Assembly (NCBI GenBank): GCA_902790415.1
Contig: CADARU010000007.1
Span: 1,412 to 65,411, forward strand
Origin: an uncultured Pseudomonadota bacterium
GTDB taxonomy: Bacteria > Pseudomonadota > Alphaproteobacteria > Rs-D84
Length of the DNA stretch: 64,000 nucleotides
Direction: 5' to 3'
In this document: piece by piece, positions 1-64,000 of the stretch
How the letters are laid out: each line of letters opens with the position of its first letter
Position numbering within the stretch: position 1 is the first letter of the stretch
Made by a program: the position numbers and the translations under genes
Notes under the pieces: generated by a model
The model's database searches: none
Told to the model about the DNA's origin: nothing
What the model saw: only the letters and a program-made list of their open reading frames with translations

Positions 1-12
1 AGGTCGGCACAG

Positions 13-483
13 ATGAAAAGATTTTTGTGTTTTTTATTTTTGTGTAGTTGTGGGTTTACACCAATGTTCGCCCATAACGACACAGATGTTTATGTACCTG
101 TGATAAGTGGCATTAATGGCATTGAATTACGCAACGCATTAAATACTAATTTTGGCGGTCAAAAACCCGAAACCGCACCTTATTCATTGGTGGTCAATCT
201 GCGTTCACCCCAAACGAAATACAAGGCCATTGAACCCAGTGGTTACGCAACATGGCAGGAAATAGCCATAACGGCAAATTACACCATAAATTATAATGGT
301 GAAAAAATTGCATCTGGCACTGAAAAGGCATCTGAATCTTATACATTTGTACGATATTTAGTTGCATCAAACGCGGCATATAATAATGCGGTTGAAAACG
401 CCATTAACGTATTGGCAGAAAAAATTAGTGCGCGCGCAATCGCAGAAATCTCGAAACACCAACAGGGAACAGTGCAACAATGA
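13..483 (+). CDS. lptE: LPS-assembly lipoprotein LptE-like
   Basis: Signal peptide with lipobox-like Cys (FLCSCGF). About 156 aa. Overlaps the start of holA, the classic lptE-holA pairing. Resemblance to alphaproteobacterial LptE judged by eye only. Confidence 0.55.
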   Translation: MKRFLCFLFLCSCGFTPMFAHNDTDVYVPVISGINGIELRNALNTNFGGQKPETAPYSLVVNLRSPQTKYKAIEPSGYATWQEIAITANYTINYNGEKIASGTEKASESYTFVRYLVASNAAYNNAVENAINVLAEKISARAIAEISKHQQGTVQQ

Positions 484-1469
484 AATGGAAGGAGTCCGAT
501 TTTTCCAAGGGTATATCTGGCATCAAGGCGGTACTGATTTACGGTCCCGATTCCGGTCAGGTTGATGAACTGTGCGACAAATCTGTTGAATTATTAAATA
601 TTGAAAAAGATAATATTTTTGCCGTTGATTCTAATGAATTGGACGCAAAGCAAGATGCACTCTTTGCCGAGGCATGCACACCATCTATGTTCGGTGGTCG
701 TAAAATGGTTATAATTTCAAATGCCGGCGATTCTGATGCAAAAATAATTCGTGATTTGATTGAACACAGCGCGCTGGATGCAATGGTGGTAATAAGTGCC
801 GGCGATTTACGTTCTGGCGGCGGACTTAGAACACTGTTTGAAAATGGTTCTGATGTTGCGGCAATTGCGTGTTATACTGACGATGCACGAACATTAGAAA
901 CGTTAATAAGAAACGAATTATTTAACAACGCAGGAATAAAACAAATTTCCCCTGATGCAATGTCGTATATGATAACACATTTGGGGGGCGATCGTGGTAT
1001 TACGCGTGGCTTTTTAACAAAAATTGCGCTGTATGTCGATGACAAAAAAACAATCGATTTAGATGATGTTGAAAAATGCTTGCCCGATACCGGCGCATCA
1101 AACGTTGATGATTTCTTGTATTCTTTGACCGCCGGACATATTCAATCCACCATGTTGGCATTAGACCGGTTGTTATACGATAATTTTGAACCAAATATGT
1201 TGATACGTATGTTGGACCGACATTTTAAAACATTATTAACCGCGGTTGTTGATGGACAACTGCCACGCTTGTTTTGGAAGGTTACCGATAAATTCAATAC
1301 TGCGATGAAAATATGGACCGCAAACGAGATAGATTCTGTATTGGTCAGGTTAAATGAATTAGAGGCCCAAATGCGTACCACCGGTATGCCGGTTGAAACA
1401 CTGTTACGGGATTTTTCTTTAAAACTGGTATTAAAAACATACAAAATGTCTGTAAAACGGAGGAATTAA
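480..1469 (+). CDS. holA: DNA polymerase III subunit delta
   Basis: 329 aa. Sits immediately after lptE. N-terminal AVLIYGPDSG clamp-loader-like segment, and length and layout typical of HolA. Confidence 0.8.
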   Translation: MKWKESDFSKGISGIKAVLIYGPDSGQVDELCDKSVELLNIEKDNIFAVDSNELDAKQDALFAEACTPSMFGGRKMVIISNAGDSDAKIIRDLIEHSALDAMVVISAGDLRSGGGLRTLFENGSDVAAIACYTDDARTLETLIRNELFNNAGIKQISPDAMSYMITHLGGDRGITRGFLTKIALYVDDKKTIDLDDVEKCLPDTGASNVDDFLYSLTAGHIQSTMLALDRLLYDNFEPNMLIRMLDRHFKTLLTAVVDGQLPRLFWKVTDKFNTAMKIWTANEIDSVLVRLNELEAQMRTTGMPVETLLRDFSLKLVLKTYKMSVKRRN

Positions 1470-1470
1470 A

Positions 1471-2241
1471 ATGCTTGCATCTGTATATGCCCCCAAAGAT
1501 TTCAAAAGATTACGTGTTGTTGGAGATTTGGTTGCACGTTGCTTTGATTACATAACGCCTTATATCAAGGCCGGTATATCCACCGGGGAAATTGATCGCA
1601 TGGTTGCAGAATTTTTGCGTGAAAACGGTGCGCGTTCATCCGATTTGGGTTACCAAGGATATCCAAAAAGCATTTGTACATCTGTCAATGATGTAATTGT
1701 TCATGGCATTCCCAGTGATGATGTTATATTAAAAGATGGCGACATTGTTAATGTTGATTTAACCGCCGAATACAAGGGTTTTCATGGTGATTCTTCGCGT
1801 ATGTTTATGATAGGAAATGTGTCGCCACGTGCACGCGAATTGGTTCAAACATGTCAAGATGCATTAAACGCGGCAATCGCGGTTTGTGCGCCGGGGGTAC
1901 CACTGTCCGAAATTGGAAAAACTATCGAGGCCGTTGTTAAACCACATGGTTTTTCTATATCGCGCGATTTTGTTGGTCATGGCATTGGCAAGGTTATGCA
2001 TGATGACCCACAGATATATCACTTTTATGACAAAATGTGGGACAAAGTAAAAATGGTTCCTGGATTGGTATTCACAATAGAACCAATGATTAACACCGGT
2101 CGCCCAGAATGCAAAATCGATGCCGATGGTTGGACGGCACGCACCGTTGATGGTGGTTGGTCCGCCCAATGGGAACATACATTGGGTATTACCGAAGATG
2201 GTGTTACAATATTCACAGAAAAAATGATTAACGAAAATTAA
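1471..2241 (+). CDS. map: type I methionine aminopeptidase
   Basis: MetAP motifs present: VIVHGIP, DIVNVD, FVGHGIG, FTIEPM and WSAQWEHT. 256 aa. Confidence 0.93.
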   Translation: MLASVYAPKDFKRLRVVGDLVARCFDYITPYIKAGISTGEIDRMVAEFLRENGARSSDLGYQGYPKSICTSVNDVIVHGIPSDDVILKDGDIVNVDLTAEYKGFHGDSSRMFMIGNVSPRARELVQTCQDALNAAIAVCAPGVPLSEIGKTIEAVVKPHGFSISRDFVGHGIGKVMHDDPQIYHFYDKMWDKVKMVPGLVFTIEPMINTGRPECKIDADGWTARTVDGGWSAQWEHTLGITEDGVTIFTEKMINEN

Positions 2242-2242
2242 T

Positions 2243-2926
2243 ATGTCAAAAACGGACCAAGATTTATTGCTTTATGCGGGTCATCGTCAACGGTTACGGC
2301 AAAAATTTATGGACGATAAATTGACCGGTTATGAAATATTGGAATTACTGCTTAGTTACGCAATTCCACGCAAAGACGTACGCCCTTTGTCGCGATTGTT
2401 ATACAAACAATTTGGAAACCCACACTCAATACTGGCGGCACCGATAGAAGAATTATTAAAGGTCCCCGGTCTTGGCCAAAACACCGCCGTTTTTATCAAG
2501 GCCATCGCAACATTGATGGTTGAATCTTATCGGTCTGAAATGAAGCAAACCACCATTTTTACCAGCAAAGAAGCGTTGACTAATTATTGCAAAATTATGA
2601 TTGGCGGCAAACCTGTTGAAGAAATGCACGTATTATATTTAGACAACGCAAAACGTTTATTACTGGACCACGTGCACAGTATTGGCGCATCTGATTGGAC
2701 GGCGGTTCATCCTGATGAGATTACACGACTGGCATTATTGCTACGTGCAAAATCTATTGTTATGATTCACAATCACCCGACACCATATACATCTTTTTCT
2801 AATCAAGATATTGAAATCACAACCCAGATAAAAAATATTCTAAACCAATTAGACATAGAAATATATGACCATTATGTAATATCTGGCGATATATTGTATT
2901 CTATGCGCGAATCATATTGCCTGTAA
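2243..2926 (+). CDS. radC: RadC-family JAB/MPN domain protein
   Basis: C-terminal JAMM-like motif IHNHPTP...SNQD. N-terminal HhH-like region LLELLLSYAIPRKDV. 227 aa. Confidence 0.85.
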   Translation: MSKTDQDLLLYAGHRQRLRQKFMDDKLTGYEILELLLSYAIPRKDVRPLSRLLYKQFGNPHSILAAPIEELLKVPGLGQNTAVFIKAIATLMVESYRSEMKQTTIFTSKEALTNYCKIMIGGKPVEEMHVLYLDNAKRLLLDHVHSIGASDWTAVHPDEITRLALLLRAKSIVMIHNHPTPYTSFSNQDIEITTQIKNILNQLDIEIYDHYVISGDILYSMRESYCL

Positions 2927-3568
2927 TTATTCTTGGGATACTTGTTCGGCATCGGATGAAATTTCTGTTACATCTTCATTAACAGTATTATTTTCTGGCT
3001 GTGCAGATTCTTGTTGTACCTGTTGGGCGTTTTCTTGGGCGGTTAATTGCGCATCTAATTCATCAGAAACCGATTCCAAATTTTGAATCGCCTTTAATGC
3101 CGCCTCGCCATCAGGAATTGTCGCAACAGATTCTTTTGGACCAGAATCGTATATATCTATATCTTCATACAGCATGTATTCCATTTCGCCGTTTTGTGCG
3201 CGTGTTGCCAATATAGAATTGACTTCTGATATTGGAACCTGGACTTTTTTACATGCCGCTGCTAATAAATCGCCACCATAGATTAAATTCATAATTGGAC
3301 CAGCAACAGACACAATCCCACAAACCAAAAATAGATTTTTAAAATTGTTTACTATATCACCTTTGATTCCGCGAATTTTTGCAACACCCCACGCAATCAA
3401 CAACAATCCAGACATTACACAAAGTATAATCCACGCATATTCCATAAACGTCTGAAAAGCGCGCACCGGGCAAGATGGATCTTCCAAATACAAAAACGTA
3501 TCATCGGAACCCAACACCGTCAGGCCCGCCGATGTTAACATTTTAATAATGGTTTCTATTTCTGGCAC
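2927..3568 (-). CDS. hypothetical membrane protein with acidic/Gln-rich C-terminus
   Basis: 213-aa ORF with two to three hydrophobic segments (WIILCVMSGLLLIAWGV, LFLVCGIVSVAGPIMNLIYG). Stop abuts the radC stop. No family recognised. Confidence 0.5.
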   Translation of the reverse strand: MPEIETIIKMLTSAGLTVLGSDDTFLYLEDPSCPVRAFQTFMEYAWIILCVMSGLLLIAWGVAKIRGIKGDIVNNFKNLFLVCGIVSVAGPIMNLIYGGDLLAAACKKVQVPISEVNSILATRAQNGEMEYMLYEDIDIYDSGPKESVATIPDGEAALKAIQNLESVSDELDAQLTAQENAQQVQQESAQPENNTVNEDVTEISSDAEQVSQE

Positions 3569-3580
3569 GCAAGGTATCCC

Positions 3581-4540
3581 TTAGTTTTTGGATGCAACCC
3601 CCGTAAAAAATCCAGGTATTGTAAATTCTTCATCGTTTGCCGCGATACCGGCCCATCCGAACAAATCACCCATAATTCCCGGGTCTTCACGTTTCATTTT
3701 TTTAAATGGCAATATATTTTTTAATTTTCCAATTTTGCTGCGTTGCGCGCTTTTCTTGGGTGGCAATAAATTATCTTGATTTTCTGCAAACTCACTGGCC
3801 AAACTTTCCAACGTAGTATCTGATTCATCAGACAAATAATCCATATCAGATTCTTCATTTTTTATTTCCGGTTGCGCATCTTCACGCAAAGGGGTCATTG
3901 TTTCCAATAATTTTTCCAATGTTTTTTCTGTTTCGTCCGCCGGCATATCATCTTTTACCATATCCGCAACATCTTCCGGTTCTAAATCCGGTTCTTCTGT
4001 CGTCAGAATTTCATCAGAAACATCATCTTGTTCAACAAACTCTTCTTTTGACTTTTGTTGTTTGTCTGTTTCAGGGACCTGGACAACTTCAACATCGTCT
4101 TCTTGTGCCACGACCGACACATTTGATGACAACACAGATAAAATAGGAACCGCAACATCCGTCAAATCTTCAACAACCTGGTCCTGGGCGTGCGCAACCG
4201 TTTCTTGGGCCACAGGTTCTTGTACAATCACCTCTTGCGCCACAGATTGTTTTTTTCTGGTGTTTTTCTTTGGAGATTGCGCAACAACTTCGGGCACATC
4301 TATATTTTCTGCCACAGTTTCTTCAATTTTTGGTATTTCTGTTGTATCGGCAACCGAATCGGTCATAACAACGTTATCGGATGCATCCGCACACGCCGCA
4401 AATTCTTCGACAGGAACCCCGAACAGCAACGTATCAGTCCCCAATTTCAAGGTTTTTCGTACTTCTTCAAAAGCATCTTTGACATCTTGCACTTCAAACG
4501 ATTCTGCGCCAGAAATATAAATTATCTTTTTCTTCATCAC
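3581..4540 (-). CDS. hypothetical highly acidic protein
   Basis: 319-aa ORF with a long Asp/Glu/Val/Gln-rich low-complexity centre. More ordered N- and C-terminal ends (C-terminus GDLFGWAGIAANDEEFTIPGFF). No family recognised. Confidence 0.5.
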   Translation of the reverse strand: MMKKKIIYISGAESFEVQDVKDAFEEVRKTLKLGTDTLLFGVPVEEFAACADASDNVVMTDSVADTTEIPKIEETVAENIDVPEVVAQSPKKNTRKKQSVAQEVIVQEPVAQETVAHAQDQVVEDLTDVAVPILSVLSSNVSVVAQEDDVEVVQVPETDKQQKSKEEFVEQDDVSDEILTTEEPDLEPEDVADMVKDDMPADETEKTLEKLLETMTPLREDAQPEIKNEESDMDYLSDESDTTLESLASEFAENQDNLLPPKKSAQRSKIGKLKNILPFKKMKREDPGIMGDLFGWAGIAANDEEFTIPGFFTGVASKN

Positions 4541-4583
4541 GTCCCCTCACAATCTTTCTTGGCGATTATATCACATTTTAGGG

Positions 4584-4829
4584 TTGAACGCATATAAAAA
4601 ATGTCTTAATATATGCAATATGTCAGATATCAAGGAACAAATTTTTCATGAATTGACAAAATTAGAAGAAAGCGCCGCCCGTTTACGCGCCAGTGCCATC
4701 AGTGCCGGCAAACAAACCGACCTGGAAGTTGCAATTTTAACCGAACAGGTTAAAAAACTGCGCGATAAAAACGCCCGGGCGACAGAATTAATCGATCAAT
4801 CTGTTTCTTTATTAAAGAAGTTGCAATGA
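4584..4829 (+). CDS. small coiled-coil protein upstream of zapA (DUF4164-like by position)
   Basis: 81-aa helical ORF that overlaps the zapA start by 4 nt. The real start may be the ATG at 4620 (MSDIKEQ...). Alphaproteobacteria commonly have a small coiled-coil gene before zapA. Confidence 0.45.
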   Translation: MNAYKKCLNICNMSDIKEQIFHELTKLEESAARLRASAISAGKQTDLEVAILTEQVKKLRDKNARATELIDQSVSLLKKLQ

Positions 4830-5113
4830 GTGTAGTTTCCATACCTATTGTTAATAAAAACTATCCTATGGGATGTGAAGACGGTCAAGAAGCCCGTTTG
4901 GTAGAGTTGGGAAAAATGGTTGATGCGCGTGCGCGCCAAATTTTGGACAAAATTGGTCCATTGCCTGAAAATTCACTGCTGGCAACCCTGTGTGTGGTAT
5001 TGGCCGATGAAGTGCGCAGTGCAAAAAACAACGTTCCTGCGGTGTCAGATGCCGATTTACGTGAAATTTTGGCCCGTATACGTGAAATAAAAAACAAAAT
5101 TGATATGCAATAG
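4826..5113 (+). CDS. zapA: cell division protein ZapA
   Basis: 95 aa. N-terminal V.I.I.NK.Y...CEDGQE..L pattern and a helical C-terminus typical of ZapA. Confidence 0.65.
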   Translation: MSVVSIPIVNKNYPMGCEDGQEARLVELGKMVDARARQILDKIGPLPENSLLATLCVVLADEVRSAKNNVPAVSDADLREILARIREIKNKIDMQ

Positions 5114-5163
5114 TATCTTTTTTGGTTGTTATTTTTTATCAAATGTTCTAATTTTATGTTGCT

Positions 5164-7395
5164 ATGACCAAGGAAATTATTGAAAGAATTGAATCACAAC
5201 AACTGGCCGATGCGTTATCTACGCGGTATTTGTCATACGCGGTCAGTACTATTGTGTCGCGCGCCCTGCCCGATGTTCGTGACGGGTTAAAGCCTGTGCA
5301 TCGGCGTATTTTGTATTCTATGTTGCGCCAAAAATTATCCCCAAATGCATCTTTCCGCAAATGTGCAACGGTTGTCGGTGATGTGTTGGGTCACTATCAT
5401 CCACATGGCGATTCGTCTGTTTATGATGCAATGGTTCGCTTGGCCCAGGATTTTTCGGTGCGCTATCCATTAATTGATGGCCAGGGTAACTTTGGTAATA
5501 TTGATGGCGACCCCCAGGCGGCATATCGTTATACCGAATCCAAAATGACCGAAGCGGCAATGCTGATTATGGAAGGCATTGACGAAAACAGTGTTGATAT
5601 GATGCCAAATTTTGACGGAACAACGGTTGAACCGGTTGTTATGCCGGGCGCGTTTCCTAATTTATTGGCAAACGGTGGTATGGGTATCGCGGTTGGTATG
5701 GCAACAAATATTCCAACCCACAACGTGGCCGAGGTTTGCGATGCATTAAACCTGATGGTTGATAAACCGGAATCCACAACCGCACAAATTATAAAGAAAA
5801 TGGTTGGCCCCGATTTCCCAACTGGTGGTGTTTTGATTGACGATTTTGACACAATCGTAAAAAATTATGAAACCGGCAAAGGTGCGTTTCGTATTCGTGC
5901 GCGTTGGGCGCTTGAAGAATTAGAACGTGGCACCTGGCAGGTTGTTATTACCGAAATTCCTTATGGCATTATTAAATCTAAATTGGTTGAACAGATTGGC
6001 GAACTGATTGATGCAAAAAAATTACCGTTGGTCGAAGATATATCTGACGAGTCAACAACCGATGTTCGCATTGTGATAACACCAAAAAATCGTAATGTCC
6101 CCGCAGATAAGATGATGGCACATTTGTTTGCAATGACCGATTTAGAATATCGGTTTAACATGAACTTTAATGTGATTGATTCAAATGGCGCGCCACGTGT
6201 TATGGGTATTCGCGATGTTTTAACTGAATTTATCACACACCAGAAAAATGTTCTGCGTCGTCGAACAAATTGGCGACTGGGGAACATTGATCGCCGTCTG
6301 GAAATTTTGGGCGGATTGCTGGTTGTATATCTAAATTTGGACCGCGTTATTGAAATCATCCGCAACGAAGATGATGCTAAGGCCGTGTTAATGGCTGAAT
6401 TCCAACTGACCGAGGTTCAGGTTGAATCCATATTAAACACACGTTTGCGTGCATTACGCAAACTGGAAGAAATGGAAATTAGACGCGAAGATGCCGCATT
6501 AAAGGCCGAACGCGAACAACTGGTTGCGCTGTTGGGCGATGAAAATCTGCAAAACGAACAGATTAAGGCATGGTTTACCGACATTAAAAAACAATTTGAT
6601 AAAAAGACCGCATTGGGTCGCCGCCGCACCTCGTGGGATGCACAAACCGAAGAAATTGTTGTTAACGCCGAAGAGTTTATCGAGAAAGAACCATTGACCG
6701 TAATTCTTTCTACCATGGGGTGGATACGTGCCGCCAAGGGACATCTGGATTTGAACAATCTGGATTTAAAATTCAAAGAAGGCGATGAATTGGCGTTTGT
6801 ATTTCACGCGATGTCCACCGATAAAATCAACCTGTTTGGCGCATCGGGCCGTATGTTTACATTATCTGCAAACGATTTGCCTTCGGCACGTGGTTTTGGT
6901 GAATCTGTGCGTATGATGGCGGACATTGGTGCAACCGAAGATATTGTTCGCGCCTTTGTTTTGGATACAAACGCAAAATATTTGTTGGTATCGCGCCATG
7001 GCAACGGTTTTATCATAAGTGGTGAAAATTGTATTGCCCAAACCAGAAATGGTAAACAAGTTATGAACGTGGACGAAAAAAATCCGGCGATTTTGTGTGT
7101 TCCGGTTACTGGTGATACGGTCGCAATGTCGGGCTCTAATGATAAATTGTTAATATTTGCCACCGCAGAGATTCCAGAAATGATACGTGGCAAGGGAGTT
7201 ATATTACAGAAATACAATGCCGAAAGAACATACGTTTTGGATGTGATGTTCTTTGATGCGGCGGATGGTTTTGGTTGGACAACGGGCCGCGGCACAACAA
7301 AACTGGACGATTGGAAACCATGGGTTGGCCGGCGTGCATCCCAAGGACGCACAATTCCGGTCGGTTTCCCACGCAGTGGTAAGTTTGGAAAATAG
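5164..7395 (+). CDS. parC: DNA topoisomerase IV subunit A
   Basis: 743 aa. [37 protein letters not shown] and YRYTE (catalytic Tyr) motifs. The short C-terminal domain fits ParC rather than GyrA. Confidence 0.9.
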
Positions 7396-7418
7396 TAATA
7401 AGTGGATAGTGGTTAGTG
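7394..7418. repeat. GTTAGTG-type stop-rich oligo-repeat copy
   Basis: Directly after the parC stop: TAG TAA TAA GTG GAT AGT GGT TAG TG. Confidence 0.6.
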
Positions 7419-7475
7419 CTGTGTGGTGCTGTTGACACTCTGACGCATCTTTTCGTACCACTATAAAAATTAAAT

Positions 7476-7506
7476 AAAAAACACCACATTGTGTGGTGTT
7501 TTTTTG
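7476..7506. terminator. bidirectional rho-independent terminator
   Basis: A-run, then hairpin ACACCACA-TT-GTGTGGTGT, then T-run. Lies between convergent parC and the 7508..8374 gene. Confidence 0.65.
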
Positions 7507-7507
7507 T

Positions 7508-8374
7508 TTACATTGACATTGCATGGGCTTTGCAAAATTTTAGCAGGGGCTCTGGCAAAGAATATTCGTCAAATGTTTCCAGTACAAGGCGCGCATCCTG
7601 TGGATTGTTTCTTAGGTGCCCAAGCATTATATCAGTCGCCATTGCCAAAAATGTTTTATTTTCTTTGATGTTAATTTTTCCTTCCATTAACAAATCAAAG
7701 TACACACGGTCTTCGTATGACATGTGGTCAACTATTACCGATGCCTGACTTAACAAATATTCAAGTTGTTTTTCTGTTAAATCCAACCGTCCATCATTAT
7801 CTTTTAAATCAAACATCATTTTTACGGTGTTGTATAATGCTTGGTTTGTTTCTCTTAACTTTGCGTTGCGTTTCTTTTTTAATGATATCATAACAAGAAC
7901 TGCTACCAATGCTAAGGCAAGTCCGCTTAGTGTTGTAACGCCCACAGGGTTCACATCACCCTTGTCTGTGACGGGCGAATATGCGAATTTTGGATATTGT
8001 TTACACATTTCGAAAAACTTTTCGTCTTTGATGTCACTAGTCGCTATGATAAATAACAAAAGCGGAAATGCGGTACCGAGCATCAATCCAATTTTATACA
8101 GCCAATCTAGTGCATTTATCGCTTTTTTGCCCTTGACTCTTGGCAAGAAGAAACGGTGAATCGGTTTTTCTCGCACTTGGCGTATTACGGCAAATATTTT
8201 TTCGTCTTGTTCGCGTTGTGCTTGTTGGGCCAAGTTAGCCTCAAGCTCTTTTGCGGCGCGTTCTTCTTCTGCCGCTTTGGCTTCTGCCCTTTTTTTCTCT
8301 TCTTCGGCTGCGGCATTCTTTCGTGCTTCAACTGTTTGCGCGCTCACACCGAAAAACAATTTTTTTTCTGCCAT
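7508..8374 (-). CDS. hypothetical membrane protein (paralog of 30508..31335)
   Basis: 288 aa. Lys/Glu/Ala-rich N-terminus, two hydrophobic segments, and a helical C-terminal domain. That domain's LAMATDIMLGHLRNNPQDARLVLETFDEYSLP resembles AIAIIKGCLEAHPEYIDRVLEVYDPLQIP in 30508..31335. Confidence 0.5.
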   Translation of the reverse strand: MAEKKLFFGVSAQTVEARKNAAAEEEKKRAEAKAAEEERAAKELEANLAQQAQREQDEKIFAVIRQVREKPIHRFFLPRVKGKKAINALDWLYKIGLMLGTAFPLLLFIIATSDIKDEKFFEMCKQYPKFAYSPVTDKGDVNPVGVTTLSGLALALVAVLVMISLKKKRNAKLRETNQALYNTVKMMFDLKDNDGRLDLTEKQLEYLLSQASVIVDHMSYEDRVYFDLLMEGKINIKENKTFLAMATDIMLGHLRNNPQDARLVLETFDEYSLPEPLLKFCKAHAMSM

Positions 8375-8493
8375 GGTAAATCCTTTTTGTTACTATACAC
8401 GATATAGTAATACAAAAAAATAAAATGTCAAGCACAAAAAACATACTTGGTAATATTTTGTGGTCGAGATGAACGCCACTTTGATATAAAATA

Positions 8494-8540
8494 AAAATCA
8501 AAAAAATCTTGTCCCGGTGATTTTTTAAATTTTCTTAATC
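8494..8540 (-). repeat. promoter-like module, variant copy
   Basis: Minus strand reads ATTAAGAAAATTTAAAAAATCACCGGGACAAGATTTTTTTGATTTT. Related to 16667..16714 and to the 68-nt module at 28092 and 30403. Lies about 120 nt upstream of the 7508..8374 start. Confidence 0.5.
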
Positions 8541-8621
8541 GGTTATCGGCGTATTGGTGCTGCACTTGCGTTCGTAACCATCCTTTCGCCTCGAAAAACG
8601 ATTTAAGATTAAACAAAATGC

Positions 8622-8638
8622 TAGTGTTAGTGGTTAGT
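8622..8638. repeat. GTTAGTG-type oligo-repeat copy
   Basis: TAGTGTTAGTGGTTAGT immediately before the terminator. An inverted partner lies at 8771..8794. Confidence 0.6.
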
Positions 8639-8668
8639 AAAAAAAACGCCCAAACGGGCGCTTTTTTA
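8638..8668. terminator. bidirectional terminator downstream of rpmG
   Basis: A-run, hairpin CGCCC-AAAC-GGGCG, T-run. The same hairpin core recurs at about 34852. Confidence 0.6.
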
Positions 8669-8770
8669 TTCTGCTTACGTAAATCGTGGGCAATTTATTT
8701 AATGCCCCACATGCATAAAAAACGGGGGCATCCATCTTCGTTATTGCTTATTCGCAACTGGATGCACCCG

Positions 8771-8794
8771 CACTAACCACTTACACTATCCACC
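8771..8794. repeat. inverted GTTAGTG-type copy (CACTAACCACTTACACTATCCACC)
   Basis: Reverse complement of the GTGGTTAGTG family. Lies just 3' of the rpmG stop. Confidence 0.55.
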
Positions 8795-8799
8795 AACAA

Positions 8800-8973
8800 C
8801 TAGTGTGGCATTTTTGCTTCGGTCATTTCGACGTGTTTACGCAATTTCGGGTCGTATTTACGACGTTTAACCTTGCCAGTTGCGGTTTTATTGTTTTTTG
8901 TTACAGTATAAAAATAACCGGTTTCTTTGTTTTCCAGTTTAATAATTTCTTTGCTACCTTTTTTAGATGCCAT
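8800..8973 (-). CDS. rpmG: 50S ribosomal protein L33
   Basis: Hand translation of the minus strand gives MASKKGSKEIIKLENKETGYFYTVTKNNKTATGKVKRRKYDPKLRKHVEMTEAKMPH (57 aa), the typical L33 pattern. Below the ORF-track size cutoff. Confidence 0.9.
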   Translation of the reverse strand: MASKKGSKEIIKLENKETGYFYTVTKNNKTATGKVKRRKYDPKLRKHVEMTEAKMPH

Positions 8974-9066
8974 TTTTTTGCCTTTTTCTAAATTATGTGT
9001 GCGATTGTATGTTATTTTTTACTGGAAATCAAGTATTTTTTATCATAAAATTGCATCTATCAAAAT

Positions 9067-9151
<85 letters not shown>

Positions 9152-9179
9152 CGAAAAATTGTTAATCCGCATAAACACC

Positions 9180-9296
9180 TTAATACATTGGGTAATTACG
9201 CAAAGGACCATCTGGGCGCGATAAATCAGATTTAACACCGCATCCACCCATCGCAACCGCACATAAACAAACAAAGATTAAAATTATTTTTTTCAT
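9180..9296 (-). CDS. small lipoprotein (38 aa), YifL/LptM-like attachment-site peptide
   Basis: Hand translation gives MKKIILIFVCLCAVAMGGCGVKSDLSRPDGPLRNYPMY. Signal peptide plus lipobox AMGGC. No obvious SD. Too short for the ORF track. Confidence 0.4.
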   Translation of the reverse strand: MKKIILIFVCLCAVAMGGCGVKSDLSRPDGPLRNYPMY

Positions 9297-9359
9297 GATT
9301 TAAATTATATCACACGCAAAAAATATGTCAAACAGCATAAAAAAGAAATAAAATCTAAC

Positions 9360-10527
9360 TTATTTGTATTTTTTCAACATCCAGTAATAGCCAGCACTGA
9401 TAAATAAATTACTGCAAATCAACATAATAACAGCAAAATACACTGACGATAAATCTGCGACAATCCCAACCCCCCAACAAATTACTGCCGATAAAATTCC
9501 ACCAAACAAAGAAACTATTGACCCCATGGTTGCACGCTGTTTTGATGATAATTCTTGCTGTAATAATGCAGATTCTGCGGTGGCTGACGTGCCATACAAT
9601 ATATTCACACACGATTGAATGAACGGTGTTACAAAATTATTCAAAATAACTGCCGTTCCTTTGATTATCATCATACCAATACTGGATGCAACCAAAATCC
9701 GATAAAAACCAAACCGACGAAAATACGGTGCAATAGAGAAACTGATTGCACCACATGTTTGCTTTACTATACGTGCGACGTTAACCGCCCATGTTGGTAT
9801 CAGCAGATTAAAATACGCACCTTCAAACCGATGCCCCGCAGAACTGATACCATGGTTTAGCATTTGGATAGTCGCTAATATCCGCAGTTTTTTTATTTTG
9901 AACAAACGCCTTGATAGCAGCAATAAAGTGTTTGGCCGATGTAACATCTTCGCCATTATGCCGTTTTGGTTCAACAAAACGTAGGCAAATAAAGATTGGA
10001 ATAATATCAATAACCGCACAAACCCACGCAAGTACCGTCAAAGAATAAAAATATGTTATAACAGCGGCAATAAGTGCCCCGACCCCCAAACCAATTTGAC
10101 CAAATGTTTTACTGCGCGCATAGAGTACATCATACCTGTCAGACATACTCAGTTCTTCCATGGTTTCATACATCAACGCATCATCAGTCCCGGATGCGAA
10201 CGCCTCGGCAAGCGCCCATACTACCGCCCCAACAATGAGCAAATATTTATACCCCAATGTTCCCGCCAACGCAAATATCACAGCCATCAAAACTTCTAAT
10301 ACGGCGGATACAACCATCGTTTTTCTGCGACCTATTCTATCAGAAACGATACCAGTCGGAACCTCTGCAATGCTTTGTACAATACCTACGATAGAATACA
10401 CACCCAATGCAAAAGCATACGACCCCGTTATTCGCTGAAAAAACACAACCGCCAAAACAGACATCGGCCACATACTGGCGAACAAATAATAAAGTTTGAA
10501 TAAAAGGATATTTCTGCGAATTTTCAT
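9360..10527 (-). pseudogene. MFS-type transporter interrupted by a frameshift in an A7 run
   Basis: ORFs 9823..10527 (N-terminal half, DRIGRRK loop motif) and 9360..10031 (C-terminal half) overlap. Removing one A from AATAAAAAAACTG (T7 on the + strand, 9888..9894) joins ...AFVQNKK to LRILATIQMLNHG... Confidence 0.7.
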
Positions 10528-10629
10528 GCTGGTATATTAAAAGTTTATAGGAATAAAATCAAGATATTTGCAACCCACGTTTTGCAATTTAGCATAAAAT
10601 ATGCCATAATATTTAAAAAAGAGAACGAT

Positions 10630-11178
10630 ATGAAAAAGACAAACAAAACATCTGTGATTGCAAATGAAAAAATTGATAATTCAAAAATAAAAAAAGCCAC
10701 AGAAATTATTCTTGGTTTACAGCAAGAATTAAAAAAATATACCAGCAAAGGTCATGGCCCGTTTTTGGCCGCTGTTTATGATTCAAAAGGTAATTTAATT
10801 GCCAAGGCCGCAAACAGTGTTGTAAATAAATCTTGCAGTCATAATCACGCCGAAATGAACGCAATAAAATTGGCAGAAAAGAAACTGGGGGCCTATGATT
10901 TATCACCGTATAATTTAAGTATATATGTAACATCTGAACCATGTATGATGTGTTTGGGCGCAATTATGTGGTCCGGGATAAAGGCGATTTATTATGGGGT
11001 CCCTTCCAAACGGGTTACCAAAATAACCGGATTTGACGAAGGTTTTAAACCAGAATGGTACAAAGAATTTAAAAAACGTGGTATAACCGTTTACGGCCAA
11101 ATCGAGCAAGATGTGGGCGAAAAAGTTTTGAAAGATTACGTATCCGATGGACACACAATTTACAAACCCAAGAGATGA
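10630..11178 (+). CDS. CMP/dCMP-type zinc deaminase family protein
   Basis: HAEMNAI and PCMMCLGAI zinc-binding motifs. The ORF is open from 10582, but the ATG at 10630 (MKKTNKT) is preferred. Confidence 0.8.
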   Translation: MKKTNKTSVIANEKIDNSKIKKATEIILGLQQELKKYTSKGHGPFLAAVYDSKGNLIAKAANSVVNKSCSHNHAEMNAIKLAEKKLGAYDLSPYNLSIYVTSEPCMMCLGAIMWSGIKAIYYGVPSKRVTKITGFDEGFKPEWYKEFKKRGITVYGQIEQDVGEKVLKDYVSDGHTIYKPKR

Positions 11179-11179
11179 T

Positions 11180-11225
11180 ATTCACGATTTGTTGTTGTTT
11201 GGGAGAGATATTAAGGTATTTTTGG
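11180..11225. repeat. R1 repeat, short copy
   Basis: ATTCACGATTTGTTGTTGTTTGGGAGAGATATTAAGGTATTTTTGG matches the right part of the R1 copies at 12653, 15633 and 13412. Confidence 0.6.
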
Positions 11226-11246
11226 AAAAACAAATTAAAAAATAAT

Positions 11247-11275
11247 TTGAAAACTCTATATTGACTTGATACTAT
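11247..11275 (+). promoter_or_regulatory. sigma70-like promoter candidate for the NERD gene
   Basis: TTGAAA, 17-nt spacer, TACTAT. The -10 ends only 7 nt before the ATG at 11283, which would imply a near-leaderless mRNA. Confidence 0.3.
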
Positions 11276-11282
11276 ATAACGT

Positions 11283-11996
11283 ATGGAAATATTCATTATT
11301 TTTTTAATTTTAGGATTTGTTGTTTTATTAATTAAATCAACACATAATCATCGTTGTGCTCTAGATGATAGACTAGACCAAATCACATCAGTGGAAAGAG
11401 GAACCTGGTCCGAACGAAATTTAATAAGCTCTCTTCTTGATTACGGAATTTCACCGAAAGCGATTTTTCATGATTTGTATGTTAAAAACGGTAAATATGG
11501 GTCTTCTCAAATAGATATAGTTGTTGCGACAAAAGTTGGTTTGATTGTATTTGAAGTCAAAGATTATTCCGGATGGATATTTGGAAAAGGCAAGGATACA
11601 AAATGGACACAAAGTTTCTATGATAAATACAATGATGAAAAGTACACATATCGTTTTTATAACCCTGTGTTGCAAAATGAATCACATATCAAAGTATTAA
11701 AAAAACAATCAAAACAATTCGCAAATTTACCATTTTATTCTGTGGTTGTTTTTTATGGCGATAGTGAATTACGGGATATTAGTTTCATACCAGATGGAAC
11801 TTTTGTTATAAAACCACACAGATTAGATGATGTTTTAGATATTATTTTTAACAATGACGAAGCAGAATACACAGATAAACGCGAAGTTATGAAAATATTA
11901 AAAACTGCAGTTGATAATGGAAATAATATAAATACACAAACCGAACATATCGAAAAAATTAAAGATATGCTAGGTAAAGATAGAGTGCTGGATTAG
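11283..11996 (+). CDS. NERD (nuclease-related) domain protein
   Basis: N-terminal TM helix. IDIVVATKVGLIVFEVKDYSGWIFG (D...EVK nuclease-like core) followed by NPVLQNESHIKVL, typical of NERD proteins. Confidence 0.75.
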   Translation: MEIFIIFLILGFVVLLIKSTHNHRCALDDRLDQITSVERGTWSERNLISSLLDYGISPKAIFHDLYVKNGKYGSSQIDIVVATKVGLIVFEVKDYSGWIFGKGKDTKWTQSFYDKYNDEKYTYRFYNPVLQNESHIKVLKKQSKQFANLPFYSVVVFYGDSELRDISFIPDGTFVIKPHRLDDVLDIIFNNDEAEYTDKREVMKILKTAVDNGNNINTQTEHIEKIKDMLGKDRVLD

Positions 11997-12052
11997 TATT
12001 GAAAAAGAATGAACAATGTTTTAGAGTATGAATATAATCAAAAGGATATAGA

Positions 12053-12421
12053 ATGAAAAAAGGGGTTTTGTTGTTATTTATATTAGCATTATCTGCTTGT
12101 GGTGCTATGGGCATAGGCAGTAATCATAAAACTATGGTTTACAATAATTCAGATAATATGATAACTGTTACATCAGATAGTGGCGTGTACAGAGTTGAAC
12201 CAAACAATAATATTAATATCTATTCAAAAGAACATATTTCTATTCAAAACAAGAATAAAAACTGTTCTCAAGTTAATGTGGAGCGCGAATTGAATTCCGG
12301 TGCGGTATTTTTAGATATAATTCCGGGTATTTTGTTCGGTATCATCCCAATATTTGTTGATGCGGTAACAAATAATTTGTATAGAATGCCAGAAGCATAT
12401 TCATATAGTTGCGCAGGTTAA
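12053..12421 (+). CDS. hypothetical lipoprotein
   Basis: Signal peptide with lipobox LALSACG. C-terminal hydrophobic segment. 122 aa. Confidence 0.55.
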   Translation: MKKGVLLLFILALSACGAMGIGSNHKTMVYNNSDNMITVTSDSGVYRVEPNNNINIYSKEHISIQNKNKNCSQVNVERELNSGAVFLDIIPGILFGIIPIFVDAVTNNLYRMPEAYSYSCAG

Positions 12422-12446
12422 ATGTCCCCAATACATACAAAACATG

Positions 12447-12540
12447 AAAAAGGTTAGATTTCTAACCTTTTCTTTTTAAAAGTTCGTAAATATGTGAAAT
12501 AGTGGCTATTTTTAATAGCTGATTTACGAACTGCTGAAAG
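12447..12540. repeat. R2 element (hairpin plus unit with terminal inverted repeats)
   Basis: AAAAGGTTAGATTTCTAACCTTTT hairpin, then AGTTCGTAAAT...ATTTACGAACT inverted termini enclosing a GCTATT/AATAGC hairpin. Near-identical copy at 16569..16653 and a partial copy at 14877..14940. Confidence 0.75.
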
Positions 12541-12652
12541 TATTTCAAACAAACAAAAACCGCGAAAATGCGGTTTTGTTTAGTTTCGCTCGGCACGTTG
12601 TGCCTGTGCGGCATTCCTAACGCATCGCGATAAATCGCTCTGCTACTCATAG

Positions 12653-12734
12653 TGGCAGGGCCATCTGTGCAATTCACGAGATGATTTTATGCGTGATTTG
12701 TTGTCGTTCGGGAAAGAAATTAAGGTGTTTTTGA
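12653..12734. repeat. R1 repeat, long copy
   Basis: TGGCAGGGCCATCTGTGCAATTCACGA...TTGTTGTCGTTCGGGAAAGAAATTAAGGTGTTTTTGA. Matches 15633..15714 over about 80 nt. Confidence 0.75.
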
Positions 12735-12742
12735 TGTACTTA

Positions 12743-12772
12743 TTGAAAAATCATGGTATATTGCGGTATAAT
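12743..12772 (+). promoter_or_regulatory. sigma70-like promoter candidate for the HAD gene
   Basis: TTGAAA, 18-nt spacer, TATAAT. Lies 21 nt upstream of the ATG at 12794. Confidence 0.45.
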
Positions 12773-12793
12773 GAATAACAAAAAGGGCACGCT

Positions 12794-13390
12794 ATGCATT
12801 ATTTAATAGATTTGGATAATACTTTATTAACAACTTTCTTTTTTGATAAAGATAACAACGTAAACTTCTATTGGTCACAGAATTTTAAAAACGATTTCGG
12901 ACAATCCCCAAGAATTTTAAAAGATTTATTTTGTGAACCATTTTTAACTATGTTGCGAACCAATGATGATTTACGGCCATACGTTAATACTTTCTTGCAA
13001 AAACATAATTTAAAAATAACAGCGGAAGAATTTTTGGAATATTGGTTGTCCCGGGATTCGCGAATCAATTCAGATGTATTGGATTGGATTTGTACACATC
13101 ATAATCCAGAAAACCATTTTCATATAGCTTCCAACCAACCAAATGTTCGTATGAACTACATTTGGGAACACAGACCTGAATTACACGAGTTTTTTGAAAA
13201 TATTTTTATATCTGCCAACATCGGAACATCAAAACCAGACCCTGTGTTTTTTGTAAAAATACAACAAAAACTGAAAGTCCCCTTTTCTGAAATTTGTTTG
13301 ATAGATGATGAACCTAAAAACATACAATCTGCGAAAACTTTAGGCATGCAAACCGTATTGTTTAATTCAACGAACGACTTGCCCAAGTGA
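12794..13390 (+). CDS. HAD-superfamily hydrolase
   Basis: Motif I DLDNT (LIDLDNTLL), motif II ASN, motif III KPDP, motif IV LIDDEPKN. Confidence 0.75.
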   Translation: MHYLIDLDNTLLTTFFFDKDNNVNFYWSQNFKNDFGQSPRILKDLFCEPFLTMLRTNDDLRPYVNTFLQKHNLKITAEEFLEYWLSRDSRINSDVLDWICTHHNPENHFHIASNQPNVRMNYIWEHRPELHEFFENIFISANIGTSKPDPVFFVKIQQKLKVPFSEICLIDDEPKNIQSAKTLGMQTVLFNSTNDLPK

Positions 13391-13411
13391 TTATAAATAT
13401 TGCAACAAATA

Positions 13412-13440
13412 GATTTTATTGTCGTTCGGGAAAGAAATAA
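13412..13440. repeat. R1 repeat, short copy
   Basis: GATTTTATTGTCGTTCGGGAAAGAAATAA matches the core of R1. Confidence 0.55.
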
Positions 13441-13472
13441 AAACATTTCTACAAATTCTGTGATATAACGAA

Positions 13473-14369
13473 TTATGAATTTATGTTTTTATCAAAATCG
13501 TCTTTAAATTCTTTTATCGTTTTATATCTATTGTTTTTATTGTAAGCAGTTGCTTTTAGTAAGACATTATAAACATTTTTATTTAGTTCGAATTCTTCTA
13601 ATTTATTGGGTATAAAACATCCCTTGTTATACCTTTCTTGTATGTTTGAAGTATTGCTAAACATATCAAATATAATTGCACCCAATGTAAATAATGATGT
13701 TTGTTCGTCTATTACTGCACCTAATTCGTTTTCTTCGGGGGCTTTTAATCTTTTGGTTCCAAAATAACCCGTTCCTAAATCATTTATCGTTGGCATTTTC
13801 CTAAATAAATCTATATCACAAAAAGTGACTTCATCATTCTTAAAATCGTAAATTATACTACTATCGTAAAAATCTACGGCAACATATCCAGCATCAATAA
13901 ATGATTCAAAAAACGAAAACAATTTATCTGCAACTTTTAATCTTTTTTCTACTGGTAATGATTTGAATTTCATCAAAGGTGTTATTTCTTTGGTTTTTTC
14001 ATATCTATCAAAGTTCCAATGATCAAACAAACATTCACCTTCAGCATATTCATAAATCACAACATAAAATTCTTTATATTCAAAAGCATCTACCAGTTTA
14101 ATCAAATTTTTATGCTTAATATCTTTGTATTTTACTGCTGCTTCTTTTAATAATTTGATTGATTCTTTTTCGCTTATTTCAGCATTAACTGTTTTTGCAC
14201 CAGCAATTTTGAAAAAATACTTTCTATTGTCCTTTTTTATACCAAAAGATATACAGCCACTCCCAGTTTCATCTATCACACTAAATACAGTACCATAATT
14301 ATTTAGCCAAGAAAAATCTTGATATTCTTTTAATTTAAATTCTATTCCATCTATAACTTGTTTAATCAT
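13473..14369 (-). CDS. Hanks-type (eukaryote-like) Ser/Thr protein kinase-like protein
   Basis: 298 aa. Gly-rich loop region, FKIAG (VAIK-like Lys), VDFYDSSIIY catalytic-loop equivalent (degenerate HRD), FCDIDLF (DFG-like), GTKRLKAPEE (APE motif). Confidence 0.7.
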   Translation of the reverse strand: MIKQVIDGIEFKLKEYQDFSWLNNYGTVFSVIDETGSGCISFGIKKDNRKYFFKIAGAKTVNAEISEKESIKLLKEAAVKYKDIKHKNLIKLVDAFEYKEFYVVIYEYAEGECLFDHWNFDRYEKTKEITPLMKFKSLPVEKRLKVADKLFSFFESFIDAGYVAVDFYDSSIIYDFKNDEVTFCDIDLFRKMPTINDLGTGYFGTKRLKAPEENELGAVIDEQTSLFTLGAIIFDMFSNTSNIQERYNKGCFIPNKLEEFELNKNVYNVLLKATAYNKNNRYKTIKEFKDDFDKNINS

Positions 14370-14385
14370 ATTGTTCTCTTTTTAA

Positions 14386-14835
14386 TTATAAATTTTTTAT
14401 ATAAACTCTGGTTGGGTTGCCTTCTCGGTTATTCATAATTTTCCAGAACACGAAACCATATTTTTCATATAGACCTATATGGTCAGTAGATATATATACT
14501 TTCTCGATTTTATTGGATTTCAGTGTATCACAAATATGATTTATCAATTTGCCAATGTTGTTATTACCACGATATTTTGGAAAAGTATACGCAAAACCAA
14601 TCCATGGGGACAATTCAGGTGCAACGATTTCATCTTGTTCTGCTAATATTACAAAAGAAGCCAAATTATCGCCATCTGTAAGTAAAAAAATCTCTGTTGA
14701 TTTTCCACATATTTGTTTTAATTTGTCGGTATTTAACCATGAATACAACAGTTTTGCTGCCGACCAATCACCTTTACCTATCTCGTTTTTCCAGTGCTCT
14801 TGATTTTTGGATTGATAATATTTAATAATCTGCAT
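14386..14835 (-). CDS. GNAT-family N-acetyltransferase
   Basis: 149 aa. YRGNNIGKLINH (motif A, Q/RxxGxG/A-like) and LYEKYGF. Lies 16 nt upstream of the kinase gene on the same strand. Confidence 0.8.
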   Translation of the reverse strand: MQIIKYYQSKNQEHWKNEIGKGDWSAAKLLYSWLNTDKLKQICGKSTEIFLLTDGDNLASFVILAEQDEIVAPELSPWIGFAYTFPKYRGNNNIGKLINHICDTLKSNKIEKVYISTDHIGLYEKYGFVFWKIMNNREGNPTRVYIKNL

Positions 14836-14876
14836 CCGTTAGCCTTTCAATTTATCTTTAATGTTAATTATATCAT

Positions 14877-14940
14877 AAAAAGTTCGCAAATCACCAAAAA
14901 GGTGTCTGTTTTTACTACCCAACTTACGAACTGCTGAAAT
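14877..14940. repeat. R2 element, partial or diverged copy
   Basis: AAAAAGTTCGCAAAT...CAACTTACGAACTGCTGAAAT shares both termini and the right flank (ACGAACTGCTGAAA) with 12447..12540. Confidence 0.6.
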
Positions 14941-14983
14941 GCTTGTAAATCTAAATAAAAAAATCACCAAAAGGTGATTTTAT

Positions 14984-14999
14984 TATTTTGGCAGCCCCA
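14984..14999. repeat. att-like duplicate of the tRNA-Glu 3' end
   Basis: TATTTTGGCAGCCCCA is identical to 16914..16929. Eleven of these nt are the acceptor 3' strand, discriminator and CCA of tRNA-Glu. Both copies follow a CACCAAAA(C)GGTG terminator hairpin. Confidence 0.7.
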
Positions 15000-15142
15000 A
15001 TATGACAACTTGAGAACTGCTATAACCCTATACTACGCAGAAACCCAGGAAAACCTTGATGCGTTAGAAGAGTTTTTAAACAATAATGACTTGATTTTGC
15101 AATAGATTATGCTAGTTTTAAAATGATATAAAGGTAATCGAT

Positions 15143-15592
15143 ATGTTTTGGTTAAAAGAAAAAATAATCCAATTCAAAGAATACTACAGATTAAAGAAAG
15201 AATATAAAATTAAAAAGAAATGGGCTTATTCTTTGAATCCTGCGAACACAAAATCAAATAGTCGCATATATGCAGAACACCAATCAAAACAATGGATTGT
15301 TATTTCGGGACCAGACAAGGGTTTATTTGGTACTAACAACTACCCATGTATTGTTAAAAAAATTGCTTTGGATGCAACAACATTAGAACCTGTTTTTGAA
15401 GAAGATAAGACTTTTTATTGTCCAAATTTTGACCACAATACCCCTTGCAAAAAGGTTGATTGTATGTGGAACAAAGCTAACAAAGAACATTTTGAAGAAC
15501 AAGAACGATTTCATAATGCTTTGGAAGAATTAGTAAATGTTGGAGAAAAACTAAATGCGGCACGTATGCATTTGTTCGGGCATGTAAAATAA
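15143..15592 (+). CDS. hypothetical protein
   Basis: 149-aa ORF. Lys-rich N-terminus and a Cys cluster (YCPNFDHNTPCKKVDCMW). No family recognised. Confidence 0.5.
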   Translation: MFWLKEKIIQFKEYYRLKKEYKIKKKWAYSLNPANTKSNSRIYAEHQSKQWIVISGPDKGLFGTNNYPCIVKKIALDATTLEPVFEEDKTFYCPNFDHNTPCKKVDCMWNKANKEHFEEQERFHNALEELVNVGEKLNAARMHLFGHVK

Positions 15593-15632
15593 TCCTTGAA
15601 AAGCACCACCTATTTTGGGTGGTTTGAATTTT

Positions 15633-15714
15633 TGGCAGGGCCATCTGTGCAATTCACGAACTAATACTATGTGTGAATTGTTGCAGTTTGGGAAAAATGT
15701 TAAAGTGTTTTTGA
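15633..15714. repeat. R1 repeat, long copy
   Basis: TGGCAGGGCCATCTGTGCAATTCACGA...TTGTTGCAGTTTGGGAAAAATGTTAAAGTGTTTTTGA. Preceded by the hairpin CACCACCTATTTTGGGTGGT. Confidence 0.75.
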
Positions 15715-15843
15715 AAAATTACACATAATACAAAGTTACTCAATTTGAGTTGCTCCTCCATCAAAGGCCATCACGAGCAAAATCCACCACCACGAACAAT
15801 GTAATACATTTGTAAGTTTTAAAATTATAAAAAGCAAGGTCAT

Positions 15844-16467
15844 TTATTCAGCTTTCTCAACAATCTTTTTAAAATCTATAGCAACTTTATCAAGACATTT
15901 TAGCCATTCATCTTCTTCATATATACATTTGTTAATGTCTTCCTGAACTGTATATTTTTTTTTGCATTTTTTTGCAACAGATTTACTCGGTTTTGAAGAA
16001 CCACAAACCTTTTCAAGATATGCAGCAGCAACATCTTCAAATTTGTCCATATAAGGAGCATATTTGTGCTTACATTTGTCTATGCGTTTGGATGCAATAT
16101 TATTTATAATAGCTTCTTTTGCCGCTTTAGGTGTGGTTTCATTATATATCATATTAACATCTTTCATTGTCACTTCTTTAGCAAACGCCTCTGCGTAACA
16201 ATCGGCATACTTTTTCATATCATCTACAAAGTATGAACTATCAAAGCCAATCTGATCAAATTGCTCTAAACTTAAACTAAAATAACTATCATATTTTTGA
16301 TCGTAAATAAATTTATATACTTCTTTTTCTTCAACCATTTCACAACCACTAAAACCAGACATATTTATACACAAATTTACTTTTTCATGACTTCTTTTAC
16401 TTAAACCATAGACATTTGTCATAAAGAAACAAGAAAAAAGAACCGCTACCAATGAGATTTTTTTCAT
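15844..16467 (-). CDS. hypothetical secreted Cys-containing protein
   Basis: 207 aa with a clear signal peptide (MKKISLVAVLFSCFFMTNVYG). No family recognised. Confidence 0.55.
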   Translation of the reverse strand: MKKISLVAVLFSCFFMTNVYGLSKRSHEKVNLCINMSGFSGCEMVEEKEVYKFIYDQKYDSYFSLSLEQFDQIGFDSSYFVDDMKKYADCYAEAFAKEVTMKDVNMIYNETTPKAAKEAIINNIASKRIDKCKHKYAPYMDKFEDVAAAYLEKVCGSSKPSKSVAKKCKKKYTVQEDINKCIYEEDEWLKCLDKVAIDFKKIVEKAE

Positions 16468-16568
16468 TTTTGTTACCCTCTTAATTACATTCCTAACTTT
16501 AAAATATTATCAAATTTTTTTCAACCCATAAATAAAAGTTAAAGACCCACAATGTATACGAACTGCGC

Positions 16569-16653
16569 AAAAGGTTAGATTTCTAACCTTTTCTTTTTAA
16601 AAGTTCGTAAATGTATGAAACGGTGGTGTTTTTTGATAGCTAATTTACGAACT
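16569..16653. repeat. R2 element copy
   Basis: Near-identical to 12447..12540, including the GGTTAGATTTCTAACC hairpin and the AGTTCGTAAAT/ATTTACGAACT termini. Confidence 0.75.
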
Positions 16654-16666
16654 CACACCAATAACG

Positions 16667-16714
16667 AAAATCAAAAAAATCTCCGTTTGTCGATTTTTTA
16701 AGATTTTCTTAATT
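16667..16714 (-). repeat. promoter-like module, variant copy
   Basis: Minus strand reads AATTAAGAAAATCTTAAAAAATCGACAAACGGAGATTTTTTTGATTTT. Related to 8494..8540. Separated from the 15844..16467 start by the R2 copy. Confidence 0.5.
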
Positions 16715-16918
16715 GTCCCACTCGGAATTGGTCATGCGCGCCCATACCACGAAAACATAGTTTTCGCACGACACATGCGTGTCGCAGGCGCTCTGACCGC
16801 ATTCGTTTGCGCTCAAACTTCGCTTCGTTCGTTTTCGCTTACTCATAGTGAACCTCCGGTTCAAACCCGGGGGTTGAAGCAAAATAAAACGACCACCAAA
16901 ACGGTGGTCTTTTTATTT

Positions 16919-16993
16919 TGGCAGCCCCACTCGGATTTGAACCGGGATTCTCGCCTTGAAAGGGCGGTGTCCTAACCATTAGACGATGGGGCC
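16919..16993 (-). tRNA. tRNA-Glu (anticodon TTC)
   Basis: Minus strand GGCCCCATCGTCTAATGGTTAGGACACCGCCCTTTCAAGGCGAGAATCCCGGTTCAAATCCGAGTGGGGCTGCCA folds as a 75-nt cloverleaf. My fold leaves one C:A mismatch each in the anticodon stem and the T stem. Confidence 0.82.
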
Positions 16994-17012
16994 AGAACTG
17001 ACACAAAAAAAC

Positions 17013-17089
17013 TGGCGGGATGTAAGGGGCTCGAACCCTCGACCTTCTGCGTGACAGGCAGACGCTCTAACCAGCTGAGCTAACACCCC
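17013..17089 (-). tRNA. tRNA-Asp (anticodon GTC)
   Basis: Minus strand GGGGTGTTAGCTCAGCTGGTTAGAGCGTCTGCCTGTCACGCAGAAGGTCGAGGGTTCGAGCCCCTTACATCCCGCCA gives a clean 77-nt cloverleaf. Confidence 0.93.
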
Positions 17090-17103
17090 AAAGCCGTGCC
17101 GTT

Positions 17104-17132
17104 ATACTATACTGTTCAAAACATAAAATCAA
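17104..17132 (-). promoter_or_regulatory. sigma70-like promoter candidate for the tRNA-Asp/tRNA-Glu unit
   Basis: Minus strand TTGATT, 17-nt spacer, TAGTAT. The -10 ends about 14 nt upstream of the tRNA-Asp 5' end. Confidence 0.45.
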
Positions 17133-17169
17133 GTATTTTTTTCACAAAAGGCATTTTTTTGTTTTCTTG

Positions 17170-17970
17170 TTACCCACGATGGTGTTTTGACATCGCATAC
17201 GAAAACAGTGATGCCCCAATAATAAATAACGCACCAGACAACAGTTGTCCCATCGTCAATCCCCACGTGGTCAAGAACCCTATTTGCGCATCAGGTGTGC
17301 GGAAACCTTCACAAAATATTCTAAACACCGCGTATCCCATCGCCATTATACCGGCCAACGCACCGGGCCGCGCACGCAGGTTTGTTTTACGATACAAATA
17401 AAACATTATCAAAAATAACAAAACACCTTCGGTTAGGCCTTCGTATATTGGACTGGCATGGCGCGGAACATCAGATACCCCACGAAAGAAAACCGCCAAC
17501 CCAGAATCAGACGGACGGCCCATCAATTCCATATTTATAAAGTTTGCCACGCGCCCAAAAAACAGCCCTATTGGTGCAATTACCGCCAACATATCCAATA
17601 TACGCAGTCCACGTATCCATTGCTTGGCAAAACAAAATGTCGCGATAATAACCCCCAACAGGCCACCATGAAAACTCATCCCGCCATGCCACAGCATTAC
17701 TATTTCCCATGGGCGTGCAATAAAAAATGCCGGATTATAAAACAACACATACCCCAGACGACCACCCAATATAACCCCCAAGATAATCGCCGTAAATAAA
17801 TCGTCTAAATCCTTCTTGTTCAGTTTTAATTCATCATCCCGCTTTAAAAAGGATTTCAGCATAAAATACCCAACGACAAATGCCGCAATATACGCCAACG
17901 CGTACCAGCGCACCGGTAACCCCAAAACAGAAAACGCAACAGGCGAAATAGGATTTATTACGATTGCCAT
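17170..17970 (-). CDS. lgt: prolipoprotein diacylglyceryl transferase
   Basis: 266 aa, polytopic. VRWYALAYI, GGRLGYVLFYN, WHGGMSFHGGLLG and GRVANFIN motifs typical of Lgt. Confidence 0.9.
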   Translation of the reverse strand: MAIVINPISPVAFSVLGLPVRWYALAYIAAFVVGYFMLKSFLKRDDELKLNKKDLDDLFTAIILGVILGGRLGYVLFYNPAFFIARPWEIVMLWHGGMSFHGGLLGVIIATFCFAKQWIRGLRILDMLAVIAPIGLFFGRVANFINMELMGRPSDSGLAVFFRGVSDVPRHASPIYEGLTEGVLLFLIMFYLYRKTNLRARPGALAGIMAMGYAVFRIFCEGFRTPDAQIGFLTTWGLTMGQLLSGALFIIGASLFSYAMSKHHRG

Positions 17971-18063
17971 TTTTCAATACCTTTTTTAGATTAAAAAATT
18001 TTATTTCTTGAAAATTCACCCTTATTGTATTATATCTTTGACGAATAACAAGGAGAAACTTAA

Positions 18064-18783
18064 ATGACAACAAAACCTATGACAAGAAAAAATGACCTGA
18101 CCAATCGTGGCGGGGGCATTGAATCATATTTCAGAAAGATTTTTTCTTTGATGTTTGGCGCGGTTGCGGTTACTGCATTGGCCACATTTTTTACAATCTA
18201 TGGTGGAGGTATTTCATTATTGGTTAATCCGGGTGGCATGTCGCCATTATTCTATATTATAATCTTTGGTGGTCTGGGGCTGTCAATTTGGGCCCAGGCG
18301 CGCGCGTTTTCTATGCGTCCTGCAACGGCGGCGATATTGTTGTTTATATACGCGGTACTAATTGGATTGGGAATAACGCCAATGATTTGGGGCGGTTTAA
18401 TGGTAAACCCGGCATCCATATTACAGGCATTTATTATCGCTGCAATTATGTTTGGTTGCATGGCAATGTTTGGATATAAAACCGTCAAAGATTTATCTTT
18501 CTTGGGTATATTCCTGATGATGGGTATGATCGGCTTGATTTTGGTTGGTATTGCCGCGATGATTTGGCCACTGGGCGGTGCATTTTCAACAATCGTATGC
18601 CTGATTGGGGTGTTGGTATTCGCATTATTCACCGCGTACGATATGCAGAATTTAAAGCGCGCGTATGCCGCACTGGGCGATGATTTACAGAAAGACCAGT
18701 TGGCGGTGTTGGGTGCATTACATTTGTATATTTCCTTTATCGGTATGTTCCAGTACCTGATGGGATTGTTGAATCGCGATTAA
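18064..18783 (+). CDS. Bax inhibitor-1/YccA family membrane protein
   Basis: 239 aa with seven hydrophobic segments. Length and the C-terminal ALHLYISFIGMFQYLMGLL pattern fit the BI-1 family. Confidence 0.8.
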   Translation: MTTKPMTRKNDLTNRGGGIESYFRKIFSLMFGAVAVTALATFFTIYGGGISLLVNPGGMSPLFYIIIFGGLGLSIWAQARAFSMRPATAAILLFIYAVLIGLGITPMIWGGLMVNPASILQAFIIAAIMFGCMAMFGYKTVKDLSFLGIFLMMGMIGLILVGIAAMIWPLGGAFSTIVCLIGVLVFALFTAYDMQNLKRAYAALGDDLQKDQLAVLGALHLYISFIGMFQYLMGLLNRD

Positions 18784-18809
18784 ATAAAAATTAACAAGAG
18801 GAGAAAAAC

Positions 18810-20357
18810 ATGGCTTATAAAATAGACCCGACAAAATGTATTGGTTGTCATTCTTGTATGGGGATGTGCCCAATGATGGCAATTTCTGTGGGTGCCGATG
18901 GTAAATGTGTTATTGACACAACAAAATGCGTATCATGCGGAACATGTGCAGGCGACAATAAAGGTTCAAATAAATATCGTGGGGTTTTGAAAATGTCTGC
19001 TAAAAATGTAAATGATATTGTTGCACTGTGTAAACGGCGTGGGTTCATATTCACCGGTTCGGAAATATACGGTGGTATGGGCGGAACATACGATTACGGT
19101 CCATACGGCGTAGAACTGATGAAAAATATTCGCAACGCCTGGTGGAATTCTATGGTTTATTCCCGCAACGATATCGAAGGTTTGGATGCATCGCTAATCG
19201 GTAATCGGTTGATGTGGAAATATTCCGGACACGAAGGCGGCTTTTCCGACCCATTGGTTGAATGTAAAAAATGTGGTGCACGTATGCGCCAAGATAAAAT
19301 GCGCGACCAAACAAAATGCGATAACTGTGGTTCAACTGATTTAATGCCGCCACGTGAATATCAATTAATGATGGGGTTGTCAATCGGCGCGGTATCAGAT
19401 GGCGAAATAAACGCATATCTGCGCCCGGAAACGGCAACTACAACGTACATAAACTTTAAAAACGTATTGGACTCTACGCCGCATAAATTGCCGTTCGGCA
19501 TCGTTCAAATCGGCAAGGCGTTTCGTAACGAAATTTCACCGCGCGGATTCGTTTTCCGTATGCGCGAATTCGAACAGGCGGAAATGCAATACTTTGTTCG
19601 TCCGGGTGAAGATGAAAAGTATTTTGACATGTGGCGCGAAACCCGTATTGCATGGTGGACAAATGTTTTGGGGATACCGGCAAACAAATTACGCTTTACA
19701 CCACACGAAAAACTGGCCCACTATGCCAAGGCCGCCGGTGATATAGAATACGAATTTCCTGATGGTTTTGATGAAGTAGAAGGTGTTCATAATCGCCAAG
19801 ATTTTGATTTGGGTTCACATACAAAATCCCAAAATGAATTTAAAATTTCTGCGCACGTTATGAAAAACGAAGACAGTACAATTAAATTGGCATATTCTGA
19901 CCCACAAACAGGCGAGAGTTTTATTCCATACGTAATTGAAACCGCAATGGGTGTAAATCGCGCCATGATGGCACTGATGATAGAAGCATACACCGAAGAA
20001 GATTTGGGTGATGGCAAATCGCGCATTGTATTGAAATTAAAGCCATGGTTGTCCCCGGTCAAGGCCGCGGTTATTCCATTGGCACGCAACGTTCCTGAAT
20101 TGGTTGACATCGCAAATAACATTGAAAACGATTTACGCAAATTGGGTATTGGACGTATTGAATTAGAAAACTCTGGAAACATCGGTAAAAATTATCGCCG
20201 TCATGATGAAATTGGTACACCGGTATGTATAACGGTTGACCATCAAACATTAGAAGATGGCATGGTTACAATGCGGCATCGCGATACCATGGAACAAGAG
20301 AGAATTAAAATCGCTGACGTTCCCGCACGTGTCAAAGAAATCGTTTCGCAAAATTAA
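18810..20357 (+). CDS. glyQS: glycine--tRNA ligase (dimeric GlyQS type) with N-terminal ferredoxin-like extension
   Basis: From Met62 (18993): IVALCKRRGFIFTGSEIYGGMGGTYDYGPYGVELMKNI, FRNEISPRGFVFRMREFEQAEMQYF, and class II motif 3. Residues 1-61 carry the CIGCHSCMGMCP and CVSCGTC Fe-S motifs. A strong SD (AGGAG) precedes 18810. Confidence 0.9.
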   Translation: MAYKIDPTKCIGCHSCMGMCPMMAISVGADGKCVIDTTKCVSCGTCAGDNKGSNKYRGVLKMSAKNVNDIVALCKRRGFIFTGSEIYGGMGGTYDYGPYGVELMKNIRNAWWNSMVYSRNDIEGLDASLIGNRLMWKYSGHEGGFSDPLVECKKCGARMRQDKMRDQTKCDNCGSTDLMPPREYQLMMGLSIGAVSDGEINAYLRPETATTTYINFKNVLDSTPHKLPFGIVQIGKAFRNEISPRGFVFRMREFEQAEMQYFVRPGEDEKYFDMWRETRIAWWTNVLGIPANKLRFTPHEKLAHYAKAAGDIEYEFPDGFDEVEGVHNRQDFDLGSHTKSQNEFKISAHVMKNEDSTIKLAYSDPQTGESFIPYVIETAMGVNRAMMALMIEAYTEEDLGDGKSRIVLKLKPWLSPVKAAVIPLARNVPELVDIANNIENDLRKLGIGRIELENSGNIGKNYRRHDEIGTPVCITVDHQTLEDGMVTMRHRDTMEQERIKIADVPARVKEIVSQN

Positions 20358-20383
20358 AGAAACCGGCAAATGCCGGTTTTTTA
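20358..20383. terminator. rho-independent terminator after glyQS
   Basis: Hairpin AACCGGCAAATGCCGGTT followed by a T-run. A near-inverse copy (ACCGACATTTGCCGGT) lies at about 21183. Confidence 0.65.
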
Positions 20384-21091
20384 TTATTTATTATTTAAAA
20401 AATCTAAAGCTTTACGAACTTTATCAGCATATCGTAAATTCATTGCTCTTTTGAAACACGCTTCATATAAGCGTTCCAAATTATTGTGCATAGCTGGATC
20501 CACTTCAGAATTAAATGCAATTCCCTTGTCACCATCCGTATTCAAACGCAATGTATATTCTGGTTTAGGGCTATCACACATCTTTGCAATTGAATAGTCA
20601 TGTGAATTAACCGCCAATTTGCCATTACTAAATACTAAAAAGCCCATATTTTCTGTTTCATAAACTTTGGTGCATTTTTCCAGAATTTTGAAACAACCTT
20701 CAAAAATCATATCTTCATCAGACAATACTTCTACTTTAACACCATCCCAGAACGCCGCTATTTTGTCCTCAGTTAATACTTTGTCAGATCCTTTAACTTT
20801 GACTTCTTCCTGTGGCTTGCACTCTTCCAGAAGCGCTTCCTGTGGCTTGCACTCTTCCAGAGGGCCTTCTTGTGGCTTACATTCTTCTATTAATACGTCA
20901 TCACCACAATCTTTACCAGATTCCGCACTTTCAACCCCAACAAATTTAAAAGGTTCACTCTCAAACAGCCCTTCCAAAACAGGGTAATTTGAACGCTTTT
21001 TTTTGCTGTTTTTTTTCGCTTCACTAACCCCCAAAAAGGTAAAACCTGCCTGACTAAAATCAACCATTTTTTGTTCTACTTGGTCTGCCAT
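20384..21091 (-). CDS. hypothetical protein with EECKPQE tandem repeats
   Basis: 235-aa ORF with no signal peptide. Three 10-aa repeats (LIEECKPQEGP / LEECKPQEAL / LEECKPQEEV) separate two non-repetitive domains. Confidence 0.5.
   Translation of the reverse strand: MADQVEQKMVDFSQAGFTFLGVSEAKKNSKKKRSNYPVLEGLFESEPFKFVGVESAESGKDCGDDVLIEECKPQEGPLEECKPQEALLEECKPQEEVKVKGSDKVLTEDKIAAFWDGVKVEVLSDEDMIFEGCFKILEKCTKVYETENMGFLVFSNGKLAVNSHDYSIAKMCDSPKPEYTLRLNTDGDKGIAFNSEVDPAMHNNLERLYEACFKRAMNLRYADKVRKALDFLNNK
20806..20895. repeat. 3 x 30-nt in-frame tandem repeat
   Basis: CTTCCTGTGGCTTGCACTCTTCCAGAAGCG / ...AGAGGGC / a degenerate third copy. Encodes the EECKPQE repeats. Confidence 0.85.
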
Positions 21092-21203
21092 TTTTATTTC
21101 CTTTGTTTGTTGTTATTTTTTATTTATACGAATAATATAGCACAAAAAAATATATTGTCAAGCAATTCTATAAAAAAATTAAACCGACATTTGCCGGTTT
21201 TTT

Positions 21204-22907
21204 TTATTCTGTTAATAACGGTATTTCCATTTCATCATTATAGAAAGACAGGAACTTTTGACCCGTACCACAATACACTTTTTCCAAAGAATCGTTATAT
21301 TCGCGCATCGCCAACGTCATACGTTCATCGATATCACTCTGGGCCCCCTGATACCCGGAATACCCACCAATCGCGCCACCAAGACCGGCACCTTTGGCGG
21401 TCGCGCCCAAACGCGCCTTGTTTGAAAAATCAATCAAATCGCCATCATCGGCCTCTAGATGAACAGGTTTGAAATTGTCTATTTTTAAATCTTCATCCGC
21501 CGAATTGCAATCAAGCGTATTTTTCCCATCCAACCAACAAACGGTGGCATTATTCCTGTTTTGTGCAAGCCATTTATACCAATCATCTATTTTGGAACCA
21601 AATCTTGCCTCTGGGAAATTCAGAACAACCGCCCGCTTGGCTGCCCCTGCATTTTTTTCAACGTGACTTACGTCAATTTGTATATAACCCGTTTCATCGT
21701 CAGTTGCTTTCATAACAACGGTTGTACCGCTATCCTCATTTTTGTATCTTGTTTGGCCCCTGCATTCGGTCTTTTTTTCTGTATCGTCTTTTGTTTCGAA
21801 ACTGCTTAAACTTGTACCACATATTTCTGTTGGGCTAAAACTACTTGAAGCATGACAATTGGTGCCCTTGTTGTCGTTATCTTTATCTTTTTCGCAAACC
21901 ATCCAATTTCTGGATGAATAGTTATAAAAATACAATTTCCCTTCATCGCTTGCTTGTAATGCGCCTTTCTTTTGAATTCTGCCCCACAAACACGTGGTTT
22001 CCCCCGAAGGCCCTTCACATTTTTCAATACGCAAAACAGAATCACCCATTCCAGACATATTTCCAACCAAACCACCGGCGGCGGCATTAACACCCGCACT
22101 CATAATAACATCACCGGCAACCTTGCCAGAAAAAGTACTGGCGGTCATTAATGCCGCGCCAGCGGTTGCACCAATCGCAGTATTTTTTAATTTGTTTTTA
22201 CTGGTTCCAAATAAACCATCTTTGCCCGCATCATTTTTACCGCTTAAATTTCCACCAATTCCGCCAACCAATAATCCAGCCGCAATTTTCAAACCGGCCT
22301 TGCTCTTTTGTTCTTGATTCATAACATTGATAACATCTTGACGTGTCGGTGCCTTGTCCGCAGGAAATACAACATTTGCAATATCAGGCAAATATGATGA
22401 CTGAGGAAAATTTGATATGTTGCACTTTAACGTATCACCCGCCGCTAATTTTCCACGCGCCACAGGCAAATCCATACTGTTTCCTGTTATTCCCTTACCT
22501 ACAAAGCGCATTTCAACAACCGCGACACATGTCGGCGCACCACCAGCACGAGAACCCAACGTTGGTCTATCCCATTCGAATTCACCACCGGGGTAAATCA
22601 TACTGCACGCATCCAGTTTTGTAAAAGTAACACCTGTATCGGTATCGCCACCCTTTATTCTTTCGGCCAAATCTGCATCGGCAACACGCACAGGCAATTC
22701 AACCTCGGCCGTGGCCGTCTCGGCATTTTCTGCCTCGGCGGCGGCAATGTAATTATTGTACTGTTGTTGTAATGCCATGGTGTTTTTATAAGAGCCAGCA
22801 TAACTGCCACCGGCGTTTCCGGTACGCAACGCAGCAAACGCAACACCAGAGGTCACGGTTAAAATCACCGCCAGCGAACAAGAAATAACACGATTATTTT
22901 TTTTCAT
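21204..22907 (-). CDS. hypothetical secreted protein with Gly/Ala-rich (glycine-zipper-like) segments
   Basis: The ORF is open to 22943, but the ATG at 22907 (MKKNNRVISCSLAVILTVTSGVAFA) has a GGAGAG SD and a signal peptide. Gly-rich stretches KIAAGLLVGGIGGNLSG and AGVNAAAGGLVGNMSG. Immediately downstream of the barrel gene. Confidence 0.55.
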   Translation of the reverse strand: MKKNNRVISCSLAVILTVTSGVAFAALRTGNAGGSYAGSYKNTMALQQQYNNYIAAAEAENAETATAEVELPVRVADADLAERIKGGDTDTGVTFTKLDACSMIYPGGEFEWDRPTLGSRAGGAPTCVAVVEMRFVGKGITGNSMDLPVARGKLAAGDTLKCNISNFPQSSYLPDIANVVFPADKAPTRQDVINVMNQEQKSKAGLKIAAGLLVGGIGGNLSGKNDAGKDGLFGTSKNKLKNTAIGATAGAALMTASTFSGKVAGDVIMSAGVNAAAGGLVGNMSGMGDSVLRIEKCEGPSGETTCLWGRIQKKGALQASDEGKLYFYNYSSRNWMVCEKDKDNDNKGTNCHASSSFSPTEICGTSLSSFETKDDTEKKTECRGQTRYKNEDSGTTVVMKATDDETGYIQIDVSHVEKNAGAAKRAVVLNFPEARFGSKIDDWYKWLAQNRNNATVCWLDGKNTLDCNSADEDLKIDNFKPVHLEADDGDLIDFSNKARLGATAKGAGLGGAIGGYSGYQGAQSDIDERMTLAMREYNDSLEKVYCGTGQKFLSFYNDEMEIPLLTE

Positions 22908-22948
22908 TGGCTCTCTCTCCCCATAAAGTTGCGTCACAGACACGCAAA

Positions 22949-24088
22949 TTAGAACTGTAATCTAAGGCGCATACCAACATCAACCATACCTATGCGACCG
23001 CTCTCGTACCAGTTCGTATAGTGGAAAACACTGTCATAATCGGCCTGAACTTCGCCACCATATCCATCAGACAACCATTCTGTTTGCGATAAAACAATAC
23101 TGCCCGATGTTTTAACCTTGCCTAAATTGGCGTAACGCGCAAAGAAATCAATCTTCATACCGCCACCCAAATCAGTTGTAATACCACCTTCCAACATAAA
23201 GGCCAACTGTTCCGCGGTTCCACCATTATGATACGCATAAATATCGGAAATTCCGGTCAAAACACCCGCATTGTTAATTGTTGTGTCCAAATCTGCAACA
23301 ACCTCATAATACGTATCGTCATAAACAACATAATCCGCGATTGAATTCAAAGACAAACCAACACCAACACCAACATACGGACGCAACGAACCGCCTGCCA
23401 AATAGCCAGTATAAGAATCGATGTTATAATACATATTCAACATCGTTGTATTAGATGTTATTGCCCCACCTTCAACCGAGGCCGTAACCGTCGCATTACC
23501 CGATGAATCGTTTGCGGTCAAAACATTGTCAGGATAACCCAACCCCGAATAACGTGTATAAGAAAAATCGACACGTACATCGTTATTCAATGCCGCACCA
23601 ACAGAAAACTGTAACGGAATAACCGTATCGTGTTGAAATGCCGCACCCGCAAATGCGCCCGGCACAACATAGGCATCTTTTTCACCGGCATAATCCGCGT
23701 TCATATCACCCATAACACTGGCCGCATAGGCAACAGATAAACCAATATATAAACCACTGTCCGCCAAACGATCATAATCCGCCGGTTGATAATATTTGCG
23801 CCCCGCCGCCGTTGCCGCAGAACCAACCTTGGGCAATGCCCCGGTGATACGTGTCGGTTGGGCCGCCACACCAGAATTCACAATCATTGTGCCATTACCA
23901 CCAACCGTTGGCACCGCAACCAAGGGTTGCACGCCATTTTGTTGTTGATATTGAACCATAACCTGTTGAGGAATTGCCGCATTTTGTCCCGTATAATAGT
24001 TCTGATATACAGGATACGCGGCATCAACCGCACCCGGCAGTGTTAACATACACCCTATAAAAACGGCAGAAAAACTGACCTTCCTCAT
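22949..24088 (-). CDS. outer-membrane beta-barrel protein (putative)
   Basis: Signal peptide, alternating amphipathic strands, aromatic-rich, and a C-terminal RLRLQF ending in Phe, which is the OMP signature. Confidence 0.65.
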   Translation of the reverse strand: MRKVSFSAVFIGCMLTLPGAVDAAYPVYQNYYTGQNAAIPQQVMVQYQQQNGVQPLVAVPTVGGNGTMIVNSGVAAQPTRITGALPKVGSAATAAGRKYYQPADYDRLADSGLYIGLSVAYAASVMGDMNADYAGEKDAYVVPGAFAGAAFQHDTVIPLQFSVGAALNNDVRVDFSYTRYSGLGYPDNVLTANDSSGNATVTASVEGGAITSNTTMLNMYYNIDSYTGYLAGGSLRPYVGVGVGLSLNSIADYVVYDDTYYEVVADLDTTINNAGVLTGISDIYAYHNGGTAEQLAFMLEGGITTDLGGGMKIDFFARYANLGKVKTSGSIVLSQTEWLSDGYGGEVQADYDSVFHYTNWYESGRIGMVDVGMRLRLQF

Positions 24089-24168
24089 ATTTATTCTTTC
24101 CTTCTTGGGTGTATTATATCATAAAATCATTTTCAAGGGAAGACCTTTTACAAACAAAATGCACAAAT

Positions 24169-24200
24169 AAAAACAGGGGCAAAACGCCCCCATTTTTTAC
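24169..24200 (-). terminator. rho-independent terminator after the 24213..25238 gene
   Basis: Minus strand hairpin GGGGGCGTTTTGCCCC followed by TGTTTTTATTT. Confidence 0.6.
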
Positions 24201-24212
24201 AATATGATTTGA

Positions 24213-25238
24213 TTAAAACTTTAAATTCAAACGAAATCCTGTTTCTAATTTCAAATCAGTTGTGTTTGATGATAAATATGCACCTGTGTCATACGTATCT
24301 TCGATATACCAGGCAACCTGAACACTGTCGCGCATTTGATAGGCAACCGTAAAGTTCCAGATATATTCATTAAAGTGGTCATGCATATCTTTGTATTCTT
24401 TTAACTGGCCAGCAACAGCTTCTTGGATTGGTTCCGGCGAATTCGAAAGGTCGGTGTACACAGATTCCAAACCATTTGTTGCATGATAGTTATAACGGAA
24501 TCCAAGACCCGCAGACCAACGATCATCTATTTGATAGAACAAATTCGCACCCGCATTGATTTCCCATGTCGAGTCAAGATTTACCGAAAGAACATCCGGC
24601 AAAGTACTAAAATATGGGTTCACGTATGCAGATGTAAATGCTTTGAACTGTTTTATATCTATTTCATTGTTATGGTTACCAAATGTTTGCAAACCTTCTA
24701 CGAATGCACTCATTGTCCATTCTGACCATTTTTTACCAAACTTGGTTCCAAAATGATACCCCCAACGGCCATTAGAGAAATTAGCATACTTGAATACCGG
24801 TTCACCCACCGCGGTCATGGTTAATGCACCCTTCATTTTTTCCATGCCACCCAAGTGGAAATCACCATACAAATCCCAAACAAAACCATCAAAGGAATCA
24901 ATTACACGATATGTTGTTCCAACGCGTCCCAAATGAAAACCTTTGCGGTCAATATCAGGGTTATATGTATAACCGGCAATCGCGTGCAGTGCCCAACGGT
25001 CGGTAATACCGACACCCAGTTCTTGTGTTGGCCGCCAAATTGGGAATTCTTTGGCACCATCGTGGTTATTCAAAACCTGGCTCTTGGTGTCATCGGTTTT
25101 TTTGTACATTAAACCAATGCTGGTTTTAGAATACACCTGGCCACCACGTGGCAAGAACAACGGGTTTTCCATATTCGCCGCAACCGCGGACGTTGTAACA
25201 GCCGCAGCCGCAACCGCAACAGATAAAAATTTTTTCAT
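24213..25238 (-). CDS. outer-membrane beta-barrel protein (putative)
   Basis: Signal peptide (AAAAVTTSAVAA) and strand-like alternation. C-terminal RLNLKF. Confidence 0.6.
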   Translation of the reverse strand: MKKFLSVAVAAAAVTTSAVAANMENPLFLPRGGQVYSKTSIGLMYKKTDDTKSQVLNNHDGAKEFPIWRPTQELGVGITDRWALHAIAGYTYNPDIDRKGFHLGRVGTTYRVIDSFDGFVWDLYGDFHLGGMEKMKGALTMTAVGEPVFKYANFSNGRWGYHFGTKFGKKWSEWTMSAFVEGLQTFGNHNNEIDIKQFKAFTSAYVNPYFSTLPDVLSVNLDSTWEINAGANLFYQIDDRWSAGLGFRYNYHATNGLESVYTDLSNSPEPIQEAVAGQLKEYKDMHDHFNEYIWNFTVAYQMRDSVQVAWYIEDTYDTGAYLSSNTTDLKLETGFRLNLKF

Positions 25239-25465
25239 AAAACATCCTTATGTTTTTGTTGTTTATCACCAACCCCCATTATTGGCAAGATTGGTGTTGC
25301 ACCCCCACATCGCCCATTATTGGCAACAATGCTTTTTTTAGGAATACAACCCGAATATTTTACACCTTGTGTAAACAAAGTCAAAAACTTTGTGCAAAAC
25401 AACACGTATCTTGATTTTGCCGGTCAAACACCTATAATAAACACATACAAAACAAAGGACACGTT

Positions 25466-25990
25466 ATGGATTCTGATGTTTCAAAAATATTGGCAATGGT
25501 TAACGGCCATGATAGACACGAAAACGAAACCATCGCAATCGCCAAACAAGACCAAGAAAAAATTAACGATGCAATCGAATCCATATTCATGGGTAAAAGC
25601 ATTTTACTCTGGATTCAGGGCGGAAAATTGGTCGATGCATGGATACGCGCACTGGACGAAATGCGCAGTGAATTGTTTGCAATACCAAATAAATGCTGTG
25701 CGGTTACATATCTGCGTAATGCGGTTTTCAACCACCACAATCAATGGCAACGCAAAATGACGGCCAGTAATGAACGTAACTCGGTGGCACAAATCAACAA
25801 CAAATCAGAATATGATAAATTGGTTGACCACGCAAACACACTTATATCTGTTGGCGAACAAACAATATCCGACATGATACGGAAATATTCTGAAACCGGT
25901 GGCGAACATATACAACCCAAACAAAATTTTACACAAATGGCAATTACTAATACACGCGAACATGAACAAAGCCGAATCAGAAAAAGATAA
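25466..25990 (+). CDS. hypothetical protein
   Basis: 174-aa ORF with an AAAGGA SD. Preferred over the overlapping ORF 25320..25760 on composition. Confidence 0.5.
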   Translation: MDSDVSKILAMVNGHDRHENETIAIAKQDQEKINDAIESIFMGKSILLWIQGGKLVDAWIRALDEMRSELFAIPNKCCAVTYLRNAVFNHHNQWQRKMTASNERNSVAQINNKSEYDKLVDHANTLISVGEQTISDMIRKYSETGGEHIQPKQNFTQMAITNTREHEQSRIRKR

Positions 25991-26072
25991 TCCGGCACCT
26001 TGAAAACACATACAAAAAGAACTATAATTACAAATGTGAGTGTGGGATTAACCGAAGTCAAGAGGTGCAAAC

Positions 26073-26657
26073 ATGAACGCATCAGAAAAAACAAATTCAA
26101 TTCAACTGGACATCAAAACAAAAAAAGATTTGGCATCTGCCTATATGTCTTTGTATGACTCTATCGTTAATACAAAACGCGCAAAAGGTATGTCAAACGG
26201 TCAATCTTGGGCCAAGGCATTAAGCGATATGGAACGATTACTAAACATACAAAACCGAAATGGTAAAAATAATCCAGAGGCGATGAACTATCTTATGCGA
26301 CTGTTAAAAACACACAAACAGACAGAATCAAAAAAATCTATGATTTCAGAAGACAGATTTGACACACTAGAACGCAGTGATACCGGTAACAGCCTTAACA
26401 GTTTCCTAACACCAGAAATGACAAAAATGATTTCGGCCTTTAAACATTTATTAAAGGTTATCGACAACACAACCAGATTAGACGAACATATGTTGATAGA
26501 ATACTTGAAACCCATTATTCCGAACAACGATTTTATTACTTGGTTACACTATAACCCGGACCAATTAAAAGGTATCAAAGAAGACGACCTTGGTGGTTTG
26601 GAACACCTATACAAACGCTATTACTCAAACAATAAAGAAAACACTTATTCAAAATAA
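26073..26657 (+). CDS. hypothetical protein
   Basis: 194-aa helical ORF with an AGAGG SD. No family recognised. Confidence 0.5.
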   Translation: MNASEKTNSIQLDIKTKKDLASAYMSLYDSIVNTKRAKGMSNGQSWAKALSDMERLLNIQNRNGKNNPEAMNYLMRLLKTHKQTESKKSMISEDRFDTLERSDTGNSLNSFLTPEMTKMISAFKHLLKVIDNTTRLDEHMLIEYLKPIIPNNDFITWLHYNPDQLKGIKEDDLGGLEHLYKRYYSNNKENTYSK

Positions 26658-26661
26658 AATA

Positions 26662-27906
26662 TTATTTATGTTTATATGCCAAAACATACGGCACCAACTT
26701 ATCATGAAATTCCGTTGCAATCCATTTGCGCGGAATTTTTATTGCGTTGCCCTGACCCGCTGATAATTTTGGTAAAACAATGTCGTTTTTTGCATTTATA
26801 ATTTGCGGCAACGTTACCCCCAGGCCATCTGCAACACCGGGTAAAACAAATGTTACCGTATCACCGGCCCGAATTTCATTTCGCAATTCCATAACAAAAT
26901 AGTCATCAGAAACATTTGTTATAACACCGGCCGCATGCCAATCAGACGTGGAACGCGCAGATTCAAAATTATGTGCCGATGGCGGCAAAGGCCCGTCAAA
27001 AAACGCCGTTGTATATCCACGCGATTCCAAAACATTTAACATTTCCATATATGGTGCCGGATCAAAGTTTTCTGGGTTACGGGCATACGCATCCATCGCA
27101 GTGCGATACGCATGTACCACCGAACCGACATAATATTCACTGCGATTACGTCCTTCTATTTTTAATGAATCAGGTCCCGCAGAAATAACATCGCCCAGAC
27201 GCGGCATCAAACACAAATCTTTGGCGTTCATAATGTATGCACCGCGTTCATCTTCGGTGATTGGCATTTCAATTCCTGATTCATGTTCACGCAAAATCAC
27301 ATCGTATTTCCAACGACACAACTGCGCACACGCACCACGATTTGCCGGCCGGCCGGTAATAAAGTTAGATAATAAACACCGCCCCGAATAAGACATACAC
27401 ATTGCACCATGTACAAATATTTCCAACTTTATATCTGGACATTGTTTTCTGATATTTATAAATTCGGCATGCGAAACCTCACGTGCAAGGACACACAGTG
27501 ATGCCCCGGCATTTTGCCAAAACTTAACAGATTGGGCCGAACAAATATTCGTCTGGGTTGAAATATGAATTGGAATATCAGGATGATGTTCGCGTACCCA
27601 CATTAAAACCCCCGGGTCAGACACAATTAAACCATCCGGTTTCAGATAACGTATCGTTTCGGACACACGCGGCATATTTACGTATTCGGCATCATGCGCA
27701 AACAGGTTAAATGCCAGATACACTTTTTTACCGGCCGCATGTGCCAATTCAATACCGGTTTTCACTTCTTCGGTTGTGATTTTTGCGCGCGCACGCATTG
27801 AAAACCCGGGTAATCCGGCATAAATCGCATCCGCACCATACAAAATTGCGGTTTTAAATGCATCCAACGTTCCCGCCGGTGCCAAAAGTTCAGGCAGTTT
27901 TATCAT
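26662..27906 (-). CDS. U32-family peptidase-like protein
   Basis: N-terminal ELLAPAGTLDAFKTAILYGADAIYAG. E.FVHGAMCMSYSGRCLLS signature. 414 aa. Confidence 0.88.
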   Translation of the reverse strand: MIKLPELLAPAGTLDAFKTAILYGADAIYAGLPGFSMRARAKITTEEVKTGIELAHAAGKKVYLAFNLFAHDAEYVNMPRVSETIRYLKPDGLIVSDPGVLMWVREHHPDIPIHISTQTNICSAQSVKFWQNAGASLCVLAREVSHAEFINIRKQCPDIKLEIFVHGAMCMSYSGRCLLSNFITGRPANRGACAQLCRWKYDVILREHESGIEMPITEDERGAYIMNAKDLCLMPRLGDVISAGPDSLKIEGRNRSEYYVGSVVHAYRTAMDAYARNPENFDPAPYMEMLNVLESRGYTTAFFDGPLPPSAHNFESARSTSDWHAAGVITNVSDDYFVMELRNEIRAGDTVTFVLPGVADGLGVTLPQIINAKNDIVLPKLSAGQGNAIKIPRKWIATEFHDKLVPYVLAYKHK

Positions 27907-27972
27907 AATACCCCTATCCTAGCGGAGGGATGAATATTTTCAAGATTTATTTTATAAAAACAAAATTTTTTC

Positions 27973-28000
27973 TTGCTTTACGGTTATGAATATGTATAAT
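27973..28000 (+). promoter_or_regulatory. sigma70-like promoter candidate for tRNA-Thr
   Basis: TTGCTT, 16-nt spacer, TATAAT. The -10 ends 10 nt before the tRNA 5' end. Confidence 0.5.
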
Positions 28001-28010
28001 TATGCACGTT

Positions 28011-28086
28011 GCCAGTTTAGCTCAGCTGGTAGAGCATCTGATTTGTAATCAGAGGGTCGTTGGTTCAAGTCCGACAACTGGCACCA
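28011..28086 (+). tRNA. tRNA-Thr (anticodon TGT)
   Basis: GCCAGTT acceptor, anticodon arm TCTGA-TTTGTAA-TCAGA, T-arm GTTGG-TTCAAGT-CCGAC. CCA is encoded. 76 nt. Confidence 0.93.
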
Positions 28087-28091
28087 GAATT

Positions 28092-28159
28092 AAAACACCA
28101 CCCATTTGGGTGGTTGTTTTTTATTAAGAAAAAATTCTTGACAATTTTATGATTTTGTG
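28092..28159 (+). repeat. 68-nt terminator-plus-promoter module, copy 1
   Basis: AAAACACCACCCATTTGGGTGGTTGTTTTTTATTAAGAAAAAATTCTTGACAATTTTATGATTTTGTG. Contains TTGACA at 28138..28143. 66 of 68 nt are identical to 30403..30470. Confidence 0.85.
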
Positions 28160-28191
28160 CTACACATATTGTAACATAATCAGGAGGGCTT

Positions 28192-29283
28192 ATGCACACG
28201 ATAAAGAACCTTGAACAAAAGTTTGTTTCAAACACGTCCATCTACACATTGAATTTTGCGAACTTGACCGAAAAGCCCGATTCAACAAAAAATTTAACTG
28301 CAAAACAAGTTCGACACGACATTGCGGCATTTGCGCAGATGTTGATAAATATTTACGGTGGTTGGCCGTTCTTTTCGGCAAAAATTCGCAAAAATATATT
28401 AAACAAATTGGATGAATTTTATGAAAATACAACAGATGGAACAACCGCACAAAATTTATTTAACAACCTGACCACAATTGTTCAAATTATACCAGATAAT
28501 CATTTATGGATAAAACTTGGAGACAAAGTTTCGAAATATCCACGACCAGAACGCATAGATATTGGTGAAAACCTGGCTAAAAAATATGGAAATGGTAAAA
28601 AGTATTTTATCGGCAAATTGAATAACATTGGAATCATCGCATTTTCAAAATGCTTTGCACCAGATAATCCAGAAGACATGGAAAAGTTCCGCAAGCTAGT
28701 CCGTGATGCCATGACCGATACAGATGCAATAATTATTGACATGCGTGATAACCCTGGTGGCAGTCCGACTATTATATCTATGATAGCAACTGAACTTAAC
28801 GGCACCGACATTGTTCCAAGATGCGATATGATATATGCACGTACCACACCACAGGCGGTGGAATTATACAAATATTTTAGTTTACCTTACGAAAATAGAG
28901 ATTTAAGCGTTGACCCAACAATACAAACAGACAACCACGGTTTCAAACTGCCACAAGAACATAAATTCGCATACAATAAACCAATTTATATTTTGCAAAA
29001 CAATCGCTCCGCATCATCAGCAGAACACCTGCAAACCACTTTACGTTTTAACCCAAATCTAAAAATCGTAGGTTCTAATTCATTGGGGTGCCGACAACAC
29101 ACACAATACAAGCCGTTTATATTGGAACACTCGCGCATTATTGCGAACATTTCCACAAATTACGCACACGTTCCAGAAATAAAAAAATTTGAAACACACG
29201 GCTTTACACCAGATATATGTGTTTCTAATGGCATAGATGCATTTGATGTTGTAATGGCGCAAATAAACAGAAAGGTAAAATAA
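28192..29283 (+). CDS. S41-family (tail-specific protease-like) peptidase, paralog 1
   Basis: IIDMRDNPGGSPT and NRSASSAEHL (catalytic Ser region). No signal peptide or PDZ domain is evident. Confidence 0.72.
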   Translation: MHTIKNLEQKFVSNTSIYTLNFANLTEKPDSTKNLTAKQVRHDIAAFAQMLINIYGGWPFFSAKIRKNILNKLDEFYENTTDGTTAQNLFNNLTTIVQIIPDNHLWIKLGDKVSKYPRPERIDIGENLAKKYGNGKKYFIGKLNNIGIIAFSKCFAPDNPEDMEKFRKLVRDAMTDTDAIIIDMRDNPGGSPTIISMIATELNGTDIVPRCDMIYARTTPQAVELYKYFSLPYENRDLSVDPTIQTDNHGFKLPQEHKFAYNKPIYILQNNRSASSAEHLQTTLRFNPNLKIVGSNSLGCRQHTQYKPFILEHSRIIANISTNYAHVPEIKKFETHGFTPDICVSNGIDAFDVVMAQINRKVK

Positions 29284-30383
29284 TGACACGCACAATTTCC
29301 GAAATGGAAAAGTTTTTGTTAACCGATTCCAAAACAAGAGATTTGTTACCACCAGAACAAAACTCCTTGCCACCGGATACACAATTGACCACAAAACAAG
29401 TTCAACACGACATTTCGACATTTGCACGCATTTTGATAAATGTGTATTGTGGTTGGCCATTTTACAATGAAAAACTTAAACAAAAAACATTAGATGCATT
29501 GCTTAACCTTTACACTAATGCAACTAATGAGTACTGTGAAAAACTGTTCAATGATTTGGGTGCATTGCTTGCCGACTTTCCGGACAATCATATACGAATT
29601 ACAATGAACGGGTACAACAAAGCGGCCAAAACGAAATTACGAAAAAAACGCCCCCATGTCGGCGATAACATTGCCGGTGATAAAAAGTTTTACATAACAA
29701 CAAAAGATGATACTGGTATTATTGCTATATCTAGTCTGAGCGCATGGACAAAACCACAAGAGGTAGAATTCGAAAAACAATGGCGTAGCGTTTTACCGCA
29801 AATAAAAAAATTGGTCATAGATTTACGCGACAATCGTGGTGGCAATGATACATATACAAACAAATTAGCCGACCATATATTGGGGTATAACGCACCAAAT
29901 GCACGTCGCATATACGTACGCAACAATCCGGACGCAAACAGAATTAAAAATTTAGAAAAGAACAGAATGCGTGGTCGATTTGATGTAAACACGCCTAATG
30001 ATCCGGTATTACTACCCGATTATTCAGATGTGACACAACAAAAATTTATTTCTAAATATGCTGGTTTTAACGGTCCGATATATGTACTAATAAATGGACA
30101 CACCGCATCATCAGCCGAAATGTTTTGCACAAAAATAAAAAACTATCCCAATGTTACATTTATTGGAACAAACACACTTGGATGCGAAATTTATGGGTTT
30201 GTTGTACACACATCGTTACCAAACAGTAAAATAGATTTTGCCGTTGGTTTTGTTCATCGTGAATTATTTGTAGATAATTTTGAATTAAATGGATACTCAC
30301 CTGATATAAACGTCCCAGATGGCACAGATGCATTTGATGTTGCCATGCAACAAATCGCATTAAATAAAGACAAACAAAAATAG
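29283..30383 (+). CDS. S41-family peptidase, paralog 2
   Basis: VIDLRDNRGGNDT and GHTASSAEMF. The N-terminus is collinear with paralog 1 (TTKQVQHDISTFARILINVYCGWPF versus TAKQVRHDIAAFAQMLINIYGGWPF). Its start overlaps the paralog 1 stop. Confidence 0.72.
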   Translation: MTRTISEMEKFLLTDSKTRDLLPPEQNSLPPDTQLTTKQVQHDISTFARILINVYCGWPFYNEKLKQKTLDALLNLYTNATNEYCEKLFNDLGALLADFPDNHIRITMNGYNKAAKTKLRKKRPHVGDNIAGDKKFYITTKDDTGIIAISSLSAWTKPQEVEFEKQWRSVLPQIKKLVIDLRDNRGGNDTYTNKLADHILGYNAPNARRIYVRNNPDANRIKNLEKNRMRGRFDVNTPNDPVLLPDYSDVTQQKFISKYAGFNGPIYVLINGHTASSAEMFCTKIKNYPNVTFIGTNTLGCEIYGFVVHTSLPNSKIDFAVGFVHRELFVDNFELNGYSPDINVPDGTDAFDVAMQQIALNKDKQK

Positions 30384-30402
30384 CAATAGAATAAATTTTA
30401 AC

Positions 30403-30470
30403 AAAACACCACCCGTTTGGGCGGTTGTTTTTTATTAAGAAAAAATTCTTGACAATTTTATGATTTTGTG
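30403..30470 (+). repeat. 68-nt terminator-plus-promoter module, copy 2
   Basis: Same as 28092..28159 apart from two substitutions in the hairpin. TTGACA at 30449..30454. Confidence 0.85.
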
Positions 30471-30507
30471 TCAGAATTTAAAAAAAAGAAATAAAAAAGG
30501 ACACAAG

Positions 30508-31335
30508 ATGAATCAGAACATTCCAGGATTTAAAGATTACAGTATTGAACAAGAAATGGTTGCACATGATGCAGAACAGATGGCCGCATCTAGAAACGAA
30601 CGCAAAATCAGAGAGGACGAAGAAGCGCGCAAAGCCATCGCCGAAAGGGCCAGAATCAAGACCGAACGCAAACTTGAACGCAAAAAACGTTGGATTATTT
30701 TCTGTGCAACATTAAAAAAACGTATTTTGTCGGGTATTTTTATACCAGCAGTATTGTCCATTGGATGCTTAGGAATGGGCAGTGCCATTTTAATGGGCGA
30801 TAAAGCACAAGAATCCAAGAAAGTGAGTCAACTTGAAAAAGAAACGGTTACTGCCACAGCCGGCATAATGTTTATATTATCTGTGGGAATTATCCTGATT
30901 GGTCTTGCCAGGGGTGCAATGAACCATAAAAATTATAAAACAAGACATCTGTATAAATTAATGCAAGAAATCGAATCTGATTATGTTCCATACGATTCTG
31001 TCAAAGAATTAAAAGAACTGGGCAAAATCGGTTTAAATATATTGAAAAAATATTCAGAACTGGATTCAAAATATCTTGACAAATTGTTGGCGGGCGATTT
31101 TTCGGACAAATTTGATTATCAACACGCAATCGCAATTATCAAAGGTTGTTTAGAAGCGCATCCAGAATATATTGATCGTGTTTTAGAAGTGTACGACCCG
31201 TTACAGATTCCAACAAACATATTTGATGACATAGAACAAACCGAAGAAACACAAAACGCAATACAGAAATTACACGATGCACAAACAAAAACGGTGAATC
31301 AAAAATATCAATTAACCAGACCGGCTTATATGTAA
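30508..31335 (+). CDS. hypothetical membrane protein (paralog of 7508..8374)
   Basis: The ATG at 30508 (MNQNIPGF) follows an AAGGA SD; the ORF is open from 30460. Charged coiled N-terminus, two TM segments, helical C-terminal domain. Confidence 0.5.
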   Translation: MNQNIPGFKDYSIEQEMVAHDAEQMAASRNERKIREDEEARKAIAERARIKTERKLERKKRWIIFCATLKKRILSGIFIPAVLSIGCLGMGSAILMGDKAQESKKVSQLEKETVTATAGIMFILSVGIILIGLARGAMNHKNYKTRHLYKLMQEIESDYVPYDSVKELKELGKIGLNILKKYSELDSKYLDKLLAGDFSDKFDYQHAIAIIKGCLEAHPEYIDRVLEVYDPLQIPTNIFDDIEQTEETQNAIQKLHDAQTKTVNQKYQLTRPAYM

Positions 31336-31367
31336 AAAAATCCCCATCAAATGATGGGAATTTTTTT
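31334..31367. terminator. bidirectional terminator
   Basis: A-run, hairpin CCCATC-AAAT-GATGGG, T-run. Lies between convergent genes. Confidence 0.6.
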
Positions 31368-32109
31368 ATTCTTCTGTTTTTTTATTTCGTTCGTGTTTTT
31401 CAATTGCATTGGCAACACTTTCGATTTGCATCAACTGGTTTTCCAATGCGTTACGTTCAGAATTCTTGTACCCCGTTTCATCATTTATCTTGGGGGTATC
31501 TTTTTTATTTGCCGCATCATGCGTCTTGTTTTCAACACGCGGATTTATCAGATTATCAAAAATCTTTTGTGCCTCACGCGTGCCGGCAACATCACGTTTA
31601 AGCAATTTATTTTCCGCACCCGGAATAAACCATTGGTCTAATTTTACCGCCGTCATTTGCATTATTGGACGTGTACGCGCATCGGCAACCCAGTGTGGCA
31701 GACGTGGCGTATCAGAAAAATACCACAGCGCAATCCAATATGCGATACCCATAACAACAACACCACGCACAATACCAAAAATAACGCCTAACGTATGATC
31801 GGTAACGTTCATAACACTGGCCTGAATCCTGTCGCGCAGTTTCTGATTTAAAAATCCAACAACCAACAATATTATAAAGAATACAATAAAATAAGACGCA
31901 ACCAATGTTCCAACCGTTGATTCAGAAACCCCAAACCACCCCTGTAACAATTTATCCAACCAAGGTGAAACAAATCGCGCAGTTATCGCCGCAACCACCC
32001 AAGACAACGTTGCGACCGTTTCATAAATACCGCCACGAATCGTTGCCCAAACAGTAGATGCCAGAATAACACCAATATACGCGTAATCAAAACCTGTTAA
32101 ATTAAACAT
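31366..32109 (-). CDS. cvpA: CvpA-family membrane protein
   Basis: The N-terminal FDYAYIGVILASTVWATIRGGIYE and four TM segments are typical of CvpA. Has an extended charged C-terminus. Confidence 0.78.
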   Translation of the reverse strand: MFNLTGFDYAYIGVILASTVWATIRGGIYETVATLSWVVAAITARFVSPWLDKLLQGWFGVSESTVGTLVASYFIVFFIILLVVGFLNQKLRDRIQASVMNVTDHTLGVIFGIVRGVVVMGIAYWIALWYFSDTPRLPHWVADARTRPIMQMTAVKLDQWFIPGAENKLLKRDVAGTREAQKIFDNLINPRVENKTHDAANKKDTPKINDETGYKNSERNALENQLMQIESVANAIEKHERNKKTEE

Positions 32110-32124
32110 TTCCCCCGCCCTACA

Positions 32125-32685
32125 CTATTTTGAATTTTTTCTGAACAAAACTATTCCCAATAATACAACCAACGCGCCTAACAATACATACAACGACACA
32201 TTGCCCATACTTTTACTTTTTTTTTGAATTTCTGGGCCGCGTTCACTGATTGCATTCTGACGTTCGGCATTTGCCGCGCGAAACGCATCAGCACCAGCAC
32301 CTTCTAATTTTGTTCTGTATTCTGCGGATGCCTTGACTTCTTCTTGGGACAAACCGACTTCGACCGCACGACGTAAATCATCACGCATAGAATCGCCGTA
32401 TCCCTGGAAACATTTTTCGCCGATTACCAACACCGGAACACCACCGGATTCATATTTACATTTTTTTAATGCATCTATGAATTCAGGCCGATTTGATTCC
32501 GCCATAACATTAACCATATTTACACGCACAGACGGATATTCATAAACCAAATTATTTGATACAAAATCACGTGCGTGATGACAATGTGGACATGTCGGCG
32601 AATAATATATCGTTACATCCGCCGCAAAGGCACCACCAAACATAAACAAACCAAACAACACAGACAATAAAAATTTGATTTTCAT
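32125..32685 (-). CDS. thioredoxin-fold (CPHC) protein with signal peptide and C-terminal TM anchor
   Basis: The ATG at 32685 follows AGGAG; the ORF is open to 32820. Signal peptide MKIKFLLSVLFGLFMFGGAFA. YYSPTCPHCHHARDF redox motif. C-terminal VSLYVLLGALVVLLGIVLF. Confidence 0.65.
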   Translation of the reverse strand: MKIKFLLSVLFGLFMFGGAFAADVTIYYSPTCPHCHHARDFVSNNLVYEYPSVRVNMVNVMAESNRPEFIDALKKCKYESGGVPVLVIGEKCFQGYGDSMRDDLRRAVEVGLSQEEVKASAEYRTKLEGAGADAFRAANAERQNAISERGPEIQKKSKSMGNVSLYVLLGALVVLLGIVLFRKNSK

Positions 32686-32832
32686 TTTTTCTCCTTTCTT
32701 ATCAGGTGGATTATAGAAACTATTTCCATATTCGTGCAAGTTATTTTTACGAACATACACCACTATTTTTCCTGTGGAAAAATATAAACAAAGCATTAAA
32801 ATAAAAACAACAAAAATCAAAGGAGGAAAACC

Positions 32833-33417
32833 ATGTTCAATTTGGCCGAATACCCATTATCTTTTCGCGAAAATGAATTAGAACCTTTTATGTCCGCAGA
32901 AACGGTGAAAATTCATCACAACCGACACTTGGCAACATACATTGCAAATTTGAACAAACTGATTGCGAACACAAAATATGCAAATATGGATTTGCATGAA
33001 ATTATTGTAAATTCTGTGAACGATGAGAGCGCGACAAAAATATTCAACAATGCCGCCCAGGTTTATAATCACGAATTCTTTTTTAATTGTTTGGGGCGCG
33101 GTCATAACTTTATTCCCGATGTTATAACAGATGCTTTTGGTGGCGCGGCCGAATTCAAAGAAAAATTCAAATCTGTTGCAAATGATGTTTTTGGTTCTGG
33201 GTGGGTATGGTTAATCAGACGTGATGAAAAATTTGAAATTATCGCAACAAAAAATGCCGACACCCCAATCGCACATGGCATAAAGCCACTGTTAACATTA
33301 GATTTGTGGGAACACGCCTATTATTTGGATTGGCAAAACAGACGTGGTGATTTCGTTGATGCGTTTCTAGAAAACCTGGTCGATTGGAAATTCGTGTTGG
33401 AAAATATGGATATATAA
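32833..33417 (+). CDS. sodB: superoxide dismutase (Fe type)
   Basis: HHNRHLATYI, NNAAQVYNHEFFF (Fe-type AAQ) and DLWEHAYYLDWQNRR. Confidence 0.92.
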   Translation: MFNLAEYPLSFRENELEPFMSAETVKIHHNRHLATYIANLNKLIANTKYANMDLHEIIVNSVNDESATKIFNNAAQVYNHEFFFNCLGRGHNFIPDVITDAFGGAAEFKEKFKSVANDVFGSGWVWLIRRDEKFEIIATKNADTPIAHGIKPLLTLDLWEHAYYLDWQNRRGDFVDAFLENLVDWKFVLENMDI

Positions 33418-33449
33418 AAAGCGGTGGAAAATCCACCGCTTTTTTTTTA
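33416..33449 (+). terminator. rho-independent terminator after sodB
   Basis: Hairpin AGCGGTGGAAAATCCACCGCT followed by T9. Confidence 0.7.
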
Positions 33450-33749
33450 CAACGCCATGCGAATAAACCTGATGTCATCAAATTCAGGATATTTATTTAG
33501 CACAGATTGCGCCAGTGGACACATACATATTATTTTACGATGTTGGGCGCGTGCGAAATCTGCGACACGGCGCACCAAATCCAAACACAAATTAGATTCT
33601 TTGTAATTATCGGATATTTGTGTTGATTCGATGATTAACCTGTCTATGCCAACATAAAGAAAATTTATTTGCCCTATTAACAAAGAACTAATATATGCAC
33701 AAAATGCGTAACCATTTTTTGATTCTGAATATGTTATATTGTGTTCCAT
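33447..33749 (-). CDS. small GNAT-like N-acetyltransferase (YjdJ type)
   Basis: 100 aa. The pattern G.I.F...G....I..T.V....R..GL...L...V..FAR....KI...CP.A fits the single-domain GNAT (Acetyltransf_CG) family. Confidence 0.65.
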   Translation of the reverse strand: MEHNITYSESKNGYAFCAYISSLLIGQINFLYVGIDRLIIESTQISDNYKESNLCLDLVRRVADFARAQHRKIICMCPLAQSVLNKYPEFDDIRFIRMAL

Positions 33750-33852
33750 TTTGCCACCCCTATTTGCTAAACAAGCCTAGCACGCAAAACACATAACATA
33801 AATATGAATGTTTGCACAAAAAAACGGCGGAATTAAATTCCGCCATATTGTT

Positions 33853-34782
33853 TTATAAATTTGCAAAGTTTTTTTGAATTATCTTTGCGCTGCGCCGCAG
33901 CCCCGATGATTCGGCGGCCGACATCTTTGGTATCAACGTATTTACCACGCCCGATGCGCCCACAATACGCGGCATAGAACACGCGACCATATCTTTGCCA
34001 ACACCGGAAACGATACTGGTTGTTAAAACCCTGTGTTCATCGTTTATGATACATCGCAATAAATCTGCAACCGCCGCACCAATACCATCCCATGTCGCGC
34101 CACGTCCACGAATAATTTCGTATGCTGCGTTACGCACGCGATGTTCAATTGTGTTGCGCGATGTCTGGGGTAATGCATTTTTTGTTTGTCGGCAAAAATC
34201 ATCTAATGCCAGCCCACCTATTGTCGCAGATGTCCAATTTATAACACTGCTGTCGCCATGTTCACCCAAAACATAGGCATTAACCGATTGGGGGGAAACC
34301 GATAAATTACGCGACAAAATCGTGCGCAGGCGCGCCGTATCCAACATGGTACCCGTACCAATCACGCGGGACGGTGGCAATTTAGACAAACTTTGCGCCA
34401 ACATGACCATAACATCCAATGGATTAGTAACCAAAATCAGAACGACATTTTTTGCATCAACGTTGTCCATAACACGCGGAACAATATCACGAATAACATC
34501 GGCATTGTTTTGCAATAAATCGGTGCGTGTTTGTCCAGGCTTTTGATTTGCACCGGCGGCGATGATAACAATATCAGAACCACGAATCCCGCGATAGTTA
34601 TTAACCGCTGTAATTTTTACATCAAAACCAAATGTTGCGGCATGGCCCAAATCTTCGGCGGCGGCGCGTGCACGAACACCATCGCGGTCAAACAAAACCA
34701 TTTCGTGAACCAGGCCGGTATTTTTAACCGCGGTTGCAACAGCCGAACCAACCGACCCAACACCAATAATTGCTATCTTCAT
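33853..34782 (-). CDS. ldh: L-lactate dehydrogenase
   Basis: MKIAIIGVGSVGS Rossmann motif. AGANQKPGQTRTDLL carries Gln at the LDH/MDH discriminating position. GEHGDS present. Confidence 0.8.
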   Translation of the reverse strand: MKIAIIGVGSVGSAVATAVKNTGLVHEMVLFDRDGVRARAAAEDLGHAATFGFDVKITAVNNYRGIRGSDIVIIAAGANQKPGQTRTDLLQNNADVIRDIVPRVMDNVDAKNVVLILVTNPLDVMVMLAQSLSKLPPSRVIGTGTMLDTARLRTILSRNLSVSPQSVNAYVLGEHGDSSVINWTSATIGGLALDDFCRQTKNALPQTSRNTIEHRVRNAAYEIIRGRGATWDGIGAAVADLLRCIINDEHRVLTTSIVSGVGKDMVACSMPRIVGASGVVNTLIPKMSAAESSGLRRSAKIIQKNFANL

Positions 34783-34820
34783 ATTCTCTCCCTTGTGATA
34801 GAAATATTATATCATATTTC

Positions 34821-34838
34821 AGTGGTTAGTGTTAGCGG
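34821..34838. repeat. GTTAGTG-type oligo-repeat copy
   Basis: AGTGGTTAGTGTTAGCGG next to the terminator hairpin ACGCCCAAACGGGCG, which has the same core as the hairpin at 8647. Confidence 0.6.
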
Positions 34839-34868
34839 ATAAAAAAAAACGCCCAAACGGGCGTTTTT

Positions 34869-35471
34869 TTATTCGTATAACTGACAAGTTTTTCTATTAG
34901 AATCATAGTTAGATTTCAATACAACTCTATTTTCGAATTCTTTATAAAAACTTAACATCTCGTTACATACATCTTCTGATTTTATGTTGCTGCAAAAAAC
35001 AGACACCTTTGTAAGTGCGGAACCCGCTTCATCTGTAACGTATCCGCTGTATATTCTACAAATTCCTTTTGCTATCCCAAGTGCCTTGGTTGATTCAACA
35101 GATTCTGATATATCATCAAATTTAAATTGTATATAATCACTACCAGAATTTACTTTAAAAGCAAGATAATCATCTATTCCCCCTTCTGAGGAACCGCCCA
35201 TAATTATTGGTCCTACCTCGTACCCACGTTTTGTAAGCCATTTTTCCGCTAATTTTCTATCTTGTCCTCTAGCAATCTGGACATCTGCGAAATCGGTATT
35301 GCAATAAGCCATTTTATAGTCATCAGATTTACATGGATTTTTATCAATGCAATCACCACCATTTTTAGTTATGTAAACCATATCTAAAGATTCACATTCT
35401 GCCTTTGTCATTGCGGATGCGGACGTAATTATCGCTAATCCAGCCAATGTAGATAATAAAGTTTTTTTCAT
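34869..35471 (-). CDS. hypothetical secreted Cys-rich protein
   Basis: 200 aa. Signal peptide MKKTLLSTLAGLAIITSASA. Last gene of a three-gene minus-strand cluster. Confidence 0.5.
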   Translation of the reverse strand: MKKTLLSTLAGLAIITSASAMTKAECESLDMVYITKNGGDCIDKNPCKSDDYKMAYCNTDFADVQIARGQDRKLAEKWLTKRGYEVGPIIMGGSSEGGIDDYLAFKVNSGSDYIQFKFDDISESVESTKALGIAKGICRIYSGYVTDEAGSALTKVSVFCSNIKSEDVCNEMLSFYKEFENRVVLKSNYDSNRKTCQLYE

Positions 35472-35501
35472 TTTTTCTCCTTTTAGTTCTTTGTTAATTT
35501 T

Positions 35502-35903
35502 TTATCCGTTAAAATCTTTACAACTGTCAAGTTTACGAACTTTTTCTATATCACCAAGTTTGCTCAATGCGGTTTTGCAAAAACGGTTATCTTTTTGTTC
35601 AGTAGAAAGATTTTCTGATGGCATACTACCCCCACCCGATGTGCCGCCGGTACCACCAGATTTTATACTGGATACTTTTTGATATAATTTTACATTTGCT
35701 GCAACACCCACGCCCGCAAGACCTATGGCAACACCACCCGCTATTTTTTGTTTCTTTACACCCTGGTTGCATTGCTCTATTTTTTGTTTCAATTCGTCAC
35801 GACGTGATTCTAATTTTACTATCTGGTCATCAAGAAGATCCGGCGCGGCAAACACAGGTAACGAAAACAACAGAAAAAACAGTAAAAATATTTTATTTTT
35901 CAT
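35502..35903 (-). CDS. secreted coiled-coil protein with a Gly/Ala-rich segment (family member P2)
   Basis: The ATG at 35903 (MKNKIFLLFFLLFSLPVFA) overlaps the end of the upstream gene by 11 nt. Contains ELKQKIEQCNQGVKKQKIAGGVAIGLAGVGVAANV. Confidence 0.5.
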   Translation of the reverse strand: MKNKIFLLFFLLFSLPVFAAPDLLDDQIVKLESRRDELKQKIEQCNQGVKKQKIAGGVAIGLAGVGVAANVKLYQKVSSIKSGGTGGTSGGGSMPSENLSTEQKDNRFCKTALSKLGDIEKVRKLDSCKDFNG

Positions 35904-36240
35904 TTTTTGCACCATCTTTTTCGTTTTTGTCTTCTGTTTTTTTATCGGAATCTATTGGTGTGTTGCCATTTTTTCTTTTATATTTTACCAATTCGGCACC
36001 TTGAACCGCCGCACCAATGGCCGTGGCCGCCGCCGCACCGGCACCAACCAACGTTGCCGTATGCCATTTCTTATTCTTAACCTCGCAATCACGCAATTCT
36101 TCTTCCAAATCTTGGATTTCGTGTTTTAATTCGGACACACGATGCATTTTTTCGGCATCTGTGGTGACAATATGACCAGACGATATATTATCGGCATACA
36201 AAACATGTGGAAAAATGGAAAATAGTGTAAAACAAAACAC
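35893..36240 (-). CDS. secreted coiled-coil protein with a Gly/Ala-rich segment (family member P1)
   Basis: GTG start. Short signal-like N-terminus. Contains DLEEELRDCEVKNKKWHTATLVGAGAAAATAIGAAV. Confidence 0.45.
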   Translation of the reverse strand: MFCFTLFSIFPHVLYADNISSGHIVTTDAEKMHRVSELKHEIQDLEEELRDCEVKNKKWHTATLVGAGAAAATAIGAAVQGAELVKYKRKNGNTPIDSDKKTEDKNEKDGAKNEK

Positions 36241-36278
36241 ATAAACGCATGTGCGTTTACCAAGGCCGCCAGGCCTTA

Positions 36279-36303
36279 TCTCTCTCTCTCTCTCTCTCTC
36301 TCT
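36279..36303. repeat. (TC)12 dinucleotide microsatellite
   Basis: Perfect TCTC... run of 25 nt, 39 nt upstream of the GTG at 36240. Reads as (AG)n on that gene's coding strand. Confidence 0.97.
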
Positions 36304-36484
36304 AGAGTTCTGCGGGATTCAGAAAATTGCGACGTTAAAAAGTTCACTTTTTACCTTTCTTTTGCCACGAACATTATATCACACCACGCCCAGTTTAACA
36401 ATCAAAATCTTCTTTACAAAAACCGTTTGATTTAAACATTTATATTCTGCTAAGATTTTGCGCATGTGATTTTTGGGAACTAAT

Positions 36485-37237
36485 ATGAAAAAAATTCTAT
36501 GCTTTGGAAATGTAACCGATAAATATAAAAACGCGATTGAACGCGCTATGACTAAATGCGGCAATATCGCAGAGTGGGCGCAGGCACCAGAAGACGATAC
36601 TTTGCCCGACACCGGCAACGATTTTATTTTGATGAAGTGCGATATTCATTCTGATGATTTTCTGCGCCACATTATTGCGATAAATAAAAAACTGTATGTG
36701 GATGAAAAATTTTACTTAACTCATTGTGCAATATTTTCCGATAAATCTGGGGAACGTCCGCCTTTTATTTTAACCGATGCGGCGTGTGTCCCGACACCGG
36801 ACGGCGAACAATTAACACACATTGTGCAAAATGCGGTGTCTTTGTTTGGGCAAATATATGGTTCCACGCGCGCACCGTTTATATCTCTAATATCGGCGGG
36901 TGGGGATATAAACACAAAATTATCACCGATGTTACATTTATGGGCCACAGAACACAAACAAGAATTTCCTGACGGCACATTACGCGTTGAACAATTAGAT
37001 GTTGCGTTGGATGCAAATATCCGCAACGAAAAACATTTAACCGGTGAAATTGCAGATATAGTTGTTGTTGATAACATAAATACGGGTAATGCGATATTTA
37101 AATCACTGTCGGTGTTAAGTAATAATTGGGAACCTGCGTGTTTTCTGATGGGCGGCAAACACACAACTATATTAAATTCACGTGGTGCCACCGAAGACAC
37201 ATTAACAAATAATATTATACTGGCATGTAAAAATTAA
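36485..37237 (+). CDS. phosphate acetyl/butyryl-transferase (PTA_PTB) family protein
   Basis: LTDAACVPTPD, ISLISAGG, EQLDVALD, VVVDNINTGNAIFKSL and ILNSRGATEDTLTNNIILA match the PTA_PTB pattern. Shorter than typical. The ORF is open from 36473. Confidence 0.65.
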   Translation: MKKILCFGNVTDKYKNAIERAMTKCGNIAEWAQAPEDDTLPDTGNDFILMKCDIHSDDFLRHIIAINKKLYVDEKFYLTHCAIFSDKSGERPPFILTDAACVPTPDGEQLTHIVQNAVSLFGQIYGSTRAPFISLISAGGDINTKLSPMLHLWATEHKQEFPDGTLRVEQLDVALDANIRNEKHLTGEIADIVVVDNINTGNAIFKSLSVLSNNWEPACFLMGGKHTTILNSRGATEDTLTNNIILACKN

Positions 37238-37266
37238 AAATGGATGCAAACGCATCCATTTTTTTC
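37236..37266. terminator. bidirectional terminator
   Basis: Hairpin AATGGATGCAAACGCATCCATT with flanking A- and T-runs. Lies between convergent genes. Confidence 0.65.
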
Positions 37267-37285
37267 TGACCAGTGTCCACTAACA

Positions 37286-38722
37286 TTAATACGATTTTGC
37301 AACAAATACGTATGTCGGGTCCGCATCATCTAAACAACGGCGCGTAACCTTGTACTTTTCCATTAGTGCATCAAATTCTGGTGTTTGCGTTTTTGCGTAT
37401 TTAATACGGAAGAACCCCGTCTTGCCCGCATCAAATGCCGCGGTGATTTCAGATAATGTTTCAACATTATGAATCATTTCACGATTGCGTGCCTCAGCCG
37501 CCGCATACATATCTGATTGAATGGTTGTTAATTTTTCCGCAACCACATTTGCAAACATTGCCAATGGGACGAATTCACGTGAATCTTTGCCCAAATCACG
37601 ACGGGTCATACTGACCACACCAGATTCCAGTTCACGGTTACCAACCTCTACCCGTAATGGCACACCGCGCTTAATCCATTTCCACATTTTATCGGGCGCG
37701 CGCATATCAGAATCATCAACAAAAACCCTGATACCGGCATCGGTTAATTGTTTTGCCAAATTTTCGGTATAAGATTTCATTGCGTCATCTATCTCGCCCT
37801 TGGTGATTGGAATAATCACAACCTGGTATGGGGCAATGGCCGGTGGCAAAACCAAACCATCATCATCACTGTGTGTCATGAACAAACCGCCCATCATACG
37901 GGTTGAAGTTCCCCAACTGGTCGTCCAAGCGTATGCTAACTGACCATCAGAACCCAAGTATTGAATATTGCAAGATTTTGCAAAATGTTGCCCCAAATCA
38001 TGTGATGTTCCGGCCTGTAATGCCTTGCCATCTTGCATAATTTGTTCAACGGTATATGTATGGTCGGCACCGGCAAATCTTTCTTCGGGGGTTTTTTCAC
38101 CCATAATGCAAGGTATCGCCAAAACATTGCGCATATATTCGCCATAAACCTGGTGCATTTTACGTGCATCCGCATTTGCATCATCGTGCGTGGCAAAAAC
38201 ATTATGACCTTCTTGCCAGTTAAATTCAGATGTGCGTAAAAACATACGTGGGCGCATTTCCCAACGCATAACATTAACCCATTGATTTAATTTCAATGGT
38301 AAATCACGATAAGATTTTACCCAACGCGACATTGCCTCGCCAATAATGGTTTCGGACGTTGGACGAATAACATACGGTTCCGCCAATTTAGAATCAGGGT
38401 CTGGTTGCAACCGGCCATCAATCATTTTTAAACGATGATGTGTTACAACCGCACATTCCTTGGCAAAGCCGGCGACATGTTCGGCCTCTTTATTAAAATA
38501 TTCGATTGGAATCAGCAACGGGAAATTAGCATTTTGAACACCGGCGGCTTTGATTCTTTCATCCATTTGCGCGCGCATCAGTTCCCAAATTGCCCAGCCA
38601 TAGGGTTTTATGGTCATACATCCACGAACCGGCGAACTTTCCGCCAAATCGGCCGCCACGATTAAATTTTGATACCATTCATTAAAATTTTCCGCCCTTG
38701 TTGGGGTTATCGCTGTTTTCAT
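37286..38722 (-). CDS. proS: proline--tRNA ligase (archaeal/eukaryote-like architecture)
   Basis: 478 aa. TRAENFNEWYQNLIVAADLAE..PVRGCMTIKPYGWAIWE, class II motifs, no large insertion domain, and a C-terminal ...FVAKSY ending in Tyr. Confidence 0.92.
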   Translation of the reverse strand: MKTAITPTRAENFNEWYQNLIVAADLAESSPVRGCMTIKPYGWAIWELMRAQMDERIKAAGVQNANFPLLIPIEYFNKEAEHVAGFAKECAVVTHHRLKMIDGRLQPDPDSKLAEPYVIRPTSETIIGEAMSRWVKSYRDLPLKLNQWVNVMRWEMRPRMFLRTSEFNWQEGHNVFATHDDANADARKMHQVYGEYMRNVLAIPCIMGEKTPEERFAGADHTYTVEQIMQDGKALQAGTSHDLGQHFAKSCNIQYLGSDGQLAYAWTTSWGTSTRMMGGLFMTHSDDDGLVLPPAIAPYQVVIIPITKGEIDDAMKSYTENLAKQLTDAGIRVFVDDSDMRAPDKMWKWIKRGVPLRVEVGNRELESGVVSMTRRDLGKDSREFVPLAMFANVVAEKLTTIQSDMYAAAEARNREMIHNVETLSEITAAFDAGKTGFFRIKYAKTQTPEFDALMEKYKVTRRCLDDADPTYVFVAKSY

Positions 38723-39549
38723 TTTTCATCCCTTTTTTGAATTTCCGTATATTTATCTGAAATAATTTTGTGCAACGTTGTTGCCATTTGTTTTCTATCC
38801 ATACCCGCCAAAGGCGGCGGCGGCAACATATACACATTTACGGTAAATCCACCCAAAACCATTATATGAAATATTTGGCCAAACGCACTGCGTTCACGCG
38901 AACATTTTGGACCTTGGGTCTGTTTCGCATTATCAAAGTATGCGTAATGTTCGGCCAAATCTTCATCATTAATTGGTGTGCCATCGTGAAAGCAATATTG
39001 CGTTACAACCGGTTGAACCGTAACATCGGTACCTTCGGCAACATTGAATAAACTGCTCTTAAACTCTTTGACGTATGCACCGTTGGTTGTGGTACCTTCG
39101 GGAAATATATACAATGGCCATGAAATTCTTGCGATTTCATCTTGGACCAACTTTAATGCGGTGGCGGCATGTGATGGCCGGCGGTCAATAAACACAACAC
39201 CAAATTTATTCGCAATATAACCAACCAATGGCCAACGCCGAACATCATTTTTAGAAATAAAACTGCCCCCGAACATTACAGGAAAAGTTGCAATTTCAAA
39301 TACCGATATATGATTACCCGCAACCAACAATGGACGTTTTTTTGAAATTTCGCCATGTTTTACAATTTTAATACTGGCCAAAATTAACAGAATCTTCATG
39401 AATACGGCCATATATTTGACCGTTATTTTTTTACGCGCAGGCAATAAAATAATCAAAGGCAACTGAACAAAAACCATAATCCAAAACGCCACAAAACGTA
39501 GTGTTCCGGTAATCGTATTAAAAATGTTTTGCTTTCTAACCTGGGCCAT
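38719..39549 (-). CDS. olsA: lysophospholipid/lyso-ornithine-lipid acyltransferase (PlsC family)
   Basis: NHISVFE (HX4D-like) and FPEGTTTNG motifs. The ATG at 39549 lies 1 nt after the olsB stop. The ORF is open to 39645. Confidence 0.7.
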   Translation of the reverse strand: MAQVRKQNIFNTITGTLRFVAFWIMVFVQLPLIILLPARKKITVKYMAVFMKILLILASIKIVKHGEISKKRPLLVAGNHISVFEIATFPVMFGGSFISKNDVRRWPLVGYIANKFGVVFIDRRPSHAATALKLVQDEIARISWPLYIFPEGTTTNGAYVKEFKSSLFNVAEGTDVTVQPVVTQYCFHDGTPINDEDLAEHYAYFDNAKQTQGPKCSRERSAFGQIFHIMVLGGFTVNVYMLPPPPLAGMDRKQMATTLHKIISDKYTEIQKRDEK

Positions 39550-39550
39550 T

Positions 39551-40507
39551 TTATTGTTCTTCTTGTTCTGGGGTATTATCTTGGATATATTCGGCATCGG
39601 CCGCATCTTCACGCAACAAAAATTCAAAGAAGGTACCCAACACACTAAGCGAGCCGGTAATTGGTAACAACATAATTTTTGCCAACGTTTTAAATGGACG
39701 TGGCTTTACATCCAAATGTTCCAATGCGTTTTCCCGACCATAGAAATGCTTTTGATACGCGGCATCCATATTCTTGGACTGCATCATAACGAATACATCG
39801 TATGTGTTAAATGGTTTATCTATGAATACACCTTGGCCAAACGTTGCCCCCATACGCAAGTATCCCTTGATAAGTGGGGTCATTTGTTTTTTCGCCATAT
39901 CTTCATCAACAAACGCACGTGGTAAAATATTCATACGTGCCATTTTAGGGTCTGCACCATCCGCAAAATTTTCAGGAATCACGCGTGCACGTAAACGCAA
40001 AGGCGACAAATGATTATAATACAGGTAAGATATCGCCTGGGCGGATTCAACAGGTTTTTGTCCCACAAAAGATGCAACACCAAATAATAACGCAATACGG
40101 CGGCGCAAAACATATTCACTTAACCCCGCCCAGAGCATACGCATCACCAACGCATTTTCACGATATGCGGGCGCAACACACGCGCGCGACATTTCCGCAA
40201 TATTATCTGATGCATTTTTGATTTTTGAAATATTAAATTCTGTTTCGGTATAAAAGCCCCCCATTTTATCAGCGGCCTTTTTATCAATAATACGGTACGT
40301 ACCAACAATTTTTCCGTTATGAAAAACCGCCATATATTCGGCATATTTATCATAATCATCAAATTCTTCACCTAATTCACGTTGTTCATCGGTTGGGTTT
40401 GCACCTTCTTCTTTGACGAATACTTCATAGCGCAACTGACGCACCTGTTTGCGTTCTTCTTTGTTGCGCGTTAATCTAACCTCGTAATCACGAACTTTAA
40501 TTGCCAT
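39551..40507 (-). CDS. olsB: GNAT-family N-acyltransferase, ornithine-lipid synthase OlsB-like
   Basis: LRYEVFVKEEGA....DEQRELGEEFDDYD pattern typical of OlsB/hemolysin-like acyltransferases. The ATG at 40507 follows AAGGA. Coupled to the PlsC-family gene. Confidence 0.7.
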   Translation of the reverse strand: MAIKVRDYEVRLTRNKEERKQVRQLRYEVFVKEEGANPTDEQRELGEEFDDYDKYAEYMAVFHNGKIVGTYRIIDKKAADKMGGFYTETEFNISKIKNASDNIAEMSRACVAPAYRENALVMRMLWAGLSEYVLRRRIALLFGVASFVGQKPVESAQAISYLYYNHLSPLRLRARVIPENFADGADPKMARMNILPRAFVDEDMAKKQMTPLIKGYLRMGATFGQGVFIDKPFNTYDVFVMMQSKNMDAAYQKHFYGRENALEHLDVKPRPFKTLAKIMLLPITGSLSVLGTFFEFLLREDAADAEYIQDNTPEQEEQ

Positions 40508-40585
40508 ATACGTTATATCCTTTATAACAATGTATAAGGATACCAAACAATATTGCGATGCGCAATCTTTTTATTTTCCAGAGAT

Positions 40586-41635
40586 TTATTTTAATTTATC
40601 CGACAATTCGGAAATCGCAATCGCGTACCAATTTGAATTATTCCAACGTTTTATACGATAGAAATTCGGATACGTTAAATATGCCGTTATGACCGGAATT
40701 GGCGCAACATCAGAATCAGGATTAAAATCATCTGTTGTTGTCTGCTTTATATTCGCGACATCCGCAACCAACCCCGCCACCATTTCACCGGTTGGTATCA
40801 TTTTACCATCAGGTGTCTTTAAGCCCATTTGGGCCCATTGGTTCAATGTTTTTTTTGTTTTGCCGTCTAATAAAGATGTATCAAAATCTGGGGGCAAAAT
40901 AACTTTACGGGCGATGCGTTGTCCCGCATCCCAACCCAATTTATTTAAATAGTTTCCCGCACTGGCCATTGCATCACCAACACTATCTATTATATCGATT
41001 TTTCCATCACCATTGCCGTCCACACCATAAGAAGCCAATGTTGTCGGAATAAATTGAAAATGCCCCATGGCACCGGCCCAACTGCCTCTGATATTATTTA
41101 TATCTAATTTATTATCATCGGCAATTTTCATCAAGGCCAACAACTGGTCCCCAAAAAATTTCTCACGCCGGCCGTCATAGATTAACGTAAAAAACGCATC
41201 TGTTAATTTATGACGCGATTTTATTTCGCCATAGTTTGATTCCATGCCCCAAAACGCCAAAATCACATGCGCCGGCACACCATATTGTTTTTCAACACGT
41301 GTCAATAACGAAGGATATCTGGCATGAGCATTACGTCCAGATGCAACCTTGTTTTTATTTACAACACGCGCCAAATAAGAATCCAAAGTCAATTTAAATT
41401 CGGCCTGATTTTTATCACTTTTAACAATAGATGGAATAAACTTAGGTGATTTTAATGTCGCATTTATTGTTGCATCTGATATATTTTTTGCACTTGCGCG
41501 CGTGCGCACATCGGCAATTATCGAATCCCAACGCGCCATATCAAACGTGCCAGTATCGGCAAATGCCGAAAAATTCAAAACAGATATAAATATCGGCAAT
41601 AAAAACCGTATTTTATATGTCATATCCACGCCCAC
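40586..41635 (-). CDS. lytic murein transglycosylase (MltB/SLT_2 type)
   Basis: ILAFWGMESNYG (catalytic Glu) and GSWAGAMGHFQFIPTT motifs. Has a signal peptide. Confidence 0.82.
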   Translation of the reverse strand: MGVDMTYKIRFLLPIFISVLNFSAFADTGTFDMARWDSIIADVRTRASAKNISDATINATLKSPKFIPSIVKSDKNQAEFKLTLDSYLARVVNKNKVASGRNAHARYPSLLTRVEKQYGVPAHVILAFWGMESNYGEIKSRHKLTDAFFTLIYDGRREKFFGDQLLALMKIADDNKLDINNIRGSWAGAMGHFQFIPTTLASYGVDGNGDGKIDIIDSVGDAMASAGNYLNKLGWDAGQRIARKVILPPDFDTSLLDGKTKKTLNQWAQMGLKTPDGKMIPTGEMVAGLVADVANIKQTTTDDFNPDSDVAPIPVITAYLTYPNFYRIKRWNNSNWYAIAISELSDKLK

Positions 41636-41638
41636 ATG

Positions 41639-43132
41639 TTAAAATGCGTATTTAATTCCCAGGTGCGCACCAAATGATTGCCAGGTCGCCTCTTTCAAAG
41701 AATCTGTAACATGTTGGGTTTCTGCCGGGTATGTAACCAAATACGGCAAACCATTTTCATCCAACAAATATTGTCCTTCGTCATCGGTTGCAAATTCCGT
41801 ATGTTCGGCAATATACAATTCGCCAGGGATTTTTCCAACATGGAAAAAGTTCGTATCAATCTTTAATGCTAATTGCAACCTGTCAGAAATGCGATAATTA
41901 TATTCCATTTCGGCGATATAAGAATACGCACCATTAGAACCTTCGTCCAAGAAACTGGGGTTCTGTTGCCAATCGGTACGATTGGGCCAAATACCTTCGG
42001 AAGAATATTTTGGTAAACCAAATTGGAAATAAAAACGCAATTTGTCGGACAAGGTCATTTGTTTTTCAACCTCTAGCCCGACGTAAAAACCACTCCACGT
42101 TGTGTTGTAAATATGAGTAATACCATCAACACGAATTGGACCATCACCACCAATAATAACACATTCGCCCTGGTCTACACCCCATGGTACAATGCCCAAC
42201 GCGGTATCATAGTCAATCGTTTCCGGCAACACATCCCCATACGCCGTTACATAACCGGTAACACCGATAGATTGCCCCTGGGGTATCAGTTTTATATCTT
42301 CCGGCCCCATACAAACCTGGTACCAATCATCTGGTGCCTCGACATCTGTTGGCATTGAATAGAAGTTACCTTCTTCGTCCCCATAAACATATTCGCCACC
42401 ATTTGTCATCAAAGGCAGATATACACCCTGGTTCGGATACAAATGGTCAGACATTTTTAAATCATGTTTGAATATTTCATATCCAATAACCGGCGATAAT
42501 TTCCACCCAGCAATATCCCAAATATGATGAGCACCAATACCAAAACGCATATGCTGGGTTTCGCCACTCTGTGTTCCCATAGATATTGTGAATATACCCA
42601 ATGTCGGATCCGCCCAATTATAAGGTTCCAAATCATAATCCATAGACAAACCGCCGTGATCCATATCACCGTATGAATATTCACCGTATGCAAACAATTC
42701 AAAATTACGCAGTGAAAATTTATGACGCGCACCGACCGTTAATTCGTTGTATTGCATATCGTCCCATTCCAAAATGGAATTCACACCCGTTTTAAATTCA
42801 AAATCTGCAAAACGGCGGGTATAACCACCATAAATATGTGTAGATTTTTCCTCTGGTGCACTGATTCCATTAACGGTCATCGCACCCGCAGAAGTATTAA
42901 CCGTTGCGGCACGCTGTGTTTGATATGTATATGTACGCGAACCAACAACCTGTTTACGCCCAGAAGAACCAACATATTTGGTGTATCCTTGGTCTTTGTA
43001 TTGTTTATAATTTAACTGATTAGATGTTTCCTTGGCACTTGTTTGGTAATACGATGGCACCCCTTCGTTCGCGCCCAATGCCGCAAAGGGTACAAAAACC
43101 GCCGTCAACCAAGATATTATGTTCTTCTTCAT
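41639..43132 (-). CDS. outer-membrane beta-barrel protein (putative)
   Basis: 497 aa. Signal peptide, Tyr/Gly-rich alternating strands, C-terminal LGIKYAF. Its stop lies 3 nt before the transglycosylase gene's start. Confidence 0.55.
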   Translation of the reverse strand: MKKNIISWLTAVFVPFAALGANEGVPSYYQTSAKETSNQLNYKQYKDQGYTKYVGSSGRKQVVGSRTYTYQTQRAATVNTSAGAMTVNGISAPEEKSTHIYGGYTRRFADFEFKTGVNSILEWDDMQYNELTVGARHKFSLRNFELFAYGEYSYGDMDHGGLSMDYDLEPYNWADPTLGIFTISMGTQSGETQHMRFGIGAHHIWDIAGWKLSPVIGYEIFKHDLKMSDHLYPNQGVYLPLMTNGGEYVYGDEEGNFYSMPTDVEAPDDWYQVCMGPEDIKLIPQGQSIGVTGYVTAYGDVLPETIDYDTALGIVPWGVDQGECVIIGGDGPIRVDGITHIYNTTWSGFYVGLEVEKQMTLSDKLRFYFQFGLPKYSSEGIWPNRTDWQQNPSFLDEGSNGAYSYIAEMEYNYRISDRLQLALKIDTNFFHVGKIPGELYIAEHTEFATDDEGQYLLDENGLPYLVTYPAETQHVTDSLKEATWQSFGAHLGIKYAF

Positions 43133-43224
43133 CCTTTAATCACAGTGCATTATATCATAAATTTTATTTTTTATAAAGTAATTTATCACTTGCACGAAAA
43201 AAGTCCGGTTGTAATATAAAAAGC

Positions 43225-44283
43225 ATGACTATCAGCCACAATATTTATATTCATGTCCCGTTTTGTATGTCTAAATGCAATTATTGTGCGTTTTTTTCAC
43301 GCGCATGCGCGAGTCCTGATTGGGATACATACGGTGATAAAATCGTTCAAGAAATCCAATATTGGGCACAAAAATTAGGCAAAATATCGGTTCCAACAAT
43401 ATTTTTTGGGGGTGGCACGCCGTCTTTGATGCCAATTAAAACCTTTGAAAAAATCATCAACGCAATAACGCAAGAATTCTCTGTTTTGCCAGATGCCGAA
43501 ATAACCTTGGAATCAAATCCGGGAACGTTGGATGCGAAAAAATTAAATGATTTTTGTTTGGCGGGGGTAAACCGACTGTCTGTGGGGGTACAATCGTTAC
43601 AAGATTCACAATTACAATTTTTGGGACGCAGACATACGGTTCATGATTCTTTGACATTGTTAGATGCGGCAAAACAGCAACACATTCGATTATCGGCAGA
43701 TTTTATTTATGGCCTGCCGGCGCAAACAACCCAAGACGTTATAAATTTGTGTAATGATATAAACAATTTGGAATTAGGGCATTGTTCTTTGTATGAATTG
43801 ACCATAGAAGAAAACACCCCCTTTGGCAAAATGAATTTAAAAATGCCCGACAATCAAACCATGGCAGAAATGTACCAAGCAATACAAAAAAATCTAAATT
43901 TAACCCGATACGAAGTTTCTAATTATTCCACCCAAAACCAAGAATGCCGACACAACCAAAACGTTTGGGCGGGCGCGCCATATATCGGCATCGGACCGGG
44001 TGCCGCGGGCCGTATATTCTTTAATGACACGTGGTATGAACAAATTGGGGACAATGTTAAATTTTCAAAACTTAGCATGACCGAACGCGCAACAGAAAAA
44101 CTTTTGACCGGGATGCGTACAATGCGCGGCACCGAATTGACCGATGATGTGAAAAACATAATCAATATAGAGTTTGCAAAATCTAATCCAGACATGCTAA
44201 GATTCACCCACGACAATCGAATTGTTGCAACTGATGCCGGAATAATGGTATTGGATGATTTAATAACAAAACTGATTAGGTAA
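43225..44283 (+). CDS. hemW: radical SAM heme chaperone HemW / HemN-like protein
   Basis: YIHVPFCMSKCNYCAF (CxxxCxxC), GGGTPS, and a length of about 350 aa. Confidence 0.85.
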   Translation: MTISHNIYIHVPFCMSKCNYCAFFSRACASPDWDTYGDKIVQEIQYWAQKLGKISVPTIFFGGGTPSLMPIKTFEKIINAITQEFSVLPDAEITLESNPGTLDAKKLNDFCLAGVNRLSVGVQSLQDSQLQFLGRRHTVHDSLTLLDAAKQQHIRLSADFIYGLPAQTTQDVINLCNDINNLELGHCSLYELTIEENTPFGKMNLKMPDNQTMAEMYQAIQKNLNLTRYEVSNYSTQNQECRHNQNVWAGAPYIGIGPGAAGRIFFNDTWYEQIGDNVKFSKLSMTERATEKLLTGMRTMRGTELTDDVKNIINIEFAKSNPDMLRFTHDNRIVATDAGIMVLDDLITKLIR

Positions 44284-44287
44284 AAAA

Positions 44288-46279
44288 ATGAAACATACGC
44301 TGTTAAATATTATCGGTATTATCGCGGTATTTGTCGCTATAATTTTCGCAATTAATTACACCAAGGAGAAAAAAATGAACATCGGAATCAAATATGAAAA
44401 TATGGATATGACAAAAAATCCAGGTGATGATTTTTATGATTATGCCACACTAGGTTGGCGAAAATTAAATCCGATTCCCGATGATTATACACGTTATGGT
44501 TCTTTTGACATATTAGCGAACAAAAATTTAGAGCGTGTTCGCGAAATTGCGGAATCTGATGGTGGTAAAATCGGTACATTGTATAAAATCGCAATGAACG
44601 CAGAAAAATTGAACGCGGATAAAATCGCACCTGTGAAAAAATATTTAGATGAAATAGATGCAATAAAATCTGTTAATGATTTTCCAAAATATTTGGGCAA
44701 TGCCCACAAAAATATATCCGGTGCATTTTGGTCCGATGGTGTCGCACTGGACGAAAAAGACAGCGAACATTTTATTTATAACATTGGCCAAGGTGGCATC
44801 GGTCTGTCGCGCGATTACTTTTTTGATGATGATGCCAAAAGTCAAGAAATACGAAAACAATATCGCGAATACATTGGCAAAATCATGAAAAATTTTGGCA
44901 TTACGGTTGATGTTGAAAAAATTTATAAATTTGAAGAACGTATGGCGAAATCTTTCTTTAAAAAAGAATTATTACGCGACCCACATGCAAACTATCACAA
45001 AATGTCAATTACACAGGTCAAAGAAAAATTCCCTGGATTTGATTGGGATGCATATTTGATGGCACGTGGGGCAACGGCGGCCACGGTTATAAATATAAAT
45101 CAACCATCCGCAATTACTGAATCTATTGCGATTATGAACGACACAGATTTAGATTTAATAAAAACATATCTAAGATATTGTGTTGTATCATCCACAACTT
45201 CATTATTGGATGATGAAACATATAATATTGCATTTGATTTTTATAACCGCAAAATGGCGGGACAAATTGAACCAAAACCACGCTGGAAACGCGCTATTGG
45301 AAAATTAAACGCGACACTAGGCGAAGAAATTGGCCACCTATATGTGAAAAAATATTTTCCGGCGGCTGCAAAAAAACGCATGGAACGGTTGGTTGAAAAT
45401 CTGCGCCAGGCATACGAAATCAGAATCAAAAACCTGGATTGGATGTCAGATGATACAAAAAAACAGGCGTTGGAAAAACTAAACTCGTTCAAGGCAAAAA
45501 TTGGTTATCCGGATAAATGGCGTGATTATTCCAAATTGGTCATAGATGAACACGATTCTTTGTTAGAAAACATGATTCGCGTTTCGGAATTCGAAGATGA
45601 TTTTTGGATTAAAAAAATCGGAAAAGAAAAAGACCCGACAATTTGGTATATGAACGCACACGAAATAAATGCATATTATGACCCATCAACAAATGAAATC
45701 TGTTTCCCGGCCGGCATATTACAATACCCGTTTTTTGATATGGATGCCGATGATGCATTTAACTATGGGGCGATTGGTTGCATTATCGGACATGAAATGA
45801 CACATGGTTTTGATGACCAGGGGCGCAATTTTGACAAAACGGGAAACCTGCGCGATTGGTGGACGACCGCCGATGCGGATGGCTTTAACAAACGTGCAAA
45901 AGTTATGCGGGATTTTTTTGATAAAATTAAAATATCTGATGATGTAAATGCAAACGGTGAATTTACATTGGGTGAAAACTTGGCCGATTATGGCGGTTTA
46001 ACAATCGCATATACCGCATATAAAAACTTTGGCACAGCATCCGAAACCATTGACAATTTGACACCCGACATGCGTTTCTTTATCGCATACGGTGGTGCAT
46101 GGGCACAAAATATGCGCGATGCCGAAGCATTGCGTTTAACCAAAACAGACGAACATTCGTTGCCACGTAATCGTGTTAACGGAATACTGCCACACATAGA
46201 TGCGTGGTATGATGCATTTGGAATCAAGGAATCTGATAAATTATATATCGCACCAGACAAACGTGTTCGGTTATGGTAA
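44288..46279 (+). CDS. M13-family zinc metallopeptidase (PepO / endothelin-converting-enzyme-like)
   Basis: NAYY, IGHEMTHGFD (HExxH) and GENLADYGG motifs. N-terminal TM anchor. 663 aa. Confidence 0.88.
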   Translation: MKHTLLNIIGIIAVFVAIIFAINYTKEKKMNIGIKYENMDMTKNPGDDFYDYATLGWRKLNPIPDDYTRYGSFDILANKNLERVREIAESDGGKIGTLYKIAMNAEKLNADKIAPVKKYLDEIDAIKSVNDFPKYLGNAHKNISGAFWSDGVALDEKDSEHFIYNIGQGGIGLSRDYFFDDDAKSQEIRKQYREYIGKIMKNFGITVDVEKIYKFEERMAKSFFKKELLRDPHANYHKMSITQVKEKFPGFDWDAYLMARGATAATVININQPSAITESIAIMNDTDLDLIKTYLRYCVVSSTTSLLDDETYNIAFDFYNRKMAGQIEPKPRWKRAIGKLNATLGEEIGHLYVKKYFPAAAKKRMERLVENLRQAYEIRIKNLDWMSDDTKKQALEKLNSFKAKIGYPDKWRDYSKLVIDEHDSLLENMIRVSEFEDDFWIKKIGKEKDPTIWYMNAHEINAYYDPSTNEICFPAGILQYPFFDMDADDAFNYGAIGCIIGHEMTHGFDDQGRNFDKTGNLRDWWTTADADGFNKRAKVMRDFFDKIKISDDVNANGEFTLGENLADYGGLTIAYTAYKNFGTASETIDNLTPDMRFFIAYGGAWAQNMRDAEALRLTKTDEHSLPRNRVNGILPHIDAWYDAFGIKESDKLYIAPDKRVRLW

Positions 46280-46280
46280 A

Positions 46281-46298
46281 TTAGTGTTAGCGGTTAGT
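46281..46298. repeat. GTTAGTG-type oligo-repeat copy
   Basis: TTAGTGTTAGCGGTTAGT directly after the peptidase stop. An inverted partner at 46357..46377 flanks the terminator AGCGGGCGCAAATTTGCGCCCGTT. Confidence 0.6.
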
Positions 46299-46356
46299 AA
46301 AAAATTGTTTTGAAAATCACAACCATAAATAAAAAGCGGGCGCAAATTTGCGCCCG

Positions 46357-46377
46357 TTACTAATCACTAACTTACTA
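46357..46377. repeat. inverted GTTAGTG-type copy
   Basis: TTACTAATCACTAACTTACTA. Overlaps the ihfA stop. Confidence 0.55.
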
Positions 46378-46659
46378 TTTTGCAACACGTTTTCTAAATT
46401 CACTGCATGGACGGAACGCGGTAACACGACGTGCGGTGATAATCGCACTCTCGCCTGTTTTGGGGTTACGACCAATACGCGCAGATTTATTTAAAATTTT
46501 AAAACTGCCAAATCCGGCAAATTTAACTTCTTCGCCGTTAACCAAAGATTCACATATTTCATCAAACACCAAATCAACCACACTGGCCGATTGTGCGGCG
46601 GTAAAACCAAATTTTTCACGTAAAGATTTTGCCAAATCACTTCTTGTAATCGTTGTCAT
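46375..46659 (-). CDS. ihfA: integration host factor subunit alpha
   Basis: GFGSFKILNKSARIGRNPKTGESAIITARRVTAFRP matches the IHF-alpha arm. Located next to fabH, as in alphaproteobacteria. Confidence 0.8.
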   Translation of the reverse strand: MTTITRSDLAKSLREKFGFTAAQSASVVDLVFDEICESLVNGEEVKFAGFGSFKILNKSARIGRNPKTGESAIITARRVTAFRPCSEFRKRVAK

Positions 46660-46662
46660 TTT

Positions 46663-47601
46663 TTACACCCTAATTAAAGTTGCCCCCCAGGTTAGTCCAC
46701 TGCCAAATGCAGGGTACAAAACCAACTGTCCTTTCTTAATAATATTGTTATCGAACGCGTATGTCAATGCCAAAGCACCTGATGCGCCACTGGTATTGGC
46801 GTGTTTATCCACCGTAACCAGAATTTTTTCCAACGGGAATCCCAAACGTGCGGCCCCCGATTGAATAATACGTAAATTTGCCTGGTGCGGAACAATCCAA
46901 TCCACGTCATCGGGGGTGATTCCCGCATGGTCCATAATATATCGTGCCGCATCCGGCATCAGTGTTACGGCCTGTTTGTACGTTTCGGGACCGTTCATAA
47001 TAATCTTGTGGTCCGGCGAACCATGCAACATATCAAACTTTTTGCCATCAGACATTACAACCGTATCAATGATTCCAGAATAACTGGACGAAGAACGTTC
47101 AAAAATCAAAGCACCCGCACCATCGCCAAACAAAACCGCGGTTGACCGGTCGGTCATATCAACAAAGCGCGACATTTTTTCTGCACCTATAACCATAATG
47201 CGTTCATGCATACCGGCGGTAAAAAATGCACGCGCACAATGCAAAGCGTAAATATAGCCCGTACATGCACCACGCACGTCAAAAGCCGGAATATTTTTTT
47301 GCGCCTGCATTCGACCTACAACCTGAACCGCAACAGATGGAAAATCCAATTCTGGGGTTGTGGTTGCGACAATCACCATATCTATATCATCTATTTTTAA
47401 TTTTGCGTTTTCCAATGCCGCACGCGCCGCGGCAACCGCCATATCGGCAACCGTTTCATTTTCTGCGGCAAAATGACGTTCACGAATTCCGGTGCGTTCA
47501 ACAATCCATTGGTCGGTTGTATCCATAACGCGTTCAAAATCCGCATTACTCATAATGCGCGCAGGCAAATAAGAACCATATCCGATTAATCTATTTCCCA
47601 T
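46663..47601 (-). CDS. fabH: beta-ketoacyl-ACP synthase III
   Basis: TTDQWIVERTGIRERHFA, ACTGYIYAL (active-site Cys), VPHQANLRI and GFGSGLTWGA motifs. Confidence 0.92.
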   Translation of the reverse strand: MGNRLIGYGSYLPARIMSNADFERVMDTTDQWIVERTGIRERHFAAENETVADMAVAAARAALENAKLKIDDIDMVIVATTTPELDFPSVAVQVVGRMQAQKNIPAFDVRGACTGYIYALHCARAFFTAGMHERIMVIGAEKMSRFVDMTDRSTAVLFGDGAGALIFERSSSSYSGIIDTVVMSDGKKFDMLHGSPDHKIIMNGPETYKQAVTLMPDAARYIMDHAGITPDDVDWIVPHQANLRIIQSGAARLGFPLEKILVTVDKHANTSGASGALALTYAFDNNIIKKGQLVLYPAFGSGLTWGATLIRV

Positions 47602-47690
47602 TTTTTTCTACCTTAGAATTGTGCCAACATTATAGCCGCACCGAATATAACTTGCAATATCAAAATAAGATATTAAAATAAATTTCGCGT

Positions 47691-47766
47691 GTCCCCATAG
47701 TTCAATTGGATAGAACAAGTTCCTCCTAAGAATTAGATGTTGGTTCGATTCCGACTGGGGATACCA
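47691..47766 (+). tRNA. tRNA-Arg (anticodon CCT)
   Basis: GTCCCCA acceptor (G1:U72), anticodon arm AGTTC-CTCCTAA-GAATT, T-arm GTTGG-TTCGATT-CCGAC. CCA is encoded. 76 nt. Confidence 0.88.
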
Positions 47767-47785
47767 AAAAAATTGGAATAAAAAA

Positions 47786-48115
47786 ATGAAGAACAAAGCA
47801 ATTAAATTTGGGATTATCGCAGGAATTTTACCGCACCTGTTTTGTTGCGTATTACCGGTTGTTTTAGGACTGGTTGGATTGGTTGCCCCGGGAATTGCGG
47901 ACCATAAAATTGTGCCGGAAAATACGGAAAAATGGTTATTTATATTTTCCGGGCTGATGTTAATTTTATCTTGGATGACATATTTTAATAATCGTGATTG
48001 TAATTGCGAACACTGTAACGAAAATCATCATCATCGTGTACAGTTAATAATTTTAATCTGTATCACTATTTTAAGTTTGATTGGAATAATAACACATTTG
48101 GTTTTACATCATTAA
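47786..48115 (+). CDS. small 3-TM membrane protein with MerT-like Cys arrangement
   Basis: A CC pair in TM1 (HLFCCVLPVV) and a Cys/His-rich loop (DCNCEHCNENHHHR) between TM2 and TM3. The layout resembles MerT. No other mer genes are nearby. Confidence 0.35.
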   Translation: MKNKAIKFGIIAGILPHLFCCVLPVVLGLVGLVAPGIADHKIVPENTEKWLFIFSGLMLILSWMTYFNNRDCNCEHCNENHHHRVQLIILICITILSLIGIITHLVLHH

Positions 48116-48116
48116 G

Positions 48117-48147
48117 AAAACACCCCGGTTTTTCCGGGGTATTTTTT
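48117..48147. terminator. bidirectional terminator
   Basis: Hairpin ACCCCGG-TTTTTC-CGGGGT with flanking A- and T-runs. Lies between convergent genes. Confidence 0.65.
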
Positions 48148-50887
48148 AATCATCAAATGTGCAATATTCGAGTACATTTGCTGCATCTGGGTGATATGTT
48201 CCGCCCATTCCTTCACAAGCGCCTTGGTTGGCGCATGCTAAACGCGCTAAATTTCCATTGCCACACACGCATGTGGTATCATTTGAAGTTGTCTCTGAAT
48301 AACACTCGTTACCAACGACCCCTGTTGTCGAAACACAGTTGCCAGAAGCACACATGATAACGGGGTTAATCACGGGTGTAAAACTGCAATTATAAACGGC
48401 GGTTAAGGTTTTGTTTTCATTATAAGAATATATTTGACTGGTGCCGGCATTAATATTGGTGTCCGTGCCACTTATTTTCCAATTTTTAAAACTGCATGTA
48501 GAGTTGCCAGCCGTTGGAACACTGCATGTATTCTGGGCGGCGGTAAATGCGGCACCACCGGTTACAGTTTGGGCGGCCGGCGGGGTTCCTGAACCATTGC
48601 CACAATTATATGAGATAACATATTGGTTACTGCAATTAGCCCCCCCGATGATACCACAGACCCAGTTAGCGAGTTGAGTTGGGGTTGGATTCTCGATAGA
48701 ATAACCATTTACGGACATACAGGTAATGATATTAGCCCGACAAGCATTAATAGCAATATTAGCCTGAGTATTATTAAATAGAGAAGAAGTAGTATCTGAA
48801 GGATAATTGTTTTGTGACAAACAAGAATTAACATCAGTTATACAAGAAGCGGCGTAATCATTAAGGATTTCGTCTTGTTTTGCCTTAATTTTGACCAACA
48901 CGCGCGCCAAATATTGTTTAATAACATCATTGTTGGGTTTGTATGTGATGTTGGTACCGGTGCCTGTATATGTATAATTTTGGCATTTGTTCAATACTGC
49001 CATGCACATACCATAATTCACATTTTTGTCGTTATATCCAATTTTGTTTTGTAAAAATGCCGACATATTCTCGCTAGTACCAGTTGGCAAACTACTTGTA
49101 ACAGTTTCCGAGATATATTCGGACAGATTTCCCTGGGCACCATTATCAGACGAACTGGTTGAATTATAATACGGTAATGCCCATGCATTTTTATTCGAAC
49201 CATAATCCCATGTACGATACAATGCGACATCAAAAACACTGCTAGTCGGGGCGGCAATGTTACCAATCGTTGCCTCGGTCATATGAACATTATTACTGTT
49301 ATCAATGGCGGCACCCGGTTGTGAACCGACAACAATTTCACCGTTTACAATATAACGGCCCGTTGGGTCCAAACAATTTTCATAATCGGTGCCACAAACA
49401 AATTCATCTTGCATACAGTTATCTAACTCGGTTACACAGCCACGCATATCATATTCGTTTTTCTGTTGTGCAACCAACAAACGCGCCTTTTGCAAAACAT
49501 TTTTCGCATTGCGAACCGTTGCATCCATTTGTTCATTAGAATCGTTTAAACTGCGTTCGTATGCGATACATTGTTTATCTATTTCCAAATCATAGGAATT
49601 TGTAATAATTGCCGCATCAACACCTTGGGCAACACAACTGTTCAAAACGTTGGCCTTGCAACGCGCGGCGGCGGTTTTGTACAATTTTTCACCACGTTGA
49701 TTATTTATACTGGACGTGTTGGACGATGTTCCACCCAACAACGCAGAAATATCAAAACCAGTGCTGTCAAAACTGAAATCCAACAGACCAGATAAATCAA
49801 ATGTCATATCATTGTTACTGGAACCGGAAGATTTGCCGGATTGAACACTGACAATCATACCCTGGATTTTATCGAGATTTGCTTTTAATTGGCTGTTATC
49901 CGTTTTGGATTGCATTTCCAATTCGCCAACCGTTTGTGAAAACAGTGTGCTGATTTCATTTGCAGACAAACCAATGTAAGAAATCTTGGTCGCAACATCT
50001 TGCAATTCGGCGGTAACCTGTTTCAATGTTTCTTCGGCCTTGGCATAGTTTTTCAAATTTGCACTGCAACTGCAACGACCCTGGTTATCATCCAAAACAT
50101 TACAATAATTATCCATACAGTTCGCATATTGCGCCTTGCAATAATCGGTCAATTCCGCCAATGCATCCATATCCGCAGAATTATCAACAACCGCCGATGT
50201 GTCAACCGTTGTACCCGTTGCAATAGAACCACTGCGAATTGCGGCATTACGGCGAACACCAACACGCACACCATCCGCACTGTATGATGCATCAGATGTT
50301 ACACCGTTTGGATTGTATAGTGTGCCGCCCGTACTACCCACATAGGTGATTTTTTGCTGTGTTGTCGCAACACCACGTGCCGCACGCGATGTTAACGCAC
50401 CGTTTGATGATGCAGAACGCGTTGTTGTCGCGCCACGTGTAACCGTTTTACCGCCCGTTGCACGCGTTGCCGCCGCACGGGTTGAATTTGTAGCCCCCCT
50501 GGTCGCAGCCGTTGTTGTTGCCGCACGGTTTGTCACCGTACGCGCCACTGTTCCACGCGGTGATGAATTTGTTGTTGTACGCGCCGCAACCACACGACCC
50601 GCCGCCGCCGATGTATCACGACGACCCGCCGGCGTTGCCGCCGCCGGTACCGCACGCGATGCCGTTACACGCGATGCCGATGAAGAACGCACCCCCACAG
50701 GTTTGCCAACCGGCACAACCGGTGCCTTGACAGGTTCTGTTGCCGTTTCTTCTTCTTCAAAAACAATGTCGCCATCGTCATATTCAACATCAGAATATTC
50801 CACCCCGTCATCATAAAAAACAGGTGCAACTTCGGCAAACGCAGGTAATGTCAATAACATACCAACAAAAACAGCAATTCTCTTCAT
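48146..50887 (-). CDS. large secreted Cys-rich protein with Ala/Thr/Arg low-complexity region
   Basis: 913 aa. Signal peptide MKRIAVFVGMLLTLPAFA, an acidic stretch, about 130 aa of A/T/R/G/S-rich repeats, then Cys-patterned helical and C-terminal Cys/Gly/Asn-rich domains. No family recognised. Confidence 0.6.
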   Translation of the reverse strand: MKRIAVFVGMLLTLPAFAEVAPVFYDDGVEYSDVEYDDGDIVFEEEETATEPVKAPVVPVGKPVGVRSSSASRVTASRAVPAAATPAGRRDTSAAAGRVVAARTTTNSSPRGTVARTVTNRAATTTAATRGATNSTRAAATRATGGKTVTRGATTTRSASSNGALTSRAARGVATTQQKITYVGSTGGTLYNPNGVTSDASYSADGVRVGVRRNAAIRSGSIATGTTVDTSAVVDNSADMDALAELTDYCKAQYANCMDNYCNVLDDNQGRCSCSANLKNYAKAEETLKQVTAELQDVATKISYIGLSANEISTLFSQTVGELEMQSKTDNSQLKANLDKIQGMIVSVQSGKSSGSSNNDMTFDLSGLLDFSFDSTGFDISALLGGTSSNTSSINNQRGEKLYKTAAARCKANVLNSCVAQGVDAAIITNSYDLEIDKQCIAYERSLNDSNEQMDATVRNAKNVLQKARLLVAQQKNEYDMRGCVTELDNCMQDEFVCGTDYENCLDPTGRYIVNGEIVVGSQPGAAIDNSNNVHMTEATIGNIAAPTSSVFDVALYRTWDYGSNKNAWALPYYNSTSSSDNGAQGNLSEYISETVTSSLPTGTSENMSAFLQNKIGYNDKNVNYGMCMAVLNKCQNYTYTGTGTNITYKPNNDVIKQYLARVLVKIKAKQDEILNDYAASCITDVNSCLSQNNYPSDTTSSLFNNTQANIAINACRANIITCMSVNGYSIENPTPTQLANWVCGIIGGANCSNQYVISYNCGNGSGTPPAAQTVTGGAAFTAAQNTCSVPTAGNSTCSFKNWKISGTDTNINAGTSQIYSYNENKTLTAVYNCSFTPVINPVIMCASGNCVSTTGVVGNECYSETTSNDTTCVCGNGNLARLACANQGACEGMGGTYHPDAANVLEYCTFDD

Positions 50888-51021
50888 GGTAAATCTTTCC
50901 TTCCGTTATGTATATTTTATCATCACGTGAAAATTTGCGCAAGTGAAAAACACACACGTTTGCCATGTGATTTTTTTCTAAATCTTTTTACCTTGCGAGA
51001 AAAAAATATTTAACTATAATT

Positions 51022-52581
51022 TTGTTATACAAAAATGCAAAATCGGTGATACAAATGAGTATTCCAATTACAACAACTGACGTACGACTAAATGGATATG
51101 TTCCAAAAATTTCTGATACCGATTTTGAATACAACCCGATGCAAACACCAATTGCACAGACATATATCCATGAATTAAAACACAAAAAAAATGCCAGTGG
51201 CGCAACCCTGGTGTCAGATGGTTTAACCGCGTTCGTTGTGCGCGCCGCGTTTGCACGCATGGCAACAAAAACTATTGATTTACAAACATATATTTACAGT
51301 AACGATTTTTCTTCACGCGTTTTAATTGGCGAACTAAAAAACGCGGCCGACCGCGGGGTCAAGGTTCGCATACTGTTGGACGATTATGGAACAAAAACAG
51401 ATTTCGCCGATGTGTTATTACTAAACCAGCATCCAAATATTGAAGTAAAAATCTTTAATGTTCGCCGACACCGGTCGCGATTATTATACATACCTGAAAT
51501 GTTGATGGATTTTAACCGGCTAAATTCGCGCATGCATAACAAACTATTCATCGTTGACAACATCGCACTAATTACCGGCGGCCGTAACATCGGACGCGAT
51601 TATTTTCCGGAAACAACATCTAACTTTTCCGATACAGACGTTTTATTCCTGGGCCAAATTGCGCACAGCGCAACAGAGAAATTTAACGAATACTGGAATC
51701 ATCATTTGGCCGTACCTGCAACAGTTTTACCCAAGGCAAAATCAAAAATCGCCGCGCGCCGATTACAACGAACATTTGAAAAATTGCTAAAAAACAGCGC
51801 ACGAAACGTACGCAGATATAACGCATTTATTACATGGACCATGCGTGAATTTAACAAACAAAACTTTGATTTTTGTTGGGGCAAAGGAACATTTTTGGCA
51901 GATTTACCAACCAAAGTAGAACTGCCTAAACAACGCAAAGAAAAATACCACAGTGAAATAATCATTGCATTAAACCGCCTGTGGAAGGCCACAAAACAAT
52001 CCGCCTATGTTTCTGCCGCGTACTTTGTGCCGGGGCCTGGCGGGGTAAAAACAATGATAAACGAAGAAAAGGCCGGCGTACATGTTACATTGGTTACAAA
52101 TTCGTTGTCTTCAACGAACGCGCCAACCGTATATAGTAAATGGGAAAAATATCGCAAGCAGTTAATAGACGGCGGCATAGATGTATATGAATTTATGCGT
52201 GGCGAAGAAAACAATCGACACAAAAAATATAATCACGAACGTCGCCAACACTTCTTTTCGGTAATGCACAGCAAAACTATTGTTTTTGACAATAAAATCT
52301 CTTGGATTGGCAGTTTTAATCTGGACCCACGCAGCGCGTATTACAACACTGAAAATGTCGCGATATTTGAAAGTGAAAAATTTGCAAAAAAACTGCGCGA
52401 TTTGATTTTAAACGATACAAAAATATCATGGCATGTAAAAAATCGCGGAAAACATACTATTTGGACCGGAATTCGTCCCGATGAAACGAAACCAGAAGAA
52501 CACTTTTTGGACCCAGACACAACTTTTTTTAGACGTGTAATGAAAAAAATCACAAAATTTATCCCAGAAAAACTTGTCTAA
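51022..52581 (+). CDS. phospholipase D / cardiolipin-synthase-like family protein
   Basis: Two HKD motifs: HNKLFIVDNIALITGGRNIGRDY and HSKTIVFDNKISWIGSFNLDPRS. An alternative start lies at 51055. Confidence 0.85.
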   Translation: MLYKNAKSVIQMSIPITTTDVRLNGYVPKISDTDFEYNPMQTPIAQTYIHELKHKKNASGATLVSDGLTAFVVRAAFARMATKTIDLQTYIYSNDFSSRVLIGELKNAADRGVKVRILLDDYGTKTDFADVLLLNQHPNIEVKIFNVRRHRSRLLYIPEMLMDFNRLNSRMHNKLFIVDNIALITGGRNIGRDYFPETTSNFSDTDVLFLGQIAHSATEKFNEYWNHHLAVPATVLPKAKSKIAARRLQRTFEKLLKNSARNVRRYNAFITWTMREFNKQNFDFCWGKGTFLADLPTKVELPKQRKEKYHSEIIIALNRLWKATKQSAYVSAAYFVPGPGGVKTMINEEKAGVHVTLVTNSLSSTNAPTVYSKWEKYRKQLIDGGIDVYEFMRGEENNRHKKYNHERRQHFFSVMHSKTIVFDNKISWIGSFNLDPRSAYYNTENVAIFESEKFAKKLRDLILNDTKISWHVKNRGKHTIWTGIRPDETKPEEHFLDPDTTFFRRVMKKITKFIPEKLV

Positions 52582-52841
52582 TAACAAACGACTATCATTT
52601 TTTTCAAAAAAAATTTAAAAAAAATGATTTTTCCTCTTGACGGTCGATTCGTTTTTATTCTATCATCGCTGTATAGACAAAGGGGATAACAAACAAATCT
52701 CAGGGTTTCGCAAAAAAGCGCGGATTTCTGGGAAAAAGACAACAAACAAAAAAATTTAATCCAGAAACTTGTAAATACACAATGTAAATACAAAATCTGC
52801 TTTGAATTTTTGACAAGACGCCCAGAAAGGAGGGACCACAC

Positions 52842-53177
52842 ATGCCAAAAAATATCAAAGAAATTATGATTGCACTGCACCAAGTTCTTAGCACAACGGT
52901 TTGGGTTAATGCCGACCGTCAAATAATTTCATTAAGTGATGAATTACAAATCGGAAAAAATAATTCACCACGTTCTATTGAAGATTTGCCACGTACATCA
53001 CTGATTGGTGCGTACGTGTCTTTGCAAATCCGTACAGATAATTTTGATGTCGCCGCCGAAACATTGGAAACAAAAGATTTGGCATTGCGCGTCAAAGAAA
53101 TGGTTTTCGCCGAAGCAAAACGTATCATGGATGCAGATACAGAAAAAACATCTGGTTCTGTGGCACGCGCGGCATAA
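52842..53177 (+). CDS. hypothetical protein
   Basis: 111-aa ORF with a strong AGGAGG SD. Preceded by about 190 nt of non-coding leader after a TTGACG-N17/18-TATCAT promoter-like site near 52637. Confidence 0.45.
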   Translation: MPKNIKEIMIALHQVLSTTVWVNADRQIISLSDELQIGKNNSPRSIEDLPRTSLIGAYVSLQIRTDNFDVAAETLETKDLALRVKEMVFAEAKRIMDADTEKTSGSVARAA

Positions 53178-53283
53178 TCTGTGGGAAATCCCAAAGATTA
53201 TTTACAAGTTTCCGGTATCCGGAAGGAAGGAGAGCACGTCGGTGAGTAATTGCCGACGTTGTTTTTTATATAAATATCATTTT

Positions 53284-54180
53284 TTAATCGTGTGCATCTT
53301 CCAACCCAAGGGTTTCGCGATGCGCCCAATAATCTGCATTTTTAACAGTATATGCATGTGAGGCGCACCTTGAAGCACAATCGGTACTACACGCAGAACC
53401 AGAAAAACGCACACCACCAGCCACCCACATGTTACCACTATACGGCGAAACAACCCGGCACATACAATAGTTTGCCGTATTAGATATTTCCGGCCGTCCA
53501 AGATTAACCCAACTTTCGTATTCTTGTTGCACAAATGTGTTTTCATTAGGACGGACATAAATTCCAGTAGAAGGCACCCTGCCATTAAAAACATCTTTGC
53601 CTTCCACACATATTGACACGCCTTTTAATGGCGTTGTTTGCTCTACATAACGAATAATCCACTCGCCCGATTCAAGATTTGCATTTTGGCATACTTGTTT
53701 GGTATCTTTATCGCCATTTAATTCCTTGTAACAATAGGTTTGTTTTTGGGCAAAAGGGTTAAAAGTCAAAGAAGAATTATTATTTGCAACATTTACATCA
53801 CTGGTTTTATCAGTATCGCCACCATCAAAAGTTTCACCTTCTCCTTTCGTTTTTTCTGTGGCGATTTTGGCATTGATTTTGTCTAACTTCTTTTTCTCGG
53901 TATCAATTTTGGTTTGGGTATCACTAATTTCACGTTCCAAGGTCTTGCTTTTAGACGCCAACGCGATGTTTCCGGCAACACCCGCCGCCGTCAATCCCAA
54001 CGTAGAAATACCGGCAATTTTAAAACCGTTAACTTTTTTAGCACATTGTTCTAACTGGGCCAATTTTTGTTGTTTTTGTTGCAACAATCGATTTATTTGG
54101 GGATTTTGCCCCCCCGCCGCGTTTAAGTTAACCGCAAATACCAATGCACCACTAAAAAAATATATGATTTGTTTTTTCAA
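53284..54180 (-). CDS. secreted coiled-coil protein with a Gly/Ala-rich segment and Cys-rich C-terminal domain (family member P3)
   Basis: Signal peptide. KLAQLEQCAKKVNGFKIAGISTLGLTAAGVAGNIALA matches P1 and P2. Followed by a second coiled coil and a C-terminal domain with 11 Cys. Confidence 0.55.
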   Translation of the reverse strand: MKKQIIYFFSGALVFAVNLNAAGGQNPQINRLLQQKQQKLAQLEQCAKKVNGFKIAGISTLGLTAAGVAGNIALASKSKTLEREISDTQTKIDTEKKKLDKINAKIATEKTKGEGETFDGGDTDKTSDVNVANNNSSLTFNPFAQKQTYCYKELNGDKDTKQVCQNANLESGEWIIRYVEQTTPLKGVSICVEGKDVFNGRVPSTGIYVRPNENTFVQQEYESWVNLGRPEISNTANYCMCRVVSPYSGNMWVAGGVRFSGSACSTDCASRCASHAYTVKNADYWAHRETLGLEDAHD

Positions 54181-54237
54181 AACCTCTCCCTACCCCCGGA
54201 GATTATATCACAAAAACACCCGTTAAGTAAAAATAAA

Positions 54238-55302
54238 TTACTCGGCTGTTTGCAATTCTGAACGGATTGCGGTCAAAGATTCCGCGCGCGCGCGAATTGT
54301 TTCATTAAAATCGTTATTGGTCAAATCCGCCGCATATTGTATAGCATTTGCAAATGCCAACGCATCAGAATTTCCATGTGTTTTTACCGCAAAACCACGC
54401 AACCCCAAAAATGTTGCACCAGCATAAGAACGCGGATCAATTTTATGCTTTAAGCGTTTGAAAACGTGCACCAAGAAAAATGCGCCAATTATCGCCAACC
54501 ACGATTTTTTCATATTTTCACTGATAACACGTTTAATCAATTTTGCCGTACCTTCAACCGTTTTCAAAACGATATTTCCGGTAAAACCATCGGTAACAAC
54601 AACCTGAACCCGACCGGCACTAATATCATTTGCTTCTACAAATCCGATATATTCATACGGTAATTCATCACGATGTGCCGTTAACAATTTGTTAATTCGT
54701 TGCAGTGTTTCGTTCCCTTTGGTTTCTTCTTCGCCAATATTCAAAACACCCAATTTAGGACGCGACATTTTGCCAATAACTTCGGCATATACACTGCCCA
54801 GTACGGCAAAATCAAACAAATTTGTTTCATCACATTGAACGTTCGCCCCTAAATCCAACACAACCACACGCGAATCACCGGCCCCAGACGGCAACATTGT
54901 TGTAATCGCCGGGCGTGAAATTCCATCTATGGTTTTTAATGCCAATTTAGATAAAGACATCAAAACACCGGTATTTCCGGCACTAACCACCGCAGAAGCG
55001 TTTCCTTCACGAACGTCTTTAATTGCCATGTACATGGATGTGTTTTGCGCGTGTCGAACGACATCACGAATTTTATCCGTACCACGAATAACATCGGGCG
55101 CATCAATAATTACGCAATTACGTGCAACACGTGGGAAACGTGCCAACATTTTGCGCAAACGTTTTTCTTCACCAAAAATACGAAAGAAAAAAGATGTACC
55201 ATCATGCGCATACAAAAATTGGTTTATTCCACCCAAAACCGCCGCGGGACCTTTGTCGCCACCCATCGCATCTATTGCAATAATTTTTTTATCTTGTGTC
55301 AT
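54238..55302 (-). CDS. plsX: phosphate acyltransferase PlsX
   Basis: IAIDAMGGDKGP, VSAGNTGV, and full-length collinearity with PlsX. Confidence 0.92.
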   Translation of the reverse strand: MTQDKKIIAIDAMGGDKGPAAVLGGINQFLYAHDGTSFFFRIFGEEKRLRKMLARFPRVARNCVIIDAPDVIRGTDKIRDVVRHAQNTSMYMAIKDVREGNASAVVSAGNTGVLMSLSKLALKTIDGISRPAITTMLPSGAGDSRVVVLDLGANVQCDETNLFDFAVLGSVYAEVIGKMSRPKLGVLNIGEEETKGNETLQRINKLLTAHRDELPYEYIGFVEANDISAGRVQVVVTDGFTGNIVLKTVEGTAKLIKRVISENMKKSWLAIIGAFFLVHVFKRLKHKIDPRSYAGATFLGLRGFAVKTHGNSDALAFANAIQYAADLTNNDFNETIRARAESLTAIRSELQTAE

Positions 55303-55371
55303 AGCAAATAAAAACGCAGAAATGGCACAATAAACCGCACCATTTTCTGCGATAAAGTTATTGGTTATTCT

Positions 55372-55521
55372 TTATTTTGCACCACATGCAGGACATACAT
55401 GATGTGGACGTTTCTTTTCGCCACATGTTTTGCAAACACCGCATGGCATTACAGACAATGCATCATGTGAACGACGTTGCGCGCTGCGTGCTTTACTTGT
55501 TTTACTTTTTGGCGTTGCCAT
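55372..55521 (-). CDS. rpmF: 50S ribosomal protein L32
   Basis: Hand translation gives MATPKSKTSKARSAQRRSHDALSVMPCGVCKTCGEKKRPHHVCPACGAK (49 aa). Upstream of plsX, as usual. Confidence 0.9.
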   Translation of the reverse strand: MATPKSKTSKARSAQRRSHDALSVMPCGVCKTCGEKKRPHHVCPACGAK

Positions 55522-55644
55522 TTTACAATCCTTTTTTTATTTAACGTTTTCTATTTTATTACAATATCGGCGTTTTGCAAGTAAAACTTTATTTCCCGAC
55601 ACTGCATGTGGGGCAACAATCAACAGATTGCGCCCCATGTGTTA

Positions 55645-58600
55645 TTACAAGTCCAACAACTGTTGATGTTCGCCACCTTCGCGTGCCAACTTTTCTGCCT
55701 TTTCTTCTTTTTTAGCAATTTCGCGAACACGACGTACGTATGCACCAGTACCGACAGGTATCAAACGACCAACAATCAAGTTTTCGTTTATACCAACCAA
55801 TTTATCGGTTGCACCGTTAATCGCCGCGTCAACCAAAACCTTGGTTGTTTGTTGGAACGATGCGTTAGAAATGAACGAACGTGTTGTCAATGATGCGCGG
55901 GTAAGTCCAACCAAAACCTGGGTTGCTTCGGCCGGTTTACCACCATCGTGAATAACGCGTGCATTTTCTTCATCCAAATCAACACGATCAACAACATGCC
56001 CCATCAAGAACGATGTATCACCAGGATTTGTGATTTCCACACGACGTGTCATTTCACGTATCAAGATTTCAATGTGTTTGTCGTTGATGGACACACCCTG
56101 TAAACGATAAACCTGTTGAATTTGTTCAACCATAAATGTTGCCAATGCCTTTTGTCCCAAGATACGCAAAATATCTTGTGGAACCGGATCACCGTCAATC
56201 AATTTATCGGCTTTCTTAACGATGTCGCCACTGCGTACTAACAAGTTTGTACCCTTTGGCACAGCGTATTCAACCGGTGCGGTACCATCGTCTGGTTCGA
56301 TACGAACGATGATTTTTGATTTTGCGTCTTCCAATTCAACGGTTCCGTCAATTTCGGCCAACAACGCCGGGTTTGCAGGACGGCGAACTTCCAATAATTC
56401 TTCAACGCGCGGCAAACCACCGGTAATATCGCCCGTTCTCTTGGCTTGGACCGGAATACGTGCCAGAACATCACCCGCCGCAACAGTTGCACCATTTGCA
56501 ACCATCAAAACCGAGTGGATTGGCAACAAGTATTCTGCAACTTTTTTGCCACCCAAAGACAAAACATCACCGTTTTCATTTACCAATCTGATGGCCGGTT
56601 GTAATGCCTTTTTGGTGTTTGTTTTCCAATTTATAACCTTACGTGAAGTAATACCGGTCATGGCATCAACTTCTTCCTGGAAGGAAACGTTTTCAATCAA
56701 ATCATTAAAGTTAACAATACCGTCTTTTTCGGCAATGATTGTGTTGGAATACGGATCCCATTCTGCAACCTTGGCACCCTTTTCAACCATATCACCTTCG
56801 TTAACAATTAACATAGATGCATACGGGACGGCGCAACTGAACAATTCTTCGCCGTTATCGGCTGTAACCAAGATTTTGCCGTTACGGGACAACACAACAA
56901 CACGTCCCGCAGAACTTTTGATTGTGTTAATGCCACTGAATTTAATTTTACCGGCAACAGGTACTTCGATATAATGACTTTCCGAACCGCCAGATGCAAT
57001 ACCACCAATATGGAAGGTACGCAACGTCAACTGGGTTCCAGGTTCACCAATGGACTGACCTGCAACCAAACCGACAGGTTCGCCAACATGCACCAATGCC
57101 TGGCGCGACAAATCCATACCATAACATTTTGCACACAAGCCATCACTGCAACATGTCAAAACACTGCGCACATCGACACTTGGCAAACCAGATTCGTTAA
57201 TTTTGCGTGCCGCAACCTTGGTAACCAATTCACCGGCCGGAACAATCACTTCCTTGGTAATCGGATGAATAACATCGTGTGCAACCGTACGACCTAAAAC
57301 AATGTCGCCCAATGGAACAGACAATGTTCCGCCATTATAAACAGGTTTTGCGGTAATATATTCTTTGGTTCCGCAATCATGTTCGGTAATGACCGTATTC
57401 AATGCCAAATCAACCAAACGACGTGTCAAGTAACCTGCAGATGCCGTTTTCAACGCGGTATCAGACAAACCTTTACGCGCACCGTGGGTTGACGTAAAGT
57501 ATTCCGACATGGTCAAACCTTCTTTAAAGTTTGAAATAATTGGAACTTCGATAATAGAACCGTCTGGCTTTGACATCATACCACGCATACCCGCCAACTG
57601 CTGAATCTGACGTTTTGAACCACGGGCACCAGACAACGCCATCATGTAAATGGAATTCCAATCGTCCCCGTTATTCTTACCCATCGCAACGTATGCCAAA
57701 TCCCCCAATTTATCGGTTGTCTTTGACCACATATCAATCAATTTGTTATAACGTTCACCCGATGATAACAAACCGTTTTGATATTGTTCTTCAATATCGG
57801 CCGCGGATTTTTCCGCCTCTGCAATCATTTTATCTTTTTCTTCTGGGATGACAACATCGTCAAAACCAATAGAAATACCACTGCGCGCCGCCTGTTCAAA
57901 ACCGGTGTCTTTCAACGCATCGGCCAATAAAATCATCGCCTTGTCGCCACAACGTTCGTATGTCGTAGATAACAATTTTTTGATATCAGAACGTCCCATA
58001 ACTTTGTTTACCAAATCAAACGGCATTTCATCAGATTTCGGTAACAATTGACCCAAAATCATACGACCAGCCGTTGTTTTGTAAATCTTGCCGTTGATAC
58101 GCGCAACGATTGGTGTGTGCAAAGTAATGGTCTTGTTTTCCAATGCCATTTCAACTTCGTCCATACCGCTAAATCTTGGGGATTTATCGGTATGTTCACC
58201 GTTTATCAAAGAAATATAGTAAATACCCAAAACCATGTCTTGTGATGGCACAGTCATAGGTTCACCGTTTGCCGGCGACAAAATGTTATTAGTTGATAAC
58301 ATTAATGTACGCGCTTCTAATTGTGCCTCTAATGAAATTGGAACATGGACCGCCATCTGGTCTCCGTCAAAGTCAGCGTTAAATCCAGCGCAAACCAACG
58401 GATGCAAACGAATTGCCTTGCCTTCAATCAAAACAGGTTCAAATGCCAATAATGACAATCTGTGCAAAGACGGTGCACGATTTAACAATACCGGATGTTC
58501 GTGGATAACTTTTTCCAAAATTTCCCAAACAACGTCTTCGCCGTTTTCAACCATTTTACGTGCGGTCTTTAATGTGTTGGCATAATCGCCCGCCATCAAA

Positions 58601-58671
58601 CGCGCAAATACAAATGGTTTAAACAATTCCATCGCCATTGCCTTGGGCAAACCAACCTGATGCATTTTCAA
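55645..58671 (-). CDS. rpoC: RNA polymerase beta' subunit, C-terminal about 1000 aa (second of two ORFs)
   Basis: Begins [20 protein letters not shown]. Contains [22 protein letters not shown] and the trigger-loop and C-terminal regions. No ATG or SD of its own at the junction. Confidence 0.9.
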
Positions 58672-59672
58672 GGACGCAACGACCCAGATAATGATTTAAG
58701 TGGTCTGCGATTCTGGGAAACCATTGGACGTGCCTTGTGTTCGTTGTCGAACAAGGAATCAACCGCTTCCTGTAACATACGTTTTTCGTTACGGATAATG
58801 ATATCTGGTGCATGCATTTCCATAAAACGTTTTAAACGATTGTTACGAATAATAACGCGACGATACAAATCGTTCAAATCAGATGCCGCAACGTGTCCCG
58901 CATCCAATGTAACCAATGGACGCATATCTGGTGGAATAACCGGGATAATATCCGGCAACATCCATGCAGGTTCGGTTTTAGAATCCAAGAAAGATTCAAC
59001 CAATTTTAACTGTTTAATTATTGCTTTGCGTTTTGCTTCTGATTTTGTTTCGGCCAATTCCGCACGCAAACGTGTTCTTTCATCACCCATATCTAAATTT
59101 GCGATAATGCTGCGCACACCTTCGGCACCAATACCAACGCGGAACGCATCCGGTCCAAATTCTTCAACCGCCGCACGATATTCATCTTCACTGATAACAT
59201 CGTATTGTTTTAAACTGGTTAGGCCCGGTTCAATAACAATGTATGCATCGTAAGAAATAACTTGTTCTAATTTTTTCTGCGACAGATTATTTAACAATGT
59301 TGCGATTTTACCTTCACGCAAAAACCATGTGTGTGCAACAGGCATCGCCAATTTAATATGCCCCATACGTTCACGACGAACAGAAGAAGAACCAACTTCT
59401 ACACCGCAACGTTCGCAAACAACACCACGGAATTTGATTCTTTTATATTTACCGCAGGCACATTCATAATCTTTGACCGGACCAAAAATCTTTTGACAGA
59501 ACAAACCATCCGCTTCTGGTTTTAACGAATGATAGTTAATTGTTTCCGGTTTAGTAACCTCGCCATGGGACCAAGAAAGAATTTCTTCGGGCGAAGCGAT
59601 TGTAACACGCAACGCATCAAATTGCTCTCTGGTTTCGATTTGTCCAAATATCTTTTGCAACATATTTGCCAT
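58668..59672 (-). CDS. rpoC: RNA polymerase beta' subunit, N-terminal 334 aa (first of two ORFs)
   Basis: Zn finger [39 protein letters not shown] and [19 protein letters not shown]. Ends ...[12 protein letters not shown] then a stop. AGGAG SD before the ATG at 59672. Confidence 0.9.
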
Positions 59673-59687
59673 GTTTATTATCTCCTA

Positions 59688-59720
59688 TTAGCTGTTAGTG
59701 GTTAGTGTTAGTGGTTAGTG
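59688..59720. repeat. GTTAGTG-type oligo-repeat, longest copy (rpoB-rpoC spacer)
   Basis: TTAGCTGTTAGTGGTTAGTGTTAGTGGTTAGTG. TAG falls in all three + frames and TAA in all three - frames. A partial inverted partner CCATCCACTAATC lies at 59752..59764. Confidence 0.7.
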
Positions 59721-59758
59721 CCGACGATATACATACCGCCGGCGGCTAATACCATCCA

Positions 59759-62700
59759 CTAATCAATCTTCTTTGGTGTCATTGACAGACCCAATCCACG
59801 CAATTCGCGAACGAACACATTAAACGCTTCTGGGGTACCGGTTTGGATATCATCGCTGCCTGTGATAATGGCATCATACATTTTTGTACGACCGACAATA
59901 TCGTCCGACTTCACCGTCAACATTTCGCGCAACAGATGTGCGGCGCCATGTGCCTCTAATGCCCACACTTCCATTTCACCTAAACGCTGACCACCCATGT
60001 GCGCCTTACCAGACAAAGGTTGTTGTGTAACCAGCGAGTAACTGGCCGTAGAACGCGCGTGAATCTTTTCATCAACAAAGTGATGCAATTTCAACATGTA
60101 CATAACACCAACCGTTACCGGACGTGCAAACTTTTCACCTGTTACACCATCGTACAATGTGAATTGGCCTGTTTCTGGTAATTTCGCCAATTTCAACATC
60201 TTGCGGATGTCTTCTGGGGTTGCACCGTCAAATGTTGGTGTCGCCATTGGAACGCCATCACGCAGCAGTTCCGCCTGGGCCCGAACATCAGTATCGGTCA
60301 TTTTTGCCAATTTGTCTGCGGTGTCTTTGCCATAGATTTTACCCATAATCGCACGCAAGTCATCGGTAACAGCACGTTTTTGTTTTACTTCGTCCAAAAC
60401 CGCGCCAATCTGTTCACCCAAGGCACGTGCCGCCATACCAAGATGGGTTTCCAAAATCTGACCAAAGTTCATACGGCTGGGAACACCAAGCGGATTCAAA
60501 ACGATATCAACCGGTGTACCATCTTCCATATGTGGCATGTCTTCAATTGGGACAACCTTGGATACAATCCCCTTGTTTCCATGACGACCCGCCATTTTAT
60601 CACCAGGTTGCAATTTCATTTTGTGCGCAATGTAAACTTTTACTTCTTTTAAAACACCGGCATTTAATGAATTGCTTTCGGTTGCCTTGGCGATTTCTTT
60701 ATCTGCGTTTTCGTTCAACTGTTTCAATTTGATGATATGTTGTTCACGCAGTTCGTCAATCTTGGCCTGGGCTTCTTTGTTATCGATAACCATTTTTTTG
60801 ATATCGGCTGGTCTAATACCTTCGAAAACTTCTTGGTTTAATTTCTTACCGACAAATGGTTTCAAACTGCCCGTACCTGCGGATATTGTGTGTCCTTCGG
60901 CGATTTGGAAAATCTGGTCAGCAAAGCCCTTTTCAATAATAGCGATTTCTTCTTCGCGGTCTTTGTTGATTTTTTCGATTTTTTCCAATTCAATCATTTG
61001 TGTACGTTCATCTTTTTTAACACCATGACGTGTCAAGATATTAACACCGATAACCGTACCTTCTTCGTTGGGGCCAACACGCAAAGATGTATCTTTGACG
61101 TTCAACGCTTTTTCACCAAAGATATTACGCAACAATGCTTCTTCTGGTGTCAACAGTGTTTCAGATTTTGGCGAAACATGTCCAACCAAAATATCACCCT
61201 GTTTAACGCGGGCACCAATATAGATTATACCAGATTCGTCCAAGTTCTTTAACGCTTCTTCACTGACGTTTGGAATATCGCGCGTCAAACTTTCTGGCCC
61301 CAGTTGGGTATCACGAACCTTGATTTCTTTTTCAACGATTTTTACAGACGTATAAACGTCATCACGTGAAATACGTTCGGAAATAACAATAGAATCTTCA
61401 TAGTTATATCCACGCCAAGGAACAAAAGCAACCAAAACGTTGCGTCCCAATGCCAATTCACCATAATTCATCGAAGAACCGTCTGCGATAATATCACCGG
61501 CAGAAATTCTGTCGCCTGTTTTAACCAACGGTTTCTGATGTAAAATGGTATCATTGTTTGAACGTTCATATTTTTCCAGATTGTAAATATCAACCCCGGT
61601 TACAACGTTACGGCTGTTCATACATTTAACAACGATACGATTTGCGTCCGCAGATTCAACGATACCACTGTGGCGTGCAACCTTACCGGTGCGGGAATCA
61701 CGTGCAACTTCGCGTTCGATACCGGTTCCAACCAGAGGTGTTTGAACACGCATCAAAGGAACGGCCTGACGTTGCATGTTCGAACCCATCAATGCACGGT
61801 TAGCGTCGTCGTTTTCAACGAACGGAATCAAACCTGTCGATATAGATACCACCTGACGTGGTTCAACGTCGATTAAGTCAATTTCATTTACAGGAACGCG
61901 GGTAAATTCGCCATCAACACGTGCCGTAACCATTTCTTCGGTCAAAACACCCTTGTCGGTGGTCGGACTGTTACCCTGGGCAATTTTGTGGCCCAATTCT
62001 TCATCCGCAGTCAAGTAAATAATCTTATCTGTGATTTTGCCGTTTTCTACAACATAGTATGGTGTTTCAATAAATCCATACGGATTAACACGCGCATAAG
62101 ATGCCAAGTGGTTAATCAAACCAATGTTAGCACCTTCTGGGGTGTTAATTGGGCATAATCTGCCATAGTGTGTTGGGTGCACGTCGCGGACATCCATACC
62201 GGCGCGTTCACGATTTAAGCCCCCTGGCCCCAACGCAGAAATACGACGTTTGTGTTCCAATTCCGCCAATGGGTTATACGCATCCATAAATTGCGACAAC
62301 TGACTGGATGACAAGAATTCTGCAACCAACGCGGTAAGTGGTGTAACATTAACAACATCTTGGGGTTGCATTGTCGCAATACTTGGCGAGGACAAACTTT
62401 CGCGAACCTGACGTTCGATACGAACCATACCGGTACGGAAATTTTGTTCCAACAATTCACCAACCGTACGAACACGACGATTAGACAAATTATCAATATC
62501 ATCTATGACATCTTTGTGGTCAATGATATTCGTTAATGTTTTCAAAACCGCCAAGAAATCGCCCTTGGTTAACAAACGTTCATCTTCTGGTGCTTTATCA
62601 GAATTGATTTTCAAACGTTTGTTCATTTTGAAACGACCAACCGCAGACAAATCATAATATGTCGCATCAAAGCCCTGACGTGCAAACAAATTCGCCGCCG

Positions 62701-63895
62701 CTTCTATTGTTGGGCGTTCACCCGGTCTGATAATATTATAAATTTCAATTAACGCTTCTTCACGATTTGTTGTTTTGTCTGCCAACAATGTGTTACGCAT
62801 GTGTGCGGTAATCGTTGCATTATCAATAGAAATCAAAGAAATTTCTTTGATACCCAATTTTTCAATATCTGCCAAAACTTCTTCGGTAATTTCTGTACCC
62901 GCCGGGTACATTTCTTGACCGTTTGCCATAATCGGGTCAAACAAATATTCGTTCACCAAAGATTCTGTTTCAATACCAAATTCCTTGGACGCGGCCATAA
63001 TCTTAGACAAACGTTTGGCATTCATACGATCACCCTTGGATGCCAAAACTTTTTTATCCTTTGGGTTAATCAAATCGTAATTCAAACGATATTTATCCAA
63101 ACCTTCGAATACAGAAGTATCGCCAACCCACAATTTGCCATCGTTCTTTAACGCAATACGTTTATAGAACACAGACAAAATTTCGGAATTCGACATACCT
63201 TGAATATTTGCCTTGCGCGGATCAGCCGCCCATTTTTGTTCATCTTCAACACATGGCAAACAGCGCAACAAAACAGTCGCAGGAATTTTACGACGACGAT
63301 CGATACGAACATAGATAACACCCTTGGATTCTTCGAAATCAATCCAACTGCCGTGTTGCGGAATAATACGTGCAGTATATGTAACAGGATTACCTGCGAT
63401 TTTTGCTTCTTTGGTTGTTGCAAATACAACACCTTGGGCACGATGCATTTGGGAAATGATTACACGTTCAACACCCGATGCAATAAAACTGCCCCGTTCT
63501 GTCATTAACGGAACTTCGCCCATAAATATTTCTTGTTCTTTGATATCGCGCAAAGATTTTTTACCATCTTCGGCGATGTCCCATAAAATCAATCTCAGCT
63601 TCAATTTTAATTTGCTGGAATACGTCATTTTACGCATCAAGCATTCTTTCACGTTATACACAGGTTTTTCCAAATTGTATTCAACAAATTCCAATTCGGC
63701 GGCCCCCGCATAATCCTTGATAGGGAACATGGAAGAAAACACGTTCTGCAAACCAGCGTTCTTACGATCTTTCGGCGCGACATCGGCCTGTAAGAAATCT
63801 TTGTAAGAATCATACTGAATTTCAATTAAATCAGGAAGCGGAGTTTGCAAAAAACTTTTACCAAAAGATTTTCTAAATTTTTGGATAACTGCCAT
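59759..63895 (-). CDS. rpoB: RNA polymerase beta subunit
   Basis: About 1378 aa. Full-length collinearity with RpoB, including [50 protein letters not shown] and [14 protein letters not shown]. The ATG at 63895 follows AAGGA; the ORF track extends to 63904. Confidence 0.95.
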
Positions 63896-64000
63896 GGGTT
63901 TCAATCCTTTTTTTTATGCGTTTTGCAAACGAAACTGTTACATATACTCTTTTTACGCCCATCGCCCACAAAGGATTTTTATCCATTGTGGGCAAAAAGC

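Follow-up and report, generated by a model that had tools for sequence, protein, structure and literature searches.

Tandem accretion has been described for att-flanked elements that have no integrase (CIMEs; Pavlovic 2004; Bellanger 2011; reviewed in PMC5704250), and successive integrations give rise to tRNA islands in the case of the Prochlorococcus tycheposons (bioRxiv 10.1101/2020.12.28.424599). Small serine recombinases have also been linked to defence genes, and a role in mobilising these genes has been proposed, without recombination sites or a mechanism being given (PMC13552941). Here, we analyze a 64-kb stretch of DNA (the window) from an uncultured Candidatus Enterousia-like alphaproteobacterium, a gut organism with a small genome. 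CIME tandem accretion and tycheposon-type tRNA islands are the closest known analogues of a region in which, in our judgement, recombinase-less miniature mobile units have probably accreted in a tandem array anchored to the tRNA-Glu 3′ end (Table 1).

The region is an A+T-rich island, as a preceding sequence-only reading had stated: a GC profile gives a G+C content of 0.313 at 10582-16918 versus 0.408 over the remaining window. The values of single island genes lie between 0.265 and 0.361, and backbone ORFs have a mean of 0.428 ± 0.021. The gene content listed in that reading has been confirmed (NERD, a lipoprotein-like ORF, HAD, protein kinase and GNAT, with two ORFs having no match to any family), and a defence-related function of the cargo can be inferred. 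That reading had also noticed no integrase, excisionase or transposase, and we likewise found no integrase, resolvase or transposase in the region or in the rest of the window. Contigs from three tracked samples (ERZ27280471, ERZ1029115 and ERR3275116) repeat the gene order at 100% identity, and thus the region is not an assembly chimera. The deaminase gene, which had been assigned to the flanking backbone, is instead cargo of the variable array. Its G+C content is 0.361, it is missing from the corresponding interval of two related loci (L011 and L012), and its 3′ end is 78-82% identical within five other tRNA-Glu arrays; in other arrays this 3′ end and the partial arm D1R move together. It is the outermost recognisable unit of the array.

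Table 1. Features of the tRNA-Glu array, in window coordinates.
Feature	Position	Strand	Details
Deaminase, cytidine/deoxycytidylate-type (cargo)	10630..11178	+	Pfam
D1R, partial D1 arm	11166..11225	-	overlaps deaminase stop codon
NERD nuclease-related protein (cargo)	11283-11996	+	
122-aa lipoprotein-like ORF (cargo)	12053-12421	+	
J3, complete junction module	12448..12734	-	D1a arm 12653-12734 (core 12653-12663, half-site 12671-12682); G+C-rich insert 12580-12652; terminator 12556-12577; IR52c 12481-12532; hairpin module 12448-12471
HAD-family hydrolase (cargo)	12794..13390	+	
D1R, partial D1 arm	13416..13468	-	between convergent HAD and kinase genes
Ser/Thr kinase, similar to PD-T4-6 (cargo)	13473-14369	-	
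GNAT (cargo)	14386-14835	-	
IR52b and terminator hairpin	14881..14981	-	IR52b 14881-14932, arm TTGCGAACT; hairpin 14960-14981
Micro-ORF, about 43 aa	14974..15105	+	..FWQPQYDNLRTAITLYYAETQENLDALEEFLNNNDLILQ; strand opposite tRNA
Complete mobile unit (149-aa gene)	14989..15642	-	654 nt, core to core; order in tRNA orientation: CTGCCA-side core, terminator 15605-15623, 149-aa ORF 15143-15592 (+), its promoter, P arm type 2 15000-15084, half-site 15008-15018, core TGGGGCTGCCA 14989-14999
D1b, D1-type P arm	15633..15714	-	repeat comparison; pseudo-tRNA core TGGCCCTGCCA 15633-15643; IR52-arm-like half-site 15651-15662
207-aa secreted or lipoprotein-like ORF (cargo)	15844..16467	-	no family match
Half-site AGTTCGTA	about 16551-16565	-	after AAAAGGTTAGATTTCTAACCTTTT hairpin
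Hairpin module AAAAGGTTAGATTTCTAACCTTTT	16569..16592		conserved
IR52a, 52-bp oriented inverted repeat	16602..16653	-	AGTTCGTAA..AAAAA..TTACGAACT
X element, G+C-rich, no conserved protein gene	16654..16879	-	sequence comparison with relatives; body 16730-16879; pseudo-core AATTCCGAGTGGGAC 16715-16729; tail 16654-16714
Terminator hairpin T1, 3′ of tRNA-Glu	16880..16918	-	stem-loop 16891-16909
tRNA-Glu(UUC)	16919..16993	-	ARAGORN; Rfam 55.1 bits

The tRNA-Glu sequence recurs in five related species. The mismatches previously noticed in two of its stems are real, and both non-canonical pairs are kept in these five species, where the acceptor stem also shows a compensatory change, indicating a lineage trait rather than decay. 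The primary attachment core consists of the last 11 nt of the tRNA gene (TGGGGCTGCCA, 16919-16929, minus strand). The duplication on which the sequence-only reading was built stood up in every position: the 16-mer TATTTTGGCAGCCCCA has exactly two copies in 64 kb (14984-14999 and 16914-16929), the 11 nt at its end match, as reverse complement, the tRNA-Glu acceptor 3′ strand, discriminator and CCA, a terminator hairpin precedes each copy (CACCAAAAGGTG at the former and CACCAAAACGGTG at the latter), and the variant TGGCAGGGCCA is found at 12653 and 15633. The window has four matches to the motif TGGCAGSSCCA where 0.11 would be expected, far more than chance would give, and all of them lie in this region and on one strand. 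The repeats are thus present as described, but their extent had been underestimated, as they belong to 82-nt D1 arms, 52-nt IR52 repeats and hairpin modules.

These elements are combined into a junction module of 120-250 nt, consisting of a P arm, a CTGCCA core, a terminator hairpin and IR52, whose conservation between species we observed directly. The inverted arms of IR52, 9-11 bp long and separated by 30 bp, are invariant, as is its A-tract. A survey of relatives yielded 127 IR52 copies in 85 loci. CTGCCA lies 53-57 nt before IR52 in 85 of the 127 copies, and exactly 56 nt before it in 67 of these 85, the same distance at which IR52b follows the core at 14989-14999; 22 of the 85 belong to real tRNA-Glu genes. 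Mixed orientation of IR52 was seen in none of the 85 loci, the orientation always being that of the tRNA, and the distance from one IR52 to another is 489-2400 nt (median about 0.8 kb). The 27 nt of D1 adjoining the core are identical in the two window copies, L011 and L012, and T1 is identical in L019 and in a displaced copy of L012. The X element is 96-97% identical in three other loci; its pseudo-core is degenerate and tRNA-like, it has no Rfam family match, and its 45-aa ORF (16709-16846) is not conserved, being truncated in one related locus and absent from two others.

Cargo, on the other hand, differs from species to species. Integration would have been refuted by relatives with identical gene content or by a generic terminator motif, and neither was encountered: the interval between tRNA-Glu and tRNA-Leu in related species contains no deaminase and no island gene of the window, its cargo being entirely different, and within the window the core and its partners are confined to this region, while across 85 related loci they are tied to tRNA-Glu in one orientation. 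L011 and L012 have unrelated genes in this interval, yet share the D1, core, terminator and IR52 modules. What had been taken for att scars left behind are conserved, functional-looking att modules shared between species, not inert remnants.

Window cassettes recur in other arrays at other positions. The two-gene cassette of NERD and the lipoprotein-like ORF (11283..12421) is 81-86% identical in four other loci. The GNAT and kinase cassettes are fused in the window (13473..14835) with no junction in between; GNAT is a single cassette between two IR52 copies in L067 and adjoins the real tRNA-Glu in L068. L142 carries the 207-aa-gene unit in another context, and there the G+C-rich insert, terminator and spacer of J3 sit upstream of a different cassette.

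The sharpest case is the 654-nt unit with the 149-aa gene, which contains no IR52. Its protein is identical across 21 contigs, and the unit itself recurs with 97.2-99.5% identity in at least four further neighbourhoods. On one side the match stops at the left edge of a core, and on the other it stops directly behind the CTGCCA of the second core. The 60-nt flanks are only 17-50% identical between contexts, with a D1 or type-2 arm at one boundary and four different terminators at the opposite one. Boundaries located exactly at two cores between unrelated flanks indicate site-specific insertion at tRNA-like ends, which supports the earlier proposal of repeated integration at the 3′ end of tRNA-Glu; insertions hit internal cores too, not the tRNA alone. 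At one end of the unit, the micro-ORF starts with GTG within the hairpin, and its reading frame crosses the core. It is conserved in its codons (of 17 codons that differ from L067, 9 do so synonymously) and has 35 relatives in the database, all of 34-77 aa; a role of the micro-protein is inferred. The 149-aa-gene unit is the most recently mobile one.

The sequences themselves show the anatomy of a unit. Each carries an attP-like site. Its P arm, of the D1 type or of type 2, which also encodes the 43-aa micro-protein, terminates in a pseudo-tRNA 3′ end, TGG(G/C)(G/C)CTGCCA, and the opposite P′ arm comprises a terminator hairpin and often IR52 56 nt past the core. A mechanism may be outlined as follows. 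A circular unit is envisaged to recombine via the short CTGCCA core with the tRNA 3′ end or any resident core, so that the tRNA end would be restored upon insertion, the new unit would lie between two cores, and older units would be displaced outward or split. Because every junction retains a core, units could enter, leave and change order in the manner of integron cassettes. The enzyme would have to act in trans. Homologous exchange within the conserved junction modules adds a second layer of mosaicism. The circular intermediates are inferred; neither a circular form nor an empty site was observed.

Could homologous recombination alone suffice? The junction modules would then be portable homology arms, used for example after DNA uptake, with no dedicated recombinase. 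Modules of 80-250 nt indeed show 80-95% identity from array to array and across species, the window and L142 share an almost identical 207-aa-gene segment with the adjoining D1 only about 89% identical, IR52 interiors follow neither flank consistently, and most arrays are without a recombinase. However, the 149-aa-gene unit swaps neighbours where the sole shared sequence is the 10-11-nt core, and shared sequence of at most 11 nt at the break is too short for RecA-type exchange, so that homologous recombination is excluded for this unit. The fixed 56-nt spacing from core to IR52, the uniform orientation across all 85 loci and the invariant arms also suggest selection for a protein-recognised site, and homologous exchange is unlikely to be the only process.

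The boundaries of the GNAT, NERD-lipoprotein and 207-aa-gene units lie off the core, inside IR52 or conserved modules, and thus one crossover site cannot explain everything. IR52 might itself be the true recombination site, an analogue of attC, with the first IR52 past tRNA-Glu acting like attI and the cores and terminators being passengers. Its invariant arms, A-tract, single orientation and cassette-sized spacing would fit this role, as would the behaviour of the GNAT and NERD-lipoprotein cassettes, in which the right half of IR52 moves with the downstream cassette and the left half stays with the terminator and the upstream context. Moreover, L017 has, at a tRNA-Ser gene, a variant inverted repeat whose arms covary and which adjoins a serine recombinase gene of family B. 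We nevertheless find this explanation quite improbable, as the most recently mobile unit and the X-type insertions are bounded by cores without IR52, other cassette clusters differ across the entire IR52 interior, this interior has no structural covariation that would support a folded attC-like strand, and the arms, GTTCG...CGAAC, are the reverse of attC R″/R′ (AAC...GTT). A role of IR52 is inferred only.

That the region is a drifting A+T-rich patch with ordinary terminator or REP-like motifs, or an assembly artefact, is scarcely credible and already contradicted by the present data. Duplicated terminators or promoters do flank further strain-level indels of the window, and lone TTACGAACT half-sites lie at 20412 and 35533, but the core and complete IR52 are confined to this region, the modules accompany tRNA-Glu in 85 loci from many samples, and gene order is invariant in the tracked samples while gene content differs entirely between species.

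If the array grows by tandem accretion at cores, which enzyme acts? In five or six related loci, a serine recombinase gene is followed by a core. The proteins (189-200 aa, Resolvase + HTH_7) belong to two families of small serine recombinases, their genes lie 260-580 nt upstream of cores and are transcribed towards them, and in the related arrays L070 and L153 they adjoin defence-type AAA_21 and RloB. They are inferred to be the best candidates for an enzyme supplied in trans. No recombinase was found in most related arrays, including 8-10 kb arrays on long contigs, and the core region lacks the kind of dyad symmetry that crossover sites of serine recombinases should have. Common cores of 6 nt at tRNA 3′ ends are a more usual feature of tyrosine integrases. 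These serine recombinase genes may be merely another defence-linked cargo (cf. PMC13552941). Like the enzymes of that study, their products are Resolvase + HTH_7 proteins beside defence-type cargo; in addition, the genes occupy a repeatable position beside a defined core in related arrays, the window having none.

Among known systems, CIMEs resemble the array in being att-flanked without integration genes of their own, in stacking in tandem at a target gene (tRNA or protein gene) whose 3′ end is regenerated, and in being mobilisable only with an enzyme from another element. CIMEs, however, derive by decay from ICEs or IMEs and span tens of kb, whereas the array units measure 0.65-2.4 kb, carry one or two cargo genes without remnants of conjugation or relaxase functions, share a composite junction module among dozens of unrelated cargos in several species, and have a small serine recombinase, not a tyrosine integrase, as the candidate enzyme. 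Tycheposons likewise occupy islands beside tRNA genes in a streamlined genome, with partial tRNA copies between insertions, newer ones pushing older ones outward, and defence genes among the cargo. They differ in that they carry a recombinase of the tyrosine or large serine type, frequently along with replication genes, none of which is present in any window unit; the array units are much smaller, their partial tRNA is only 11 nt (or a variant of these differing by 2 nt) within a conserved arm, and an extra 52-bp inverted repeat is placed at a fixed 56-nt distance.

Single-gene cassettes measuring roughly 0.5-2.4 kb and separated by imperfectly palindromic sites of roughly 50-60 bp, all in one orientation, are also seen in integrons and CALINs, as is the occurrence of one cassette at different positions across arrays, and CALINs also lack an integrase. 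In contrast to integrons, the array is without IntI, attI and Pc, IR52 is without R″-L″/L′-R′ architecture or structural covariation, and the cassettes are in mixed gene orientation with their own promoters and terminators. Its sharpest boundaries lie at tRNA-like cores, not at the palindrome, and its platform is a tRNA gene. The array units have no recombinase of their own and each end in a copy of the final 11 bases of tRNA-Glu, and their junction design recurs throughout an uncultured lineage.

The sequence-only reading had described the DNA beside tRNA-Glu as an integrase-less array produced by repeated site-specific insertion at the 3′ end of that tRNA, and the observation on which it rested is confirmed. 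The 16-mer TATTTTGGCAGCCCCA is duplicated, with two exact copies only (14984-14999 and 16914-16929), its last 11 nt being the complement of the acceptor 3′ strand, discriminator and CCA of tRNA-Glu, and 2-nt variants of this 11-nt tRNA end are present at 12653 and 15633. The pattern TGGCAGSSCCA is found four times in the window (12653, 14989, 15633 and 16919) against 0.11 expected, on one strand and always in the array region. The AT-rich shift is also real: G+C content is 0.313 at 10582-16918 vs 0.408 elsewhere in the window, and per gene 0.265-0.361 in the island vs a mean of 0.428 ± 0.021 for backbone ORFs. Pfam upheld the NERD, HAD, Pkinase and GNAT assignments and gave no family match for the lipoprotein-like, 149-aa and 207-aa ORFs. 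By regular-expression, Pfam and tblastn searches, neither the region nor the 64-kb window as a whole contains a tyrosine or serine recombinase or a transposase, and Pfam and tblastn gave no replication gene in the window. The array genes are in mixed orientation (four plus, three minus, and in addition the deaminase gene), and the units have promoter-like and terminator sites of their own. An intact tRNA-Glu is retained at the array end according to ARAGORN and Rfam. Its two mismatched pairs, noticed earlier, are genuine and are kept in five related species together with a compensatory change in the acceptor stem, so no decay of the tRNA is involved. Contigs of three tracked samples repeat the gene order at 100% identity, which excludes a chimeric assembly.

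tRNA genes and repeated junction modules in the window
Feature	Positions	Strand	Basis
tRNA-Glu(UUC)	16919-16993	minus	ARAGORN, Rfam
tRNA-Asp	17013-17089	minus	ARAGORN, Rfam
D1 P arm, ~82 nt	12653-12734 and 15633-15714	minus	repeat search, sequence reading
Partial D1 copies	11166-11225 and 13416-13468	minus	repeat search, sequence reading
IR52, AGTTCGTAA-N10-AAAAA-N19-TTACGAACT	16602-16653, 14881-14932, 12481-12532	minus	repeat search, sequence reading

Repeats in the window are more numerous than first seen, and rather than mere att scars they are parts of conserved, modular junctions. Their anatomy was derived from a repeat search and from reading the sequence, and is described here in the orientation of the tRNA (minus strand of the window). 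The P arm terminates in a pseudo-tRNA core, TGGCCCTGCCA; next comes a terminator hairpin and then a 52-bp inverted repeat (IR52), which is followed in two places by an extra hairpin module, AAAAGGTTAGATTTCTAACCTTTT. T-loop-like half-sites resembling an IR52 arm, (A/G)GTTCG..A.T, lie 8-15 nt before the cores with both P-arm types (D1 and type 2). No match to Rfam was obtained in the non-coding parts of the array, and an RNA gene at 16700-16870 and 12580-12652, whether a permuted alphaproteobacterial tmRNA or another, was rejected because ARAGORN and Rfam (at gathering thresholds and at E ≤ 10) give only the two tRNAs.

The half-site TTACGAACT occurs seven times in the window vs 0.5 expected, five of them inside the array. 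Lone copies are found in intergenic DNA beyond it at 20412-20420 and 35533-35541, the latter just upstream of a TTGACA box for a gene starting at 35471, and the former by a 235-aa ORF without a family match (20388-21181), which lies between two copies of a terminator, AAACCGGCAAATGCCGGTTTTTT, and is missing from strains 97-99% identical to the window (L002, L004 and L005). Between tRNA-Glu and IR52 there is a G+C-rich element of 170-230 nt (element X; 16654-16879, minus strand), also present in the related loci L012 (11408-11642), L077, L101, L128 and L070. At its start is a copy of the tRNA T-arm and acceptor in inverted orientation (71% similarity), at its end a degenerate one in direct orientation, and two strong hairpins lie inside. 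Rfam gave no family for the element, which might be a small RNA or a non-coding miniature mobile element. A 45-aa ORF in it with a strong Shine-Dalgarno sequence (GGAGG) was discarded, as it is not conserved in L012, L077 and L108.

A protein-guided scan with the window's Lgt (best match, 73% amino-acid identity) identifies the source as an uncultured alphaproteobacterium like Candidatus Enterousia, in the order Rs-D84, whose genomes are smaller than 1 Mb (PMC12306168). The order Lgt-tRNA-Asp-tRNA-Glu is kept in five related loci (L011, L012, L013, L019 and L024), and the genes that the window carries between tRNA-Glu and tRNA-Leu, including the deaminase gene, are absent from these loci, which agrees with the earlier expectation of a variable region. 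In L011 and L012 the same interval holds different small genes, a content wholly unlike that of the window, and still shares with it the D1 arm and core, the terminator-spacer, IR52 and the hairpin modules. Next to the D1 core, 27 nt are identical across three species whose Lgt proteins are only ~72% identical. In L012 the tRNA 3′ end is copied 260 nt downstream, followed by the ancestral terminator, an arrangement that is the classic trace of insertion at a tRNA end. A similar system may exist at a second tRNA, in species that have tRNA-Ser(UGA) after Lgt: in locus L014 (~12258-12440) a 20-nt copy of the 3′ end of tRNA-Ser flanks a G+C-rich insert of ~150 nt, and in L017 (11143-12072) tRNA-Ser and a serine recombinase gene of the second family described below are separated by a variant inverted repeat whose arms covary, AGTTCGGAAG...CTTCCGAACT.

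A metagenome scan with the IR52 pattern yielded 82 loci, mostly of rumen type, which pooled with the relatives amount to 127 IR52 copies in 85 loci. CTGCCA precedes 85 of the 127 copies at 53-57 nt, and at exactly 56 nt in 67 of these 85; the 85 sites comprise 22 real tRNA-Glu genes (UUC or CUC), 30 TGGCCCTGCCA cores and 33 other variants or tRNA-identical scars. In none of the 85 loci do IR52 copies differ in orientation from one another or run against the tRNA-Glu of the locus. The distance from one IR52 to the next is 489-2400 nt (median ~0.8 kb), with one outlier of 5.2 kb, a spacing of cassette-sized, single-gene units. Genes of the window recur in other arrays: the NERD and lipoprotein cassette in L059, L108, L087 and L110, the kinase gene in L095, GNAT and kinase genes adjoining a real tRNA-Glu in L068, and GNAT by itself between two IR52 copies in L067. 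The deaminase gene had been taken for the outer boundary of the region. That is not so: its 3′ end, with a partial D1 arm, lies inside arrays of other loci (L072, L094, L078, L052 and L126), so that the deaminase gene is itself cargo and the array extends out to position ~10.6 kb of the window. That IR52 is a dispersed MITE or REP element is ruled out, since complete copies are confined to tRNA-Glu arrays.

The place of exchange is defined best by the unit carrying the 149-aa gene (14989-15642), whose protein is encoded with exactly the same sequence on 21 contigs. A base-by-base comparison found the unit 97.2-99.5% identical in six loci (L132, L134, L136, L138, L140 and L141). It is bounded by two cores, and these boundaries are upheld in at least four contexts. 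Its 60-nt flanks have an identity of 17-50%, or of 77-82% where the neighbour is another D1 arm. On the tRNA-proximal side identity starts at GGCCCTGCCA, with a D1 arm in front of it in some contexts and an unrelated type-2 arm in others, and on the distal side it stops directly after TGGGGCTGCCA, beyond which there are four different terminator and gene contexts. As only 10-11 nt are common at each break and the flanks are non-homologous, the exchange is inferred to be site-specific rather than homologous and to occur within the tRNA-like core. The duplicated 16-mer is thereby explained: its copy at 14984-14999 consists of the unit's distal core and 5 nt common to most terminators. Recurrence of the unit's boundaries at cores in other contexts supports the reading of an integrase-less array built by site-specific insertion; it takes place not at the tRNA-Glu 3′ end alone but at internal cores too.

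Beyond such insertion there is an additional layer of exchange. With the GNAT and with the NERD-lipoprotein cassette, IR52 is divided: its right half goes with the downstream cassette, its left half and the terminator with the upstream context; in other cassette clusters the entire IR52 interior differs. The segment with the 207-aa gene (15844-16467) is near-identical between the window and the related locus L142, with the flanking D1 only ~89% identical. We read these mixed boundaries, from sequence comparison only, as a second layer that may consist of exchange at IR52 or of homologous exchange within the conserved modules. Flank linkage over all IR52 pairs, the flanks themselves being conserved modules, fixed no single crossover, and breakpoints taken cluster by cluster were mixed. 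For the window's own array no contig with an empty site was found, look-ups of GNAT, HAD and the lipoprotein giving only the same arrangement. IMG/VR contigs, where a free virus-like form was sought, gave no IR52, no D1 core, no micro-ORF of the kind considered below and no relative of the family-A serine recombinases. On account of a subterminal hairpin ~11 nt before the unit end, a single-strand transposon of an IS200/IS605- or Helitron-like family was considered, but the scanned proteins gave no match to any HUH family.

Which enzyme would act on these sites? All collected loci were searched with XerD and Hin sequences and then with Pfam. Two families (A and B) of small serine recombinases (Resolvase PF00239 plus HTH_7, 189-200 aa) were found, in related loci only; matches to Phage_integrase in ~0.5 Mb of related loci were limited to a 194-aa fragment in L059 and a weak match in L028. 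The recombinase gene reads towards a core 260-580 nt downstream in L070, L086, L156 and L157 (family A) and in L077 and L129 (family B), and in the four family-A cases this core carries the same type-2 arm as the 149-aa-gene unit of the window. On account of this repeatable placement and the shared arm, the window units look like non-autonomous relatives of recombinase-bearing elements, though their descent from such elements has not been demonstrated. Most arrays are without a recombinase, and none lies within 8-10 kb on long array-bearing contigs. The sites of resolvase/invertase-type small serine recombinases are dyad-symmetric about a 2-bp crossover. IR52 does have dyad arms, but these are separated by 30 bp, and the core region is without obvious dyad symmetry. 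Small serine recombinases also accompany defence genes for an unknown reason (PMC13552941). With catalysis only inferred, and with the many recombinase-free arrays, the core lacking a dyad and this known association all against it, a serine recombinase as the enzyme is a possibility that we hold to be slightly more doubtful than probable.

The type-2 P arm together with the core encodes a conserved frame on the strand opposite to the tRNA (14974-15105 in the window), ..FWQPQ(I/Y)DN.RT.I(S/T)LY.AE..E.LD.LEEFLN.., copies of which differ mostly synonymously (9 of 17 differing codons vs L067). Could this arm be what is left of the 3′ part of a long gene divided by integration, as in SSV-type integrases? 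Among 5.8 billion proteins a profile search gave 35 relatives, all of 34-77 aa, and therefore the micro-ORF stands alone and is not the tail of a split gene. That its product is a regulator or directionality factor is a guess.

Other observations were made in the window and its close strains. Two tandem Peptidase_S41 genes (28159-30403), ~15 nt downstream of tRNA-Thr(UGU), are missing from L002 and have direct repeats of ~65 nt (terminator and promoter) on either side. Relative to L002 and L004 there is a 545-bp indel (25452-25996); the short repeat ACACATACAAAA flanks it, and within it lies an ORF that is called in L003 with 174 aa. Between Lgt and tRNA-Asp, L002 has ~380 extra bases (10801-11182) that are absent from the window at 17149-17171; part of them is G+C-rich and forms hairpins, and an ORF of 52 aa was called there. 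Between the array and tRNA-Leu, an MFS transporter gene (9360-10527, minus strand) consists of two overlapping frames (9823-10527 and 9360-10031) and thus is probably a frameshifted pseudogene; it was not found there in L011 or L012. The longest ORF of a class-II aminoacyl-tRNA synthetase (tRNA-synt_2b plus HGTP_anticodon) opens at 18810-19000, plus strand, with a Cys-rich, 4Fe-4S ferredoxin-like sequence, CIGCHSCMGMCP...CVSCGTC; the start used in other assemblies, 20 codons later (495 aa), would drop the first Cys cluster.

As for the cargo, similarity to PD-T4-6 defence kinases was found for the kinase (E = 2e-10), matches to defence models are only weak for the deaminase and NERD proteins, and pairs of AAA_21 and RloB genes are present in related arrays. 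A role of the array as a defence island is plausible and only inferred. Genomes of gut-associated Rs-D84 bacteria, of less than 1 Mb, are regarded as static and shrinking; in the present case a locus linked to a tRNA exchanges its genes one by one among strains and species, and several of these genes are defence-like. It is conceivable, although on balance we consider it unlikely, that Rs-D84/Enterousia have a cassette-capture platform of their own, parallel to the integron and made of other parts: the tRNA-Glu 3′ end as primary site, TGGSSCTGCCA crossover sites in conserved arms, IR52 at 56 nt from the core as accessory or second site, a 43-aa protein as regulator or directionality factor, and small serine recombinases acting in trans as integrase on largely defence-type, single-gene cassettes. 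Should the mechanism inferred for the array be right, it would be a compact, sequence-recognisable cassette system usable to mine accessory and anti-phage genes in rumen and gut metagenomes, would assign a concrete role, with defined DNA sites, to small serine recombinases, whose recently described association with defence genes is unexplained, and might add a new and simple module for site-specific insertion, its att core measuring ~11 nt.

No publication describing this arrangement was found. With integrons and CALINs the array has in common single-gene units, palindromic separators in one orientation and the lack of an integrase. Integrons consist of IntI with attI and Pc, and their cassettes are mostly promoterless single ORFs in one orientation, whereas the array genes are in mixed orientation, the units have their own promoters and no IntI-type tyrosine recombinase was detected in the window by regular-expression, Pfam and tblastn searches. 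An attC site has the form R″(RYYYAAC)-L″...L′-R′(GTTRRRY), with a conserved folded structure and a variable sequence. IR52 was rejected as an attC because its arms, AGTTCGTAA...TTACGAACT, are in the reversed arrangement and its interior is conserved in sequence without convincing covariation (alifold gave the outer stem only; top mutual information 0.28); a folded, attC-like strand is thus unsupported, and a double-stranded protein-binding site is likelier. Tycheposons sit in a tRNA or tmRNA gene between partial-tRNA flanks and carry a tyrosine or large serine recombinase and a replication module. Such flanks are present in the window, but the recombinase and replication gene are absent from it. 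Tycheposon-type tRNA islands, in which successive integrations leave partial tRNAs (bioRxiv 10.1101/2020.12.28.424599), nevertheless stand near to the array in function. Like a tRNA-targeting genomic island, the array has direct repeats of the tRNA 3′ end flanking inserted DNA, a regenerated tRNA, variability among relatives (L011 and L012) and a compositional shift (0.313 vs 0.408), but the integrase usually found beside the att site is not in the window. Cis-mobilizable elements, which undergo tandem accretion, are flanked by att sites and have no integration genes (PMC5704250). The unit at 14989-15642 fits this description, being att-flanked and without integration or transfer genes, and tandem accretion of such elements is functionally the nearest concept to the array.
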